This document shows positions 1 to 64,000 of a stretch of 64,000 nt of DNA, in pieces. The notes under the pieces were generated by a model. That model was given only the letters and a program-made list of their open reading frames with translations. It did no database searches and had not been told where the DNA came from. The stretch lies in NCBI GenBank assembly GCA_963701095.1, contig OY969564.1:544001-608000 (forward strand). The letters run 5' to 3'. The position numbers were made by a program, and so were the translations under genes. Numbering within the stretch: the stretch's first letter is position 1; the number at the start of each line of letters is the position of its first letter. Origin of the DNA: an uncultured Methanoregulaceae archaeon. GTDB lineage: Archaea; Halobacteriota; Methanomicrobia; Methanomicrobiales; Methanospirillaceae.

Positions 1-233
1 ATAAAACCTTTATCGTCAATATACTTGACCATAAGACCGATCTCATCCATATGGGCTGCAAGCATCACCTTCGCTTTATTGCCGTGTTTAACCGCGATGA
101 GATTCCCCATCGCATCTTCGGTTATTTCATCAACATGTCCTTTCAGTTCTTTTTTAATCAGCGCAAAAACACTGCCTTCGCTTCCGGATACCCCATGGGC
201 ATTGGACAATTTTCGTAAAAGTTCTTTTACCAT
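1..233 (-). CDS. M42-family metallo-aminopeptidase (TET/FrvX-like), runs off the window edge
   Basis: Not in the ORF track. Manual translation from ATG at 233: [20 protein letters not shown]...[34 protein letters not shown], containing the M42 motifs GVSGxE, DxxGNL and AAHMDEIG. Confidence 0.92.
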
Positions 234-235
234 AG

Positions 236-1341
236 TTATGCTCCTGTTGCCATCCTTATCCTCTCTAATGCCTTTTTAAGGTTCTCCCGTGACGCAGCAT
301 AACTCAGCCTTGCATATTCTGGGGCATTTGCGCCAAATGCCGATCCGGGCGTCACAATAACTCCCCGGTCGATAATTTTCTGGACAAGTGCTGGCTTCAT
401 AGGGACAAATGCGTAAAACGCTCCTTCCGGCACCACAAGGGAGAAACCCAGGTTAGTAAGCCCTTTACAGATCAGGTCACGCCGTGCATGGTACTCGTCC
501 CTCATCTGATGGACCGCAGTCTGATCTCCGGTGTAAGCCGCAAGCGCTGCATATTGGGATATTGATGTAGCGCAGGCTTGGCAGTACTGGTGCACCTTGA
601 GGCACTGGCCGATGATTTCCGAAGAGGCCGCGAGATACCCGAGCCGCCAGCCGGTCATTGCATAGGTCTTGCTTGCCGCGTTTATGGTAATCACGTTGTC
701 ACCGAACCGGGCGGCACTTATATGTTTTTTGCCGTAGACAAAATGTTCGTAAACTTCGTCGCTGACAACGGTAACACCGGCATCGTTCGCATATTCTACC
801 AGTGCCTTGATCGACTCGCGGCTTTCGACTGCGCCAGTGGGATTTGAAGGTGAATTCAGGACAAAGACCCGGCTCCGTCAATAAGCTCTTTTGCTTTTTC
901 GAGGTCGATATGGAATGTATCATCAAGTGGCACGCCGACCGGCTGGCCACCGGCAAGGGTGGCAAGTGCTGCATACGATACAAAGCCAGGGTCAGCACAG
1001 AGAACGACATCACCGTCGCTTATGAGCGATTGCATGACAATATGAAGAGCTTCGCTCGCACCAGCAGTAACCAGGATCTGGTCGGGATTATAGGGCAGAT
1101 CGTTTTCTTTTTTGAACTTCGTGCTGATAGCTGCCCGGAGTTCAGGGATGCCCGTATTTACTGTATAACCGGTTTTTCCCGCTAGGATTGCGGCAATTGC
1201 CGCGTCCTTGATATGCTGTGGCGTGTCAAAATCCGGCTGACCAAGCCCGAGATTTATCGCATCAGGCCCGGCAGCCTCAAACATCCGGCGTATCCCGGAA
1301 ATTTCTATGCCTCTTACTCGGGTCGAAAAATGTTCTTCCAT
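236..1341 (-). CDS. Class I/II PLP-dependent (aspartate-type) aminotransferase; one frameshift near 870
   Basis: ORFs 856..1341 ([26 protein letters not shown]) and 236..694 ([13 protein letters not shown]) join through [10 protein letters not shown]...SDEVYE if one base is restored at CCGG 869-872. Confidence 0.9.
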
Positions 1342-1363
1342 AGTCTCTCACCTTGACTTCCCA

Positions 1364-1963
1364 CTATTCAATATTTGCGTGCCGGTTTTTGAGTGCGGTT
1401 TCATCTGTCTTGGTAATCTCCATGAGCCGCGAGATGACTGCATCGGAAAGGATCATCGAAGCTGTCTCAAAAAGAGTACCTAAGGGCGCAAACGATTTGT
1501 GGTCACCCAGCACCTGGCGGATTTCGAATTCGGCTGCATCGTCTTTGACGTCATCACGCTGGTTTTCTATAATGACTTTTGAGTCGGCAATTTTTCCAAT
1601 CCGTGAATCTGCATTTGAGGTGATCAGGCAGATATGGGCACCAATCTCCTTTCCGGTCTCGGCGATATCGGCAACAGTTTTTGTCCTGCCGGATCCTGAA
1701 AAGATCACAATGACGTCCCCTTTCTGGAGCGCCGGAGTGATCGTCTCCCCGACTACATATGACTGGAAGCCAAGATGCATCAGCCGCATTGCAAAACCTT
1801 TTGCTACAAGCCCGGATCTCCCGGCTCCCATCACGTAAATGCGCCGTGCATTCAAGATCTCGGTGAGAAATGCATCAATGTCTGTATCGGAAATTGAAGA
1901 TGCAATTGCCCGGATCTTTGATGCCATCAGCTGCATCATTTCCTGAACCCTGTGGTTTTCCAT
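1364..1963 (-). CDS. hxlB: 6-phospho-3-hexuloisomerase (SIS domain, RuMP pathway)
   Basis: Motifs GAGRSGLV, FAMRLMHLG, SGSGRT, APLGTLFE and C-terminal RHANIE. Likely start MENHRV at 1963. Confidence 0.93.
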   Translation of the reverse strand: MENHRVQEMMQLMASKIRAIASSISDTDIDAFLTEILNARRIYVMGAGRSGLVAKGFAMRLMHLGFQSYVVGETITPALQKGDVIVIFSGSGRTKTVADIAETGKEIGAHICLITSNADSRIGKIADSKVIIENQRDDVKDDAAEFEIRQVLGDHKSFAPLGTLFETASMILSDAVISRLMEITKTDETALKNRHANIE

Positions 1964-2083
1964 CCTTCTCGCAAGAATGATGCTATCCCATAGTAGAAGA
2001 GAATTTCGTACTGTCAGTATTAATGAAACCTTCTGCAGAAGGACCAAAGCCTGGAAATCTCAACAAAAAAGGCGGAAAAAATA

Positions 2084-3609
2084 CTAGTCGCCGGATGCTT
2101 TGTACTGGATACTGTCGCCATAGGGAACAAGTTTTGCGTTCTCCAAGACAGAAACGGCCCCATGACCGCCGCAGATCCGACAGCGTTTCTGGCGTGTTTT
2201 GAGCTGCTGATCTGTTTCTGCTGCAAGTTCCAGCAGCGCTTTTCGCTCTTTGCGCGCGAGATCGCTGTCTACGTTGACCGAGGTAACCAGGAAATCGGCA
2301 AGAGAGTTGTACCGTGCCCGTTCCGGGGTAAGGCTCGCAAAATTAATAACTGCATCAGCGGTGAAAAGTAGTCCTTCCTTTTGGCAATACAGATAGATCT
2401 GCCCGTGGGTGTGACCTCCCAGTCCTTCCAGAATGTCAAGACTAATATCTCCGACGGATATCGTTGCAAGCACAGGGAAAATGCTCTGCGTTTCTGCTCC
2501 TGTTTTTGGAAGGCAGGTAATCTTTTTTGAAGCGGTGAAACGGGAGAAAAGGTTGATCATTTTGGTATAGAATGCTTCCAGCACCGAGTGCTCGCTCCGC
2601 GAACCATACGCTCGGTTATTTGTTTTTATAATGTCACGGGTGCCGATATGCATAAGGGCATCAGCCGGGAAAAATCCTGCTGCCCCACAATGATCGGCAT
2701 CCGCATGGGAGATGATGAGGCGGGTGAACTGGTCTTCGTTCCCGAGACCGAAGTGGGAAAACATGGCCATAACATCGTCGTGATAAATACCATAGCCGGT
2801 ATCGATCATAACGGTCTCCTTTCCTGCCGTGAGGACATAGATGCTACCACCGCAAGGTAGCTGGAAACAGAAAAGGTCAACGAGTGGTGTTACCGTTATC
2901 TTCTGAATGTCAGCATAAAAATTTCTACCCGTTGTTGCCCGTAAGGTTCTTCCGGTCTGAAGCACACTATCAAAAACCAGGCGGGGGTTGTTGCCCCGGT
3001 TCATAAGTTCCTGGGCGATATGATTAGTATCGGCAAGAAATGACAATAGAAAATCATTTTCGGATTCGCCAAGCAGATCCCGGATTTCCTGAGCAAACTT
3101 GACATAGAAAATGGTATCATCGAGGTTTTTACCAGTAGTATCGTATTCAAGGATTTCCAGATGGTACCGGGATTTGAGGGTATCAAGCAGCTGCTCGACT
3201 AATGCCGGATGTTCTAGGTTAAGGCTCACGGTTAACCGGTCAGGATACCTTCCTGCTTCATCAAAATCGATAAAACCAATATTTGCCCCTGATTCTGTCG
3301 TATACTTCAGGAACCGGTCAGGGATCCTGGGGTATGGGGAAGGTGCACATAAAATTTGAGAAAACTCGCTGGTTTTAAAGAGGTCTGGAGGTATCCTATT
3401 GCCGCCAGGTCCCGGGTTATTTTGGTGCAATCTTCCGTAGTGGCGGTTACTTCATAAAAGACCGTGCAGGGATCTATCCTTCGGTCATACTGGATGCGGT
3501 TGATGTTGCCGTTATACCGGGTTATGATACCGGCAGCTTTTTCTAACGATCCCGGTTCATCAGGCATACGTGCAATAAAATCGTATTTCTTCAAAGGTGC
3601 CAACTTCAT
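2084..3609 (-). CDS. ACT-domain + metallo-beta-lactamase-fold hydrolase; frameshift near 3315
   Basis: N-terminal ACT-like repeats (MPDEPGSL..ITRYNGNI; LPHTPGSL..ESGANI). MBL motifs IDTG, SHADADH, GHTHG, ADA, GGHG. The two ORFs join at CCGG 3314-3317. Confidence 0.8.
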
Positions 3610-3684
3610 GCGCAGGACTGGAATAGGTTCACAGTTTCAATATAGGTTATGGTTAAAAAAAAAGAGATACCCGTTAGTATCAGG

Positions 3685-4773
3685 TTAATTCTTTTTTCTT
3701 TTTACGGCTGTAATCAGGAGGGCTCCAAACACGCCAGCTATCGCAATTAACGGAGAGAGAGCCATGCCAAAGGGTGCTTTAACCATTACTGGGGAGACAT
3801 CGGTCGTTTTGTTATCGGCTATGACAACATCCATGGATACTGTCAGGTAACCGGGTGCTTTAATATTAATATTATGTGTCCCGGGTGCCACTCCATTCAG
3901 GGTCACCGGAGTGGTCCCATCAAGTATTGAATCGACATAGACAGATGCACCGAGCGGGGTTGAAGAAATTACTAGTGATGCCCCACTTGGCACAGTCGGA
4001 GGTGTTATCTGTGGTGTTGCCGGTGCCCCGGTCACCGTTGTTTGTGACGGCATGATAGTTGATGTCGTCAGGTTCGCATTGGAAGCAACGATCGTCAGCA
4101 TCTCTGTCAGGCTGTTAGGCAACGTCGGACTGCTAAAGGTAATACTATAGGTCCCGGGAGACATGTCCACGTGGAATCCAAACTGGAAGTATCCATTGGC
4201 ACTGACAGGCGCGTCGTAGGTATGCATAAGATTTCCGTGAGCATCTGTTATTTTGATCTCAATCGTGTTAGTTGCAGATTCTACGTTTCCCGTAAGCTGA
4301 ACATAATTATTAAGAACTGCGGGATTAGGTGTAACGGTTGCATAAAAACCCGGCTGTCTGAGGAAGATAGAGGCAGAGGAATTGATCGCCGGGTTACTGA
4401 GGTCATAGACCGTAAGCGTATACCGTGAAGTATACAATTGACTTGCACCAACTGTTCGCCCAGTGTCCCAGATAAAATTCCATGTTCCTGATGGATCGGT
4501 ATGGATCGTATCCCCAGTGCCCGCTACCCCGGTAGGGGCGTAAGGAGGTACGCCATCAGCGGGAAGACCGGGGCCGGTAAGAACGATTACCGTAGTATTT
4601 CCTACATTGTTCGTGCCATCCAATAGGATACTGTCACCGATGTAATAACTGCCGTCTCCCCGGTAAGATATGGACATAGAGCCACTCTGGCCTGATACCG
4701 GTACAATGCAAACCATCAGTACAACGAGAAGAAGGAGGCCGCATATGAGAACCGGCACTTTTTTTGAACACAT
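3685..4773 (-). CDS. Secreted/cell-surface protein with PEGA domain and C-terminal membrane anchor
   Basis: N-terminal signal peptide, Ig-like T/G-rich domains and Thr/Pro linker. PEGA motif (ISSTPLGASVYVD..GTTPVTL..V.PGTH.I.I..PGY). Hydrophobic tail ending KRKKN. Confidence 0.8.
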   Translation of the reverse strand: MCSKKVPVLICGLLLLVVLMVCIVPVSGQSGSMSISYRGDGSYYIGDSILLDGTNNVGNTTVIVLTGPGLPADGVPPYAPTGVAGTGDTIHTDPSGTWNFIWDTGRTVGASQLYTSRYTLTVYDLSNPAINSSASIFLRQPGFYATVTPNPAVLNNYVQLTGNVESATNTIEIKITDAHGNLMHTYDAPVSANGYFQFGFHVDMSPGTYSITFSSPTLPNSLTEMLTIVASNANLTTSTIMPSQTTVTGAPATPQITPPTVPSGASLVISSTPLGASVYVDSILDGTTPVTLNGVAPGTHNINIKAPGYLTVSMDVVIADNKTTDVSPVMVKAPFGMALSPLIAIAGVFGALLITAVKRKKN

Positions 4774-4946
4774 TTTTTTTCCTCACCTAAAAGAAATATA
4801 TTCATGAGAGAATAAACGTTGTTGTCTTTTTTTACACGAAACGGCATATGGGGAATGACCGGAATTCTATAAACACGTCAGAAAAGAGTCCCCATAACGA
4901 AACTATATGTAGAGTCGAGCGAAAATCCATAAACAGAGGGGTAACC

Positions 4947-6978
4947 GTGACTGACGTCATCCTGGTCGTAAAAACCGGAAATGCGCAGCTTAAAAGTAAA
5001 ATATCCAAGATATCGCGCGAATTTTCCTATGACGAAACAGCATACAATCTTCCGATCTCTTTTGCACTGACTGGCGTAGCCGTCCATGACAAGAGCACTG
5101 CCGCCACTGTTTTTACAAAGACCGGTGACAACCCACTCGTGGCGTCCGAATGCCTGCTTGCAGAGGCTACAGCGGCCACAGGAAAAGAATCTGCTCCGTT
5201 TACCGGCTTTATCAGTGATACGGTGATACGGAAACTTGGTTACTCGCTTGTTGACGGGAGTATTCTTGGACTCTCACTTATTGTAGGCACACCTGAAAGT
5301 GCTGGCAGTGCGGCGGCCATATGCCGCGAACTCCAGGAAAAATATATGCTCACGTTCCTTGCAGGTGGCGTTATTCCGACACTTTCCTCTGCCGGTGTAA
5401 AACTTGGCCTTGATTACCGTCTTATCCCCCTTGGATCCAAGCCCCTTCATGGTGTCCATTTTGTGGATATCGTTGCCCGGGTTGCCATGATGTTCGGAGG
5501 CGTTTCCCCAGGAGATACTGGTCGCCTCCTTGCCTATGCAGCGGAACGTGCAAAAGCCATCGTTATTGTCTTTCCCGGGTTAACTGACGAAGAAATAGCT
5601 TTTGTCGATGGCATGCGAGTGCTCGGGTTTCCCATCCTCTCCCTCGGGGGCTATGAAGGTGGAGAATGGACCACGGCCACTCCTGATACCATCGTTCGTA
5701 CGGGTATGGACCTCAAAGGCATCCGTGTTAATGTTACAGCCATTCCTATTCCCATGGGTTGCTCTCCTGCCTTTGAAGGAAAAAGTATACGAAAGGAAGA
5801 GATGCAGGTCGAGTTTGGCGGGGGCCGATCACCTGCTTTTGAACTCTTGCGGATGAAAAATCCCGGCGAAATTGAAGATGGTATGGTTACGGTCATCGGT
5901 CCGGAGATCGATTCCATGAAAGAGGGGGGTGCCTATCCCCTTGGTATAATTATCGAAGTGACCGGAAAATCCATGAAGAAGGACTATGAACCGGTACTTG
6001 AACGCCGTATCCATAATTTTGTTAATTATGGCGAAGGATCATGGCACGTTGCCCAACGGGATCTTATCTGGGTCAGAATATCAAAAGAAGCGTTCGCAAA
6101 AGGTGTAAAAATTGAGCACCTGGGTAAACTCCTTGCCAGTAAGTTCCGGATGGATTTTCCCCAGCTGCTTGACGCTGTCGCTGTCACTCTTATCACGGAA
6201 AAGGAAAAAGTCCTTGTCGGAAAACGGGAAGCGGAGACAATCTATGCCGATAGGGACGCCCGGATCAAAGGCATGCGGGATCACGAAGTTGATACCTATT
6301 ATTCCTGCACACTCTGCCAGACTTTTGCTCCTAACCATGTCTGTATTATCACACCTGAGCGGCCTGCTCTCTGCGGGGCAATCAGACTGGCTTGATGGCA
6401 AGATTGCGTTTGAAATGTCTCCTGCAGGAGCAAACCAGCCGGTCGAGAAAGGATCACTTATCAATGCCCAGAACGGGGAGTTTGAAGGCGTCAACCGGTT
6501 TGTCAAGAAAGCAAGTCATGGTGAGATCGAGCGATGTTCCCTTTATAGTGTTATGGAATACCCCATGACCTGCTGCGGCTGCTTCGAAGTTATAGCACTT
6601 ATGCTTCCCGAAGTCAACGGCATCATGGTAGTCAACCGTGAATACAAAGGAATGACACCCTCCGGCATGACATTTTCTACTCTCGCCGGGACCATTGGCG
6701 GCGGTGCCCAGACCCCGGGCTTTGCCGGGATCTCAAAGAATTATATCTTATCGGATCGGTTCCTCCAAGGTGAGGGAGGTATCGAACGCTTGGTATGGAT
6801 GCCTTCGCAGCTGAAAGACGAACTCAAGCCCCGGCTCGGTCCTCTCCTTACCGCAAAAGGTCATCCGGATCTTTTTGACAAAATCGCTGATGAGACCATA
6901 GCAGAGACCATTGAGGATTTAACAGACTTCCTGAACCGCGTCTGTCACCCGGCCCTTGCGATGAAACCGTTGATGTGA
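4947..6978 (+). CDS. acsB: Acetyl-CoA synthase, bacterial AcsB-type (with N-terminal domain), ~676 aa; frameshift at ~6386
   Basis: A-cluster Cys motifs YSCTLCQTFAPNHVC, PERPALCGAI(S)WLD and PMTCCGCFE. N-terminal ETAYNLP and FTGFISD.VIR.LG..LVDG resemble bacterial AcsB. Removing the extra A at 6386 (AGACT to AGCT) joins ORFs 4848..6395 and 6112..6978. GTG start at 4947 follows GAGGGG. Confidence 0.92.
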
Positions 6979-6988
6979 GGCACACAAG

Positions 6989-7930
6989 ATGATTCCTGAA
7001 CCGCATTTTGGCTGGACCGGCACGGTAGGTGAAGTTATCCTTGGGGCAACCCATTCTGAAGGTGGTACGCGATCGCGTTCGTACAGGATAGGTGGTGGCA
7101 CCACACTTCCCTTCATGGAAAAAGAACAAAAATCCTCTTCACCACTGGTCGCTTTTGAGATATGCGATGATCCCCGGTATTGGTCCCCGATTGTCAATGA
7201 TTTCTGCAGCGATCTTATTCACGATCCGGGCGCGTGGGCAAAGACGGCTGAGATTGCCTATGGCGCTGATCTTGTCAGGCTTTGTCTTACGAGTACCAAG
7301 CAACGGGATTTTTCTGATATAGTATCACTGGAAAAGACAACGGAAACTGTCCTTTCATCGACAACGCTTCCCCTCATTATCGAAGGCAGCAACGAACCTA
7401 AGATCGACAGCGAGGTATTCCAGAAATGTGGTGAGATCGGCCAGGGTGAACGCCTGCTGCTTGGAACCGCCGAAGCCGGAAGGTACCGGAGTATTGCCGC
7501 CGCGGCCCTTGCCTATAACCATGCTATAATCGCCCAGTCTCCTATCGATATTAACCTCGCAAAACAGCTCAATATCCTGCTCAAGGAAATCGGGGTGCCG
7601 CGGGACCATATCGTCATCGATCCCTATACCGGTGCACTTGGCTATGGCTTTGAGTATTCATTCTCTGCTATGGAGCGGATCCGGTTTTCTGCACTCAAAG
7701 GCGATGTTGATCTTGCGATGCCTATGATTTGCGCACCTTCGGATTCGTTGACCATTAAGGAAGTCCGTGAAGCAGATGCAAGCACTCGCAACGCCATTGC
7801 TGTGGAATGGGAATTTACGACAAGTCTTGCTGCAGCAGTCGCTGGTGCGGAAATTGTCTGTGTCAGGCATCCTGATACGGTAAAACGACTGAAAACAGCA
7901 TTTGCAGGCCTCAATACCCGAGGTGTATAA
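6989..7930 (+). CDS. acsD: Corrinoid iron-sulfur protein small subunit (AcsD/CdhD)
   Basis: GGTR...IGG..LPF, SPIDINLAKQLN, DP.TGALGYGFEYSFSAMERIR, RHP motifs. Confidence 0.93.
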   Translation: MIPEPHFGWTGTVGEVILGATHSEGGTRSRSYRIGGGTTLPFMEKEQKSSSPLVAFEICDDPRYWSPIVNDFCSDLIHDPGAWAKTAEIAYGADLVRLCLTSTKQRDFSDIVSLEKTTETVLSSTTLPLIIEGSNEPKIDSEVFQKCGEIGQGERLLLGTAEAGRYRSIAAAALAYNHAIIAQSPIDINLAKQLNILLKEIGVPRDHIVIDPYTGALGYGFEYSFSAMERIRFSALKGDVDLAMPMICAPSDSLTIKEVREADASTRNAIAVEWEFTTSLAAAVAGAEIVCVRHPDTVKRLKTAFAGLNTRGV

Positions 7931-7932
7931 TC

Positions 7933-9267
7933 TTGCCGCTCAAGGCACTGGACATTTACAAGCTCCTGCCAAAGAAGAACTGCAAGGAATGCGGTGATCC
8001 CACCTGCCTGACCTTTGCCATGAAACTTGCCGCGGGAAAAGCAGACCTTGATCTCTGCCCCTATCTTGATGACAAAGCAAAAGCGGTGCTCGGGGCAACA
8101 ACCCGCCCGCCGATTAAACTGGTAAAAATCGGGGTAGGTGAGCGATCCTTTTCGGTCGGCGAAGAGTTTGTTCTTTACCGGCACGACAAGACATTCTACC
8201 ACCCTCCGGGAATTATGTTTGCGGTTTCCGACATCCAGAGCGACGATGAGATTTCTGCTGTGACCGCCCGGGTACGGGATGATACCCTGACCCGCGTCGG
8301 CGCTGACCTGAAATTTAACGGGACGGCGATTGTCAATACAACCGGAACCGTTGAAGCCTATGCACGGGCCGTTGCCGCTGTTGAAAAAACGGCCGGTCTT
8401 CCTGAAGTCCTCATATCAGATAACGCGCAGGCCCTTGCTGCTGCTCTTGTCCTCTGTGGCAGTTACCGGCCGTTGATAAGCGCAGCAACACCGGAAAATT
8501 ATAAGCAGATGTGTGCGCTTGCTAAACAGCATGGCTGTCGCCTGGTTGTCCGGGAACCTACCCTTGAAGGGCTTGCCAAGCTTACCAAAGACTGTGCGGC
8601 TGAAGGGGTTTCGAATGTTGTTCTTGACCTGGCACCAAAGAACCTTGGGGATTATCTCTCCCGCTCGACCGCCATACGGCAGCTTGCCATTACCCGTGAA
8701 GTCCCGGATCTGGGCTATCCGGTCTATCTGGATGCGACTGCTTTTGAAGACCAGGATGCGGCAATTGCTCTTGGTATCGTCAAGTATGCTTCAGTGATTG
8801 TTACATCACCACTATCTCAGCCGTCAGCTAAAGCGGTGCTTACACTTCGCCAGAACATCTATACCGACCCCCAGAAACCCATCCAGATGAACCCTGGCCT
8901 TTACCGGGTTGGTACACCGGGAAAAGATGCACCTGTACTCATGACGGTGAATTTCTCCCTGACCTACTTCACACTCCAGGGCTACCTTGAATCCACCCGT
9001 ATCCCCTGTTTCATGCTGATCGTCGATACGGAAGGTCTCTCAGTACTCACGTCAGTTGCTGCCGGTAAACTCAATGAATCCCTTGTGCGGGATGCCATAA
9101 AGAAATTCGGGGTCGAAAACGAAGTATCACACCGGAAACTGATTATTCCCGGATACGCAGCGCCTCTTTCTGGGAGAATTGAAGAAGCTACCGGATGGAA
9201 AGTGCTGGTGGGACCCCGTGATGCTGCTGAGATCGGTGATTTTCTTGTACAGGAATGGAAACCCTAA
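7933..9267 (+). CDS. acsC: Corrinoid iron-sulfur protein large subunit (AcsC/CdhE)
   Basis: LPKKNCKECGDPTCLTFAMKLA...CPY Fe-S motif; LRQNIYTDPQKP; TVNFSLTYF; DTEGLSVLT; GWKVLVGPRDA. Confidence 0.95.
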   Translation: MPLKALDIYKLLPKKNCKECGDPTCLTFAMKLAAGKADLDLCPYLDDKAKAVLGATTRPPIKLVKIGVGERSFSVGEEFVLYRHDKTFYHPPGIMFAVSDIQSDDEISAVTARVRDDTLTRVGADLKFNGTAIVNTTGTVEAYARAVAAVEKTAGLPEVLISDNAQALAAALVLCGSYRPLISAATPENYKQMCALAKQHGCRLVVREPTLEGLAKLTKDCAAEGVSNVVLDLAPKNLGDYLSRSTAIRQLAITREVPDLGYPVYLDATAFEDQDAAIALGIVKYASVIVTSPLSQPSAKAVLTLRQNIYTDPQKPIQMNPGLYRVGTPGKDAPVLMTVNFSLTYFTLQGYLESTRIPCFMLIVDTEGLSVLTSVAAGKLNESLVRDAIKKFGVENEVSHRKLIIPGYAAPLSGRIEEATGWKVLVGPRDAAEIGDFLVQEWKP

Positions 9268-11175
9268 ATGCGTACTGTTACTTTCCTTCCCAGTTATCAT
9301 AAGATAGAAGCTCCCAGGGGCACGACAATCCTCGATGCAGCACAACGTGCCGGCATCAATATGAATGTTGTCTGCGGCGGCATTGGAAAATGCGGGAAAT
9401 GCGTGGTCTATGTACAATCCGGGAAAGCTGAGTTTGATAAACAGAAATTTGGCCGGTTTTTTACTGAAGAAGAATTGAAAAAAGGTGCCTGTCTTGCCTG
9501 CGTTACCACGATCCAGGGAGACCTCCAGGTAATTATCCCGGAAAGTACGCTGATCCAAGAGCAGAAGATCCTCGTTGAAGGGACGGAAATGGAGATTGAG
9601 TTTCACCCGTCAGTGAAAAAATACTACGTTGAACTCCAACCGCCAACACTTGCCGATCCCTCACCAGACCTCTCCCGTCTCCTCTGGGGTATCCAGAAAA
9701 GGGGCGGACCGGTCGCAGAGAAAATGTACGCACCTCTTGAGGTGATGAGAAAGATCCCCGCACTTCTGCGGCACAGCGACTGGAAGGTTACCGGCACTAT
9801 CGCCCTTGTGCCCGGGGGTTACCGGCTTATCGATATCCAAGAAAATGATACCTCACACAGGCTCTTTGGTGCAGCCGTGGATCTGGGGTCAACGACCGTT
9901 GTCGTATATCTCTGGGACTTAATTACCGGGAAAATAACTGCGGTTGCTTCCAATTACAATAAACAGATCAGTTGCGGGGAAGACATTCTTGCACGCGTGA
10001 ATTATGCACAGAAGAACGGGATTGCAAAACTCCAGACGCTTGCGGTTGAGAGCATCAATGCTGCGTTGACCTCTGCTGCGAATTCCGCTGGGATTGATCG
10101 GGAAGATATTTACGAGGTCGTGGTTGCAGGAAACACCGTCATGACCCATATGATGCTCGGTATCGACCCAGGCTACATTATCAAGGAACCCTACGTACCA
10201 GTGGTCCAGCGGGCTCTTTCCGTTGCCGCTGCACGTATAGGAATTACCTGCAATGACAATTGCGGGCTCTTCGCCTTTCCGGCGGTTAGCGACTTTATTG
10301 GCGGTGATATCATTGCCGACATTCTTGCCTGCGGTATGAGTGAAAAGGATGATATTTCTCTTCTCGTAGATATTGGAACGAATTTCGAGGTCGTGCTTGG
10401 CAATCGCGACTGGATGTTTTCCTGTGCTGGCGCCGCAGGGCCGGCTCTTGAAGGTGGGGAAGTGCTCTTTGGTATGCGGGCAAATCCCGGCGCTATCGAT
10501 AAGATTTCCATTGATCCGGTTACCCTTAAACCGGTCTATTCCACCATCAACAGTATCAAGCCCCGGGGTATCACCGGTTCCGGGCTTATCGATATTCTAG
10601 CCGAATTGCTTACTTCCGGAGTTATAGACCGCACAGGCCGGATTAACACGGAGTATGAGAATCCCCGGATCCGTACAGGTGTCCATTTCCCTGAATATGT
10701 TATTGCGTTTGCAAAAGAGACTGATATCGGAAAAGACATTGTCATCACGGAAAATGATATCAAGAACCTGATTATGAGTAAAGCCTCCATTCACGCTGCC
10801 TGTGTGACACTCATGAAAGAGGCAGCGGTTACTCGGTTTGATATCGCTACTATCTATTTTGCAGGTGCCTTTGGTAACTATATCAACAAGAAAAATGCAA
10901 CGACTGTGGGTTTGATCCCCGAGATCGATCTCGATCGGATAAAAAACATTGGGAACGGGGCAGTGGCGGGTGCAAACCTCGCTCTTATCAATCGCAGGCA
11001 GCGGAAACTGCTCGATGGTATCGCAGGAAGGATAGCTTACATCGAGCTCAATGCAGAGCCTTCATTTATGGACGAATACACGTCAAGTGCATTTCTCCCT
11101 CACACTGATCTCTCGCTCTTCCCCGGAGTCCAGGCTCTGCTTGAGTCAGAGCGTGGGAAAAAGGAGGAAACCTGA
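9268..11175 (+). CDS. ASKHA-domain reductive activator of corrinoid protein (RACo/AcsV-like) with N-terminal [2Fe-2S] ferredoxin
   Basis: CGGIGKCGKC...LAC ferredoxin; AVDLGSTT, AGNTVMTH, FIGGD, DIGTN.E, AAGPALEG, GSGLID, AGAFG motifs. Confidence 0.92.
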   Translation: MRTVTFLPSYHKIEAPRGTTILDAAQRAGINMNVVCGGIGKCGKCVVYVQSGKAEFDKQKFGRFFTEEELKKGACLACVTTIQGDLQVIIPESTLIQEQKILVEGTEMEIEFHPSVKKYYVELQPPTLADPSPDLSRLLWGIQKRGGPVAEKMYAPLEVMRKIPALLRHSDWKVTGTIALVPGGYRLIDIQENDTSHRLFGAAVDLGSTTVVVYLWDLITGKITAVASNYNKQISCGEDILARVNYAQKNGIAKLQTLAVESINAALTSAANSAGIDREDIYEVVVAGNTVMTHMMLGIDPGYIIKEPYVPVVQRALSVAAARIGITCNDNCGLFAFPAVSDFIGGDIIADILACGMSEKDDISLLVDIGTNFEVVLGNRDWMFSCAGAAGPALEGGEVLFGMRANPGAIDKISIDPVTLKPVYSTINSIKPRGITGSGLIDILAELLTSGVIDRTGRINTEYENPRIRTGVHFPEYVIAFAKETDIGKDIVITENDIKNLIMSKASIHAACVTLMKEAAVTRFDIATIYFAGAFGNYINKKNATTVGLIPEIDLDRIKNIGNGAVAGANLALINRRQRKLLDGIAGRIAYIELNAEPSFMDEYTSSAFLPHTDLSLFPGVQALLESERGKKEET

Positions 11176-11176
11176 T

Positions 11177-12217
11177 ATGGTAAAGGTGATAGCACCACCG
11201 TACTCCCGTGCTACTGGTGTGGGGGCCCTCCCGCATACCGACCCGGTGCTTGCGTGCGATGACGTTCTTAATGTGTTTCCCGAATTTCCCTATACACCGA
11301 CGCTTCCTGACCACGGATTGCTCGAAAGTATTGTTTTCAACGACGCAGCACAACTCCCGGGCCAGCTTATCCGCGAAGGCAGGTTGCTTTATGATAGTAA
11401 CCGGGATAACACCACTGCGATGGAACAGGTATACTTGGACTTTGTTGATAAGAATTTTTTACCTTACTGCCTCGATACCGATCATGCATCCGCATTTTGC
11501 GAGATGATGACCCGGCAATTCCCTCAGGCTACTATTCTAAAGTGCCAGGTAACCGGACCGGTCACTTTTGGGATGCAGGTTGTTGATGCCGACAAACGGC
11601 CTATCTATTACGATAGTCAGCTGGCAGACGTACTCTCCAAAATGATTGCTCTGAAAGCCCGCTGGTGTGAAAACGAAATGCTAGTACGGACCGGGATTAA
11701 AGAGACGTTAGTGGTACTTAACGAACCCTACTTTGCTTCGCTTGGATCCTCAGTTGTGCCGCTTGACCGTGGAACAGTTAAGGCAGGCTGGGAGGATATC
11801 GCGTCGCTTGTACAAGGTGGCCTTGGTGTTCATTGCTGCTCGAATACGGACTGGGAGTTTATTATCGGCCTCGACCCCTCAGTTATCTCTCTTGATGCCT
11901 ATGCAACAGCGACAGAATTCCTGCTTTACGTAGACGCAATTACGGGATATATGGAACGGGGGGGCGTTATTGCGTGGGGGATAGTACCTGCACAGTATAA
12001 GCTTTTTGCAGCTGAGACTGTAGATTCGCTCTATGCACGGTACCTTGCGATACGCACCCAGCTGACAAAGCACATCCCGGAAGAACTTTTTGATGCCCAA
12101 TCACTCATTACGCCTTCATGCGGGATCCGGTTTGCTGACCGGAATGGCGCAAATGAGATCCAAGGCGCTGCGGCTGAGATTTCCTGTCGGATCCGGGCTC
12201 TGACAAACCTTTCCTGA
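11177..12217 (+). CDS. Core (MetE C-terminal-like) methylcorrinoid-dependent methionine synthase, MesB-like
   Basis: ATGVGALPH.DP..AC, KCQVTGPVTFG, NEPY, GVHCCSNTDW, SLDAY, IAWGIVP, LITPSCG. Zn-ligand pattern His-x-Cys...Cys present. ~346 aa, with no N-terminal folate-binding half. Confidence 0.75.
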   Translation: MVKVIAPPYSRATGVGALPHTDPVLACDDVLNVFPEFPYTPTLPDHGLLESIVFNDAAQLPGQLIREGRLLYDSNRDNTTAMEQVYLDFVDKNFLPYCLDTDHASAFCEMMTRQFPQATILKCQVTGPVTFGMQVVDADKRPIYYDSQLADVLSKMIALKARWCENEMLVRTGIKETLVVLNEPYFASLGSSVVPLDRGTVKAGWEDIASLVQGGLGVHCCSNTDWEFIIGLDPSVISLDAYATATEFLLYVDAITGYMERGGVIAWGIVPAQYKLFAAETVDSLYARYLAIRTQLTKHIPEELFDAQSLITPSCGIRFADRNGANEIQGAAAEISCRIRALTNLS

Positions 12218-12229
12218 CACCTGATAATT

Positions 12230-12997
12230 ATGTCCACACACCCGTTTACCATTGCACTCTCCGGAAAAGGTGGTACCGGTAAGACTACGGTAAGTTCTCT
12301 TCTTGTTCGGTCTTTTATCGAAGCCGGTGAAATTCCGGTACTCGCTGTTGATGCGGACCCAAATGCAAACTTCCACGAGGCTCTGGGTGTTGAAGTGAAA
12401 GAGACGCTTGGCAGTATGCGGGAAGAAGCCTTTTCCCGGAACATCCCACCGGGTATGAACCGGCACGATTATGTGAGGTTCCGGTTCCGTCAGGCGCTCG
12501 TCGAATCCAACGGTTTTGATCTTGTTGCCATGGGCCGTCCTGAAGGTACGGGATGCTACTGTTTTGCAAACGATCTTCTCTCCGAATGTATGCTACAGCT
12601 TGAACGGCAGTACCGTTTTATTGTGATAGATACCGAAGCAGGAATGGAGCATATCAGCCGGGGCACAATTGGCAAGCCGGATATTTTGTTAATCGTGAGC
12701 GATCCTGGTGCACGAGGACTGCGGACAATTACCCGGATCCGTGAGATCGCTATACAGCTCGGGCTTGAACCTTCACGAATCCATGTTGTGTATAACCGGT
12801 ATAAATCGGGAGCAGCACCGGTGGATATAGGAAACGAACTTCCGATCGCGATAATTCCAGAAGATCCGGTAGTCGAGGCAGCCGATCTTGCAGCGACACC
12901 GGTATCACAGATTCCGGAATCAAGCCCGGCACGACGTGGGGTCCGTGCTCTGGCAGAAAAACTGATAAAAATGGCGTATACCCGAAGTGAGATATAG
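12230..12997 (+). CDS. cooC: CooC/AcsF-type Ni-insertion ATPase
   Basis: GKGGTGKTT, VDADPN, GRPEGTGCYC, DTEAGMEHISRG. Confidence 0.92.
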   Translation: MSTHPFTIALSGKGGTGKTTVSSLLVRSFIEAGEIPVLAVDADPNANFHEALGVEVKETLGSMREEAFSRNIPPGMNRHDYVRFRFRQALVESNGFDLVAMGRPEGTGCYCFANDLLSECMLQLERQYRFIVIDTEAGMEHISRGTIGKPDILLIVSDPGARGLRTITRIREIAIQLGLEPSRIHVVYNRYKSGAAPVDIGNELPIAIIPEDPVVEAADLAATPVSQIPESSPARRGVRALAEKLIKMAYTRSEI

Positions 12998-13049
12998 AAA
13001 ATGACATGAAATGGAGGAAATATGATAATTTTTTACAAAATTTTATTAT

Positions 13050-13592
13050 TTACAGGAAAACAGCCACGGCAATAACGGTCGTCCATAACCCGTTCTTATC
13101 ACCTTGTGCTGATTGACAGACATGTTTTGTGCGAATGATTTTACCGCTTGCCTTATATATCTGTTCACGTTCCTGCCAGGCAGCATTTGCATCAAATTCA
13201 ATACCCAGCGTTGTCGCAAGCATAGTCGCTGCAAGATCCTCGGCATATTCTCCTGTCCGTTCCTGGGTCTCACCATATGCATGGTGCTCGGAAAGATACC
13301 CATATTCTTCCACGTCTTTGGGTAGGGCAAGCCCGACAGCCGCAGAAACCAGACGGTTAGGTTCATTTGTTTCGTTCCTTGCCATTACACAGAAAGTAAT
13401 GCCACCAGACTGGAGTTCCCGCAGGCCGGTGGCGGACTGGATCTGTTTACATTTGGGAGGGAAAATGCTTGATACATACACAAGGTTACATTTTTCAATA
13501 CCAGCTTTACGAAGAGTGAATTCGAACGATGCAAGACGATCTTTATGGATTCCCACCCCCTTAGTGAAAAAGATCCTCTGAGGAACATACAT
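13050..13592 (-). CDS. pdaD: Pyruvoyl-dependent arginine decarboxylase
   Basis: [15 protein letters not shown]...[49 protein letters not shown]. Fused to the upstream HAD in the ORF track only through a frameshift. Confidence 0.9.
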
Positions 13593-13653
13593 AATTTTTA
13601 TAGCACCCATGTCTTTTTTTAATTTTTGGTTATTTTCATAAAAGAACTCATTT

Positions 13654-14402
13654 TCAGCAAGTTTGGTTTTTCCGGTCAGATCGGGGACATAAAACCGGCA
13701 TATCTTTGACGATGTTGAGAAGTTCTTCCATATGGTCGATGGTAAAATCGGCCCCAGTACTGTCCCGGGTTTTCGAAAACCGGTCCCGTACCGCGCATAA
13801 ACCGTACGGATACCGAGTTTTCGGCAGGGTTCAATGTCCCGGCGGGGACTGTCTCCAACAAAAAGAGCTTCGGAAGGTTTGGCACCAACAGCGTCCAAAG
13901 CGGCAAAGAACGGCTCATGTGCCGGTTTTTTGACTCCAATACGGTCAAAAGTCACCATTGTATCAAAAAAAGACAAAAGGCCACATTTATCAAGCCGAAT
14001 CCGGGCATCCGCATATTCCGCATCGGTTACAATTGCCATGGCGTACCCATGATCCCGAATGACCTCAAGTGTTTTTCTGACTCCGGGATAGGGCATAATG
14101 TTCCGGAGTTTTTCACGATGATAGATCCGGCAAGCATGCTCGAACATTCCGTTTGTCGGGATACGACGTTCCTCCATATATTGCCGGATATTTTCGGTCG
14201 ATTCAAAACCATGGGTGCTTTCGAGAAAATATAAAAACAACTCGTCGCCATCATCATGACCAAGATGACGCACCACCCCATCGCAAGCAGATATCTGGGC
14301 CCCCACAAGGTCAAAAAGAGTATTGTCCATATCAAATAGGATAGCAATGATACCCTTTTGAAAAAGGTTCTCATCCAGGGTAGTGTTATTCACACAGTAC
14401 AA
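13654..14402 (-). CDS. HAD-superfamily hydrolase; frameshift near 13786; start uncertain
   Basis: FDMDNTL, IVTD, KKP and VGDSPRRDI motifs. Restoring one G gives YGDRFSK...[12 protein letters not shown]...TC* ending at 13654. Confidence 0.85.
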
Positions 14403-14539
14403 TCCACTCCGTTAACTAAAATGGGATCGATTGAGGATTGCTCATCCTATTAGATTCTTGCAAAGCATCACTGCATTGCATATTTTTATTAATTACTATA
14501 GGCATGCAAGGCATACTCAAAGAATGTGGGGAGTAGTGT

Positions 14540-15059
14540 ATGAAATACTGGGGCAAATTAAAATCCAAATGGTACCTTTCGGCAATTCCTTTGGTAATTG
14601 TAGGTGCTTTCCTGTTTTTCCATCCGGGAACTGGAATTCATGGTAATTTAATACCTAACACAATAATCAGCCCCCAAGTTTCAAGCCCCGACGTTAATTC
14701 AGCACCCCAAAATCCGGTTCCTAATGTCGTCAACCCAAACGGAGGTTTTACAGGAAGTGGTGGCTCCTATCGCTCGGCAACTTCAGGTTCCGGGATACCG
14801 GAGGTAAATCCCCCAAACCCTAAGTCTTTACCACCAAACACAGTTCCGACTACGGATCCGACTTCTGTACTAACTACAGTACCAACTACAGTACCTACTA
14901 CGTTACCAACTACAGGTCCGACCTCGCTCCCAACTACAGGACCAACTACCGTTCCGACAACGACTCCGGATCCCCCCTCCCCAGTACCCTGAGTTCCCGA
15001 ATCTTATTGTGCCTGGCATCACACTCATGATTCTGGTTATTATTGTGAAAAAAATATAA
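14540..15059 (+). CDS. Thr/Pro-rich surface glycoprotein with PEF-CTERM-type sorting signal; frameshift near 14988
   Basis: N-terminal TM/signal and PTT repeats. Removing one C gives ...PVPEFPNLIVPGITLMILVIIVKKI* (PEF motif + TM helix + basic tail). Confidence 0.75.
14845..14965 (+). repeat. Imperfect 12-bp tandem repeat encoding PTT(V/G/L/D) linker
   Basis: Repeated CCNACTAC(A/G) units, e.g. ccaactacagta, ccaactacagga. Confidence 0.75.
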
Positions 15060-15305
15060 ACTAAAAGGACGAACGTAATTTTACTATAGCCAGATTTGTT
15101 AAGATATCCTTTGGAGTTTGATGAATTCTTCTAGTCAATTTTGCTGCAGAATTCTGCTACCAGATTATTATGTTGCTAATGCATGAAATAATACAAAACA
15201 ATAAAGTCTTTTAAATTTTTTTTTTACTGAAGAGTGATAGCTCATTATAAAAAATCCGGGTTCAGAAAAAAGAATGAAAGGGAGAGAATATCCTCTTGTC
15301 CAGCA

Positions 15306-16136
15306 TTACGGTAAGTCCTTTGACTGAACTACCGGGGATTTTTTTTGTTCATCGGTTAACGTTTTGGTAAGTGCAACCGTACCCGTTACGGTCCCAAGGT
15401 TCATTGTTTCAAGGGCGCTCGCCGGTACAAGGACAATAGTCGCATTTCCCGTCTTGAGCCCTTCATACAACATGTTCATGGCTCGAAGGTGGAGCGCTGT
15501 AGGGTTGTTTTCGTAGCTTTTTGCCGCCAGCTCAAATTTCTCTGCAATCTGACGCTCTGAGTCACCAAGAATGACCCGTGCCTGACGTTCGCGTTCCGCC
15601 TGAGCCTGCATTGACATTGCATCCTGAAGGGGACCGGGAATAATCACATCACGTATTTCAACAGAAAGGATCTTGATACCCCATCCGCTTACACGGCTCC
15701 CAATCAACCTCTGGAGTTCTGCGTCAGTCGCTTCCCTCCCGGTGAGCATATCTGAAAGGAAAGTTTTACCGATAACGTCCCGGAGCGCAGTCTGGGATGC
15801 CAGAGAAACCGATCCTTTGTAATCCTTGACTTCAAGTGCGGCCTTTTCGACATCAACCACCTGCCAGAATAATACTGCATCGACGTTGACCGGCACTGTA
15901 TCCTTGGTCAGGGTCTGTTCAGCATTGAACGATGTGGTAATGACCCGAAGATCAATCCAGTATGCAACACGACTCAGGAAAGGAACGATAAAGAAAAGTC
16001 CCGGCCCTTTGATACCGACAAATCTCCCCAGAAACAGGACCACGGCACGTTCCCACTGGTTGGCAATCTTGATCGCCATGACAAGGAGGATTATCAGAAT
16101 AATCAGAACGATAACAACTATAAATGTATAATCCAT
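15306..16136 (-). CDS. SPFH/band-7 (slipin/stomatin) family protein
   Basis: N-terminal TM; ERAVV..LGR, GPGLFF, QTLTKD.V.V.VDAV, QTALRDVIG, QAQAERERQA. Confidence 0.93.
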   Translation of the reverse strand: MDYTFIVVIVLIILIILLVMAIKIANQWERAVVLFLGRFVGIKGPGLFFIVPFLSRVAYWIDLRVITTSFNAEQTLTKDTVPVNVDAVLFWQVVDVEKAALEVKDYKGSVSLASQTALRDVIGKTFLSDMLTGREATDAELQRLIGSRVSGWGIKILSVEIRDVIIPGPLQDAMSMQAQAERERQARVILGDSERQIAEKFELAAKSYENNPTALHLRAMNMLYEGLKTGNATIVLVPASALETMNLGTVTGTVALTKTLTDEQKKSPVVQSKDLP

Positions 16137-16274
16137 ATGGTCAACCTTCCAGAACCGCCCGGCTGGAACTTATTGCCTGACAGTTAAAAGAGGGTACCTT
16201 TTTGAACATATATGCATGGTGATTGATCGGTTATTTCCGGACAACCACCGGCTTAAAAAGATTTCACCGGACCT

Positions 16275-19200
16275 TTACTGTGCTTTTTCGTAGCAGATCA
16301 GTGCTTCTTCGTGTTTGCCCAGTTTGTCGAGCGTGGAACCGACATCGTTCCAGACCTCTTTTCGCTGGGGATCGATTTCAAGGGCACGTTTGAATGACGT
16401 AAGCGCCTCCTGATATTTCTCCAGTTCCTGCAATGCCCGACCCTGGTGGATCCATGCATCGACAAAATCCGGCTGCAGGGCAATCATGGCACGGAACGAC
16501 TCTGCCGCATCCTCGAATTGGCCCAGAGCTTCAAAAGCGCTTCCCCGGGTAAAGTATGCAATCGAGAATGAGGGGTCAATAGCGAGCGCCCGGTCATAGT
16601 ATTCGATTGCACTCTTGTGATCGTTCATGCCGGCAAATGTCATACCCCGCCGGGTCCAGCCAACTGCATTTTCCGGATCCCGTTTAAGTCCTTCATCGTA
16701 CGCCTCCTGGGCTTCAGCAAATTTTCCGAGATCATAGAGGACATTTCCTTTACCAAACCATGCAGTCGCAAGATCCGGCTCTTTTTCAAGGGCTTTTTCA
16801 AATGCTTCAAGAGCGTCGCGGTACATGCCAAGCTCAGCAAGCGAGGTTCCTTTATGGGAGAATGCATCGGCACCATGGGTGTCAAGCTCTAATGCCCGGT
16901 CATAGGACTTGATGGCGTCACGATATTGTTCAACAGCCGCGTATGCCAAGCCACGGTCCCGGTAAAGGTCAGGAAAATCTGGTTTTATGCTGATAGCACG
17001 GTCATATTCCGTGATAGCTGCATCGAAGCTACCTTCATCATACAACGTTCGGGCCTTCAGGTGATGTGCCTGGTAGCAGGATGGGTTTATCTCCAATGCA
17101 CGATCGAATGCCCGTATCGCGCCATCGGGGTTCTGGAGCGCTAGGTACGTCTTTCCTTTCTGGAAGATAGCATCAGCATAACCGGGGCTTGCCGCCAGTG
17201 CCTGGTCGAAAATGGCAAGGGCATCCTTAAACTTACCCAGATGGTAAAGCGCCCTTCCCTTCTCATAGAGTGCCTCCGGGTAATCGCTTTTAATCTTGAG
17301 GGCCGAATCAAACGATGCAACTGCTTCCTCGTACTGTCCCCGGTGTATGAGGGCAATACCTTTGTAATAATAGGATTCCTCAAATTGCCGGTTTATGGCA
17401 AGGGCACGGTTGAACGCTTCGATTGCCTCATCATTCTGTTTCCGGTTCAGGTGGGCACGTCCTTTGTAATAGAATGCCTCAGCAGATTCCGGCTGGAGCG
17501 TCAGGACTTTTTCAATTGCAACAAGTGCTTCTCCGGTTCGTTCGAGGTGGATAAGCGCCCGTCCCTGGTTAAGAAGTGCCAGTGCATAGTTAGGATTGAG
17601 GGTAAGGGCATGGCTGTAACATTCCAGTGCCTCGTCGTACCGGTCAAGGTTTGCCTCGGCTATACCACGATAGAGCCATGCTTCAGGATATTCGTCCTTT
17701 TGGGCAAGTGCCCGGTCAAATGCGGAAATAGCCTCGTGGAACATTGAGACGCCGCAAAGAGCCCGCCCTTTTGCGTAGAAAGCCCGGGCACATTCCGGGT
17801 GCTGGATAAGGGCAGCATCAAAGTTCTTGATCGCTTCCTGATTCCGGCCTAATGCCCAGAAAGAAAGTCCGGCCTGGTAATAGGCACGTTCATCCTTCTT
17901 ATCAAGCGCAATCGCTTTTGTATAACTTATTATGGCGTCTTTGTGACGATCCTGTGCTGCAAGAGCCATGCCTTTCCCGGTCCAGATATACGCGTAGTTC
18001 GGGCGGAGACGGAGTGCATGGTCAAAGATAGTGACGGCATCTGCAGGCCGCTGTAACCGAAGGAGCGCCATACCTTTGTGGTATAATGCTTCGTCATGTT
18101 TGGGACTCAGGGTAAGGGTACTGTCATATGCAGAAACAGCCTCGCTGTACATTCCAAGCGCAAAAAGGGTCCTTCCCTTATAGTAATACGCATCTGAAAA
18201 CTCGGGTTTTAATGCGAGGGCACGATCGAACGCGGTAACAGCATCATCAAAAGTATCGAGCGCAAAATGGGCCCGGCCCATAAGGTACCAGGCATCAGCG
18301 TTTTGCTCATCGGTTTCCAGCGCCTTTTTGTACGAGTCTATAGCGTCACGGTACCTGCCGAGATCGAATAACACCATGCCCCGGTGAAGCAGGCCGGGAA
18401 TCGAACCTGGATCGGAACTGATAACGTGATCGAATGCTTCAATGGCAGCATCAAGTTTTCCTGTTGCTGAAAGGGAGATCCCTTTCCGGTAGAATGCGTC
18501 GTTATTACACTCATTGAGATTAATTTCCTTGTCAAAGGCAAGGATAGCCTCATCGTGCCTCCCAAGCTCTGCGAGGGCAAGACCTTTGTAAAAAAATACC
18601 CCGGAATAATTTTTATCTATGAGCAATGTCTTGTCAAAAGTCTTAACTGCCTCCCGGAACATCCCGAGTGTCGTAAGCGTTTTTCCTTTCTCGAAAAGTG
18701 CATCCGCAAAAACCGGATCAATTTCCAGAGCTGCATCGAATGCTTTTACCGCATCCTCAGTACGTCCGGTCTGCTCCAGCGCTATTCCCTTGTAATAATG
18801 GGTCTTTGCATCTGATGGCCGAAGCGTAAGAGCTGCTGCATAACTACTGACTGCCTCCCCGAATCTTCCGAGCAGGTCCAGCGATCGCGCTTTCTGGAAC
18901 TGCGCGTCGAAATGTTCTGGTACTAGGTTAAGCACCTGATCGAATGCAGCAATGGCATCCTCATAATGACCAAGCCGCGCAAGGACACAGGCCAGTTCGA
19001 ACCAAGCATCGGCATTTTCGGGACTGTACACCAAAAGACGGTCATACGATTCCGCAGCCTCCGCGTACCGTTCCATGGCAGCGAGGGAAGCCGCACGGAA
19101 ATAGAGAGCCCCGGCGTTTTTGGGATCCCCGTCGAGTGCAATATCCAGGGATTCGCACGCGTCCGCGTATTTTGCTGCATAGAAAAGCGCTCTCCCCCGT

Positions 19201-22200
19201 TCGAAACTGGCTACCGGATCTGAAGGTTCAAGTTCAAGCACACGATCAAACGAATTAATGGCTTCCTCATTTTTATTCAGCGCAGCTAAAGCCCGTCCTC
19301 TTTCAAGATAGGAGCGGGCATCATCAGGGCGAAGCGCAATCGCACGATCGAATGCGTTGACTGCAGTTTCGTAATGGCCGATATGCACCAACGCACCGCC
19401 TTTTTTAAACCAGATCTCAGGATCGTCAGCATTGAGGGAAAGTGCCGCGTCAAACGCCATATCCGCATCTTCGTATCGCTCCAGTGCGAGAAGCGACAGG
19501 CCCCGCAGGTAGGCGGGTTCGTAGTTGTCCGTCAGCTGGGTAAAGGCAAGCCTGAATATTTCCTGGGCTTCGTCATGTCGGCCAAGGGACGAAAGGGCTT
19601 TTGCTTTCTCGAAAAGGATTTCACCGTTACCGGGTTCCTTGCCAAGTGCGATATCAAAGAGATGAATTGCCTCTTCGAACTGCCCGAGCCGGGACCATGC
19701 TTTTCCATCAGTAAATAAAAGGGTTATGTCGTGGGGCTCGATCTGGCGGGCTTTTTCAAATGCTTGTACGGCATCATCGTCTTTACCAAGACACTCGGAA
19801 GCAAGACCGCGGTGATACCATGCCCCGAAATGATCTGTTTTTTGGGAAAGCATACGGTCAAATGCGGTGATTGCATCGGTAAATTGGCCGAGGCGTTCCT
19901 GTGCAAGACCAAGATAATAGGCTGCATCGTCAAACGATGCATCCAGTTCAAGGACCCGGCTAAACGAAGTAACCGCTTCTTTATCATGTCCGAGTTCGAG
20001 TAGAGCACGGCCATTTTCGTAATACATTTCCGGTTTCGTATCGTCATGGGAAATCGCCGCAAAAAATGCGTCGACAGCATCGTAGTAGTTGCCAAGACGG
20101 GACAATGCCACGCCTTTTTCGTAGTATGCGATATACTTGTTGCCGTCAATTTCCAATGCGTGGTTAAATGCGGTAACGGCTTCATCATAGTGCCGTAACC
20201 GGGAATGTGCACGCCCTCTGGCAAACCATGCATCGAAATTTGCCGGGTCAAGCCGGATCGCCGCGTCGAAGGTGGCAATGGCGTCGGCATATTTTTTCAG
20301 GTTCGAAAGTGCAATGCCTTTATTGAGAATCGCGCCGACACTAGATGCATTAATGGCAATCGCGGCATCAAACGCAATAATAGCGTCTTTATGTTTTCCA
20401 AGCCGGGCCAGTGCAAGTCCTTTCTCGAAATAAGCCACAGCAAAATTCGGGTCGATAGACGAGGCCATCTCAAATGCCTCGATTGCCTGTCGGTCCCGGC
20501 CAAGTTTGGCAAGCGCACTGCCTTTATCGTAATAGGCGCTTGCATATTTCGGGTTAATAGAAAGCGCCCGGTCAAAGGAGGGGATTGCTTCTTCAAATCT
20601 TCCCATACCGGAAAGTGCTACTGCCCGGTCATACCACCCGTTTGCATTGTTGGGTTTGAGTTCGAGGGCTTTTGTGAGCGCTTCAATTGCAGCCCGTAGA
20701 TTCCCTGCCGATAATAATGCACTTCCCTTCCTGAACCAAGCTGATGAACACGATGGATCTGCTGAAATGACCTGATCAAAACTGTCTATTGCTTCAGCAT
20801 ACCTGCGGAGACCGGCATAGGCTTTCCCCCTTCTGTATGAAGCTGCACTATCAGTCGGTGATAATGCAAGAGCGCGTTCGAATGATTCCAGTGCCTCCTC
20901 AGGGTGTTCCTGGTCAAGCAGGACAGTTCCCTTGAGAAGCCAGACCTCGGATTCATTATTTTCCAGGGAAAGGGACTGCTCCAACGTAACAAGAGCTTCG
21001 TCGGGCTTCGTAAGTTTAACCAGCATACGAGCCCTGTGATAGAGCACTTTAGCATTCTGGGAATCAAGTTCGAGGAGTTTGTCAAATGCCGCAAGTGCCT
21101 GTTTATATCGGCTCAACCCGGCATATGCAAGACCTGTGTGGAACAGCGCATCCCGTATTGAAGGATCATGATCGAGCGCCTGTTTAAACGATCGAATCGC
21201 TTTTTCATATTTTCCTAGAGTGAATAACGCGAGTCCCTTATGGTAATGGGCGTCGGCATGCTCAGGCACATACTGGATCGCTTGATCGAATGCCTCAATC
21301 GCTGCATCATATTTTTTTAACCGGGAAAGCGCCAGACCTTTTTTGAATGCTGCATCAGTGTAAGACTGTTCTAAACCGAGAACCAAGTCGTACGCCCGAA
21401 GTGCCTCTTCGTCATTGCCGATTAGGGCAAGTGCTTCCGCTTTATAGAACGCAGCATCAGCAGATTTGGGATCCAGCACAAGTGCCTGGTCAAACGCTGC
21501 AACTGCCGCTATTCCCTCTTTTTTAAAGTAGAGTGTCTCACCTTTTGCGAGCCAAATAAACGAGTTCTCCGGTTCGAAGGCGAGGGCTCTGTTGATAGCC
21601 TCGAGCGCTGTATCATACTTTTTCACCGCTATAAGGGATCGTCCACGGTAATAATGTATCACAGATGATTCAGGACCAAGTGTAAGGGCAAGGTCAAATG
21701 TTGCGGCGGCGTCCGGGAATCTTTCCAACATATAATAGGTGAGCGCTTTCCTGAACGCATAGTCCTGAAGGGAAGGAGCAAGATCCAGTGCACGTTCAAA
21801 AGCCGGGAGTGCTTCTCCGAATTGTTCCTGGTTGAAAAGGACCAGGCCTTTCTGGTACCATGCAGCTGTACAACTCTCGTCATGCACCAATGCCTGTTCA
21901 AAGGATTCCAAGGCTTCGTTATGTAGGGAAAGGTGGGCGTAAGCAATGCCTTTATAGTACCATGCAGCGGCATTTTTTTCCTCTATGGAAAGCAATTTGT
22001 CAAAGATACCAATGGCTTCCTCCCATCGTTCATTGTGCAGAAGAGATTTTCCTCGGTAGAAAAGGGTAAAGGGATCCTTTGCATTGCGTTTCTGGGCTTT
22101 TGCAAATGATTCTGCCGATTCCTTAAACCGGTTGAGCCGGTAAAGGGCGTATCCCTTGCATGAATATGCACGTGCATTTCCTTGATCATATTCAATAGCT

Positions 22201-25200
22201 CGGTCAAGCGCTATTACCGCATCCTCATATCGGGAAAGATGTACGAGATCGGTACCCATGACAAAGTGGGCGATGACATTTTCCGGGTCAAGGGAAATGG
22301 CCCGGTCAAAAAACCCGACGGCTTCTTCGTACCGCTTGAGTTCTGAAAGCGATTGCCCTTTTTTAACCAGACTGCCAATATGGTTACTATCGATTTCGAT
22401 TGCCTGATCAAAAGATAAGATGGCCTCTTCAAACTTTTTAAGGGCGAAATACGCGCAACCTTTCTCGTACTGGATTCCAACACTTGAACAACCTAGATTG
22501 AGATACCGGTCAAAAAGGGCAATAGCCTCTTCGTATTTTTCCATCCGGGATAGGATAAAACCGGCCTGTTCGAGCGCGTCAGCGTGGTTCGGACTGAGAT
22601 TAAGTGTCTTTGCAAAAGCTGTAATCGCTTTTTCATCCCGGTGAAGTTCGACATAGCAAAGGCCAAGGCGATAAAAATGCTCAGGCGAGGTGGGTTCTAC
22701 TGCACAAGCTTCTTCGTAGGTAGCTGCGGCTTCCTTGAAGCGTTTCAATGCTTCTAGCGCTTGTCCTTTTGCCGTAAGAAGGGGTATGTCACCAGGGGTG
22801 ATGGCAAGTGCACTATCAAAGGCAGAAACCGCTTCCTCGTTTTTACCGATCGCTGCAAGAGCCCGCCCTTTATGGTAGTACGCCGGCGGGTACTTAGAAA
22901 CCAGGTGAAGGATATGATCAAATGCCCCTACGGCTTCTTCATACCGTTGGAGCTCGATCAAATCAAGACCCATGTCAAACCAGGCATGCGTGTTTGAATT
23001 ATCAAGTTCAATGGAACGGGAAAGTGCAGGAACCGCATCTGCATATTCCTTGAGGGCAGAGAGTGCTACACCTTTATAATACCAGGCCTCGGCAAAATCC
23101 GGCTGGATCCCGATTGCCAGATCGGAAGCCTGAACTGATTCTTTGTCCTCTCCCAGGAAATGGAGTGATATTGCTTTATTGAGCGCCGATTCAGCGCTCC
23201 TGGGATCGTATTCAAGTGCCTTTTCAAAGGAGAGAATGGACTCTTTATACATTCCCTGTGCTGCAAACGCTACACCCCTAAGATGGTATACTGAAGCATT
23301 ACCGGGATCAACGGAGAGCGCACGATCAAAAGTTATGACGGCATCGCTGTATCGTTCAAGCTTCAAGAGAGCAGCAGCGTGATAATATACCGCCTTCTTA
23401 AGATGCGAGTCTATCCCTTCTGCCCGGGTAAGACATGTAATCGCGTCATCGTACCCGCCCAGTTCATACAATGCAAGACCCTTGTATTGGAGTGCCTCTG
23501 CAAACGAGGGATTCAGCACAAGGACATGGTCGCAGGCATCAATGACTTCGGAATAATCTCCTCAGCTCGTATAAGGCACGACCTTTCTGGAACCATGCAT
23601 CAGTATGTTCGGGATGTTCGGCAAGGACTTTGTTGAATTCTTTGACCGCCTCCCGGAACCTGCCCAAAGTTGAAAGAGATTCTCCTTTATGGAACCTCGC
23701 CGGCAGGCAGTCAGACTTTATCGAGAGCGCTGCCTCGAAAGAGAGAATTGCATCTTCAAGGTTTGCAAGACCTTCAAAGGCTCGACCCTTCTGGTAGTGG
23801 AGGTTGGGATTTTTCGGATCGATCGCAAGCGCCCGGTCCGTTGCTTCAAGTGCTTCCTGGTACCTGCCCAGGTGAGAAAGGATGAGTCCCCTGAATCGCC
23901 ACGCTTCGGTGAAGTCTTTTTGTAAGTCTGTTGCTTTTGCAATAGAGAACAATGCGTCTTCGTCCTGACCCAGGTTATGCAGGGACATAGCTTTGTTGAA
24001 TGCAGATTCCGCGCTCTCCGGATCGCATTCAAGCGCACGGTCATACGCGTAAATGGAGTCCTGGTACAGGCCCTGGGCGGCCAATGCTACACCTTTAAGG
24101 TGGTGTGCTAAAGCATTACCGGGATCAAGAGAGAGCGCACGATCAAAAGTTATGACGGCATCGCTGTATCGTTCAAGCTTTAAGAGAGCAGCGGCGTGAT
24201 AATATACCGCCTTCTTAAGATGCGAGTCAATCCCTTCTGCTCGGGTAAGAGATGTAATCGCGTCATCGTACCCGCCCATTTCATACAATGCAAGACCCCT
24301 GTATTGGAGTGCCTCTGCAAACGAGGGATTCAGCACAAGGACATGGTCGCAGGAATCAATGACTTCGGAGTATTCTCCAAGATCGTATAATGCACGGCCT
24401 TTCTGGAACCATGCATCAGCATGTTCGGGATGTTCGGCAAGGACTTTGTTAAATTCTTTGACCGCCTCCCGGAACCTGCCCAAAGTTGAAAGAGATTCTC
24501 CTTTATGGAGCCTCGCCGGCAGGCAGTCAGACTTTATCGAGAGCGCTGCCTCGTAAGAAATAATTGCATCTTCAAGTTTTGCAAGACCTTCAAAGGCACG
24601 ACCCTTCTGGTAGTGAAGGTTTGAATTTTTCGGATCGATCGCAAGCGCCCGGTCCGTTGCTTCAAGTGCTTCCTGGTACCTGCCCAGGTGAGAAAGAATG
24701 AGTCCCCTGCACCGCCACGCTTCGGTGAAGTCTTTTTGTAAGTCTGTTGCTTTTGCAATAGAGGACAATGCGTCTTCGTCCTGACCCAGGTTATGCAGGG
24801 ACATGGCTTTGTTGAATGCAGATTCCGCGCTCTCCGGATCGCATTCAAGCGCACGGTCATACGCGTATATGGAGTCCTGGTACAGGCCCTGGGCGGCCAA
24901 TGCCACACCTTTAAGGTGGTGCGCCGGCGCGTACTTGGGGAGAAGAAGCAATGTTTGATCGAATGCCTCTACGGCTTCGCGATACCGCTCCAGTTTCAGA
25001 AGTGAAGCCCCACGGTGGAATATTGCACCATCGATATGGGGATCGCTTTCAAGAGCCTGGTCAAACGATAAAATCGCTTCTTCGTACCTCCCCAGTTCAT
25101 ACAGAGCAAGTCCTTTGTGGTAATGGGCATCCGGATAACTGGACTCAATTTCAAGTGCATGATCATAGGCTTCGATAGCATCGGTGTGATCTCCGGAATC

Positions 25201-28200
25201 AAAGAGTGCCCGTCCCTTCTGGTACCAGGCATGGAAATTGTGGGGGTTCTCTGCAAGGGTCCGGTCAAAATCCCTGATGGCTTCGCCATATCTTCCTAGA
25301 TTGTACAGCGAAACCCCTTTTCGCATCCGTGCCTCAGAATACCGGGGTTTAAGCGCAAGGGTCTTTTCAAAGGCAGTAACTGCTTCCTGGTGCCGACCGA
25401 GACCATCGTATGCCCGGCCTTTCTGGAAATAGACCGGAGCATTATCCGGATCATATATCAATGCCCGGTCAAATGCATCAAGTGCTTCCTGGTATTTTCC
25501 CAGTTTGGAAAGAGCAACACCCTTGAAGTAGTATCCCGGAGAGTTGCTGGTATCCTTTTGGAGGTTTTTATCGAATGCATCTATGGATTCCTGGAATCTG
25601 CCGAGTTTGGAGAGCGCCACGCCTTTTGAATAAAAGACTTCTGTATATACCGGTTCTATGTCCAGTGCCTGATCAAACGCGTTGATTGCATCCTGGTACT
25701 TCCCGAGATCAAGAAGCATTTTTCCCTTGTTATACCATGCCGGTGCAAATGATTCCCGGATCCGTAGGGAAGATTCAAAGGCGGCAAGCGCTTCTCTTGC
25801 CTTCCCCGAATTTGCGAGGGCAAGACCCATATGGAAATGAGCTTCGCTGTTGTTTGCGTCTATTTCGATTAATACTTCAAAAACTTGAAGGGCTTCTTCA
25901 ATACGGTTAATTTTTTCAAGGGCAAACCCCTTATAAAGAAATGCGACAGTACTCCTCTGATTTAAAGTGATTGCATTGTTGAACGCATCGATGGCATCCT
26001 GATATCGTCCCAGATCGAAAAGGGCCCGGCCATCTTTGATCCAGCCCTCTTCCTGATTGGGATTCATCTGGAGCGCTTCAGCGTAGGCCTCTGCGGCTTC
26101 TCCGGTCCGTCCCAGGATATTAAGGGCATCCCCTTTTCGCATCCAAATTTCGCCGAGGTTTGGGTTAATATCCAGAGCTTTATTGAACGAGGAAACGGCA
26201 TCGACAATTCTTCCCAGATCCGCAAGAAGGATACCTTTTCGTGCCCATGCATCGGCATTGCCCGGATTGATTTCAAGGACCCGGGTGTATGCCGCCAAAG
26301 CGTCCTGTTTTTTTGCAAGACAATCGAGCGCCGTACCCTTCTGCATCCAAATCGCGACTAACGTCGGGTTTAACGAAAGGACACGATCAAATGTTTCCAC
26401 GGCCTCGGCATAGCGCTGGAGTACCATGAGCGAGTCTCCGCGGCAGAGAAGCGCTTCAAGTTGCGATGGGTTTGCCGCAAGGCTGCGGTTAAGTGACGCA
26501 ACTGCCTCTTCGTGCCGGCCCAGTTTGGCGAGGACAATCCCCTGGTACATGGACGCATCAGTTAATGCGGGATTCATGGAGATTGACGTATTAAGGGCCG
26601 CCAGTGCCTCGTTATAACGCTGGGACTGAAGAAAGGCTATTCCCTGGTAATAATAGGTCGAGGCATTTGCAGAGTCAAGGACAAGGGCATCAGAAAATGC
26701 CCGGATGGCATCCTCGAAACGGTCACATTCCAACAGGGAGATCCCCATGTAATGGTGGGCAAGTGCATTTGCCGGGTTGTAGTCAAGCGATCGTTCGAAC
26801 GCAACGACGGCCTCATCGAATCGTTCCCTGCCCGCGTAGGCAATGCCCAGATAATAGAGAGCCTGGTGGTTATCCGGTTCCTGTACCAGCAGCCGTTCAA
26901 AGGTCTTTATAGCATCCTCATACCGTTCGCGTTGGGCAAGGGCAATCCCTTTCTGGTACAGGGTCTTTGGATTATCAGGTTCAATCTCCAGTGCCTGATC
27001 GTACGAGATGATTGCTTCGAGCTGTTTACCGAGACGGGAAAGTGCATTGCCTTTCTCAAAAAAAGCACTTGCACAGCGACGGTTGATTTCAAGGACCCGA
27101 TCAAATGCCCTGGTTGCCTCTTCGTACCGGGAGAGTTCGGAAAGAGCGATGCCTTTGTAATACCATGCCTTTTCATCTCGAGGTGCCATCTCGATGGCAC
27201 GGTTCAGGCCGGTTATTGCGTCGGCATACCTGCCAAGGTACACGAGAGCTGTGCCCCGGCGAACCAGTGCCTGCACATTTTTTGGATTAATGCCGATGAC
27301 CCGGTCAAAGGCCTCAATTGCTTCATGAGCGAGACCAAGCTCCACATAACAAAGCCCGATTGAGTACCAGCCATCAGAAAGATGGGGTTCCTGCTCCACC
27401 GCAGATTCAAAGGCAATGACCGCATCTCTCCACTTTTCCATTGCCATGAGGGCAAGTCCTTTTTCATAGAGGGCTTTTGTATTCTGTGGGGAAAGTGCGA
27501 GTACAGCATCGTATGCTGCAGCGGCATCTGCATACTGCTCCTGTTTAAAGAGTACTGTTCCCCGTTGATAAAGGGCAAGGGTATGTGAAGGATCAATTGC
27601 TATAGCATGGTCAAAAGATATGAGTGCCTCATCCAGCATACCCAATTTAACAAGAGCCACGCCCTTGTTGTAATAGGCATTAACGTAGTTGGGATAGATG
27701 CTAATTGCATCGTCGAGTGCTTCTATCGCTGGCTGAAACCGCTCTGCCTTTAACAGGGCACTGCCTTTGTCATAATAGACCTGTGCATTGTCAGGCCGAA
27801 GGGCTATGCTTTTATTGAACGCTTCGAGAGCTTCATCAATCTTCCCGGTTTTAACAAGGATCTGACCTTTCTGGTGGTACGCCTGAGCATTACTGGGGTT
27901 TTCATTTAAGACACGATCGAACTCTAAAAGGGCTTCTTCACTGTTCCCAAGTTTAGCAAGGGCAAACCCCTTGTGATACACGGCATCCGAATAGTCAGGC
28001 CGGATTTTAAGTGCGCGGTTATACGCGGTGACTGCTTCACCAAACCGGCCGAGGCTGGCAGACGCAAGTCCTATCTGGTATGCGGCCGAGGCACAGCCGT
28101 GATCAATTGCAAGAGTATGTTCAAAAGCGCTAATTGCTTCGTCTTGTCTTCCGAGCCTCGAGAGTACAATCCCCCGGAAATAGGATGCCCCGGCATGGTC

Positions 28201-29331
28201 ATTTTGTCGGGAAAGAATCTGGTCAAACGCGCTAAGTGCATCATCATACCTGCTCAGGTAGATGCAGGAGACGCCTCGGCCATAGATAGCCTCTTCGTTA
28301 TCCGGTTCGGCTGCCAAAGCCCGGTCAAAATCCGCAACCGCTTCCTTAAACTTTTTCAGGTATCGGTTCGCTTTTCCCCGGATAAAATAGATCCTGACGT
28401 TTTGCGGTGCGAGCTCTGCCGCTTTATCAAGAGCGTATGCAGCGTCCTCGTACCGACCCAGCTCAAAAAGAGAATATCCTTTGTAGATCCATGCATCCGC
28501 AACGAGAGGATTTTGTAAGATCGCCTGATCGACAGACTTCACTGCTTCTGCATACTTACTGGTTCGGAACTGGGAAATACCCCGGATTATCCAGATATCT
28601 GCATGTTCGGGTTCGGATGCAAGAAATGTCGCAGCTGCATCCGCAGCTTCTGCATAGCGTTCCTGTTTTGCAAGGATGAACGTCCGGTAATACCATACCC
28701 ATACATCAGAAGGATCGAGGGCGTAAGCTTTTTCAAAAGCATCGAGGGCTTCTTCAAATCTCCCGCTGTCATACAGGGAGATGCCCATGTTGTAAAACGC
28801 CTTTGAATACCCGGGAATTAACGCGATTGCTTTTTCGTAGGCCGTAATGGCCTCTTCATGCCTGCCAAGATCTGCCAAGGCAATAGCTTTGTTGTAATAC
28901 ACTTTTGCGTGGTTGGGATCAATGGTAAGCGCATGATCATATGCCGATATTGCATCCTGGAACCGGCCAAGTTCGTAAAAGGCAATGCCCTTGAGGATCC
29001 ATGCCTCAGCGTTGTCGTATTTGAGGGCGATAAGACGATCGCAGGCATCAAGTGCTTCCTTGTTCCTGCCAATCTGTGCTAACGTGGCGGCCTTGTTATA
29101 CCATGAATTAATGTCAGATGGATCGAGGGTAAGCGCACTATCGTAGGATTCGATAGATTCCTCATACCTGCCAAGATCATACAGTGCGATGCCTTTGAAA
29201 TAATGGGCTTTTGGCAGGCGGGGAAAAAGCGTGAGTGCCCGGTCAAACATGACAACCGCCTCTTGGTGTCTGCCGAGATCATAAAGTTCGATACCCTGCC
29301 GCATCAGTGCTTCAGCATCACTTCTGCTCAT
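16275..29331 (-). CDS. Giant tetratricopeptide-repeat protein (~4,351 aa, ~128 TPRs); frameshift at ~23562
   Basis: Both ORFs (1930 aa and 2414 aa) are uninterrupted 34-aa TPR arrays (W..KG..L..LG.Y.EA...FD.AL...P). Removing one base beside AGCT 23564-23567 fuses them in register (YELGDYSEVIDACDHVLVLNPSF). Confidence 0.88.
23295..24923. repeat. Near-identical 816-bp (8 x TPR) tandem duplication inside the giant TPR gene
   Basis: ccctgggcggccaatgc occurs at 24071 and 24887 (offset 816). tcatacaatgcaagaccc occurs at 23464 and 24281 (offset 817, spanning the extra base). End points are approximate. Confidence 0.9.
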
Positions 29332-29506
29332 TGATTGTTGTCGCCTCTCTCTTTGTAAATTGAAAATTCATCGTACCGCGTGACGTATATACGCGTGGGA
29401 AAATGTGCCTTATACCTTTTCCGGTATATATATGTACACTACCATTAATGAATACTATTTTTATAGACTATCGTTTGCATATATGCCTGCTCCCCCAGCC
29501 CGAATT

Positions 29507-30709
29507 TTACCTGTTAAAGGATTGTATTACTTTACTAAGCCTTTCAACACCCTCGGTTATCCTTGCGGGTGTTGCATTGGAAAAGTTCAGCCGCAGGGTA
29601 TCTGTACCCCCGCCATCGACATAGAAGGGTAAACCCGGGAGGACCGCAACCTGCTTTTTGAGCGCTTCAGTAAAGACATCAACGGCCGGGCAACCGACCG
29701 GCAGGGTGACCCAGACAAACATACCTCCTTCAGGTTGTGACCAGCTGACACTAGCGGGCAGATTGTCCTGCATTGCATCAATCATGGCATGAGCCTGCTC
29801 ATGGTAAGCAGCACGTATTTTCCCGATATGGACATCAAGATCTGCCTCTTCAAGATACCGTGAGGCAATCCGTTGTGACAGGTAATTTGAATGGAGGTCG
29901 GAGGCCTGTTTTGCGATAATCAGCTGGTCCATGATCTGCCGGGGGGCGCAGACCCAGCCAAGGCGCATGCCAGGGGCTATGATCTTTGAGAACGATCCGG
30001 TCAGAATGGTTTGATCCGGCAGATATTTTTTTATCGGGGGAAGTGATTTTCCTGAGAAATGAAGTTCGCCATAAGCATCATCCTCAACGATAATCGTATT
30101 AGTGCCTTTGAGAATCTCTGCGCAGATCTTCCGGCATGCCACGGAATAGGTAATTCCCGAAGGATTCTGCGAGTTTGGGATACCATAAAAGAGTTTCGTG
30201 TCGTATCCGGAAACTGCCGATTCAAAGGCTGCCGTATCCATTCCACCTGCATTGAGATTAACGGGGACAAAAACCGGCTCATACAGAGAAAAGACCTGGA
30301 TCGCGCCAAGGTAGCCGGGACGTTCGATAATGATGCGATCACCGGGATCAATAAGGACCTTCCCGATTAGATCGAGACACTGCTGTGAGCCATTGGTAAT
30401 GAGGATCTCATCAGGAGAAATCGCTAGACCCAGCCGTTTTTTGTACCGGTCTGCAATGAATCGCCGGAGTGGAAGGTATCCTTCTATGGTAGAATACTGT
30501 AGGGCGGTCCTGCCGTCGCTTGCAAAAACATCTGCCGCGGCCTGTGCCAGTCCTTTAACATCGATAAGACCGGGGTTTGGCAGACCGCCGGCAAAAGAAA
30601 TAATTTCCGGATTTTCCGTGACCTTGAGAATCTCCCTAATAAATGATTTGGGTGTCGCAAGCATCCGCCGGGCAAATACAGTTGGCGTTTTGATTGGCCA
30701 GTGTGTCAT
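29507..30709 (-). CDS. PLP-dependent aminotransferase, MocR/LysN (2-aminoadipate/aromatic) type
   Basis: SFIREILK, ISFAGGLP, ITNGSQQ, QNPSG, EDDAY, GSFSKIIAPGMRLGW, PEGGMF, LRLNFS. Start uncertain (30709-30760). Confidence 0.9.
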   Translation of the reverse strand: MTHWPIKTPTVFARRMLATPKSFIREILKVTENPEIISFAGGLPNPGLIDVKGLAQAAADVFASDGRTALQYSTIEGYLPLRRFIADRYKKRLGLAISPDEILITNGSQQCLDLIGKVLIDPGDRIIIERPGYLGAIQVFSLYEPVFVPVNLNAGGMDTAAFESAVSGYDTKLFYGIPNSQNPSGITYSVACRKICAEILKGTNTIIVEDDAYGELHFSGKSLPPIKKYLPDQTILTGSFSKIIAPGMRLGWVCAPRQIMDQLIIAKQASDLHSNYLSQRIASRYLEEADLDVHIGKIRAAYHEQAHAMIDAMQDNLPASVSWSQPEGGMFVWVTLPVGCPAVDVFTEALKKQVAVLPGLPFYVDGGGTDTLRLNFSNATPARITEGVERLSKVIQSFNR

Positions 30710-30865
30710 ATTCCGGACATTTTTTGTTTTTTTATCCATAAATCCGGTTTCCTGTAACAATTTCTCTGGATTATATGAACTCGCACAATAAACGGCTTTC
30801 TCCAGAATAACACTTCAAAAGACTTTTTACCCTTAGCTGCACATCGTTTTCATAAGGTATCTTGT

Positions 30866-31156
30866 ATGACTGTCATTAAGAGTATTGACATTATTTCATG
30901 GGCAAAGATCCATGCATTATTTGGTATCGTTTTTGGCCTGATCTACGGTATTGTGATTGCCATTATGGGCGCTGCAATCGGTGCTAAGTATGCGATGCCT
31001 GGTGTTACGGCCTTTGGCCTGCTCTCCATCATTATCTTCCCCATTATCTTTGGGATATTGAGTTTTATCATCGGTGCAATTATGGCATACCTCTACAACA
31101 TCTTTGCAGGAAGCGTTGGCGGTATCGAAATCGAGCTCGTCGAGAAAAAAGCATAA
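30866..31156 (+). CDS. Small two-TM membrane protein (DUF3566-like)
   Basis: IKSIDIISWAK N-terminus, two hydrophobic helices, YN.FA..VGGIEIEL C-terminus. Confidence 0.65.
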   Translation: MTVIKSIDIISWAKIHALFGIVFGLIYGIVIAIMGAAIGAKYAMPGVTAFGLLSIIIFPIIFGILSFIIGAIMAYLYNIFAGSVGGIEIELVEKKA

Positions 31157-31230
31157 TCTTCTTTTTTTTATCTTGTATTGCTGAATTAAGGTGAGAATAC
31201 ATACTTGGGGCTATCTTTAAAGGATTTAAA

Positions 31231-31250
31231 AATGTGGGGTCTCCCCAAAC
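31231..31250. promoter_or_regulatory. Candidate DtxR-family operator upstream of the regulator gene
   Basis: aatgTGGGGtctCCCCAaac palindrome just downstream of TTTAAA elements; similar to the site at 31771-31790. Confidence 0.5.
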
Positions 31251-31282
31251 CTTATGTCATACTACTTCCTATATCAGCAATC

Positions 31283-31708
31283 ATGGATGTAGGAGACGGG
31301 TGCGGGCTGTCGCCGCGAAAAGTACACTACCTAAAATTTCTTCACGCGAAAGGGGGAAGGGTTAGAACTACTGATATCGCCAGGGAATTTGCTGTAGATC
31401 CATCAACAATAACAAAAACAATCCAGGAACTCTGTGTAACTGGTCTTGTCACCCATAAACCATACCATGGGATAGGTCTTTCAAGTTCGGGGAAAGTGTA
31501 TGTGGATTTCCTCATCCGCCGTCATCGTATCCTGAGCCTGATGCTCACCCATTACGGGTTCTCACACGATCAGGCATGTGAAGAAGCCTCACGATTTGAG
31601 TCGCTGGTGACAAAAGCGGCAATCGACCGTATCTGCGTTGCGATGGGCCATCCGAGCCATGGTATATGCGGAGAGATTACCCATGACGATGGGTGCCTTG
31701 ATACCTAA
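31283..31708 (+). CDS. DtxR/MntR-family metal-dependent transcriptional regulator
   Basis: YL..L, VRTTDIA...VDPSTIT HTH, PYHGI.L, RRHRIL...L, ACEEA; adjacent to a metal ABC importer. Confidence 0.88.
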   Translation: MDVGDGCGLSPRKVHYLKFLHAKGGRVRTTDIAREFAVDPSTITKTIQELCVTGLVTHKPYHGIGLSSSGKVYVDFLIRRHRILSLMLTHYGFSHDQACEEASRFESLVTKAAIDRICVAMGHPSHGICGEITHDDGCLDT

Positions 31709-31770
31709 ACAGAATTTTGAAAAATCTTTCATCCACATCAAAATTGATAACAATGGCTTGTGCCCTTGAA

Positions 31771-31790
31771 AAGTTGGGGATATTCCAAAT
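31771..31790. promoter_or_regulatory. Candidate DtxR-family operator upstream of the metal-binding protein gene
   Basis: aagtTGGGGataTTCCAaat, immediately upstream of a TATA-like TTAATATATA at ~31800. Confidence 0.5.
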
Positions 31791-31867
31791 TTTGCATAAT
31801 TAATATATAATCAACCAGCGACATACGCTCTGGATTCCACACAGGAACTTCAGGGAAGTACTTTCTC

Positions 31868-32833
31868 ATGACACTACGAATAACCAAGATACTCCTTGCA
31901 GCTGTATTGGTATTTATGGTTCTCCTTGCCGTCATTATCCTAGTACCGACCCTGATCTCTTCACCTGTGTCTGCCCAAACCGGATTCGGTGAAAAACTCC
32001 AGGTGATAACTTCGTTTCGTCCCATCACTTTTCTTGTCCTCCCGGTTGCCGGGAATTATGCACAGGTAACCCAGCTCCTTCCTCCCGGTGCTGAACCTCA
32101 TGAATATGATCCAACACCAGCAGATGCAATGACTCTCGCGAAAGGGAAAATTTTGTTTTATGACGGTCCTTTTATGGAACCGTGGGTGGAAAACCTTGCA
32201 GATTCAGCCAATCCGGATATTGTCAAGGCACCTTTCATCGATTCAATTCCTCCCGATGTTCTTGCCCAGATGAAAAACGCAGATCCGGCCTTCCCTGATA
32301 CAAACCAGGACCCTCATCTCTGGCTGTCACCGCCACTCACTGAGTATTATGTCAGTTACATCACCACGCAGCTATCAAATGCAGACCCGGCCAATGCATC
32401 TGGATATCAGCATAACGCAGATGTTTTTGAAGGGCGCCTTAAAAGCCTCGATCACGATTATGCGATTGGTCTTTCCAATTGTTCAACAAGGACGTTTTTG
32501 ACATCCCATGCATTCCTGGATTACCAGGCCGCCGCTTACAACCTTACGGCACTTTCAATTACAGGTCTCAGCCCGGATGCTGAACCGTCAGTTCAGCAGA
32601 TGGCAAGGATACTCAATGAATCAAAAATGGATAATGTGGAGGGGATCCTTGCAGAGACAGATGAAGTCCAGGCGCTGAGCCAGTCTGTTGCTACGGAGCT
32701 AAATCTTCCTTTATATCCTTACTCTACGATGGAAATACTACCGGCCGGGCCGGTAAATGCAAGCGATAACGATTATATTGATATCATGGAAAATAACCTC
32801 CAGCAGATGAGGATGGCTCTTGGATGTCGGTAA
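31868..32833 (+). CDS. znuA: Zn/Mn ABC transporter substrate-binding protein (ZnuA/TroA family)
   Basis: PPGAEPHEYDPTP, DPHLWLSP, DPANA..Y..N, TSHAFLDY, EPS motifs; N-terminal TM anchor. Confidence 0.9.
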   Translation: MTLRITKILLAAVLVFMVLLAVIILVPTLISSPVSAQTGFGEKLQVITSFRPITFLVLPVAGNYAQVTQLLPPGAEPHEYDPTPADAMTLAKGKILFYDGPFMEPWVENLADSANPDIVKAPFIDSIPPDVLAQMKNADPAFPDTNQDPHLWLSPPLTEYYVSYITTQLSNADPANASGYQHNADVFEGRLKSLDHDYAIGLSNCSTRTFLTSHAFLDYQAAAYNLTALSITGLSPDAEPSVQQMARILNESKMDNVEGILAETDEVQALSQSVATELNLPLYPYSTMEILPAGPVNASDNDYIDIMENNLQQMRMALGCR

Positions 32834-33585
32834 CCATTCCCCATGATCACCCGGTATGCCTGAAGGCAAATAAGGTCAGTTTTTCGTACGGCAGCGAACG
32901 AGTGCTTGAAGACATATCGCTTAGCATCGGGCAGGAAGAATTCGTAGGGATCGCCGGACTGAACGGTTCGGGAAAAACAACTCTTTTAAAAATCCTTGTC
33001 GGTCTTCTCAAACCTGACACGGGAATGGTAGAATTCACCTGCCACAAAGGGGACTGCGAAGGTATGTTTCCCTGCAGGCCCTGTATCGGGTATGTTCCCC
33101 AGCTTGCAGTACTTCGACAGCAACAGTTCCCGGTGACCGTCCGCGAGGTAGTCGCGATGGGTACTTACGGTCAGTCCGGCCTTTTTTCACGACCGACAAA
33201 AAACGACAACAAGATAGTTGAAACAACAATTGATGAAGCAGGGCTCCGACGGGTCTCAGGGGAACTTTTTTGTGATCTTTCGGGAGGACAGCAGCAGCGG
33301 GTGCTCATCGCCCGGGCCCTTGTCGGCAACCCTCATATCCTTGCCCTTGACGAACCAACGAATGGCGTCGATGCCAAAAGCAAGGAGGATTTCTATTCCC
33401 TGCTTGCCCACCTTCATATTACCCACAAGCTTACTGTTCTCCTCATTCTCCACGATCTCACGGAGCTGAGCCGGACCATGGAAAGGATAGTGTTCCTGCA
33501 CCACCGAATCCTTTTTGATGGCCCAACAGCCGCAATCGGGGAAAAAGGGCTCTGGGATCTCATGATCCGGGCTGGGAATCAATGA
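32824..33585 (+). CDS. znuC: Zn/Mn ABC transporter ATP-binding protein
   Basis: GLNGSGKTT, IGYVPQ, FPVTVREVV, LSGGQQQRVLIARAL, LDEPT. Confidence 0.9.
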   Translation: MSVTIPHDHPVCLKANKVSFSYGSERVLEDISLSIGQEEFVGIAGLNGSGKTTLLKILVGLLKPDTGMVEFTCHKGDCEGMFPCRPCIGYVPQLAVLRQQQFPVTVREVVAMGTYGQSGLFSRPTKNDNKIVETTIDEAGLRRVSGELFCDLSGGQQQRVLIARALVGNPHILALDEPTNGVDAKSKEDFYSLLAHLHITHKLTVLLILHDLTELSRTMERIVFLHHRILFDGPTAAIGEKGLWDLMIRAGNQ

Positions 33586-33591
33586 GATGAT

Positions 33592-34496
33592 TTGGATATG
33601 GTACTTGAATTCCTGATGTATAAGTTCGGTATCCGGGCTCTTATTGGAGGGCTGATCGTTGCCGTCACCTGCGCAAGTCTCGGAGTATTTATTGTACTGC
33701 GCCGGCTGTCCCTTATTGCAGATGGCCTTGGCCACGTCGCTTTCGGTGGTATTGCCCTTGGATTCTGGACAGGGATATATCCCCTCTATACGGCTGTTGC
33801 CTCAGTCATTGCCGGATCGCTTGGAATCCATGCACTTGGCCGGCTCCGGGTCGCCTCAGATGCAGCGATAGCTATTATGTTCTCTGCCGGCCTCGCAATC
33901 GGCGTTGTCCTTATTAGTTTAGCACAGTCTGCACCTGCCGATCTCCTCTCATACCTGTTTGGGACTATCCTTGGAATCAATGACAATGATGTCATTCTTG
34001 CAGCCTGTCTTGGGATCATTGTGCTTGTGCTCCTTTCCCTTTTGTGGAAGGAATGGATCGCTATAACCCTTGACCCGGATTTTGCCCGGTCGCCGGGATG
34101 CCCGTATCCATTCTTGAAATACTCTTTACGATCCTTGTCGGACTGACTGTTGTCGTCACTACACGTCTTGTCGGTGTGCTCCTTGTGTCAAGCTTGATGG
34201 TCATACCGGCAATAGCAGCAATCCAGCTCCGGCTCCCTTTCCGCAGGACCGTATTTGCAGCGCTGTGTATGGCAATTATTTCAGTCATTGTTGGGCTCCA
34301 GCTCTCCTTTTCGTATAACCTTGCGTCTGGAGGGGCAATCGTTCTTGTCACCATTGTTTTCTTTATCCTAACAACACTTGTATCCCGGCTTTTACCCCGT
34401 ATCAAACGGGAACTCCCGGTTGAACCCTGGGAACACCAGTGCCTGGTACCTCTGTATGAGCCCGCTGATAAGAAAAACGGTGAAAATAAGATATAA
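33592..34496 (+). CDS. znuB: Zn/Mn ABC transporter permease; frameshift near 34089
   Basis: LGVFIVLRRLSLIADGLGHVAFGG, LLSYLFG, DPDFAR|VAGMPV, VGVLLVSSLMVIP. The two ORFs join at CCGG 34086-34089. Confidence 0.88.
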
Positions 34497-34561
34497 CCGG
34501 CTTTATCGCATTTTTTTTCCTAATTGAAAACTCCTGATTTTAACAGATCATAAAGAAGTCG

Positions 34562-35713
34562 TCAAAAAAAAGACCGTATCCCGGAAAGAAGCAGTGGTGA
34601 AAAGAAGTGGAGGAGCGAGGGGTTTCTCATGAGCACCCCGGCAATTTTTGCAGGCCGGTCCATATCCCCGTAGCGGATAATTGCTTTAATAGTTGCCGGG
34701 TTGTTCATTACCTGTATCATCTCGTCGATAGTCTTCACAGAAAGATGCTGACGCATCAGGAAGAGCCGGTACCCCAACGCAAGTTCCCGACCCATGTCGG
34801 CCTGCCAACGTTTCTCGTATTCAGCAAGGGCAGTGTCAGAAAAATCATCCTGTTCACAACATTCCACTGCCACCGCAGCAGCGTGGCGGGCTGAACGAAC
34901 CCCCGTATACACACCGCCTCCCGATGTGGGTTTAGCAAACCCGGCTGCATCCCCGACAAAGAGAGTCCGTAAACCATACGTCCGGGGCATAATGCCAAGC
35001 GGGATAGTTCCGGTGACACAATGCAGGTCAGAGCGAAGACCGATTCTTTTTATAAAGACGGAAAAAAGGTGACGGGCATTCGTTTTTCCACAGAGTCCCA
35101 CTCTCACCCGGCCGTTCCCGGAGGGAATTACCCAGCCGAAAAATTCCGGTGCAGCATCAGGGTACAGCTCAACAAGACCCGGATCGCTGTTGTACATACC
35201 CTCAGACTGGATACCGGCAAGATAAACCGGCGATCGCTCCATACCATGAAAACGGGCGATAGTACTCCGGGGACCGTCTGCAGCAATCAGGATCTTAAAC
35301 GGGATCTCGCACTTTCCGTCAATTCCCCGAGTAAGGACGTGGTTATTTTTCACACCACAGACAACATTCTTTAGCATAAACTCTGCTCCTGCATCCGCTG
35401 CCGCCATCGCCATTTCACGGTCAAGCATTGCCCTGTCAACAACACAGGCTTTAGGCGTTTTTGCATCAATAACAAGTGCAGATCCAAAAGAGGGTACAAT
35501 GCGGGCCCCGGAAACGATATTCAGTATAGGTTTCCGGGAAACTGCGCATTCCTCGAATGCAGCAAGAGACAAAAGACCGGCACATTGTACGGGGTAACCG
35601 ATACTTCCCTGCTCTTCAATACAAAGAACAGAGAGTCCGCGTCGAGCGCAGACATGTGCAGCTGCGCTGCCGGCAGCCCGGCACCGGCGACAACAACATC
35701 ATAGGCCGGGGGC
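34562..35713 (-). CDS. Geranylgeranyl reductase family FAD oxidoreductase (DGGGPL reductase-like); frameshift near 35676
   Basis: YDVVVAGAG(P)AGS, PVQCAG, DRAMLD, AADGP.S, FFGWVIP, VGDAAG..KPTSGGG. Confidence 0.87.
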
Positions 35714-35730
35714 ATAAAAAGAATCCTTAC

Positions 35731-36330
35731 TTATTTTGACTCTTTTCCGTCGTTATGATCGGCGGAATTTATCTGGATCTGGCAGGTTCTGATGATAAAT
35801 GTTCGGGGCGTTACAGGAAGGATTTCTCCCTCCTTTATCGATAACCCCATGAGGATCGCAAAAAGCCCAAGCACAAGCGAGATCGTCCCTACTAAAGTCA
35901 TAATAAAGAAAGATCGCATAACAGGTACATAGGTAATGAAAATAAGAAACAGGATAATGCTACTTGCAATAACCACAATGACCATAAGATACTTTGATTG
36001 TGGCCTCGTTAATGCATACGATATTCCGGTATAGCCAGCATAAAGAGCAAGGAAACCAACAACAAGGATAAAAATCAAAGACATGGTTTCGGGAAACAAA
36101 AGCTCAACAAGACCGACGACCAGAAGGGCTGCAGAACAGAGGAACCAGAAAATGGATTCATCCGCATGAGCAGTGATAGCTACTAATATGCAAAGGATAA
36201 ATGCACCTATAAGAAGAATCCAGAATACGCCGGTAAAGAAAGCAAGAACTTGCGCCGGCACAACAAGTGCGAGACCCCCGAAGATCACGCCTGTCAACCC
36301 TTTTAAAAGGTGAGACAGTTTAGCATCCAT
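35731..36330 (-). CDS. Multi-pass membrane protein (HdeD/DUF308-like)
   Basis: About six hydrophobic helices in 199 aa. Confidence 0.6.
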   Translation of the reverse strand: MDAKLSHLLKGLTGVIFGGLALVVPAQVLAFFTGVFWILLIGAFILCILVAITAHADESIFWFLCSAALLVVGLVELLFPETMSLIFILVVGFLALYAGYTGISYALTRPQSKYLMVIVVIASSIILFLIFITYVPVMRSFFIMTLVGTISLVLGLFAILMGLSIKEGEILPVTPRTFIIRTCQIQINSADHNDGKESK

Positions 36331-36680
36331 AGGAATACGTCGATGTGATCGCGTTAATAGTTTCTTATACTAATGCAAGGGCCGGTCCGGATCTTGTGCT
36401 CTGATAAGAATTTATAATTGTTAGGGATTCCTTAAAATAAGCTTTGACTGAAGCATTTAAAAAAAACGAAGCAGCGACAAGCGCCCAACTGGCAGCCACT
36501 CTTGTTGCGTTTGTGATTGCTCCAAACTTTGCGTAAATTTATTCACCGTGTCCTCTCTTTCTGGATGTTTTGATCAGGATTTGAGGTCAACGGATTGGAC
36601 GCGTTCCTAATCGCATACCATTTACATTTCCGTATTCTGACAAAATGCTTGCCAGTACTCCCGGAAAAAGCAGGCGCATT

Positions 36681-36905
36681 TTAAAGTCGCCCGAAGCCGA
36701 AAAAATCTATTCCCAACAGTTTTTCCATAACATAAAGTATAGCAAAGAAGAACACCGCGTAGAGAATAAAATTGACCACAAAATTTACCCAACCGGTCAC
36801 ACCGGAATTATTCATAATCATATTAGAGAGCGCATTTGCGATGACAATTGCACAAAGAATTCCAAGGAAAAAAATAATCCATTTTTTGACTTCGACAAAA
36901 TCCAT
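36681..36905 (-). CDS. Small two-TM hypothetical membrane protein
   Basis: 74-aa ORF with two hydrophobic helices and an AGGTG-like RBS upstream. Confidence 0.6.
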   Translation of the reverse strand: MDFVEVKKWIIFFLGILCAIVIANALSNMIMNNSGVTGWVNFVVNFILYAVFFFAILYVMEKLLGIDFFGFGRL

Positions 36906-37085
36906 ACAGATTATTGGCGCCTACACCTATTAAAACTCTCAAAAGAGTGACAGTATATATTTTTTGTTGGTTCATGCACACTGCTCCTCACTAGTTATGC
37001 AATCGGTTCTCTTGCGTACGGAAGGAAAGTATTTGACTATCCGCTTCCAATCTCACAGACGGTATATTAAGAAAGGAATTTTCCT

Positions 37086-37433
37086 ATGCCAAAATCCAAC
37101 AGCCGCCAACTGTTACGTGAAATTCTCGCGGAGATGGTCCGGATCTCGCAATTAACTTCGGGACGCCAGTACGAGAATTTTTACCGTGATGAAAAAGATT
37201 ATGCAAGCCTTGCTGGCAGCCTCAGAATAATTAGTGAACGTGTGCGTCATGTCCCGACCATTATTCGCGTAAAATACGCACTTGTACCATGGAATGAACT
37301 TTCGGAATTAGAAGAGAAGATTTCCGGAACGGACCCGGTTAACCGGCCCAGGATTCTCTGGAAAATCGCCACCGAGACGCTGCCGCGTATCAGGCCAGTA
37401 CTCGAAAACCTGGAAAAGGAAATGGAAGTATAA
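37086..37433 (+). CDS. DUF86/HepT-like HEPN protein, degenerate
   Basis: L.IISE.V.HVP..I..KY..VPW...ILW.I....LP.I pattern of DUF86. The Rx4H catalytic motif is absent. Confidence 0.7.
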   Translation: MPKSNSRQLLREILAEMVRISQLTSGRQYENFYRDEKDYASLAGSLRIISERVRHVPTIIRVKYALVPWNELSELEEKISGTDPVNRPRILWKIATETLPRIRPVLENLEKEMEV

Positions 37434-37560
37434 AACTGCCGGGTATTTTTCAACAGCGACCCGGATTCACCGGGTATCTCTTCCATTTATCCCTCGTCGT
37501 AAGTAAGACGTTACCTGCCCCCGGCCAATGCTTATTGCATATAATGGACTCTTTATTGAT

Positions 37561-38097
37561 ATGGACGATGAAGATAACGGCCATCCGGTCGAACCAGAAG
37601 ATCAGTCTTTGCCGGATCCAGCCCTCGATCTACCGGCTCCTCCTATGAGCCCGTGGTTTTGGGCAGTAATCGCCCTTATCGGATTTCTTATCATTCTTAT
37701 CATATACGGTCAGGTCCAGGGAATCACTCATCCGGTTACCGTCAACCTGACCGGGACCAGCTGGACGCTTGTGTCCTATGCCTCAACTCGAGGGATTATG
37801 CTCCCGGTTACGACAATAATAAATCTCTCATTTAGCGCCGAGAACAGGACCGCTTTTGGCGTATTTAATTCCTGTACCCGGTACGCATACACCTATTCCC
37901 TGTATAATTCCACGCTCATTTTTTCCAATGGGACAACAACGCGTAGTTCCTGTGCAAATTTCAGTGATGAACATTCAGAATCCGCATATCTGCAGGATCT
38001 CGGAAATACGACCATCGAGCGATTCCGGTCCGGGCATCTTACATTTTATAGTGCAGGAAATAAACCGCTGCTCACCTTTGGCCAGTCTGATAGCTGA
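37561..38097 (+). CDS. META-domain membrane-anchored protein
   Basis: TM helix, then LTGTSWTLVSY, SC..Y...Y, TT..SC, ESAYLQ.L, LTF motifs. Confidence 0.75.
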   Translation: MDDEDNGHPVEPEDQSLPDPALDLPAPPMSPWFWAVIALIGFLIILIIYGQVQGITHPVTVNLTGTSWTLVSYASTRGIMLPVTTIINLSFSAENRTAFGVFNSCTRYAYTYSLYNSTLIFSNGTTTRSSCANFSDEHSESAYLQDLGNTTIERFRSGHLTFYSAGNKPLLTFGQSDS

Positions 38098-38226
38098 ATT
38101 TTTTCCTGCTCCTGCTCCTGCTCCTTTTCAAACAATCCACTGTCAAAACATAGGAGAATGGTATTGATATACGAACATTAAAAAAAGGCAGGTGCAAGAA
38201 GTTATAATCGGGAGTGAAATACGAAC

Positions 38227-39534
38227 ATGGAAGCAAAGAGCGAACGAAAAGACGGCGTACTTATCTTTTTTATCAACGGACGGCTGGATGCATTCGGTGC
38301 TCAGCAGCTGGATGAGTGGATAAAAGGAACCCTCCAAGATGACGATAAAGAACTTGTAATCGATTTATCCGGATCTACGTATCTTTCAAGCGGCGGGCTG
38401 CGAACTTTTAGTATGCTTAAAAAAGAGATGAAACGCCGGAACGGGCGCTTTGCACTTGCAAATGTGGGAGAATATCCAAAAAAAGTGCTTGATATGGCCG
38501 GGTTCTCCACGATTCTTGAGATCTTTCCAACAACTGAGACCGCAGTAGAAGATATGAGAAAAAAGAGAAAAAACCCGACCCTTTTTAACGAAATCTTTTA
38601 CAAGAAGATTGAAGAAGAAGGGGTCTCTCTTATTATTGAACCTGGCTGGATGATCAGCCCGCCAACGCTCCGGATTACGGGAGATCTTACAAAAGTCTTG
38701 CATGCCCGGCTTACCGAAGCAGACATAAGGGAAAAGCAGTTTTCCGAGATTACGTACTCACTTGGTCTCGGTGCACTTGGAGCCAATAAAAAAGAGGCCA
38801 TGCCTCTGCTCGGTGAAATGATTACCCTGTACGGCTCTATGGTCTGGCTACCTACAGACGGTAATAACACCCCGGACTTTCTTACACCAATGGATACCAA
38901 AGGAGATGTCCCGGTGTACACAGGGTATAATGTAACGCTTGACGGCCCGTTCAACGAGTACCTTACCCTTGACACTGTGGATCCCAATGGCGTCAGTTTG
39001 GGTGACATTTATCGAACTATCTTTTCCAGTGCCAGGAACAGGGTTAAAATCTATAAAGGAGTCGTCGCGGTTTCCATCTGGGGTGTGATTGCCGGTGTTG
39101 CAAGTTCGGGAATTAAAAAAGCGCCTGTTGCCCAATCGTCACTTCCCGCAAAAACAACGATTATGGACCCGGCGTACTCGGCACAGTGGATGGCTTCTGA
39201 TACTAGTATGTCCTATAAAGGAGACACACTGGTTAGTTTTGGTTTTGGGATTGACTGCGAATATACCACAGCAGGCTTCAAACAGGAGCATCTCGATTCC
39301 CTGTTCTACACAAATCCTGCAAACAAATCCTCCTCAAAGATGATGTACCTTCACAACCACGGTGTAATCTTCCGTGGTGTCCCCTACGACGCATCGCTTG
39401 ATTTAAACACCCAGGTAAAAAAGATCATCAACGAAGCCACCTTTGTGGATATGCGCCATCTCCTGGACAGCACCCGGCTTCGCCGTGCAAAGATCGGCGT
39501 TGCTTATGTCCAGGATATCGTCCGGGAACCCTGA
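38227..39534 (+). CDS. STAS (anti-anti-sigma) domain fused to a ~320-aa C-terminal domain
   Basis: N-terminal GRLDA..A...DLS..TYLSSGGLR...KKVLDMAGF; C-terminal domain with HNH and RHLLD motifs. Confidence 0.85.
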   Translation: MEAKSERKDGVLIFFINGRLDAFGAQQLDEWIKGTLQDDDKELVIDLSGSTYLSSGGLRTFSMLKKEMKRRNGRFALANVGEYPKKVLDMAGFSTILEIFPTTETAVEDMRKKRKNPTLFNEIFYKKIEEEGVSLIIEPGWMISPPTLRITGDLTKVLHARLTEADIREKQFSEITYSLGLGALGANKKEAMPLLGEMITLYGSMVWLPTDGNNTPDFLTPMDTKGDVPVYTGYNVTLDGPFNEYLTLDTVDPNGVSLGDIYRTIFSSARNRVKIYKGVVAVSIWGVIAGVASSGIKKAPVAQSSLPAKTTIMDPAYSAQWMASDTSMSYKGDTLVSFGFGIDCEYTTAGFKQEHLDSLFYTNPANKSSSKMMYLHNHGVIFRGVPYDASLDLNTQVKKIINEATFVDMRHLLDSTRLRRAKIGVAYVQDIVREP

Positions 39535-39543
39535 AAATAGTGA

Positions 39544-39978
39544 TCAAGAAACCGCATCTTTTTGCTTTTTTTTCGTGAAGATCAGGATATTCTTTTCGTC
39601 TTCATACCGGTACGTGACGGTATCAGTAACCTGACGGACCAGATAGATACCAAGGCCCCCGGTTTTGCGTTCTGCAATTGAAGAGGTAATGTCTGGATCG
39701 GGTACGGTTAAAGGGTTAAATGGCGGGGCTTCGTCAACAATCTCTACGGTCAGGAGATCCGTATCTGCTATGCTATGAATGCTGATCAAACCTGGACTAC
39801 CACAAAAACCATGTCGGATGATATTAGTAATGATCTCTTCAACGGCGAGCTGGATATCAAGAACTGCCTGATCGCAAAAACCGGCTAGTTGCATGAACTG
39901 TTCAATCTCATGTGCAACAGCAGGCATCGCATCGAACCGGGCAGGAATTACCATGTCTGCAGTAGCTGCCAGGATCAC
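39544..39978 (-). CDS. RsbW/SpoIIAB-like Ser/Thr kinase (HATPase_c_2)
   Basis: LAVEEIITNIIRHG, DEAPPFNP, ERKTGGLGIYLVRQ. Strong GGAGGAGGTG RBS at ~39977-39986. The track's longer start at 40188 is unlikely. Confidence 0.88.
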   Translation of the reverse strand: MILAATADMVIPARFDAMPAVAHEIEQFMQLAGFCDQAVLDIQLAVEEIITNIIRHGFCGSPGLISIHSIADTDLLTVEIVDEAPPFNPLTVPDPDITSSIAERKTGGLGIYLVRQVTDTVTYRYEDEKNILIFTKKKQKDAVS

Positions 39979-40175
39979 ACCTCCTCCAGATATGCTCGGT
40001 ACCTCATTCCTCTGGCTGCTGGCATAAGCTATCCCTGATATGATATACAAACATCTACCATAAAAAGACGGCTTAACGACAGAATGGATTCTACGAAAAA
40101 GGGAAAGATTATCTCTGTACAGAAAGGATAGCTTTAGAAGACGCCCAAACAGCGCCTGTCTGGGAGGAATGACTC

Positions 40176-40532
40176 GTGGATATAACAACTACTACCCATG
40201 ATACTGCAGCCATTCTTACCGTGAAAGGTCGTGTGGATGCTTTAACTGCCGGTGACCTCGAAAGTGCTATTAATACTATCATTGACAAGGGCGACCGGTG
40301 TATTATTCTTGATTTTTCCGGACTTACCTATATTTCAAGCGGCGGCCTTCGCGTCCTTTTGGCTACAGCAAAAAAACTTCAGAACAATGGTGACCGTTTT
40401 ATGCTCTGCGGCCTCTCTATCGATGTGCAAAAGGTCATGAATCTTGCCGGTTTTACAGCAATCTTCTCTATCTATTCCTCAGCATCCGAAGCTCTAGACG
40501 CAGTAAAAAAACCAGTAAAACCCCATTCCTGA
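40176..40532 (+). CDS. STAS anti-anti-sigma factor (RsbV/SpoIIAA-like)
   Basis: GRVDA.TA, LDFSGLTYISSGGLRVLL, QKVMNLAGF; GGAGG RBS. Confidence 0.9.
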   Translation: MDITTTTHDTAAILTVKGRVDALTAGDLESAINTIIDKGDRCIILDFSGLTYISSGGLRVLLATAKKLQNNGDRFMLCGLSIDVQKVMNLAGFTAIFSIYSSASEALDAVKKPVKPHS

Positions 40533-40564
40533 GCCCTGTTTTCACAAACCGCCAGTAAATGTTT

Positions 40565-41326
40565 TTACTTTTCTTTTTCTGATTTTCCTATTGTGGCAAG
40601 ATAGATCAGGAAATGGTTAACACCGTCAATCCCAAGGATGGATGCCATGATGTCGTCATCGAACGCTGCAACAGCACACACGCCACATCCGATAGCCTCA
40701 GCTGCCAGGTACAGGTTCTGGCAGACATGACCTGCATCGAGGTGAAGGTCCCGGAATCCACGTTCCCCATACCGCCATGTCATCCGGTAGGGAATTGCCG
40801 TCCAGAGAAATGCAACACCGCACCGCATGATAAAATCCTGGTCAAAACATGCATGGGTAATATCGATATGCAGGGATGGATCATCGGAAATACGCTGGAG
40901 GCTATGGGAAAGTGCAAGGAACCGGTATAATCCCGGTACCAATCCGTGGACGTCATTTACAAGAAGATAGGTCTCAAACGCATGGCGCGACCCTGCCGAA
41001 GGAACTGTCCTGAATGTAACCTGGGTTCCATGCACTTTTTTGACACCTTGAGTGCACCAGAGAAGAAAGGAAAGTTCAACAAGGGAAAGCGGCATCCTTT
41101 CGTAGGATCTCACACTACGCCGCCGTTCAATGGCCATGCGCAGATCTATGGGAGGAATTACAAGATCTGTGGGTTTTGGGAGATCGATTACCGGCTTCCC
41201 GGGGTTTTTTGGTAGTTCGAGAGGGGGTTGGGGAAGACCTTTTTCTTGGTCAGAACGATCAAGGAAACGATATTTAGTCCTCTCCATGAATTCTTGGCCA
41301 GCACTTGGAAAAGAATGTTCTGTCAT
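40565..41326 (-). CDS. SagB/ThcOx-type nitroreductase family protein
   Basis: RRRSVRSY, LSFLLW.TQG, FRTVPSAGSRH.FETYL, WRYGERG.R..HLDAGHVCQNLYL. Confidence 0.9.
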   Translation of the reverse strand: MTEHSFPSAGQEFMERTKYRFLDRSDQEKGLPQPPLELPKNPGKPVIDLPKPTDLVIPPIDLRMAIERRRSVRSYERMPLSLVELSFLLWCTQGVKKVHGTQVTFRTVPSAGSRHAFETYLLVNDVHGLVPGLYRFLALSHSLQRISDDPSLHIDITHACFDQDFIMRCGVAFLWTAIPYRMTWRYGERGFRDLHLDAGHVCQNLYLAAEAIGCGVCAVAAFDDDIMASILGIDGVNHFLIYLATIGKSEKEK

Positions 41327-41467
41327 ACGGTAACGATCTACGGCCGATTCCTGATAGTCCTTGTGCCTGCTGGTATGACTCAAGTTAAGTACCAAAAGTT
41401 TACCTGCATTCAGGGTAATGGATATCAGGCCAAAAAGAAAAACATTGTTTTTAAAAAAGGATAACAG

Positions 41468-42284
41468 ATGTCAGGAAATTGCATACACAGGCCAATATGC
41501 GAACCACCGCTCATTGAATTTGAAAATGTCACTATAGTCCGGGGTGAGTGCCGTGTACTCGATGCTGTCACCCTCTCCCTGCGAGAAAGAGAAAACATTG
41601 CCATTCTTGGACCTAACGGTGCAGGAAAATCCTCACTGGTAAAAGCCATTACCCGGGAGTATTATCCGTTGATAACAGATAGGTCTGTGAAATTCCAGTT
41701 CCGGGGAAATGATACCTGGGATATCTTCGAGCTGCGGTCGTTTATTGGTATTGTATCAAACGATCTCCAGTTCACCTTCACCCGAACTATAACCGGCCAC
41801 GAAGTGGTACTTTCCGGGTTTTTCTCAAGTATCGGTCTCTTTAATCGGGACATCTCCCCTGCCATGGAAGAAAAAGCAAAAGAGATTGAACAGTTGCTTG
41901 GGATTAGTCAGCTTCAGCTGTCGTCCTATGACCTCTTTATCGTCCGGAGAAGCCCGGAGGTTCCTGATAGGAAGAGCGCTTGTTCCTGGCCCGGCAACCC
42001 TGCTCCTTGACGAACCCACAAGCAACCTCGACCTTTCTGCCCTGCACATGTTTCGCAATATGTTAAGAAAAATAGCACAGGCAGGGACAGGTATTGTCCT
42101 GGTGACACACAACCTCCACGATATCATTCCGGAGATTACCCGGATCATTATGATGAAAGACGGGAGAATTGTTGGCGACGGTGAAAAAACGCTCATGCTC
42201 ACGAATGAGAAGGTAGAAAGCCTTTTCTCGGTACCTGTTTCTATCCAGGAAGAACACGGTTGGTATTATGCAACGGGATACTAA
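41468..42284 (+). CDS. ABC transporter ATP-binding protein (ModF-like); frameshift near 41914
   Basis: GPNGAGKS, IGIVS, VVLSGFF, LSSGE.RR.LIGRAL, LDEPT, VTH. Joined by removing one base in AGCTTCAGCT. Confidence 0.85.
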
Positions 42285-42444
42285 ATCGTTCGTTTTTATA
42301 AATTTTTCATTTATTTTATTTATTAAGATCGTGTGCTCAAGAGAAGCATTCTTATCATAAATCTGAATTGTTAATTATGCGATGACCGGTATATCCGGGA
42401 AAGAGACCTTGCAATCTCCTCCCGCTCCGGCCGTGAGGTAGACC

Positions 42445-43008
42445 ATGGAAAAGATCCAGCTGCACAACCAAGCCCCAGCGGTGCCGATTCCAATTATTAT
42501 TGCCGGCGCACTTGTAAAGGGAAAGGAAAATTACCTGACAATTGGCGCATATGGAATAATGTCCATCCAGCCGCCAGTGGTCTATATTTCATCGATGAAA
42601 AGCCATTTCACCAATGCCGGGATAAAAAAGACCGGTTACTTTAGTATCAACGTACCTTGCGCGAGTATGGTAAAAGAGACCGATTACTGCGGGCTTGTAT
42701 CAGGGCGCGATACCGACAAATCCGTCGTCTTCACCTCATTTTATGGAAAAGAAAAACATGCCCCCATGATCCGGGAGTGCCCTATCAACGCGTTGTGTAA
42801 ACTTGCAAAAACTGTAAAACTTCCCAACAATGATGTCTTCATTGGCGATGTTGTAGAATATTACGTGGATAAAACATGCCTTGCAGAGGATCACCCCGAT
42901 CCCAAAAAAACTACCCCACTGCTCTTGTACGGCCGTTCGTACAGAAACCTGGGCCGGGTTGCCGGAACGGCCTTTGCTGCTGGAAAGGCACTCATGAAAA
43001 AAGAATAA
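42445..43008 (+). CDS. Flavin reductase-like (flavoredoxin) FMN-binding protein
   Basis: FSINVP, DYCGLVSGR.TDK, APMIRECPIN..C, FIGDV. Confidence 0.88.
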   Translation: MEKIQLHNQAPAVPIPIIIAGALVKGKENYLTIGAYGIMSIQPPVVYISSMKSHFTNAGIKKTGYFSINVPCASMVKETDYCGLVSGRDTDKSVVFTSFYGKEKHAPMIRECPINALCKLAKTVKLPNNDVFIGDVVEYYVDKTCLAEDHPDPKKTTPLLLYGRSYRNLGRVAGTAFAAGKALMKKE

Positions 43009-43106
43009 TTTTTTTTGTTCAGACTATGCCGGAGTTTGAATCCTAAAACACACTCCAAAAAACCCGCGTTTTTCTTGATGTTTTAAGAAAAAAGAGATTT
43101 TGTCGT

Positions 43107-43700
43107 TTATGCTGCCGCAGCTGCCGGGATTCCTTTTTTGACTTGTAACGCTGCGAAGATAGCTACAATCCCAATAAAGAGGGCAAAGATGCCAGCGACA
43201 AAAGGAAGGAGCGCAGCGGATAATAACGGAAACACAAGAAGCAGGATACCAAATATTATACTGATAATCCCGATAATACCATTTCCGGCATCCTTTCGTG
43301 TAAATGCATGGAATAAGTGAACGAATCCCGTAAAACATGCCCAGAAACCAATGAAGATGACTAAGAACGCGAGGAGGAAGACGGTTGAATATAATGGATA
43401 AGAGAGGATAATGATACCTGCAATAAGGTTGAGCACTGCGAGAAATATCTTCCAGCCCATATCTGTCCGATCTATGGCGAGACTGATCAGCGCGAAGATA
43501 CCGCTGACAAGCCAGTAGGCTCCCAGAAATGTGACAAAGACGAGCGTGGTAATACCCGGCGAAGCAAGGAACATAACGCCAATGAGGAATGCAAGAATTC
43601 CCCACAAGAGAATGACCCACCAGGGGAAAAGCCCGTGAGAGTTAAACCAGCACATTTGTTCATCTTCAGAAGGTTGCGGAAATGTAGTTGCTTCAGTCAT
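43107..43700 (-). CDS. HdeD/DUF308 family membrane protein
   Basis: WW..LLWGIL...G, FLGAYWLVSG, G.I.IIFGILL..P repeats. Confidence 0.8.
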   Translation of the reverse strand: MTEATTFPQPSEDEQMCWFNSHGLFPWWVILLWGILAFLIGVMFLASPGITTLVFVTFLGAYWLVSGIFALISLAIDRTDMGWKIFLAVLNLIAGIIILSYPLYSTVFLLAFLVIFIGFWACFTGFVHLFHAFTRKDAGNGIIGIISIIFGILLLVFPLLSAALLPFVAGIFALFIGIVAIFAALQVKKGIPAAAAA

Positions 43701-43784
43701 GTTAATAAACCTCAATTTTATACGTGATTTCTGCTACCGGCATATTTGAACATTGCTTTTTAACCGGTGCCATATTAAAAAATA

Positions 43785-44738
43785 TTACTCTGATTCGGGC
43801 ATATTGAGTATCGTCCGTATCTTCTGTTGGGTTTCCTTTGGTGTTCCTGTCGTATTTAGCAGATAGCAATCTGTCCGTTCGACAAGATCCCGGATATATT
43901 GATTCCGGAGCGTGGTTTTACGTGCTTCTTTTACTAGAAGATGCGGATTAAAGTATTCGTTCGCCTCGAAGAATGCACAGGCATCCTCTTTCTCCAGCTC
44001 GCACAGGGTTCGCGAATCAGCCGTGTCCCGGTGCAGGACGACAAGTGTGGTTAGAGTCGTAAGAGGTAACAGCCGGCCTTTTCCTACCACCCACCTGATA
44101 TCAGCTACAGCCCTTCCATCTGCATCATACTCATTTGCAGCAACAAGACCGTCGAATTCCTTCCAGATTGCAGAAAGATCCTGCCGGATGTAGAAATTCC
44201 GTTCCGAGCCGTATGCAAGAATCTCCGGACCGAAGATCCGGGTAAAGAACCAATCGTCGGAAATAATCCGGGCGCACGGATCGCGAAGAAGACCATACGT
44301 CTGGGTGGTCTTTCCCGCACCGGAAACCCCGACCATGCCAAGGCCTTTTCCTCCGATATCTACACAGGCTCCATGGATTGAGCTGATACCATGTTCGTCC
44401 TCAAGAATATCGCCGCAGAGGCCAAGTGCAATTGACTTGATCCAACCGTAGTAGGTAAAGTTGAACAGAAACGCGGTCTTGGTGTATGGGTCGAATTGTA
44501 CGGTGTTTTCCTCGTATGATGGATCAGAAAACACGTACAACCTGCCGTGAGACCGGATATTCTGGGACATCGGGGAAAAGTTCTCCTGCCATGTCTCAAG
44601 CAGTGTTCTGTTGTCAGAAATCAGTTTGATACAACAACCGAATATCTCCGATTTGATCTCGTACTTTATCCGGGGTGCACAACGTACGGCGAGCTGCTCT
44701 TTTTCTTCAGGGGAAATCAGGAGTATGGTATAGGGCAT
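43785..44738 (-). CDS. HPr-kinase/PEPCK-like P-loop protein
   Basis: IHGACVD..GKG...GVSGAGKTT and ISDDW motifs. Confidence 0.7.
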   Translation of the reverse strand: MPYTILLISPEEKEQLAVRCAPRIKYEIKSEIFGCCIKLISDNRTLLETWQENFSPMSQNIRSHGRLYVFSDPSYEENTVQFDPYTKTAFLFNFTYYGWIKSIALGLCGDILEDEHGISSIHGACVDIGGKGLGMVGVSGAGKTTQTYGLLRDPCARIISDDWFFTRIFGPEILAYGSERNFYIRQDLSAIWKEFDGLVAANEYDADGRAVADIRWVVGKGRLLPLTTLTTLVVLHRDTADSRTLCELEKEDACAFFEANEYFNPHLLVKEARKTTLRNQYIRDLVERTDCYLLNTTGTPKETQQKIRTILNMPESE

Positions 44739-44884
44739 CGAACGACCTCACATATGATGATCTTCATTCTTGATAAGCCGCCTACCGGTATAGGATGCTT
44801 TCGGTCGGGAGAAAGTCAGCCCGAACAATAAAAAAATAATTTCGAACCAAATCACAAAAAGAAGTATTCCAGGAATAATAGAGG

Positions 44885-45586
44885 TTACGATTGTATATGG
44901 CTGCCGTCGCAGAACGGTTTGTTTCCGGATTTCCCGCACCGGCAGAGCGTAACACGGTTCCTGACAATGTACGGTTTGCCCTCTTCAGAAGTGACTGGTA
45001 TGCTGCCTCTTACCCAGATAGGGCCGTGCTCCCCCCGAGGTGGGTATTCGATAAGTGCAATTGACTTTTCCAGTTCCGGCTCGATAATTTTTCCGGTTTT
45101 CTTGTCCCGGATCACAAGTCTTCCTGAGGGACAGTGGCATGATTCTTCAATTGCCGTTGATTTTGCCTTCGGGACATCCGAGGCTTTGGTGAGGTTCCAG
45201 ATCCCACCGGCCCGCATGCAGAACCGAGCATGGACACAGAGGTTCTCGAAATCATCCAGTTCAAGTTCGGGCCCCGATATGACCCGGGGGTGAAGGAGAT
45301 ACGATTCGTTTCCAGCAGTTTCTTCACCGTTAAAATGGATCTTCACGTGCGTTCCGTCACAAAACGGCTTATTCTGTGAATGGCCGCACCGACAAAGGGC
45401 ATACATTTCTTGTTCAGGAAATTGTTTTACCTTTCGCCAGGTATGGCAGTTTCCTTCCTTGTCGTTACAGATCTCTTCCTGTTGCAAAGGAACGTTCCCC
45501 GTGACAATATAGGGGCCATTCTTCGTTACGGTAATCTTCATAGAATCGGTTTTTGGTTCCTGATTGTTTTTGGGTATTTCTGTCAT
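44885..45586 (-). CDS. CDGSH iron-sulfur protein (two CDGSH domains flanking a divergent Fe-S domain)
   Basis: LCRCGHSQNKPFCDGTH and LCRCGKSGNKPFCDGSH; central CVHARFC...CPSGRL. Confidence 0.9.
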   Translation of the reverse strand: MTEIPKNNQEPKTDSMKITVTKNGPYIVTGNVPLQQEEICNDKEGNCHTWRKVKQFPEQEMYALCRCGHSQNKPFCDGTHVKIHFNGEETAGNESYLLHPRVISGPELELDDFENLCVHARFCMRAGGIWNLTKASDVPKAKSTAIEESCHCPSGRLVIRDKKTGKIIEPELEKSIALIEYPPRGEHGPIWVRGSIPVTSEEGKPYIVRNRVTLCRCGKSGNKPFCDGSHIQS

Positions 45587-45742
45587 GGAGATTATTCCTG
45601 TCCCTCTGTAAATATGTACCTTCTTTGTTACAATCTTGAATTGCCCTGCCGGAGAATAATGGTTTTCTAGGTTAAACCCGGGAAAATGAAAGGAGGATAT
45701 GATGGGTAAAAAACGACATCATAGGGAAAAAGAGGGGGTATT

Positions 45743-46300
45743 TTATTGATTGAACTGTATGTCAAAGTAGATGCTTTTTCCTGATGCTCTAAGGGGGATC
45801 CCGTAAGCAACGCTGCAACCCTTAAGATATCCGGCTTTGAGGGCCACAAATCCCGCCGTGAACATTATCCGGTTGTCGACATTATGGATCGATGCCGTCT
45901 TCACTGCTGATCCAACGGCAATACCAAGGTCAGATATCTTGAGAACACAGTTAGGTCCGGCATACGCAAAGTCCTTGTTCTTCCGGGTCTTCTGCGCTTT
46001 TACCATGTCTGCGCATGTTGAATGCCCGCAGCCGCCGCAGTTGATGCCAAGTGTTTTTTGACCCTCGACACCGATAAGAACCGTAGCATCGCTTGCTTTC
46101 ACCTGTTCACCGTTGATCCGGAGAAAATCCATACCGGTCTCTTTTGCGGTTGCTATCATTTTGTTCCCGAGTGCCGTCTGTTCTTTACCGGAGAGCACTT
46201 CAATTTTTATCGAGTCAAGGCCGCAGGCTTTCGGTGCTGTTCTTGCAGCAAGCGCCATGAGACCAGCAACATTCATTACTGCATCAGATTCAGTTGTCAT
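45743..46300 (-). CDS. Ferredoxin-domain-containing protein (DUF2148-like)
   Basis: AARTAPK..G.D, NCGGCG..TC, GPNC...DLGIAVGSA, DNRIM, GKSIYFD. Confidence 0.8.
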   Translation of the reverse strand: MTTESDAVMNVAGLMALAARTAPKACGLDSIKIEVLSGKEQTALGNKMIATAKETGMDFLRINGEQVKASDATVLIGVEGQKTLGINCGGCGHSTCADMVKAQKTRKNKDFAYAGPNCVLKISDLGIAVGSAVKTASIHNVDNRIMFTAGFVALKAGYLKGCSVAYGIPLRASGKSIYFDIQFNQ

Positions 46301-46349
46301 ACCGGGAAATTAACTTCGTCAGGTAATAAACCATAAGGTATTCAGGCTG

Positions 46350-46673
46350 TCATCCTGTCGAGAGAGCCGATCTTGTATCACTACTGAAGCTGTTGCACTG
46401 GATAGCGCGGTCGGTTCGGACAAAGGAAAGTACGTACCTCTGTCGCTCGTAGTTACGCAGGAGATCGTAAATTATACCAGGGAATGGGTGATAATGTGGC
46501 GTTACAACTGCAGCCGGGTGGAACTCATTGTGAAATGACGTTTCCGTTAAACGTTGGCGGGTGATCTCAACAAGGATTTTTTTGAGAGCAATAAGCTCAT
46601 TAAGCGTAGCGGGATATTCCTTATCATCGATAACCATTTCGATCTGCTCAACAACTTCATTCATCCGGGTCAT
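46350..46673 (-). CDS. Hypothetical protein
   Basis: 107-aa ORF with a GGAG RBS upstream, same strand as neighbours; no recognised motif. Confidence 0.45.
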   Translation of the reverse strand: MTRMNEVVEQIEMVIDDKEYPATLNELIALKKILVEITRQRLTETSFHNEFHPAAVVTPHYHPFPGIIYDLLRNYERQRYVLSFVRTDRAIQCNSFSSDTRSALSTG

Positions 46674-46984
46674 GATATTCCACTTTCTCCTTTCAACTCT
46701 GGATTTTACAAAATAGATGTCAGCTGGGGATTATATATAATAGAAAAATTGGTAGGGTTCTTTTGATTAAAGGGATGGTAGGGTGTTTGAACCACCGGGT
46801 TATATGGAAATTTCCGAACATCCCGACAATCCCAAAAACGATGTGAAACAGATGGATTTGCCAGAAATCTAAAAAACACTACCGTATATCCTGATGTGAC
46901 GGAACCTATAAACGGGATCAGAAGAAATTTATGCAAACTCTTATCTCCGGTTGCTGGGAATCCTACAATATCATTTCCGGCACG

Positions 46985-47638
46985 ATGAGATACCGCACCG
47001 GGAGCGCGACAAAAACGTCTGCACCATCACCAAAGACACAACCTGAACTCTCCGGAGAAGATGCCACCCTTCTTACACTTTACGCCCTCGCCGGAGAGGA
47101 ATGCGGAGAACTCATTACGCTTCATCCCCATCTCTTCCGATTCATCCGTCAACACCTTTTAGCGCTTGGACATACCGCTCTTACCCACCCGGCCTCACAT
47201 GATGTTGAAGTCCGGGAACTCTCCATCCATGAAATGAACCGTGCCGAAGAGGAACTCTGGATCCACGATAACCGACAGAAAGCAGATACCGAGACTGACC
47301 GGTTGTTTGCGGCGTTCTCCGGGACGCAGCTTGTCGGTGTAGCACGTTGTTCCCGGCACCCGGACTGGTATGAAGTTGACAGCGTCTATGTGCTCGAAGA
47401 ATACCGGCATCAGGGATTTGCCAGGCTGGTCATGAAACGGCTTATCGAAGAATGCGGCCGTCATGAAACACTCCATCTGCATGCAAAGCCGGAACTAGTT
47501 GATTTCTACCGGGAGATGGGGTTTGTTCCGGTCCAGTCCCCAGAGATACCAGAAACGATCCGGCCAGAGTCTGATGCATATGGCTCCGTGGAAAACAGCA
47601 CCTGTTCAATGAAACGCGACCCTTCTCCCGGCTCATAA
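46985..47638 (+). CDS. GNAT-family N-acetyltransferase
   Basis: VGVAR, VYVLEEYRHQGFA..VM, FY..MGF motifs; start uncertain. Confidence 0.8.
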   Translation: MRYRTGSATKTSAPSPKTQPELSGEDATLLTLYALAGEECGELITLHPHLFRFIRQHLLALGHTALTHPASHDVEVRELSIHEMNRAEEELWIHDNRQKADTETDRLFAAFSGTQLVGVARCSRHPDWYEVDSVYVLEEYRHQGFARLVMKRLIEECGRHETLHLHAKPELVDFYREMGFVPVQSPEIPETIRPESDAYGSVENSTCSMKRDPSPGS

Positions 47639-47695
47639 GCGCGAAATAAAGACTGGTATATGGTGGATGAATGATATCACACATCAGGTCACGGT

Positions 47696-47725
47696 ATTTG
47701 GCAGATAAACAGTATCTGAACAAAT
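47696..47725. promoter_or_regulatory. Inverted repeat upstream of the Hyf/Ehr operon
   Basis: ATTTG-g-CAGATA-aacag-TATCTG-aa-CAAAT, 23 bp before the first ATG. Confidence 0.45.
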
Positions 47726-47747
47726 CCATGTTTAAGGAAATGGTTGA

Positions 47748-49696
47748 ATGATCGGCCTTTTCTTCAATATCGTAATCCTCATCTTCCTTGCCGGCATCGC
47801 CATCGCTCTCTTGGGCGCGGGGCGCGACGACTCCGTCATTCGCACACTCTCGCTTGCCTGCACTGCCGGAGCTTCGGCACTGCTTGCCCTTTTTGCGCTT
47901 TTCATACTTGTCACCGGTACTTCTGTTACCGTTATCGCATGGCAGCCATTTCCCGGCTTTCAAATTGCATTCTTTATTGACCGGCTTGCTGCGTTTTTCC
48001 TCTTTCTTATCAGCATAGTTACCGTGTGTGTCGCAACATACAGCACGGAGTATATCGATCATATGGACGGAGGAACCCGGCGCAATCTTTTGTGCGGCTG
48101 CATCGGTACCTTCGTGCTCGCAATGGTCCTTGTCGTGGCCTCACAAAACACGATCTCCTTTCTCTTGTTCTGGGAGCTCATGGCAGCGATCTCCTTTATT
48201 CTCGTGATGTATGATTATACGCACGCCGAAACCAGAAAAGCAGGGATCTTTTATTTTGTGATGACACAGCTCTCTACCCTCTTTGTGATATTTGGGGTAA
48301 TCGCTCTTTTTGTCGCAACAGGTTCGTTTGCAATCGCCCGGATAACGGTACCGGCCGCGTCGACGCCACTGGTAACTGCCGGGTTTCTTTCGCTCTTTAT
48401 CGGTTTTTCCATAAAGGCTGGCATCATCCCTTTCCATAAATGGCTCCCATATGCCCACCCGGCAACCCCAACACCGGTCTCAGCACTCATGTCAGGTATT
48501 ATGCTCAAGGTAGCAGTCTATGGTCTTCTCCGGTTCGTCATTACCGTTTTTTCTCCGGATGCCTGGTGGGGTGAGTTGATACTTGCCGCTGGTATAACAT
48601 CAGCAGTCCTCGGAGTCATCTATGCGATCAAGGAAGATGACATAAAAGGCCTTCTGGCATACTCGAGCATAGAAAATATCGGCATTATATTTGTTGGTAT
48701 AGGCCTCTATGTCATCTTTTCCTGTTCAGGACTTGCCCTGCTTGCGACTATCAGCCTGCTTGCCGCACTTTTCCACTCCCTTAACCATGCGTTGTTTAAA
48801 AGCCTCCTTTTCCTTACGGCCGGGTCCGTGGTGCACGCTACACATACGCGAGATATCGAAAAAATGGGCGGACTTGCCGGAAAAATGCCCCTAACCTCAG
48901 CCCTCTTTTTTACCGGTGCTGCTGCCATTGCCGCTCTTCCGCCGCTTAATGGTTTTGCGAGCGAGCTTTTGATCTATACGGCATTCTTTGAATCTGTCGC
49001 TGTCGTCAATCCCCTCCTCAAAGTAATCCTGTTTATATGTCTTGCTCTCTTTGCTTTGACAAGCGCTCTTTCCGCAGCCTGCTTTGTGAAAGCCTTTGGC
49101 TCCATTTTCCTTGCCAGGCCGCGGTCTGTCGCATGTGATAATGCGACTGAAGTGGGTCTCGCGATGCTCGCAGGCCCTGCTGTCCTCGCTGCATTATGTG
49201 TGGGCCTTGGTGTCTTCTCGTACCAGATTTTTACTGCGTTCGGTTATGTCCTACCAATACCTGACCTGCTGGTAATAAGCCTCCTTCTCCTATTCATGGG
49301 ACTACTTACCTACGGCATCCTGTATTTTACCTCTTTCCGGGAAAGCAGGATCAGTGAAACCTGGGGATGTGGTGCACGATCCCTTTCCTCGTCGACAGAA
49401 TATACCGGCCACGGTTTCTCGGAACCAATCGTTACCATCTTTTCATCCATATACCGGACAAAAAAGACCAGCACCAAAACCTATTATGATGACCATGACC
49501 TCATCTTTGATTCGGGAACCGCTGAATCCGGTTGGTAAAATTCTTCGAGGAATACCTGTACCTGCCCATTTCCCGGGGAGCTACCCAAGCTGCAAGCTTT
49601 ATCGTCCGCATGCAGAACGGGTGCCTTGACACGTATATCCTCTATGTTTTCTTGGCTGTTGTGGTCGTCATCGTTTTGTTAGGGGTGCTTTTATGA
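47748..49696 (+). CDS. hyfB: HyfB/EhrA-like antiporter-type membrane subunit; frameshift near 49526
   Basis: FWELM, GFSIKAGIIPFHKWLPYAHP, LAYSSIENIG, NHALFK, PPLNGFASE, TWGCG. Restoring one A extends to ...MQNG..DTYILYVF...LL* overlapping the next ATG (ATGA). Confidence 0.88.
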
Positions 49697-50634
49697 CCGC
49701 GGATTTTCTTATCTATGGTATCATCAATACGATTTTTGTCGTTCTTGTTGCCCCGCTGTTTGTGAGCCTTGTAAAGAAGATCAAGGCGTGGACACAGGGT
49801 CGGCGGGGTCCTTCAATCTTCCAGACGTATTATACGTTCCTGAAACTGTTCCAAAAGGAAGTCATCTTTTCCCCCAACGCGTCCTGGATCACCCGGGTCA
49901 CACCGTGGGTCTGCATTGCCGCTATCCTGACCGCTTCGCTCTTTGTCCCTCTGGTCTATGTGACTTCGCCGGCGGCAGGTATAGGAAATATCATCCTTTT
50001 CCTGTATCTCCTGGTGCTCGCCCGGTTCCTTATGGCCCTCTTGGGTCTTGATGCCGGGAGTGCTTTTGGCGGTATGGGCAGTTCACGTGAAATGAGTGTT
50101 GCAGCGGTCATAGAACCCACCACCATCATTGTCTTTGCTGCACTTGCCTTTGTCTTTAAATCGCTCAATATTATTGACATGGCAGCGACGGCCGCCACGA
50201 CCGGTACACCGGTTACCCCGACGCTGATTTTGCTTGGCATTTCCCTTTTCATCATCCTGATTGTCGAGACTGCACGTATCCCGGTTGATAACCCGGAGAC
50301 CCATCTCGAACTGACCATGATCCACGAAGGTATGATCCTCGAACAGTCCGGAAGGAATCTGGCAATTCTGGAGATCTCGTCTGCAATCAAGCAGACTGTC
50401 CTGATGGCACTCCTCATCAACCTCATTGTCCCCTGGGGGATAGCCACTTCGCTCCTGCCTTTTGTTCTTGCAACTGCAATCGTTCTTTTTATCATAAAAG
50501 GTGCCATTCTTGCCCTTTTCATGGGGCTCTTTGAATCGTCCATGGCAAAGATGCGATTCTTCAGATTGCCGAACCTTTTCATGATGGCGTTCTTTTTCTC
50601 GACGCTTATTATTATCATTGAGGTGTTTGCATGA
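49693..50634 (+). CDS. hyfC: HyfC/NuoH-like membrane subunit
   Basis: QGRRGPSIFQ.Y...KLFQKE, GLDAGSAFGGMGSSRE, ETARIPVDNPETHLELTMIHE. Confidence 0.92.
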   Translation: MTADFLIYGIINTIFVVLVAPLFVSLVKKIKAWTQGRRGPSIFQTYYTFLKLFQKEVIFSPNASWITRVTPWVCIAAILTASLFVPLVYVTSPAAGIGNIILFLYLLVLARFLMALLGLDAGSAFGGMGSSREMSVAAVIEPTTIIVFAALAFVFKSLNIIDMAATAATTGTPVTPTLILLGISLFIILIVETARIPVDNPETHLELTMIHEGMILEQSGRNLAILEISSAIKQTVLMALLINLIVPWGIATSLLPFVLATAIVLFIIKGAILALFMGLFESSMAKMRFFRLPNLFMMAFFFSTLIIIIEVFA

Positions 50635-51323
50635 CGGATCCTGCATATTTAAACGGTATCGTCAAGGTTCTGTTCGTCTGCGTGATTATTACGTCTGCGT
50701 ATATCATAACAACAAGAAACCTCATCAGTCTGGTCCGGGTATATGCACTCCAGTCACTTGCACTTGTCGCAATAGCCCTTTCACTTGCCTGGTACGAAGC
50801 TGATTCCGTCCTCCTTGCTATTGCTATCATTACGTTGGTTTTCAAGGTGTTCCTGATCCCTTACTTCATCGCGACCATTCAGGAAAAAATCCGGATCAAA
50901 CGGGATATTGACTTCCATTTCCTGAGCCCTACCAGTTCGTTGTTAATTTCGCTTGCTCTGATGATTGTCGTCTATATCATGCTCTCACGGATCTTCCCGG
51001 ACATGATGGTAAAAGGCAGTCTATTTTTCTTCGGGGCTGTTATCGGGATCTCGCTTGTCCTGATGGGGATGATGGTCACCTTTTCCCGTAAACGGGCAAT
51101 AACCAAAGTACTGGGCTACTTATCGATGGAGAATGGTGTTCTGCTTTTTGGTATTTTTGCCACCGAGCTTCCGTTCATAATTGAGTTCCTGATCATCATC
51201 GATCTTGTCATCCTCATTATCCTGACCACCATCCTTACCGTAGGGATCGATTCCACGCTTGAGGAGTACCATAACCGGCTTCACCGGTTCTATCTCTGGG
51301 AAGAACAGGAGGAAGCAACATGA
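50631..51323 (+). CDS. hyfE: HyfE-like membrane subunit
   Basis: YALQS, KVFLIPY, GYLSMENG, PFIIE..D; ATGA overlaps on both sides. Confidence 0.85.
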   Translation: MTDPAYLNGIVKVLFVCVIITSAYIITTRNLISLVRVYALQSLALVAIALSLAWYEADSVLLAIAIITLVFKVFLIPYFIATIQEKIRIKRDIDFHFLSPTSSLLISLALMIVVYIMLSRIFPDMMVKGSLFFFGAVIGISLVLMGMMVTFSRKRAITKVLGYLSMENGVLLFGIFATELPFIIEFLIIIDLVILIILTTILTVGIDSTLEEYHNRLHRFYLWEEQEEAT

Positions 51324-52801
51324 TCCTGATCGCTTTTGCCATCTGTGCCCTTGCTGCAATTGTGCTTGTTGCACTCAGCCACACCAACCTGCAGATGAAT
51401 GCAGCTGCGGTCGGGCAGTCAATTGTTTATCTTGCGATCACCGTTTACATTCTCCTCTTTGTCCAGATCCCGGTGAATAATTTCATCGTGGGAAGCGGAT
51501 ATTTCTTCATCGACCATCTCGGCCTTCTGGAAGTGATGGTTGCGACCTGTATTTTCCTTCTCGCAGCCATATATGCCCGGGGATATGTCAGTAATCTGCT
51601 GGCAAACCGTGAGCTGGAACCAGGCAGCCTGAAACTTTTCTATGCCTCCTGGTGCCTGCTTGAACTGGTAATTGTCCTTGCCTTTTTCTCTGACAATCTT
51701 GCGCTGTTCTGGATATTTGCAGAAATGACGACAATCCTTTCCGCGTTGCTGGTTGCCATTCTTTCAGCAAAGGAAAACATCGATGCAGCGCTCAAATATA
51801 TTTTCGTTGCATCGACGGCAATGATTTTTGCTTTTGTCGGTCTTATCTTCCTTTATGAGATATCACTCTCAACGCTTGGCACTGGTACGCTAAACTGGAC
51901 TGTTTTAATGCAGCGCGCTTCAACGTTTCCTGCCGGCATGGTGACTGCTGCATTTATGTTTGTTTTTATCGGGTTTGCCGCAAAATCCGGTATCTTCCCG
52001 TTCCATACGTGGCTTCCGGAAGCCCATGCAAAGGCCCCTTCAGCCGTGAGTGCCGTTCTCTCGGGCGTGCTCCTGAACATAGGAATCTATGGTATCATCC
52101 GGGTCTTTGCGATCGCTCATCAGGCCCATGACCTGGCTGTTCTTACCCCGGTACTCCTGATATTTGCCATTTTCACAATAGCTATTGCGGCAATCTCGAT
52201 GCTTGTCGAAAAGAACCTAAAAAAACTGATCGCGTTTTCAAGCATCGAGAATATGGGCATCATTCTCGCCGGTATAGCCGTGGCCTCACCGCTCGCAATC
52301 TTCTGGGTGCTTTTCCAGATTATCGGGCATGCCCTGACAAAAGCTTCACTCTTTTTCTCGGCCGGCATCCTGCACCGGCAGTACCGGAGCCATATTTCGC
52401 CGGATGCTCCTGATGATATTCATGACGTTTTTAAGTTTCAGCCGCTTGCTGCCTGGGGTATCATCCTTGGAGGCCTTTCAATCATCGGTATACCTCCTTT
52501 CATGGTATTCTTCTCAAAATTCTTTATCCTGCTTTCGCTAGGATCTCTCTCTCTAGGAACACTTGCGGTTGTCCTTGTCCTCCTTTTTATAGCTGCTGCA
52601 GCTTTCGGGTATTTCGTGATAAAGGCATTCTGTCGTACTACACCGTCCGGTGAAATTGACGACCTTGCAGCCTACCGGACCCCCCTTTCCATGGAAGTAC
52701 CCATCGTGATACTCCTTACCCTTGTCCTTATTCTCGGACTTATGTTTCCAGCTGGGGGCACCGCATTCCTTAACCAGATAGTGATGGAGCTGAAGTTCTG
52801 A
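51320..52801 (+). CDS. hyfF: HyfF-like antiporter-type membrane subunit
   Basis: WIFAEMTT, AALKY, GFAAKSGIFPFHTWLPEAH, AFSSIENMG, GHALTKASLF, PPF..F.SK. Confidence 0.9.
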   Translation: MILIAFAICALAAIVLVALSHTNLQMNAAAVGQSIVYLAITVYILLFVQIPVNNFIVGSGYFFIDHLGLLEVMVATCIFLLAAIYARGYVSNLLANRELEPGSLKLFYASWCLLELVIVLAFFSDNLALFWIFAEMTTILSALLVAILSAKENIDAALKYIFVASTAMIFAFVGLIFLYEISLSTLGTGTLNWTVLMQRASTFPAGMVTAAFMFVFIGFAAKSGIFPFHTWLPEAHAKAPSAVSAVLSGVLLNIGIYGIIRVFAIAHQAHDLAVLTPVLLIFAIFTIAIAAISMLVEKNLKKLIAFSSIENMGIILAGIAVASPLAIFWVLFQIIGHALTKASLFFSAGILHRQYRSHISPDAPDDIHDVFKFQPLAAWGIILGGLSIIGIPPFMVFFSKFFILLSLGSLSLGTLAVVLVLLFIAAAAFGYFVIKAFCRTTPSGEIDDLAAYRTPLSMEVPIVILLTLVLILGLMFPAGGTAFLNQIVMELKF

Positions 52802-54383
52802 TGAGCGTACAAAAACTACAGCACGAAAATATCGCCATAACAGTAGTCCAGGAAATCTTCGGTTCTGATGCTGTACCTGCCCGGATCTCGATTGGATGCA
52901 GCGGAGAATGCTCTATAAGCCCGACCACACCGGAATTTGACCGGGCCATTCTCATCCTTGCCAGACATAAATTTGTCCTTATAGGCCTGTTCTGTTCCGA
53001 ATGCCCTGACGGTTCAGGCCATATGCTCCGATATGTTTTTGAACACCGCGACAACCTCCTCGTTCTTGTCAGGCATATCGCCGGAAAACAGGCTATGTCT
53101 GTCGCGACGATCTTTCCCTCGGCTACTTGGCCGGAGCGGGAATGCCGTGATCTGTTTGGCATCAGGTTTGGGGGTGCGTTTGACACCCGGCGCCTTGTAC
53201 TTCATGAAGAATATCCGGAAGGATTCCATCCGCTGGAAAAATCCTGTCCCAACATACCGGTTACTCCAATAAACGCGACAGATACCTATCAATTCCGGAT
53301 GGTCAGTGGCGAGGGTGTCTACCAGGTCCCGGTCGGACCGGTCCATGCCGGTATTATCGAGCCCGGGCATTTTCGGTTCAGCGTGATTGGAGAGACTGTG
53401 TTCAATCTCGAGATCCGCCTGTTCTATACCCATCGCGGTATTGAGAAACTGGCGGAAGGAAAGAATCCGGCAGACTGCATGAAAATTGCCGAAGCCGTCA
53501 GCGGCGACGAATCGGCGGCAAACGCGACCGGGTTCTGTATGGCGGTTGAACGGCTTTCCGATATCATGGTGCCTGACCGTGCCTGGCACCTTCGGACTGT
53601 TTTCTGCGAGTCCGAACGGATCTGTTCCCATCTCGGCGATTTAGCTGGCATGTTGACCGATGTCGCGTTCCCTCTTGGAGCAAGTCAGTTTGCGGTATTG
53701 CGCGAGGAGATGTACCGCGAGAACGAGAAGATTTCCGGCTCCGGTTTCTCCGGGGCATGATCTGCCCCGGTGGCGTGATGCAGGATATTCCTGATGGAAC
53801 TCTGGCCGGTTTCAAGGATTATCTTGTGCGGTTCAAAAAGCAGTTCAGGATCGGGTTATCCATAGTACTTTCGACGACATCGGTGATAGACAGGTTCGCG
53901 CAAACCGGTATTATCAGAAAGCCACTGCTTGCGCCACTCAATATCACCGGGCCGGTCGCACGTGCATCGGGAGGGGAACGGGATGTGCGGGTGGACCATT
54001 CGTACGGCATCTATGACAGGTTTGTTCCTACGCTCCATCTTCTGAACGATGGCGATGTTCTTGCCCGGTTTACGGTAAAGGCTGCAGAGATCCTGGATGC
54101 ACTTGACCTGATTGAACGGGTTATCGCCGCAATTCCTGACGGGCAGATTTGCAGTACTGAACAAATCCGCGACGGTAGTGCACTGGCACTCGTGGAATCA
54201 CCCCGGGGGCAGAATCTTTGCTGGGTTGAGATACAAGAAAAAAAGATCTATCGGTACAAAGTAAGGACTGCATCGTACTGCAACTGGCTTGCACTTGAAC
54301 ACGCTGTACCCGGCAACATTATCGCAGATTTCCCGGTGATCAATAAAAGCCTGAACCTGTCATATGCCGGGACAGATCTCTGA
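52801..54383 (+). CDS. Fused NuoC/NuoD-like large subunit (HyfG/EhrL) without NiFe ligands; frameshift near 53741
   Basis: WPERECRDLFGI, VGPVHAGIIEPGHFRF, HRGIEK, ESPRG, IADFPVINKS. The CxxC sites read VSGDES and NLSYAG. Confidence 0.88.
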
Positions 54384-54394
54384 GGTGAGATAGG

Positions 54395-54913
54395 ATGGTT
54401 AACGCATTTTCCTGCCTGCTAAAAAAGGAAGTTACCGGTACTCTTCCGTTAAAAGATGATGAAATTGAAAAACTTGGTTATGAAATCCGGCAGGAGATCA
54501 ACGCCCGGTTCGGCAGGAGTCTTGCTATCCGGGAGCTGGATGCAGGTAGTGACAATGCGGCAGAGATCGAAATAAACAACCTCAACAATGCGTTCTATGA
54601 TGTGGAACGTTTCGGTATCACGTTTGTAGCCTCCCCCCGCCATGCAGATGTCCTGATGGTAACCGGTGCTATTACCCACAATATGGCTACTGCTGCCCGG
54701 AAAACCTACGATGCAATGCCGTCTCCCAAGTTTGTCATTGCCGTGGGCGACGATGCCTGCAATGGCGGCATCTACCAAGGAACATACGCAGTCCTTGGTG
54801 GAGCAGACAAGATCCTGCCGGTGGATTTGAAAATACCCGGTAATCCACCGACACCTCTCAAGATTCTTACCGGTCTACTTGCCCTGATGCGATATGCCGG
54901 GAAAAAATCGTGA
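54395..54913 (+). CDS. NuoB/HyfI/EhrS-like small subunit with Fe-S cysteines replaced
   Basis: RSLAIRELDAGSDNAAEIEI, ASPRHADV, AVGDDA, IPGNPPTP. Confidence 0.88.
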   Translation: MVNAFSCLLKKEVTGTLPLKDDEIEKLGYEIRQEINARFGRSLAIRELDAGSDNAAEIEINNLNNAFYDVERFGITFVASPRHADVLMVTGAITHNMATAARKTYDAMPSPKFVIAVGDDACNGGIYQGTYAVLGGADKILPVDLKIPGNPPTPLKILTGLLALMRYAGKKS

Positions 54914-54989
54914 GAACAAACGACAATTAATCGCAAATTTTTGTTAATATTTCTTTTCCGCTTTTTGGCTTTATTTCCCTCGTCTTTTT

Positions 54990-57593
54990 TTATTTGTTTG
55001 AAGTAAATCGGTACTTTCCCTTCTGAACGTTAATCTCGAACCGGGCACCTTTCCCGGGCAAACCGTTTTCAGTGATGGTACTACCGGTAATTGACAGGAT
55101 CTCACGTGACAGGAACAAACCGAACCCGGTGTTCTTCCCAAAACCCCGGGTAAACAGTCGTTTTTTATCTCCCTGATATATCCCCACGCCATCATCTTCG
55201 CAGATCAGGGCAAGCCCGGACGCCGCTTCCTGCGACCACACACGGATACAGGTCATAGCATCGCCACCGTACCTGAGCGCATTGTCGATGAGGTTATAGA
55301 ATACCTTCTCAAGAAGCGGATCTGCCAGGATCTCAAGATCGATTCGGTCGACTTGAACCTTCACACTCCTCATCGGAAGCTGTGTTGCAGCATGCATAAC
55401 AACCTCATTCACGTTCTGCCATGCAGCGGACTGTATCCCCATATCCTGATAATCCCGGGTGAACGCGATCTGGCGTTCAATCGTATCGATAACCTTCTCC
55501 TCTTTTTTGAGGAATTCAAGGATAGCCGGTTCCTGAATGTGCCTTCGGGAGAGTACCAGGTAACCTCGAAGGGAGAGCAGCTGGTTAAGAATATCGTGCC
55601 GGGTGATGCCGGAGAGGAGGTTGAGTTTCCTGTTTGCTTCCCGTATCGCATCTTCCATTATCCGGCGCCCGGTGATATCTTGAACGGTCCCGTGTAGCTG
55701 AACAACATTTCCCCCTTCATCGCATTTCACTCCTCCAAAGACATGGATCCACATACTCGTGCGATCGGCTCGGAAAATTTCCAGTTCAAGGTTGAATGGA
55801 TTTCCTTTGGTTAGCGCCGTTTCGATGGCTTTTTTGAGTTTATTCCAGCTCTCCGGAGTAAAATACCGTTCGAGTTCTGCATGAGTAGGAGCATGCCTTG
55901 GCGTGTCCTTTCTGATCATTCTGTAAAGTTCATCGGACAGAATAACGGTATCAGCATCCCGTGACCACTCCCATATCCCGATTTGAGCGAGACGGTATGC
56001 TTTATTTCGTTCTTCCTGAGCTGCCGCAAGCTGTTTATTTTTCTCCCGTAACTCAAGCTCTGTCTGCCGGTGTCCAGTGATATCGATGGCAACCCCAAGC
56101 ACCGCTGGTTTTTCGCAGCCCGGAAGAGAAAACGGGACTTTTGTTGTCTGGAGATGCCGTTGATTCCCGTACGCGTCAATATAGAGCTCCTCGGGAATGA
56201 ACTTGATCTGTCCTGTTGCAATGACCTCCCGATCATCCTCCAGCATCTGGCGGAGTTCTTCCTCATCCTTGTGAAAAAGCGCATGAGACTTCCCTTCGAG
56301 TTCGTTGACCGTAGTATTATATCCCTCTGCCACAGCCCGGTTTGCAAGGATATACTTTCCATCATAATCCTTGGCAAAGATCATGTGTGGAACGAGATCG
56401 ATAATCTGCCGCAGCTGGGCTTCCCTGCTTTTGAGTGCCTCCACATATTGTTTACGTTCGGTGATATCTCTGGCTTCTATGATGAGCAACCGTATGGAAT
56501 TGTCAGCTCCGAATACTGGTTTGAGGGAAAAGTCAACCTGCATCGTGGTATGGTCCAAACCCTGCAGCTCAGCTTCATAACGGACAAAGTTCCCGGAAGC
56601 TGCGTTGCGGATCCCTTCCTGTAACTCCCTGATTCCTGCCTCATCTCCCTTCCACCAAGGAGTTTCCCAGAAGGGGAGATTTATAACGTCTTCCATCCGA
56701 GCACCGATAAAACTCAGTGCCGTTCTGTTGGCATCAGTCAGGATTCCCTCCGGTGTCATCATACCAGTAAACTGGAAGGTACTGTCAAAGATTGCCCGCA
56801 TCTTGCTCTCGCGATCCCTGAGTGCTTCTTCTGCCTTCCTGCGTGCCGTCACATCACGGAAGACTACATGCACAGCGGGTTTATTCCTCCAAGCAAACGG
56901 TCGTGCTACCACATCCACATCGATAACGCTCCCATTCTTCCGGATAAATTTTTCCTGAATAACCGGCAGGTTCTCTTCAGTTGCAGATACTGATCGCTTA
57001 CGCACCAGTTCACGGTAAGCAGGGTGCACAAAAGACAGGAGTGGTTTCCCTATGATCTCATCGGATTTTTCTGCACCCATGAGTTTGAAGGCCGTGGCGT
57101 TTGCATAGACAATTAACCCATCCTGGTGAATCACAATACCGTCAAAGGAGGTTTCCACGAGGATCCGGTATTTCTCTTCACTCTCGCGCAATGCATACTC
57201 ATGAGCACGTTCTTCCTGTCTCCGCGAGACCGCCTGGCGGATCTTGTGCGCCAGCTCGGCAAACTGTGCCGTTGGATCTCCGCCTTTCTGGAGATAGAAG
57301 TCCGCGCCTGAATTAATGGCATCTATTACAACCTCTTCGCGTCCTCTTCCGGTAAACAGGATAAACGGGAGGGTATTTCCCGACCCTTTTAACATTTTTA
57401 GAAATGCGATTCCATCTATATCCGGCATCTTGTAATCGGAAATGATGGCATCGTATGTTTTAGTATTCAAAAGAGTAAGTGCATCCCGGGCAGAAGTAGT
57501 GATATCAATGCTGAACTGTCCGCTCTGCTCGAGAAAGAGTTTGCCTATTTCAAGCAGGCCGGGTTCGTCATCGACGTAGAGAACATTGTACAT
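54990..57593 (-). CDS. REC-multi-PAS sensor histidine kinase
   Basis: VLYVDDE...ISDYKMP receiver; about four PAS/PAC domains; ITRHDILN H-box; NLIDNA, DDGVGI and GFGLFL ATPase boxes. Confidence 0.93.
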   Translation of the reverse strand: MYNVLYVDDEPGLLEIGKLFLEQSGQFSIDITTSARDALTLLNTKTYDAIISDYKMPDIDGIAFLKMLKGSGNTLPFILFTGRGREEVVIDAINSGADFYLQKGGDPTAQFAELAHKIRQAVSRRQEERAHEYALRESEEKYRILVETSFDGIVIHQDGLIVYANATAFKLMGAEKSDEIIGKPLLSFVHPAYRELVRKRSVSATEENLPVIQEKFIRKNGSVIDVDVVARPFAWRNKPAVHVVFRDVTARRKAEEALRDRESKMRAIFDSTFQFTGMMTPEGILTDANRTALSFIGARMEDVINLPFWETPWWKGDEAGIRELQEGIRNAASGNFVRYEAELQGLDHTTMQVDFSLKPVFGADNSIRLLIIEARDITERKQYVEALKSREAQLRQIIDLVPHMIFAKDYDGKYILANRAVAEGYNTTVNELEGKSHALFHKDEEELRQMLEDDREVIATGQIKFIPEELYIDAYGNQRHLQTTKVPFSLPGCEKPAVLGVAIDITGHRQTELELREKNKQLAAAQEERNKAYRLAQIGIWEWSRDADTVILSDELYRMIRKDTPRHAPTHAELERYFTPESWNKLKKAIETALTKGNPFNLELEIFRADRTSMWIHVFGGVKCDEGGNVVQLHGTVQDITGRRIMEDAIREANRKLNLLSGITRHDILNQLLSLRGYLVLSRRHIQEPAILEFLKKEEKVIDTIERQIAFTRDYQDMGIQSAAWQNVNEVVMHAATQLPMRSVKVQVDRIDLEILADPLLEKVFYNLIDNALRYGGDAMTCIRVWSQEAASGLALICEDDGVGIYQGDKKRLFTRGFGKNTGFGLFLSREILSITGSTITENGLPGKGARFEINVQKGKYRFTSNK

Positions 57594-57731
57594 GCGTTAT
57601 ACCGCGTCTTATCATGTTACTGGTAGGTTTGAGAGATATAAAAAACACAGGATATATATCTCACCGTTTCAGGTATTACGCGCATCCCCTTTCGTTAATC
57701 CTCTTCTCCCGCTCACTTTCACCCCCCACAG

Positions 57732-57808
57732 ACCGGATCTTTATCCCCCCAGTGCAGCAGGGATCCGGTGTTATGCAGATCAAGATCCGAAATAAGACAC
57801 TGGGGGTG
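57732..57808 (+). other. Predicted pseudoknot/alternative RNA structure in the leader, covering the RBS
   Basis: 57732-57742 pairs with 57759-57769; loop CCCCCAGTG (57746-57754) pairs with CACTGGGGG (57798-57806). Confidence 0.45.
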
Positions 57809-57814
57809 TCGTAA

Positions 57815-58069
57815 ATGGGCAGGACATTTTCCAGTATCCGGCTGGGTGTTAACAACATGGCGGACCGGTGGGCCCGGTCAGCCCGGGCACTCAAAAAGGA
57901 GGGCCGGAAGTATGGCGAGCGTCTCGTGGAACTTGTAAAAACGCATTCGAGTGAAGCATTTGTGGCTTGCGATGACCCTCTCGAAGCCGTAGTCTTCTCT
58001 GCACTTGTCGAAATCTTCAAACGCCAGGACCGGCTTGAAGCAGGGGTTGAGAAATATGTGGATTCTTGA
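57815..58069 (+). CDS. Small PolB2-associated protein (arCOG07300-like)
   Basis: MGRT.SS.R...W.R..RAL..E......L N-terminus; overlaps the polB2 start; GGGGGTG RBS. Confidence 0.75.
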   Translation: MGRTFSSIRLGVNNMADRWARSARALKKEGRKYGERLVELVKTHSSEAFVACDDPLEAVVFSALVEIFKRQDRLEAGVEKYVDS

Positions 58070-60011
58070 TACCGCATACCGGGATGGAGGTATCGATCTC
58101 TGGACAAAGGAGAGGGGCACCGTAACAAAAGTTCACCGCGCGTACATCCCGGAGTTTTATGCCCGGTTCCACGACCCGCACACCTACCCGGATATGATCG
58201 CGGCACTGGAAAAACGGTATGGCGCCAGGGAATGCACCATCCGCACCATTTTTGGGGAAGACAAAGGCTGGGCGATCTCTGCCGGCCGGGAAGTAGCCGA
58301 AACTATCGAACACCAGGTGCAGTACGCGGTTGATCTCTATAATGTGGACGTGCGCAGGGATCAGCGTTTCATGGCAGAACAGGGAATTGTTCCCTGCACC
58401 GGGGAACGCGATGACCGGTTTTCCCCGGAAATTTCCCATGATCTGGCTATCCTTGAGATCAGGATCCGTGGCAACCCTTCCATAACCACGTCTTGCACCG
58501 ATGTAGAAGTTATCCACGGACGAACAGAGCGGCTTACCGGCAAGACAAAGGCAGTACTTGTGGATCTTTTCGGTCTTGTTGGATCATATAACCCTGATGT
58601 GATTCTTATGCCGGACGCTGATACGTGGATGTCGAAGATCCGGACCCTCGCGCAGCAGTATAACCTTATAATGCCCTTCTCTCGGAACGGAAAGTACCGG
58701 CAGATGGATTCCCGTTCGTACTGGAGTTACGGGAGAATGGAGCATAAGGCGGCCGCACTTGTCCCGGACGGCCGTATCCTCATTGATACGGAACAATCGT
58801 TTGTCTACCATGAGGGTGGACTCGACGGCGTTCTTATGGCAGCCCGGCTTTCGGGGATCTCCCCCAACCTCGCGTCCCGGTTCACGCCAGGAACACTCAT
58901 CAGCAGTTACGAGACTTACGAGGCGATAAAAAAAGGCATCGGAGTACCATTCCGCAAGAGCGACCCGGAGCTGGTGCGGAAGCTTCCCGCACTTCTGGCT
59001 GCCGACCGGGGCGGAATGATGTTCCAGCCAAATCCAGGAGTCTTTGAAAATGTCGATGAAATCGATTTTACCTCCATGTACCCCTCCATCATCGTACAAT
59101 CAAATCTCTCACCGGAAACAATCGGTCACACGGAACGCGCAGGATTTCTTCCCGCCGTGCTTAAACCGTTACTTGATCTCCGTATCGCGACAAAACGGCT
59201 CAAAAAAACCGATCCCCGGTTTGCCGGCACCGATGCGATTCTCAAGTGGATGCTTGTGACCTGCTTTGGGTATACCGGTTACAAGAATGCAAAGTTCGGA
59301 AGAATTGAAGTGCACGAAGGTATCACCAGAACGTCACGGGAAATACTGTTGCAGACAAAAAAGATCGCTGAAACCATGGGCTTTCGCGTGCTGCACGGTA
59401 TCGTCGACTGTCTCTGGGTACAGGGAACGCCAGTCAATGCACTGATGGAACAAATCGAGAAAACGATCAGTCTCTTCATTGAGGCCGACCATTTCGACTG
59501 GATCGTTTTCCTGCCCCTTGCAGACGGGTTTGGTGCGTACAACCGGTATTATGGCAGGCAGCCTGACCAAAGTATTAAAGTCCGGGGGATAGCAGCACGC
59601 AGACACGATACACCAGCGTATGTTCGGGAGATGCAGCGTCGTATGTTGTATATTATGAAACGGGCAGCAACCATCACAGAGCTCATACAGGTAAAAGATG
59701 AGATTTCCGGTATTTTCTGGCAGGCTGTCGCGGACCTTCCTAACGCGGACCCGGAACAGATGACAATCAGTCGCCGGATTAGCCGGCTGACGTACACTCA
59801 CCGATGCCTTGAAGGTGCAGCGGTTCAGGCATACCGGGATCGGGGAGTTACGGTATCTCCCGGTATGAAGATTCAGTATACCGTGACCGATGCCTCCCGG
59901 TACCAGGTAGCCCCTGCATGGTGTGCAGACACCTTCGATCCAGAGTTCTACCGCGGGCTTCTCGATCGGGCATACGCCGAAATCACGTTTGCGTTTGCCG
60001 GATCGTACTGA
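58056..60011 (+). CDS. polB2: Family B DNA polymerase, PolB2 group
   Basis: Motif A DFTSMYPSII; motif B variant LKWMLVTCFGYTG; motif C variant HGIVDCLW; NRYYG and KVRGI. Exonuclease region degenerate. Start MWILD at 58056. Confidence 0.88.
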   Translation: MWILDTAYRDGGIDLWTKERGTVTKVHRAYIPEFYARFHDPHTYPDMIAALEKRYGARECTIRTIFGEDKGWAISAGREVAETIEHQVQYAVDLYNVDVRRDQRFMAEQGIVPCTGERDDRFSPEISHDLAILEIRIRGNPSITTSCTDVEVIHGRTERLTGKTKAVLVDLFGLVGSYNPDVILMPDADTWMSKIRTLAQQYNLIMPFSRNGKYRQMDSRSYWSYGRMEHKAAALVPDGRILIDTEQSFVYHEGGLDGVLMAARLSGISPNLASRFTPGTLISSYETYEAIKKGIGVPFRKSDPELVRKLPALLAADRGGMMFQPNPGVFENVDEIDFTSMYPSIIVQSNLSPETIGHTERAGFLPAVLKPLLDLRIATKRLKKTDPRFAGTDAILKWMLVTCFGYTGYKNAKFGRIEVHEGITRTSREILLQTKKIAETMGFRVLHGIVDCLWVQGTPVNALMEQIEKTISLFIEADHFDWIVFLPLADGFGAYNRYYGRQPDQSIKVRGIAARRHDTPAYVREMQRRMLYIMKRAATITELIQVKDEISGIFWQAVADLPNADPEQMTISRRISRLTYTHRCLEGAAVQAYRDRGVTVSPGMKIQYTVTDASRYQVAPAWCADTFDPEFYRGLLDRAYAEITFAFAGSY

Positions 60012-60237
60012 ATGGGATGTAAAACGGGATCTTTTTACGCCACCCCGCTTATTTCTTTTTCGGCACAACCTAGCTGGGATGTCACTTGTAATAAACCAAA
60101 AGTGTTTATACCGCTTTTTGAAAATTACCCCACTATTGAAATATCGATTGAGTGAGGGGTATGCGAGAAAATGATCCTGTAAAAACCGACCGTTTTTTTA
60201 CTGGCGATAGGGAGAAGAACAAGGTGGGGATATAAGC

Positions 60238-61158
60238 ATGATATACGGTATTCGGTCTGGAGAAAAAGGGATCCGGGTTGTTATCACTGGGAAAGGGGGC
60301 GTCGGCAAGACTACTCTTGCAGCCCTCATTTCCCACCTGTTTGCAAGGGAAGGCAAACGAGTCCTTGCAATTGATGGAGACCCCCAGCAGAATCTTGCGG
60401 TGGCGCTCGGAATACCAAAATCAAAAGCAGAAAGTATTGTAACGGTATCAGAACAGTACGGATGTCACTGCGAGAGGACCGTAAAAGGTGATAATGGGTC
60501 ACCGGGCGGTTTTTTCATGCTTAATCCTGACGATGTCGACCGGATTTCGATACCTGCGGGAAATAATATCCGTCTATTGGTCATGGGAGGAGCAAAAGAG
60601 GCCGGCGGATGCCTCTGTCCGGAGTATTCCCTGCTTGCAGCAATACTCAGGCACATGAATATTCTTGAGGATGAAGTTATCATTCTCGATACACCGGCCG
60701 GCCTTGAACATTTTGGACGATCAGTCGCTGAAGGGTTTACCTGTGCGGTGGTTATCACAGATCGATCGTACAATGCAATTTCTGTAGCCCGGAAATCCGC
60801 GGCACTGGCCCACCATCTCGGTATAGAAAATGTTGTACTTGCCATCAACAGAGCTGATGGTGAGACCAGAAACATTAATGTCTGCGGCAGAGAAGGGGGG
60901 GTTGCGGAGTTTTCACAGACCATTGTCATTCCTTTCGAACCAGAGGCCAGCCGTATAGAACCAGAGGTTATACCATTGGTCAACAGCAATTCAGCATTTA
61001 TAAAAAGCATCGAAATACTTGTAGCAGCAATTTCTGGCCGGTGCGAGAGCTGGTCCCGCCGGTTCGTTAAAAAACGCGAAGGGAATACAATTTTTCCGCT
61101 CCCTTTAAAAGATTTACTGAGGAATAGGATTCGCGTCCCGCGTGTTTATCGTTGGTGA
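60238..61158 (+). CDS. Second CooC-like Ni-insertion/MinD-family ATPase
   Basis: GKGGVGKTT, IDGDPQ.NL, GGCLCPE, DTPAGLEHFGR. Confidence 0.85.
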   Translation: MIYGIRSGEKGIRVVITGKGGVGKTTLAALISHLFAREGKRVLAIDGDPQQNLAVALGIPKSKAESIVTVSEQYGCHCERTVKGDNGSPGGFFMLNPDDVDRISIPAGNNIRLLVMGGAKEAGGCLCPEYSLLAAILRHMNILEDEVIILDTPAGLEHFGRSVAEGFTCAVVITDRSYNAISVARKSAALAHHLGIENVVLAINRADGETRNINVCGREGGVAEFSQTIVIPFEPEASRIEPEVIPLVNSNSAFIKSIEILVAAISGRCESWSRRFVKKREGNTIFPLPLKDLLRNRIRVPRVYRW

Positions 61159-61196
61159 AAACAAACGTTTTTCCATATCCTTATGGACAGTGGCTA

Positions 61197-62069
61197 ATGA
61201 ACAGTACCGATCCCATTGAGATCCCGGCCCATCATGCGGTGTTTTCCGTAACGGCACTTTCCCCCCGGTTTCCTATACCCCCTGAAATCCCAGCACAGGC
61301 TCTGTTGATTCTTGTTTCTAACCAGCGCATAGCGATTTACGACGGTGATACTCCACAGATCTATTCGCAGGCCGGGCTTCATACGAATATCCGTACTTCG
61401 TGTCTTATTGAATATCTCGGCCACAAAGGTGCAGTCCCCTATTACGCTGCAGGGTTGGCTGACAATACTCTGCTCCCGGAGGGTTGGACTTTGAGTGGCG
61501 TGCGCGAGCTTTACGGAAGAATACCAGAAGAAGATCTTGCAAATGCATCTTTTGCGGTCCGTATGATCGGATCGGCAGAAACAAGCCGTTTCTGCGGCCG
61601 GTGCGGGCACGAAACTGAGCGTGTCATTATGGAACGGTCAAAAAAATGCCCAGCCTGCGGATTGGTGAGCTATCCACGAATATCCCCGGCAATTATCGTC
61701 CTTATCATGCGGGGTGATACGATCCTGCTTGCCCGGTCTCCCCGGTTTCCAGAAGGGATGCGGAGCGTAATCGCTGGGTTTGCAGAACCGGGAGAAACAC
61801 TGGAAGACGCTGTCCGACGCGAAGTACAGGAAGAGGTGGGTATTTCCGTAAAAAATATCCATTATTTTGCCAGTGAACCTTGGCCGTTCCCGGATTCGCT
61901 CATGATCGGATTTGTGGCCGATTATGCCTCTGGTGAGATAGTTATTGACAACAATGAAATCATCGCTGCAGGTTGGTTTGGGCTGGACAATCTGCCAACG
62001 CTTCCCCAACAAATGAGCATATCGAGAGCACTTATCGATTATTGGATAAACCTGAAAACAGATAGGTAA
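61197..62069 (+). CDS. nudC: NADH pyrophosphatase (NudC-type Nudix hydrolase)
   Basis: FCGRCG...CPACG Zn finger, YPRISPAII, GFAEPGETLE.AVRREV.EE Nudix box, SEPWPFPDSLM. Confidence 0.92.
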   Translation: MNSTDPIEIPAHHAVFSVTALSPRFPIPPEIPAQALLILVSNQRIAIYDGDTPQIYSQAGLHTNIRTSCLIEYLGHKGAVPYYAAGLADNTLLPEGWTLSGVRELYGRIPEEDLANASFAVRMIGSAETSRFCGRCGHETERVIMERSKKCPACGLVSYPRISPAIIVLIMRGDTILLARSPRFPEGMRSVIAGFAEPGETLEDAVRREVQEEVGISVKNIHYFASEPWPFPDSLMIGFVADYASGEIVIDNNEIIAAGWFGLDNLPTLPQQMSISRALIDYWINLKTDR

Positions 62070-62170
62070 TGCCTTACCACAGGAAAACTGCCACGTTTTG
62101 GAGCATGAACAGAACCGCAGGCGATATAAACATAGATATAATATAAAGCCTTTTAACTTGTTAGAGAGCA

Positions 62171-64000
62171 ATGGTGATGAATTCTGAACCATCAGGTACA
62201 GATGCGGACATCCCTGAGGGCGAGAGCGCCATTGATGTCTTCATACTCTGCAAAGATGACCGGGATTCCGAGGAACTCTGCGGGCAGCTCGCGCCTCAAG
62301 GATACCGGGTCACCCTTTTTTCTGACAGTGCGGATCTGGTAGCAACCCTTCGTACAGGAAAACCCAACCTCCTTATCTGCGACGCCACCGGCCCGGGAAA
62401 GAAGGATATGACATTTGTCGGGAGATTAAAGCTGATTATGATCTCTGGAGGATCCCGATACTCCTTGTCACCGGCGTCGCAAGTCTCGGTGATCTTCTGG
62501 TTGTTCTTGACAGCAATGCAGACAACTTTCTCGCACGGCCGTACGATCCACAGTATCTTCTTTCGTTGATCGAGACGATGCTTTCATCCCCGGTTGAAAA
62601 ACCGGATCCCGAAAAGATCCGTACCCAGTTCAAGATCCGGCACGAAGATCGCGATTATGTGATTATGGCGGATCGCAGGAAACTCCTGGAATTCCTGCTT
62701 TCCTCGTTCGAGATTGCAGTCGACCGCGCCGGGGAGCTGGCACATGTCCAGAACGCCTTGGACGGGCTTAAATCCACACTTGAACGCCGGGTCTCAGACA
62801 GAACAAACGAACTTGTCACCGAAACAGCCCGGCTTCAGATGCTGTTGAATGGGAAGAACCGCGAACTGGAAACCGCCTCAAAGGCGATCAACGAGCAGAA
62901 AAAAGGAGAAGCTGCCCTGCGCAGCACGATGGAAGAGCGCGAAAGGGTCATTTCAGCAAACCGTGACGATATCACCCGGCTTTCGCAGGAAATTGAATCA
63001 ACCCGTGCACGCCTTGCCGAGGCAGAAGACATAGTCCGGACTCTGGGAAATGAAAAGGATGAACTTGAACATGCGCTTCGCGGTGATGCCGAGTCCCTGA
63101 ACCGTGACCTCGGACAGACAAAAAAAGATCTGGAAGAAGCAAAAAAAGAACTCGCCGCCATTTTGGGACAGCGTACAGCGCTTGAGGCGCAGGTCGCTGA
63201 ATTCACCCTCACCCATGAAGACGCACAAAAAGTGCTGAACACTCGTGCCATGGAAATCGGGCAGCTTAAAAGTGATCTTGCCAGTGAGAAAAACCGGGCG
63301 GAAGCCGCTGAAATGGAAGTTAAATCCATACTTCAGGAAAAAGCGAGATCAGAACAGGACCTCCGGCACACGGTTGAGGATATCACAGAAAAGGCACAAC
63401 AACAGTCGCGGGAGTGCCTGAGACTTGCTGATGAGCTCGCCGCAGAAAACGAGCAAAAATCTGCAGCTGAGCAAAAATACAACGAACTTATCCAGGACCA
63501 AGCCAAAAAAGAGGCCGTGTTCGCCGCGGAAAAAAGTGCGATCGCGGTGCACTACAACACGCTCCAGCAGAAATACGACGCCTTGACAGAATCGTACTGC
63601 GCTGAACGCCAGAAGAGTTCCTCATTGGAAGCAGACATTACCCGTATAACAGCTGCGCAGGATCAGGTTAATCAAGAATTGCAGTCTGTCAGGGAAGAAC
63701 TTCGTCTGGCACTCGCTGCAAATGAGGATGAGCGAAGACTGCGTATCACTGCTGAAACCAATGCTGCGGCGATGGGAAAATCAAAGGAGGAGGAAATACA
63801 GACCCTTAAAAACGATGTTGCCTCGCTCCGCGCCGTGATTGAAAGCACCCAATCCGATCTCCTGCAAGTAAGGCAAGAACGTGATGCTGCACAGGAAACC
63901 CATGAGAATCTCAAAGACGATCTCGCCGCTGCTCTTCTTGCAGGTGCCGAAGCCGAAAAACTTTCCCGCTCTACGGCAAATGAGATGGAACAGGTAAAGG
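62171..64000 (+). CDS. Receiver-domain protein with very long coiled coil; frameshift near 62398; runs off the window
   Basis: PNLLICD...|EGYDICREIK.D.DLWRIPILLVT...ADNFLARPYD receiver, then ADRRKLLEFLLSSFE and an E/K/A/Q-rich heptad region open to 64000. Confidence 0.8.

Follow-up and report, generated by a model that had tools for sequence, protein, structure and literature searches.

Why would a methanogen carry an acetyl-CoA synthase of bacterial type beside a methionine synthase-like gene, with no CODH gene at the same locus? The window, a 64,000-nucleotide stretch of the genome of an uncultured Methanoregulaceae archaeon, contains six plus-strand genes in the order acsB-acsD-acsC-RACo-MesB-like-cooC, separated from 5′ to 3′ by gaps of 10, 2, 0, 1, and 12 nt. 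Open reading frames and family matches bear out the initial annotation in both the order and the tight spacing. No cdhA, cdhB, cooS, or AcsE-type gene was matched by Pfam or NCBIfam models in or beside the cluster. Archaea and bacteria share this conserved cassette of six genes, of which the locus is the Methanoregula representative.

Gene content of the cassette and integrity of acsB

We placed the start of acsB at a GTG codon (position 4947) preceded, 5 nt upstream, by a likely ribosome-binding site (purine-rich GAGGGG, 4936–4941, plus strand). Another ATG lies upstream at 4848, and the 73-nt gap 5′ of this first ATG contains an A/T-rich, TATA-like candidate archaeal promoter recognized by eye (4790–4802, plus strand). 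Starting at 4947 gives a protein of 676 amino acids, in line with orthologues, whose alignments begin at their residues 6–63. The first part of the gene (4947–6385) codes for an N-terminal domain of approximately 300 amino acids and the CdhC core (Pfam CdhC, 1.8e-66), and it matches positions 1–47 of ACS_CODH_B_C and 7–508 of the 705 positions of NF040764 (7.1e-169). It also contains a C-x2-C-x8-C-x9-C motif (amino acids 454–476, nt 6306–6374), which we take to hold the [4Fe-4S] part of the A-cluster. The second part (6387–6978) supplies the C-terminal domain (ACS_CODH_B_C positions 48–245, 4.3e-86; NF040764 positions 509–705) with a Cys-Gly-Cys motif (nt 6574–6582) that presumably binds the distal nickel. 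The N-terminal domain and the best-scoring models (NF040764 and NF007078) assign AcsB, on sequence grounds, to the bacterial type, as had been proposed.

The initial annotation listed acsB without mentioning that the deposited sequence splits it into two open reading frames. The gene is present, but the frame entered at 4848 or 4947 ends at a TGA (6393–6395) and the remainder, approximately 6382–6978, is encoded in a frame shifted by one. Positions 47 and 48 of the ACS_CODH_B_C profile lie directly on either side of the break. This frameshift arose during assembly, and the organism itself has an intact acsB, because a single base (6386) is absent from the Logan contigs of two runs and the repaired frame matches the orthologues. 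Run X1, which may represent the source sample, gave a depth of 12.8, and run X3, from a different sample within that study, a depth of 8.62; their contigs had no other differences from the window over 1446 and 3091 nt, respectively. Base 6386 is outside the coverage of runs X5 and X6. Without the extra base, 4947–6978 reads as 676 amino acids with no stop, and the product aligns end to end with 12/12 orthologues (1001–1421 bits). It is highly improbable that the frameshift is genuine and marks decay of the cassette in this strain. The deposited sequence does have the break, yet all 45 full-length orthologues of the family are open, other genes of the same assembly are similarly split, and its completeness is 86% compared to 97–99% for others of the genus.

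The next two genes code for the subunits of the corrinoid protein CoFeSP. AcsD (6989–7930, 313 amino acids) is a short form of the small subunit (NF003376, 374 bits against a cut-off of 280; Pfam CdhD, 4.1e-36). AcsC (7933–9267, 444 amino acids) is the large subunit that binds the corrinoid and a [4Fe-4S] cluster (NF003195, 551 bits against a cut-off of 306; Pfam FeS and CdhD) and shares 38% identity with the archaeal CdhE of the same genome. They are followed by RACo/AcsV (9268–11175, 635 amino acids), the ATP-dependent reductive activator of the corrinoid protein, identified by its Fer2, RACo_linker, Raco_middle, and RACo_C_ter domains (Pfam); its score against NF040756 (565 bits) is under the cut-off of 800. 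After the MesB-like gene (11177–12217), the cassette closes with a CooC/AcsF-like P-loop ATPase (12230–12997, 255 amino acids) that has a Cys-x-Cys motif in its translation and only generic matches (Pfam AAA_31 and CbiA; NCBIfam MinD-type). Its conserved position in the cassette suggests that it is likely a nickel-insertion helper.

Relation of the cassette to CODH

The initial annotation described the system as CODH-less and recommended searching the rest of the genome for cdhA, cooS, and MesA. The description holds at the locus but not genome-wide: a complete archaeal cdhA-B-C-D-E-RACo operon is encoded elsewhere (C1:222921–231825), though cooS was not found in the genome. Nor is the cassette the only route to methionine, for the search also recovered a MesA-like PF01717 gene, which is present in 60/61 genomes of the family. 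The lack of AcsE extends beyond the locus: across the genome, a single Pterin_bind match exceeded the cut-off, and it is a dihydropteroate synthase. Genes for acetate activation are present as well. The cassette is thus an auxiliary route in this genome, because the genome also encodes a full ACDS of archaeal type and a methionine synthase of the MesA type, and the suggested likeness to a Dehalococcoides genome fails on the same two counts.

We also examined how the cassette is distributed. All 12 loci inspected, drawn from eight further genera within the family, have the same six genes in identical order, so the arrangement is not due to chance. Bacterial-type AcsB is encoded in 48 of the 61 family genomes (45 full length above cut-off, two partial, and the genome studied here), and the MesB-like gene occurs in exactly those 48 and in none of the remaining 13. 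CODH genes do not follow this pattern: 13 cassette genomes have both cdhA and cooS, 13 only cdhA, 16 only cooS, and six neither, although the genomes behind these family counts are related rather than independent. Three of the six CODH-free genomes are 96–98% complete. The pairing of AcsB and MesB with or without a CODH makes it independent of any CODH and fits cleavage of acetyl-CoA better than its synthesis.

The distribution also bears on the opposite, unlikely reading of the cassette as a second acetyl-CoA synthase working in the synthetic direction. CO would then come from CdhA or CooS, methyl-CoFeSP would be made from methyl-H4MPT by a putative methyltransferase or by AcsCD itself, and the MesB-like enzyme would merely divert some methyl groups to methionine. 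Consistent with synthesis, cdhA or cooS is present in 42/48 cassette genomes, and in the 16 that have cooS and no archaeal cdhA the cassette carries the only acetyl-CoA synthase subunit found. Furthermore, four genomes from three genera (G012, G025, G027, and G015) have cooS (TIGR01702, 653–677 bits in the three scanned) and a second cooC directly downstream of the cassette and on the same strand. The cassette may still synthesize acetyl-CoA, because of the full ACDS in this genome, the CODH genes in those 42, and the downstream cooS in those four. However, this genome has no AcsE-type pterin methyltransferase or cooS and already has its own complete ACDS, six cassette genomes lack any CODH, and CooS was not detected in any of 80 bacterial metagenome loci with the cassette.

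The MesB-like protein and its pocket

The 346-amino acid MesB-like protein had no Pfam or NCBIfam match, and we classified it as a core (MetE-type) zinc methyltransferase from its fold, residues, and phylogeny. Its AF2 model (pLDDT 97.2) has VIA Z-scores of 26.1 to 3rpd and about 25 to the C-terminal barrel of MetE compared to 19–20 for URO-D and 4ay7 (19.8), clearly predicting a MetE-type barrel with a fold nearest to MetE and MesD. The protein matches 80 Chloroflexota MesB-like proteins (142–237 bits), nine of them labelled Dehalococcoidaceae. The tree, in which MesA forms a distant outgroup, places it inside the radiation of bacterial MesB proteins, and a long stem (1.3 changes per site) leads to the family clade. 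The His-Cys-Asp-Cys zinc site of MesB is also retained (His219, 11831–11833; Cys221, 11837–11839; Asp240, 11894–11896; Cys315, 12119–12121), as it is in 33/33 family copies. The grouping and the zinc site agree with the earlier assignment to the MesB type.

The substrate pocket has diverged. Ala17 (11225–11227) and Asn182 (11720–11722) stand where MetE and MesB have the homocysteine-binding Ser and Asp, and Asn55 (11339–11341) where 80/80 Chloroflexota copies have Gln. Most Methanomicrobiales copies are likewise changed at positions 17 and 182: the 33 family copies have Ala (18), Gly (7), or Ser (8) at position 17 and Asn (27), Gly (1), or Asp (5) at position 182. Four other families contributed 11 copies, all with Ala or Gly at position 17 and none with Gln at position 55; at position 182 they have Asn (8), Ser (2), or Asp (1). 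By contrast, the Chloroflexota copies have Ser (74) or Thr (3) at position 17 and Asp (80) at position 182, and the MesB copies of bacterial cassettes have Ser, Gln, and Asp in 15/15. Because Ala17, Asn182, and Asn55 replace Ser, Asp, and Gln, homocysteine may not be the acceptor of this enzyme. The original proposal that the protein methylates homocysteine becomes less safe with two of the binding residues replaced.

These substitutions could mean that the Methanomicrobiales enzyme was retuned to another thiol, for instance coenzyme M or some small methylthiol, or to the reverse demethylation, so that the methyl of the acetyl group would end up in something other than methionine. We consider this quite unlikely, even though the altered pockets, the contrast with bacterial copies, and the long stem are consistent with it, as are the coverage of methionine synthesis by MesA and the existence of corrinoid:CoM methyltransferases in the same fold class (4ay7). 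The fold clearly resembles MetE and MesD more than URO-D or 4ay7, an Asn is still able to bond to an amino group, and five family copies retain both Ser and Asp inside the same cassette.

A putative methyl relay and its known relatives

With moderate confidence, we read the cassette, all six genes intact, as an auxiliary methyl relay from acetyl-CoA to a zinc-activated thiol. We infer which way the methyl group flows, which thiol accepts it, and what becomes of the CO as follows. CooC would load nickel into AcsB and RACo would maintain the cobalt of AcsC/AcsD as active Co(I). The methyl group would pass through the corrinoid protein, with AcsB and the MesB-like zinc enzyme at its two ends. Most likely, AcsB would split acetyl-CoA into CH3-Co(III)-CoFeSP, CO, and CoA, and the MesB-like enzyme would transfer the methyl group to the thiol, by default homocysteine. 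In this genome, oxidation of the CO could fall to the archaeal CdhA. Against a relay to methionine, there is no apparent need for a second methionine synthase, since MesA is encoded in 60/61 genomes.

The archaeal operon of the same genome has homologous ACS, CoFeSP, and RACo parts. However, its CdhC lacks the N-terminal domain of the cassette AcsB, CdhD and CdhE are longer than their counterparts (412 and 477 amino acids), and it has cdhA and cdhB and no MesB-like gene, the reverse of the cassette.

Published systems offer precedents by analogy for such a relay. In D. mccartyi, an incomplete Wood-Ljungdahl pathway is described as running from AcsB through CoFeSP to core-MetE/MesB, with a proposed flow from acetyl-CoA to methyl-CoFeSP to homocysteine and release of CO (Deobald et al., 2020, PMC7005905, citing Zhuang et al., 2014). 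The parts described there resemble those of the window: bacterial-type AcsB, CoFeSP, no AcsE, and a MesB-type enzyme. Unlike D. mccartyi, the window genome has a CODH (archaeal cdhA) and a second, MesA-like methionine synthase. A methanogen host is also expected to make methyl-H4MPT, in contrast to D. mccartyi. In the window, the acs cluster includes the MesB-like gene, whereas 0/80 Chloroflexota loci had acsB, acsC, or acsD in the flank examined, and the Ser, Gln, and Asp kept in Chloroflexota MesB are altered in the window protein.

The link between mesB and CoFeSP proposed in the initial annotation is already in print: methanogens were reported to carry mesB in one operon with acsC and acsD, matching the window in both organism family and linkage (Price et al., 2021, PMC7857596). 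The consulted sections of that paper name only acsC and acsD, do not give AcsB, RACo, and CooC as fixed partners, and describe the homocysteine-binding Ser and Asp as "mostly conserved" in MesB. Independence from CODH and loss of Ser/Asp in methanogen copies come from the present analysis and do not appear in those sections; the loss of homocysteine-holding residues is one fresh point.

A bacterial cassette of matching layout occurs in high-GC metagenome contigs, with the same six genes, order, and strand in 12/29 loci of at least 7 kb and in three more that are cut by the contig end, and with no cooS nearby. The names Candidatus Deferrimicrobium and Thermodesulfobacteriota apply to it only via the 90% cluster of P0134. 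Its proteins are each 32–55% identical to those of the window, but its contigs have a GC content of 66–68% versus about 50% in the window, and its MesB retains the Ser, Gln, and Asp that the window copy has replaced.

Gene content and reading frames of the cassette

Six closely spaced genes occupy the forward strand of the window at 4947–12997, with intergenic gaps of 10, 2, 0, 1 and 12 nt in order. The first (acsB) codes for a bacterial-type acetyl-CoA synthase (top models NF040764 and NF007078; Pfam domains CdhC and ACS_CODH_B_C) and is followed by the two genes of the corrinoid iron-sulfur protein (CoFeSP), acsD (NF003376, 374 bits) and acsC (NF003195, 551 bits), both scoring above their cut-offs. 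Next are a RACo/AcsV corrinoid activator complete in its four Pfam domains (NF040756, 565 bits, below the cut-off of 800), an ORF of 346 amino acids (11177–12217) with no match in Pfam or NCBIfam, and, as sixth gene, a CooC-like P-loop ATPase. The CoFeSP and its activator have their full architecture: a large Fe-S/corrinoid subunit, a small TIM-barrel subunit and a 2Fe-2S plus ASKHA activator. ORFs and Pfam/NCBIfam matches bear out the gene list and spacing of the initial annotation, and the GTG start at 4947 is reasonable, as a GAGGGG stretch precedes it and the resulting protein has the length of its orthologues. The neighbors of the cluster are unrelated to it: upstream lie genes for a PEGA-domain and a metallo-beta-lactamase-fold protein, and downstream, on the opposite strand, lies one for a HAD/pyruvoyl arginine decarboxylase fusion. 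Elsewhere in the window, two adjacent giant ORFs on the reverse strand (16275–23519 and 23539–29331; 2414 and 1930 aa) consist almost entirely of tetratricopeptide repeats, and AT skew is strong and of opposite sign at 48000–52000 (about -0.22) and 62000–64000 (+0.22).

An N-terminal domain, roughly 300 aa long and placed before the CdhC core and the C-terminal domain, marks AcsB as the bacterial type. The two pieces of the deposited gene cover positions 7–508 and 509–705 of NF040764, whereas the archaeal CdhC of the same genome covers only positions 296–700. AcsB also has a C-x2-C-x8-C-x9-C motif at aa 454 and a Cys-Gly-Cys motif at aa 543, which we take to be ligands of the A-cluster.

The initial annotation identified acsB correctly and overlooked that its deposited frame is broken. 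In the first frame, a stop (6393–6395) comes immediately past the last of the four cysteines in the C-x2-C-x8-C-x9-C motif, and the coding sequence resumes one frame over; the pieces score 563 and 317 bits against NF040764 (cut-off 800), compared with 866–944 bits for 45 family orthologues. We aligned contigs from four public sequencing runs to the cluster, of which two, from other studies, leave base 6386 uncovered. None of the 14 runs found was listed as RNA. The contigs of the other two runs, both from one study (X1, possibly the source sample, and X3, a different sample), have one letter fewer at 6386 and are otherwise identical over 1446 and 3091 nt. Without base 6386, acsB codes for 676 aa uninterrupted by a stop, and each of the 12 orthologues compared aligns with it end to end. 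Furthermore, all 45 full-length acsB orthologues in the family survey are open, the stop being seen in the host genome alone. The assembly is also broken at other genes. For example, a class I/II aminotransferase in the window (236–1341, reverse strand) is spread over at least two frames, with Pfam positions 2–139 and 212–361 in separate ORFs, probably through another assembly indel. Two paralogues of AMP-forming acetyl-CoA synthetase (641267–643083 and 1644729–1646548 of the host contig; L135–L138) share a break at one profile position (317–322), where a run of G has one base too few to keep the frame. The shared break looks like a systematic sequencing error, a reading that fits the marker completeness of the host genome (86%, against 97–99% in other genomes of the genus). 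Because of the run contigs, the mended frame, the open orthologues and these further breaks, we conclude that the acsB break is an assembly artefact and reject the pseudogene reading, which leaves six intact genes. The case serves as a warning that the indel errors of this assembly imitate pseudogenes. As far as this window by itself goes, the finding is an ordinary one.

Kinship and fold of the 346-aa protein

The relatives of the 346-aa protein place it among the core methionine synthases of the MesB family. MesB proteins are recognized by a score of at least 130 bits, or of 173 bits, to DET0516 in the part of the defining study available to us (Price et al., 2021; PMC7857596). As a proxy for this measure, we scored the 346-aa protein against 80 Chloroflexota homologues (142–237 bits, median 194), nine of which are labelled Dehalococcoidaceae (142–198 bits). 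In the tree, the family copies are monophyletic (SH-aLRT 93); their clade has a long stem and falls within the bacterial MesB-like radiation, and MesA branches well away from that radiation. BLASTP against the MesA-like protein of the host finds only 24% identity (E 9e-5). The kinship with MesB proposed in the initial annotation is therefore upheld by the tree and the proxy scores. Outside the order, the closest relatives are 32–37% identical, bear names such as Candidatus Deferrimicrobium, Thermodesulfobacteriota and Heimdallarchaeota, and carry the JGI label 'methionine synthase II (cobalamin-independent)'. No paralogue of the protein was found in the host genome.

The predicted structure (pLDDT 97.2) is a single MetE-type barrel without an N-terminal folate-binding domain, as in MesB. 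Residues 1–344 match MesD (3rpd, Z 26.1) and the catalytic barrel at the C-terminus of MetE (Z about 25; 1xdj residues 383–733, Z 25.1), clearly ahead of uroporphyrinogen decarboxylases and the Methanosarcina methyltransferase 4ay7 (Z 19–20). Fold comparison alone retrieved MetE; sequence searches of solved structures with the single protein or a 128-row profile did not. At E up to 0.1, PF01717 is hit by no more than 19 of the 128 relatives in the alignment, and the ESM Atlas returned unnamed clusters plus one in which 26% of the members have PF01717. The alignment predicts the zinc ligands of a MetE-type enzyme, His219, Cys221, Asp240 (instead of Glu) and Cys315, at numbers 4–5 residues off those published for Q3Z939. 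This His-Cys-Asp-Cys pattern is the one given for characterized MesB in the accessible part of Price et al. (2021; PMC7857596). All 33 family copies conserve it, as do 128–130 of 131 representatives at each of the four positions.

CODH, methionine synthases and the distribution of the cassette

The window lies within a single 2.63-Mb contig that also bears mcrA, and Methanoregula is the label carried by relatives of the 346-aa protein. The module had been described as CODH-less, which is wrong for the genome: cdhA (1112 bits, cut-off 781) lies at 222921–231825 of the contig with cdhB, cdhC, cdhD, cdhE and a second RACo, and two MinD/CooC-like genes are ahead of them. A profile search found no cooS in the host genome. 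The initial annotation had foreseen that a CODH encoded elsewhere might form a normal synthase complex with this AcsB; the CODH exists, but its own CdhC partner is encoded beside it. Nor would the cassette be the sole route to methionine, as a MesA-like gene of 300 aa with the usual motifs (PF01717, 152.8 bits; 1614677–1615579 of the contig) makes the MesB-like route dispensable for methionine. The absence of the pterin methyltransferase AcsE extends to the whole genome, where the single Pterin_bind match above the cut-off is a dihydropteroate synthase adjoining FolD and, therefore, not AcsE. These two genes (FolD above its cut-off) adjoin a CofE-like gamma-glutamyl ligase at 1941526–1943935, a cluster that hints at some folate-type metabolism in the methanogen.

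We surveyed 61 genomes of the family, including the host. Bacterial-type AcsB is encoded in 48 of them (45 full-length proteins above the cut-off, 2 partial and the host), the MesB-like gene is present in the identical 48, and the remaining 13 have neither, although the surveyed genomes are related and these counts are not independent events. The pairing is blind to CODH content: among the 48 cassette genomes, 13 have cdhA and cooS, 13 cdhA alone, 16 cooS alone and six neither, and three of these six are 96–98% complete. This strict pairing of AcsB with the MesB-like protein, irrespective of CODH, is the strongest comparative signal that we found. A MesA-like gene is present in 60 of the 61 genomes. 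All 12 loci retrieved from eight other genera have the six genes in the identical order. On the scale of the order, 57 of the 151 genomes sampled, from five of six families, carry the MesB-like gene. We also considered selenocysteine for the rows of the MesB-like survey with one TGA and ruled it out for G007, a genome in which the TGA is the terminal stop.

The same cassette is found in bacteria. We retrieved 80 metagenome loci that surround close relatives of P0134, itself among the closest relatives of the 346-aa protein outside the order; 29 of the loci are at least 7 kb long. Twelve of the 29 have acsB-acsD-acsC-RACo-mesB-cooC in the order of the window, three have this order broken off by the contig end, seven retain the last two or three cassette genes at the contig start, and the other seven have the MesB gene alone, with the other cassette genes absent. 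No cooS was found in any of the 80 loci. The bacterial cassette contigs have a GC content of 66–68%, and their six proteins are 32–55% identical to those of the window. The cassette is conserved in two domains. Around the MesB gene of Chloroflexota (Dehalococcoidia and relatives), acsB, acsC and acsD were absent from all 80 loci. Metagenomes also contain long forms of bacterial-type AcsB (P0319–P0359; 35–44% identical) in which CoFeSP (PF03599) or CODH (PF03063) domains are fused to the protein; Methanomassiliicoccales is the label of some, and some have intein/LAGLIDADG domains.

In the proposed working of the cassette, RACo and CooC would assist CoFeSP and AcsB, and a methyl group would pass via CoFeSP between AcsB and the MesB-like enzyme. 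In the favored direction, acetyl-CoA would yield CH3-CoFeSP and then a methylated thiol, by default homocysteine, while the CO given off could be oxidized by the CdhA of the host. CoFeSP is also the methyl donor predicted for MesB in the part of Price et al. (2021; PMC7857596) at hand. AcsC and AcsD are encoded in the same operon as the MesB-like protein, and a second, archaeal pair is encoded elsewhere in the genome. Structure prediction of the MesB-like protein with the AcsC corrinoid domain (residues 318–444) gave a score of 0.00, which, coming from a run without controls, speaks neither for nor against binding. We favor the cleavage direction because the AcsB/MesB-like pairing persists in genomes without any CODH and in bacterial loci without cooS. 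Cleavage is also in line with the Dehalococcoides model as set out in the available part of Deobald et al. (2020; PMC7005905). A rival view is that the cassette synthesizes acetyl-CoA and that MesB is a side tap. It draws on some genera in which cooS sits beside the cassette, yet the search found no methyl-H4MPT:CoFeSP methyltransferase to feed such a synthesis. In four genomes of three genera, the cassette is followed by an ORF of 329–368 aa, cooS and a second cooC. The ORF (L022:4742–5749, L023:4601–5686, L024:10194–11300 and L027:3819–4808 in the fetched loci) had no NCBIfam match in the three copies scanned and no Pfam match in the one copy scanned, and the host genome has no homologue of the 335-aa ORF near the cooS of other genera. 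This protein could be the absent partner of a CODH-linked form of the cassette.

Methyl acceptor and comparison with known systems

The default acceptor, homocysteine, is called into question by the pocket of the MesB-like protein. The homocysteine-binding residues Ser433 and Asp599 of MetE correspond to residues 15 and 177 of MesB Q3Z939, and the accessible text describes the Ser/Asp residues as 'mostly conserved' in MesB and goes no further (Price et al., 2021; PMC7857596). The equivalent positions in the protein of the window appear to be Ala17 and Asn182, an equivalence drawn from sequence alignment and a match to the MesA motifs rather than from superposed structures. In the 33 family copies, position 17 is Ala (18), Gly (7) or Ser (8) and position 182 is Asn (27), Gly (1) or Asp (5). 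Eleven copies from four further families of Methanomicrobiales (of 12 fetched sequences; that of G097 was left out) have Ala (7) or Gly (4) at position 17, no Gln at position 55, and Asn (8), Ser (2) or Asp (1) at position 182. By contrast with these methanogen copies, Ser, Gln and Asp are fixed at positions 17, 55 and 182 in all 15 bacterial cassette copies. The 80 Chloroflexota copies have Ser (74) or Thr (3) at position 17 and invariably Gln55 and Asp182, and the 131 representatives at 50% identity have Ser17 in 118 and Asp182 in 123. Position 55, which is Asn in the protein of the window, may line the pocket, as a guess. The alignments indicate that the clade-wide change at the putative substrate-binding positions of the methanogen copies is real. 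One copy from the same genus (L031, genome G042) keeps Ser and Asp though nested in the tree among copies with Ala or Gly and Asn; this genome is 98% complete, and neither cdhA nor cooS was found in it.

Given the altered pocket and a MesA that is always present, a thiol other than homocysteine is a serious rival for the methyl acceptor. Taken further, the rival becomes a claim to which we assign a low probability: having changed the Ser, Gln and Asp that are fixed in bacterial MesB, the cassette enzyme of Methanomicrobiales would have abandoned homocysteine to methylate another thiol, such as coenzyme M, with the acetyl-derived methyl group of CoFeSP. Such a reaction would open a CODH-independent shunt from acetyl-CoA to a methylthiol or methane in hydrogenotrophic methanogens, bypassing H4MPT and Mtr, or, in reverse, carry methylthiol carbon into acetyl-CoA. 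Under the favored reading, in which the cassette splits acetyl-CoA for methyl groups, acetate would be tied to one-carbon metabolism by a second route, independent of pterins, in many methanogens of peat and sediment, which would also be a source of CO.

Parts of this system were anticipated. MesB is reported in some methanogens, mostly together with MesA, in the part of Price et al. (2021; PMC7857596) that was available, and an operon of mesB with acsC and acsD in methanogens is on record in the same study. A FEBS J review mentions no more than 'some homology' of clostridial ACS with that of Methanomicrobiales. Our limited literature search (including PMC2686161, available in part) found no publication on a CODH-less ACS in Methanomicrobiales, nor on the fixed six-gene make-up with AcsB, RACo and CooC, the CODH independence of the cassette, its bacterial twin or its altered pocket. 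What goes beyond print, as searched, is the invariable AcsB/MesB-like pairing regardless of CODH, the bacterial cassette and the altered homocysteine pocket of the methanogens. Together they sharpen the published prediction into the question of which thiol the MesB-like enzyme methylates. The closest mechanistic model for the cassette is the Dehalococcoides route. The host genome departs from it in two defining features, as it encodes a CODH and a second methionine synthase, but shares with it the lack of AcsE.

Follow-up and report, generated by a model that had tools for sequence, protein, structure and literature searches.

Ehr, or energy-converting-hydrogenase-related (Ech-related), complexes have had a name since 2005-2013. 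The named clusters of Methanospirillum hungatei (Mhun_1817-1822) and Geobacter sulfurreducens (GSU0739-45), likened here by description, hold the same six kinds of gene as the locus analyzed below, including a large subunit that lacks the NiFe site. The accessible passages of the open literature on ehr mention cysteine loss in the large subunit only and treat ehr as a ferredoxin-reducing, hydrogenase-type system (PMC2686161, PMC4704411); the same passages report operons homologous to M. hungatei ehr in Methanosarcina. In bacteria, the Ehr subunits of G. sulfurreducens are reported to be more abundant on formate (PMC7894505), and a link between formate dehydrogenase (FDH) and Ehr has been proposed in Margulisbacteria (PMC6349859). 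In contrast to these descriptions, the small subunit of the locus reported here, from the soil metagenome-assembled genome of a Methanoregula-like methanogen, is also without its cluster ligands.

The window, a stretch of 64,000 nucleotides, contains at 47748-54913 a six-gene operon of the ehrABCDLS type, encoding HyfB/C/E/F-like membrane proteins, a fused NuoC/D-like large subunit and a NuoB-like small subunit. The genes and their upstream neighbor are:

46931..47638, + strand: GNAT acetyltransferase gene, 110 nt upstream of ehrA (PF13673, PF00583)
47748..49696, + strand: ehrA, HyfB/HycC/NuoL-like antiporter-type subunit, true length ~649 aa (PF00361; NCBIfam PRK08667)
49693..50634, + strand: ehrB, HyfC/HycD/NuoH-like subunit (PF00146; match to 7z0s_D, E 2.4e-40)
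50631..51323, + strand: ehrC, HyfE-like small membrane subunit (sub-cut-off match to PRK11492; synteny)
51320..52801, + strand: ehrD, HyfF/MbhH/NuoM-N-like antiporter-type subunit (PF00361; PRK08676)
52801..54383, + strand: ehrL, fused NuoC/NuoD-like large subunit without NiFe ligands (family matches, 7Z0S alignment)
54395..54913, + strand: ehrS, NuoB/HycG-like small subunit without [4Fe-4S] ligands (family matches, 7Z0S alignment)

By description, the named Ehr clusters do not differ from the operon in architecture; its neighboring genes overlap at their starts and stops by 1-4 nt. The products of ehrA and ehrD scored above the cut-offs of their NCBIfam families (852.9 bits against 794 for PRK08667 and 675.5 bits against 511 for PRK08676). 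A Pfam search of the ehrC product gave no match, and it reached 72.9 bits against PRK11492, 'hydrogenase 4 membrane subunit', under the cut-off of 136; the order of the six genes, ehrC included, is identical in 14/14 fetched orthologous operons. An AF2 model of EhrS (pLDDT 88.9) matched the fold of MbhJ (6cfw_J) with an r.m.s.d. of 1.9 Å. The identity of the six subunits is established, and the ORF calls and Pfam/NCBIfam matches confirm the overlapping operon and the families named in the earlier note. Its assignment to the Ehr family was right as well, as homologous subunits, a NiFe-less large subunit and the six-gene architecture are all present, and the reported absence of a ferredoxin-like HyfH/NuoI gene holds, with no Fer4/HycB/HycF/NuoI-like ORF among the ORFs in the window. 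The earlier layout was correct in its six genes but overlooked two frame breaks in the assembled ehrA and ehrL, each of which traces to a single missing base:

49525..49526, no strand assigned: 1-base deletion in ehrA, G missing after 49525 (contigs of 4/4 runs; closest relative)
53740..53741, no strand assigned: 1-base deletion in ehrL, C missing from a CCC run after 53740 (contigs of 4/4 runs; closest relative)

As assembled, the HyfB-like ORF ends prematurely at 49538 (the true end at 49696 gives an ATGA overlap with ehrB), and ehrL falls into two ORFs that lie in different frames (52801-53760 and 53757-54383). Both absent bases are present in the short-read contigs of 4/4 public runs from two studies (X1, X3, X4 and X5) and in the closest relative, locus L034; since these contigs restore the bases, both breaks are assembly errors. 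The halves of ehrL share one frame in 26/26 orthologous loci, where the orthologues are intact. Similar splits affect an aminotransferase and an ABC-3 permease gene in the window and frhB elsewhere in this one-contig genome, which has a completeness score of 86%. We conclude that ehrA and ehrL are intact genes and that ehrL is a single gene.

The former metal sites of the two peripheral subunits lie at:

53497..53514, + strand: former NiFe L1 motif 'VSGDES', two Cys replaced by Ser at 53500 and Glu at 53509
54354..54371, + strand: former NiFe L2 motif 'NLSYAG', two Cys replaced by Ser at 54360 and Gly at 54369
54551..54562, + strand: 'DNAA', D53 (GAC) and A56 (GCA) at cluster ligands 1 and 2 (alignment, codons)
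54752..54760, + strand: 'DAC', D120 (GAT) at ligand 3 and the non-canonical, conserved Cys122 (TGC) (alignment, codons)
54842..54844, + strand: N150 (AAT) at ligand 4, within 'PGNPP' (alignment, codons)

Residue alignment to E. coli formate hydrogenlyase (7Z0S) places two of the HycE NiFe cysteines at S234 and E237 in EhrL 'VSGDES' and the remaining ones at the Ser and Gly of 'NLSYAG', so that both CxxC motifs are gone, as had been claimed. EhrL terminates 3 residues beyond 'NLSYAG' and therefore has no C-terminal maturation peptide. Across the EhrL clade 'SGDE' is conserved, and both 'NLSYAG' and the β1-β2 loop 'VGPVHAGIIEPGHFRF' are invariant. In EhrS, the four [4Fe-4S] ligand cysteines of HycG align with D53, A56, D120 and N150; the earlier reading of four replaced ligands, of the codons GAC, GCA, GAT and AAT and of one remaining non-canonical cysteine is upheld on each point. 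All eight canonical metal ligands of EhrL and EhrS are lost. EchC of the same genome keeps all four cysteines, and Ech and Frh clusters are also encoded. We counted conservation over 121 EhrS rows, comprising the query and 120 sequences among the matches listed (76-93% identical). Among these, D53 and C122 occur in 121/121 rows and D120 and N150 in 117/121 each, and position 56 is Ala in 77 and Thr in 44. A check on close orthologues, proposed earlier as a way to expose strain-specific decay, showed the substitutions to be kept, with D53 and C122 present in 120/120 of the matches listed.

Orthologous operons were found in 28/201 sampled genomes of the order and also in Methanosarcina (with identical gene order), Dehalococcoidia and Ca. 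Moduliflexus, and the ligand-site motifs are kept across 22 loci of these groups and the Methanomicrobiales. The Methanosarcina orthologues lend indirect support to orthology with the M. hungatei operon, whose homologues in that genus are described in PMC2686161. Near-invariant across phyla are the replacements 'GSDN', 'GDdAC' and 'pGNPP' in EhrS and 'SGDE' and 'NLSYAG' in EhrL. For most of nine pairs, dN/dS was 0.035-0.22 for ehrS and 0.07-0.24 for ehrL, with the membrane genes in the same range; purifying selection acts on all six genes, and EhrS is the most conserved subunit of the complex. The check proposed earlier, whether homologues sharing the replaced motifs have conserved synteny and dN/dS<1, supports the view that the complex is maintained: the substitutions are clade-wide, dN/dS is ~0.04-0.2 for peripheral and membrane genes, and the frameshifts are assembly errors. 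What did not stand was the impression that loss of the small-subunit ligands is peculiar to this locus. The NiFe-less motif type is present in every readable related locus (L1 in 77, L2 in 79, of 80), and the cluster cysteines of the small subunit are kept in 61/80 and lost in 19/80; at 50% identity, 27/150 cluster representatives are cluster-less. Ligand loss in the small subunit marks large, old Ehr clades.

The membrane arm retains its charged residues, as the earlier note had stated. When EhrD is aligned with MbhH (6cfw_H) and EhrA with HycC (7z0s), both have Glu in TM5, Lys in TM7 and His/Lys in TM8, with Lys in TM12 of EhrD and Glu in TM12 of EhrA, and the conserved acidic loop and channel motifs of EhrB align with those of HycD (7z0s_D). 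EhrA and EhrD are MrpA/D-type subunits with conserved channel residues; the operon contains no MrpE, MrpF or MrpG genes. The window has no electron-input gene in cis to the operon, and none was found in the flanks of five distant orthologous loci, which contain regulators, a P-type ATPase and housekeeping genes and no FDH, ferredoxin or NuoEFG; the earlier claim of a complex with neither a canonical redox site nor cis electron input agrees with the window and these five loci. The GNAT gene lies upstream in 7/14 fetched operons, frequent and not universal within the order, being present at loci L048 and L049 and absent from the Methanosarcina and bacterial loci.

The locus is an intact ehrABCDLS operon of an Ehr lineage without the NiFe site and without the single [4Fe-4S] cluster of the peripheral cap. 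Given that the pumping arm is kept, the cofactor sites are lost and selection is strong, ions are probably moved without electrons, and we give about an even chance to the complex being a redox-independent H+/Na+ translocator. Most simply, it would act like Mrp, as an H+/Na+ (or K+) antiporter driven by a gradient, via EhrA, EhrD, EhrC and EhrB, while the EhrL/EhrS cap would close and tune the cavity that lies above EhrB on the cytoplasmic side. The remodelled acidic pocket, in which EhrS D53, D120, N150 and C122 are predicted to lie beside EhrL 'SGDE' and 'NLSYAG', may supply a fixed charge or a cation/proton site in the cluster's stead. Change in the cap beyond the ligands is slight: 40% of the EhrS columns are conserved and common to cluster-bearing Ehr, and only five differences are fixed between cluster-less and cluster-bearing EhrS, three of them ligands. 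In both cluster-less groups, two EhrL replacements track cluster loss: Glu stands in place of Gly ahead of 'SGD', and Ile in place of Cys within 'DFP(L/V)xNKS'. Exactly two carboxylates occupy the four ex-ligand positions in 29/33 cluster-less loci, at positions that vary by clade (D/A/D/N, T/E/G/D, T/C/D/D).

A bolder and more doubtful form of this reading, which we put forward tentatively, takes the cluster-less Ehr as a natural 'redox-dead' ion machine of the complex I type. The lost [4Fe-4S](Cys)4 centre, with a net charge of about -2, would each time have been swapped for two carboxylates in clade-dependent positions, so that the coupling cavity would keep the electrostatics of the oxidised cluster; the membrane arm would run as a gradient-driven H+/Na+ exchanger and, in Methanoregula, stand in for the Mrp module of Mbh.

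A search of the genome itself (G000, scored 86% complete) with PF03334 (MnhG) gave no match, and in its genus the sole strong MnhG match is in an Ehr-negative genome (G179). Across the order, a strong Mrp/Mbh-type MnhG match occurs in 6/28 Ehr-positive versus 107/173 Ehr-negative genomes, a weak trend in favor of the main reading of a redox-independent translocator. It is carried mainly by one family, and kin are not independent. The anti-correlation fails in several genera: g29, g5 and g12 have both Ehr and Mbh, and the counts in g18 are 0/4 versus 11/33.

The constraint on EhrS and the near-invariance of the ex-active-site motifs across phyla exceed what a passive plug would need and fit a rival in which a specific ligand or cation binds in the remodelled pocket, or a non-redox reaction (of the hydration, decarboxylation or binding-change type) takes place there; this event would drive or gate ion translocation, or be driven by the ion gradient. 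Its logic would be analogous to that of the CO2-hydrating NDH-1/Cup or DAB complexes. The two correlated EhrL changes, the precise pair of carboxylates and the retention of the EhrL coupling loop and the EhrB acidic loops all speak for it. However, no catalytic domain (carbonic-anhydrase-like, carboxylase or ATPase) is encoded in or beside the operon, and the pocket residues vary in identity and position among the cluster-less clades, which argues against one shared catalytic site. We regard this as unlikely, though it is the strongest of the rivals.

Lower still, and in our view improbable, stands the proposal that the complex is still a redox enzyme, with a non-canonical cofactor such as a metal centre on Cys122, Asp53 and Asp120, or with a partner encoded in trans (formate dehydrogenase, ferredoxin or an F420H2 module). 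Asp-ligated Fe-S clusters occur in other proteins, Cys122 is invariant in the rows counted among the matches listed and conserved in the clade, and sister Ehr lineages retain the four cysteines (61/80 loci). The pocket nevertheless holds a single cysteine, other cluster-less clades have none there (S/E/G/I/D, D/V/D/I/S and similar), the EhrL cysteine of cluster-bearing Ehr is Ile here, and in the absence of a NiFe site, ferredoxin-like subunit or input module there is no visible electron path or acceptor site. Published genome descriptions that link ehr to ferredoxin or FDH (PMC4704411, PMC6349859) are on the side of this rival, and the formate response in Geobacter (PMC7894505) together with the FDH-Ehr proposal in Margulisbacteria hints at a redox tie, in other Ehr lineages at least.

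In the window (54990-57593), at L046 and both Methanosarcina loci, and in Ca. Moduliflexus and Dehalogenimonas, two-component/response-regulator genes adjoin the operon, as they might if the complex served mainly for sensing, regulation or scaffolding and not for bulk ion transport, for example by sensing membrane potential or ions and passing the signal to the adjoining histidine kinase/response regulator. Such genes are, however, very common in these genomes, the neighbors are not mutually orthologous, and keeping the proton-channel residues complete in two antiporter-like subunits would be expensive for a sensor; we consider this role very improbable. Decay into a pseudogene cluster, or a strain-specific loss, which two frameshifted genes of six and the loss of every metal ligand might have suggested, is refuted by the run contigs, the 26/26 intact loci and a dN/dS far below 1; same-type splits in other genes of the assembly, scored 86% complete, also count against it.

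Within the complex I superfamily, a lineage that has no metal site yet keeps the whole ion arm and the NuoB/C/D cap under strong selection sets ion translocation apart from redox chemistry, and the orthologue in the genetically tractable Methanosarcina makes the question testable. In public annotations these genes appear as 'Ni,Fe-hydrogenase III small subunit', 'NADH-quinone oxidoreductase subunit B' or 'formate hydrogenlyase', and genome studies count ehr among ferredoxin-reducing hydrogenases (PMC4704411); hydrogenase-type annotation of this kind overstates hydrogen metabolism in the inventories drawn up for peat and soil methanogens such as Methanoregula. The division into cluster-bearing and cluster-less Ehr (61 versus 19 of 80), with its correlated EhrL changes, offers a handle on the role of the cluster-bearing relatives.

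Among known systems, membership of respiratory complex I/Fpo is rejected, as the locus has no N2 ligands, no NuoI-like ORF and only six genes. Neither the NiFe cysteines nor the proximal [4Fe-4S] ligands that define group 4 [NiFe]-hydrogenases are present. The best relative of solved structure for EhrL, EhrS, EhrB and EhrA is the E. coli formate hydrogenlyase/hydrogenase-4 (Hyc/Hyf, 7Z0S), with which Ehr shares the Hyf-like set of membrane subunits; unlike Hyc/Hyf, it is without the NiFe site, the proximal cluster, HycB/HycF, formate dehydrogenase and the large-subunit maturation peptide. Pyrococcus Mbh/Mbs (6CFW, 6U8Y) carry three Fe-S clusters, a catalytic site and an Mrp module, none of which Ehr has here; MbhJ is nonetheless the closest fold to the EhrS model, and MbhH is the best match of EhrD. 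The likeness to Mrp (Mnh/Pha) antiporters lies in two MrpA/D-type subunits with the full Glu/Lys/His set and in the lack of redox input, from which an Mrp-like working may follow. With MrpE/F/G absent from the operon and a NuoH-like subunit and NuoB/C/D-like cap present, Ehr is not simply an Mrp, and membership of that family is rejected. Cluster-bearing Ehr/Hyq-type operons of Proteobacteria, Verrucomicrobia and others, which we take to be the rhizobial hyqBCEFGI type, form a separate clade (support 1.0). These differ from the present operon in the four [4Fe-4S] cysteines of the small subunit, in a conserved Cys in 'DFP(L/V)CNKS' and in Gly rather than Glu before 'SGD', but they share its B-C-E-F-L-S order and the NiFe-less large-subunit motifs 'SGD..' and 'SY(S/A)G', and their EhrS is 50-57% identical.

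The genes at 47748-54913 on the forward strand are densely packed by ORF calling, and Pfam and NCBIfam profiles identified the six subunits of a Hyf/Nuo-like operon:

EhrA, HyfB/NuoL-type subunit: PF00361; PRK08667 'hydrogenase membrane subunit', 852.9 bits (cut-off 794)
EhrB, NuoH/HyfC-type subunit: PF00146
EhrC, HyfE-like membrane subunit: PRK11492, 72.9 bits, under its cut-off
EhrD, HyfF-type subunit: PRK08676, 675.5 bits (cut-off 511)
EhrL, NuoC+NuoD-like large subunit: PF00329 and PF00346
EhrS, NuoB-like small subunit: PF01058

This is the gene set read from the sequence in the earlier note, and its statement that a ferredoxin-like HyfH/NuoI gene is missing also held, as the same searches found a ferredoxin-type domain in none of the operon ORFs. 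The retention of charged residues in the ion-translocating subunits, likewise proposed there, was seen in alignments of EhrD with MbhH (TM5 Glu, TM7 Lys, TM8 His/Lys and TM12 Lys all present) and of EhrA with HycC (TM5 Glu, one TM7 Lys, TM8 His/Lys and TM12 Glu), and EhrB aligns with HycD over its full length, acidic loop and channel motifs included. The source genome is a single contig of 2.63 Mb and is found in soil metagenomes; close homologues carry public names that point to Methanoregula.

Alignment of EhrS to HycG of E. coli formate hydrogenlyase (7z0s_G) places Asp-53, Ala-56, Asp-120 and Asn-150 at the positions of the four cluster cysteines, so that all four [4Fe-4S] ligands are indeed replaced in the small subunit, by the codons GAC, GCA, GAT and AAT that the note had listed. 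Both NiFe CxxC motifs are also missing from the large subunit as claimed: in the alignment to HycE, the Ser and Glu of 'VSGDES' stand opposite the two Cys of the first motif (L1) and the Ser and Gly of 'NLSYAG' opposite those of the second (L2), the C-terminus following three residues after 'NLSYAG'. The Ech small subunit encoded by the same genome retains all four Cys, and the organism therefore makes normal enzymes of the Ech type. The pairing of NuoB with NuoD is textbook knowledge. An AlphaFold model of EhrS has a mean pLDDT of 88.9, with blocks within residues 41-160 at 90-97, and superposes on MbhJ (6cfw_J) at 1.9 Å; in this model the fold is retained without the cluster ligands. By homology to the ligands, Asp-53, Asp-120, Cys-122 and Asn-150 are predicted to lie near one another.

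Two genes of the operon are broken in the window. EhrL is split between ORFs 52801-53760 and 53757-54383 in different frames, and the HyfB-like ORF stops at 49538, its NCBIfam model extending about 55 positions further. The coding region aligned with that of the closest relative (locus L034, 85% nucleotide identity) has exactly two frame-breaking gaps, all others being multiples of three, with the window short of one base after 49525 and one after 53740. An extra G and an extra C are present in the contigs of all four public runs covering the region, among them one run from a different study and two samples other than the likely source, and EhrL is a single frame in 26 of 26 orthologous loci holding both halves. 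With the base restored, ehrA runs on in the third frame to 49696, in an ATGA overlap with the ehrB start; its L034 orthologue has 649 residues. The ORF at 49354-49629 was rejected as the continuation of ehrA, the true one lying in this third frame. Both breaks are assembly errors, and the operon therefore consists of six intact genes. Three further genes, which bring those with indel errors to at least five, are split into ORFs that each match a successive part of a single family: a class I/II aminotransferase (236-694 and 856-1341, reverse strand), an ABC-3 permease (33592-34146 and 34098-34496, forward strand) and, elsewhere in the genome, frhB (2232-2594 and 2464-3174 of locus L002). These split genes, the two read-verified single-base deletions and a completeness of 86% for a one-contig genome point to frequent indel errors in the assembly.

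The remodelled site is shared by related operons, and the close orthologues do not keep the Cys, a possibility the note had left room for. Among the matches listed, EhrS homologues (76-93% identical) have Asp-53 and Cys-122 in 120 of 120 cases, and Asp-120 and Asn-150 are kept in 117 of 121 rows, the query counted. Within the 22 loci of the clade that shares this D/A/D/N-type pocket (the window clade), EhrS conserves 'GSDN..E.E', 'GDdAC.gG' and 'pGNPP', EhrL conserves 'AE..SGDE' and 'iNKS.nlSYaG.DL', and the EhrL beta1-beta2 loop does not vary; gene order was the same in all 14 operons fetched, so that the clade with common signature and synteny foreseen in the note exists. Pairwise Nei-Gojobori estimates of dN/dS for nine pairs were, as anticipated, below 1 (0.035-0.22 for ehrS, mostly 0.07-0.24 for ehrL and the same range for the membrane genes). 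A pseudogene or strain decay is rejected on these low values, the bases restored in the contigs of all four runs and the single-frame EhrL of all 26 loci. Loss of the cofactor sites is a property of the clade, and the observation is real.

Orthologues of at least 58% identity occur in 28 of 201 sampled genomes of the order Methanomicrobiales, that is, in 12 of the other 15 members of the genus and sporadically in three further families; the remaining matches in the sample are paralogues of about 40% identity. When species-representative genomes were scanned, this gene order and the D-x-D-C-N signature recurred, at 61-79% identity, in Methanoregulaceae MAGs, Methanosarcina, a Methanosarcinales MAG, Dehalococcoidales/Dehalogenimonas and Ca. 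Moduliflexus. The bacterial copies fall inside the archaeal ones in a concatenated tree, which indicates lateral transfer.

Across 80 related loci EhrL is of the NiFe-less type throughout, with '(S/A/V)GD' at L1 in the 77 readable cases and 'SY(S/A/T)(G/A)' at L2 in the 79 readable ones, and the loci divide by EhrS. All four cluster Cys are kept in 61 (cluster-bearing; mostly Proteobacteria and Verrucomicrobia with a few archaea, also in the order B-C-E-F-L-S) and lost in 19 (cluster-less), which comprise the window clade and lineages whose operon begins with the small-subunit gene, namely CPR bacteria together with one MAG each of Syntrophus and Bdellovibrionales. Among the 150 EhrS representatives nearest the query, clustered at 50% identity, at least three of the four Cys are missing in 27 (21 full-length, 6 fragments). 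About 6600 homologues can be detected overall. The tree of five concatenated subunits (81 taxa, 1086 columns, no outgroup), in which one loss and two losses look alike, resolves three well-supported groups, two cluster-less (n = 24 and n = 9) and one cluster-bearing (n = 48). Between the cluster-bearing group and the window clade EhrS has only five fixed differences, three of them ligands; 40% of the EhrS columns are conserved in the two groups alike. The former ligand positions hold exactly two carboxylates in 29 of 33 cluster-less loci (three in 3, one in 1), at positions that vary from clade to clade, and the count is looser among the 150 representatives (mostly two or three, range 0-3). 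Two EhrL changes accompany cluster loss in both cluster-less groups: the Cys of 'DFP(L/V)CNKS' becomes Ile, and the Gly before 'SGD' becomes Glu. That Cys, five residues ahead of the former L2 motif, is conserved in the cluster-bearing loci L056-L127, which we take to be of the Hyq type, and may be part of their active site. In rhizobial cluster-bearing EhrL a further Cys occurs within 'NCSYSG'; at the Cys site(s) of cluster-bearing EhrL, the residue is Ile or Leu in both cluster-less groups.

No redox centre of any kind can be recognised in the lineage of this locus. Its likeliest mechanism, in which we place moderate confidence, would be redox-independent ion translocation: the retained complex-I-type membrane arm would move ions without redox chemistry, and the EhrL/EhrS cap, its acidic pocket remodelled, would be a structural or gating element. 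Gating of the pocket by a ligand or a reaction is a doubtful alternative. A cryptic redox function is more improbable still, with no conserved redox partner found beside the operon, either in the window or around five distant loci (L050 and L051 from Methanosarcina, L053, L054 and L055), among which no flanking gene is shared.

The genes upstream of the operon in the window are the following:

43785-44738, reverse strand: AAA_33-like ORF, upstream of the operon
44885-45586, reverse strand: CDGSH-type iron-sulfur protein with Fer4_19 domain, upstream of the operon on the opposite strand
45743-46300, reverse strand: DUF2148 ferredoxin-domain protein, upstream of the operon
46931-47638, forward strand: GNAT acetyltransferase, 110 nt upstream of ehrA

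In the other loci we found no link of the reverse-strand genes at 43785-46300 to the ehr operon. The GNAT gene recurs at this place in 7 of 14 operons fetched (three families of the order, 37-80% identity) and also in two more MAG loci, but is not there in the Methanosarcina or bacterial loci; its product has an N-terminal extension of about 100 residues matching no known family. Other neighbours of the operon are a PAS histidine kinase/response regulator downstream and a family-B DNA polymerase. Apart from tRNA, nothing in the window, in 8 window-clade loci or in 8 other cluster-less loci scored at the gathering level of an Rfam family, and control by a fluoride riboswitch was rejected, as no such match occurred in the window or these 16 loci.

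Elsewhere in the window are a CO dehydrogenase/acetyl-CoA synthase cluster (4848-11175, forward strand; CdhC, two CdhD-family genes and a RACo-type reductive activator) followed by a CooC/MinD-type ATPase (12230-12997), and two adjacent giant proteins of nearly all TPR repeats (16275-23519 and 23539-29331, reverse strand; 2414 and 1930 residues). A single ORF at 13050-14402 (reverse strand) encodes both a HAD-type hydrolase domain, at residues 21-201, and a pyruvoyl-dependent arginine decarboxylase domain, at 273-449; this may be a genuine fusion or one more error of the assembly. At 38227-40532 a HATPase_c_2 (anti-sigma-kinase-like) gene lies between STAS-domain (anti-anti-sigma-like) genes, a regulatory module typical of Methanomicrobiales in the available part of Anderson et al. 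(2009, PMC2686161).

In the 201-genome sample a strong MnhG (PF03334) match is present in 6 of 28 Ehr-positive genomes against 107 of 173 Ehr-negative ones, counts taken over genomes that are kin and not independent. Where coordinates were checked, about 3.6 kb separates the match from an Mbh-type NuoB paralogue. The trend is mainly the contribution of one family, several genera hold both, and in the window's own genus the sole strong match is in one of three Ehr-negative genomes. A complementary distribution of Ehr and Mrp/Mbh was accordingly set aside as a weak, phylogenetically confounded trend, at best a weak hint of complementarity.

The operon belongs to the known Ehr family and is an ordinary representative of it. 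The accessible text of Anderson et al. (2009, PMC2686161) describes a six-gene operon of M. hungatei (Mhun_1817-1822) that has a large subunit without the NiFe Cys and homologues in two species of Methanosarcina, and that of Gunsalus et al. (2016, PMC4704411) gives the name ehrABCDLS and places the complex with membrane enzymes likely to reduce ferredoxin. The available portions of papers on Geobacter, Margulisbacteria, comammox Nitrospira and CPR bacteria (PMC7894505, PMC6349859, PMC10284858, PMC7304191) treat Ehr as hydrogenase-related, NiFe-less and of unknown function, and some propose formate dehydrogenase as its partner. In the open literature, as far as its text was available, we found no statement on EhrS ligand loss, which the founding papers (Coppi 2005; Marreiros et al. 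2013) may contain. The window alone adds little to this picture apart from two results, that its gene breaks are assembly errors and that the Ehr family comprises a cluster-bearing and a cluster-less form, a split that correlated EhrL changes accompany.
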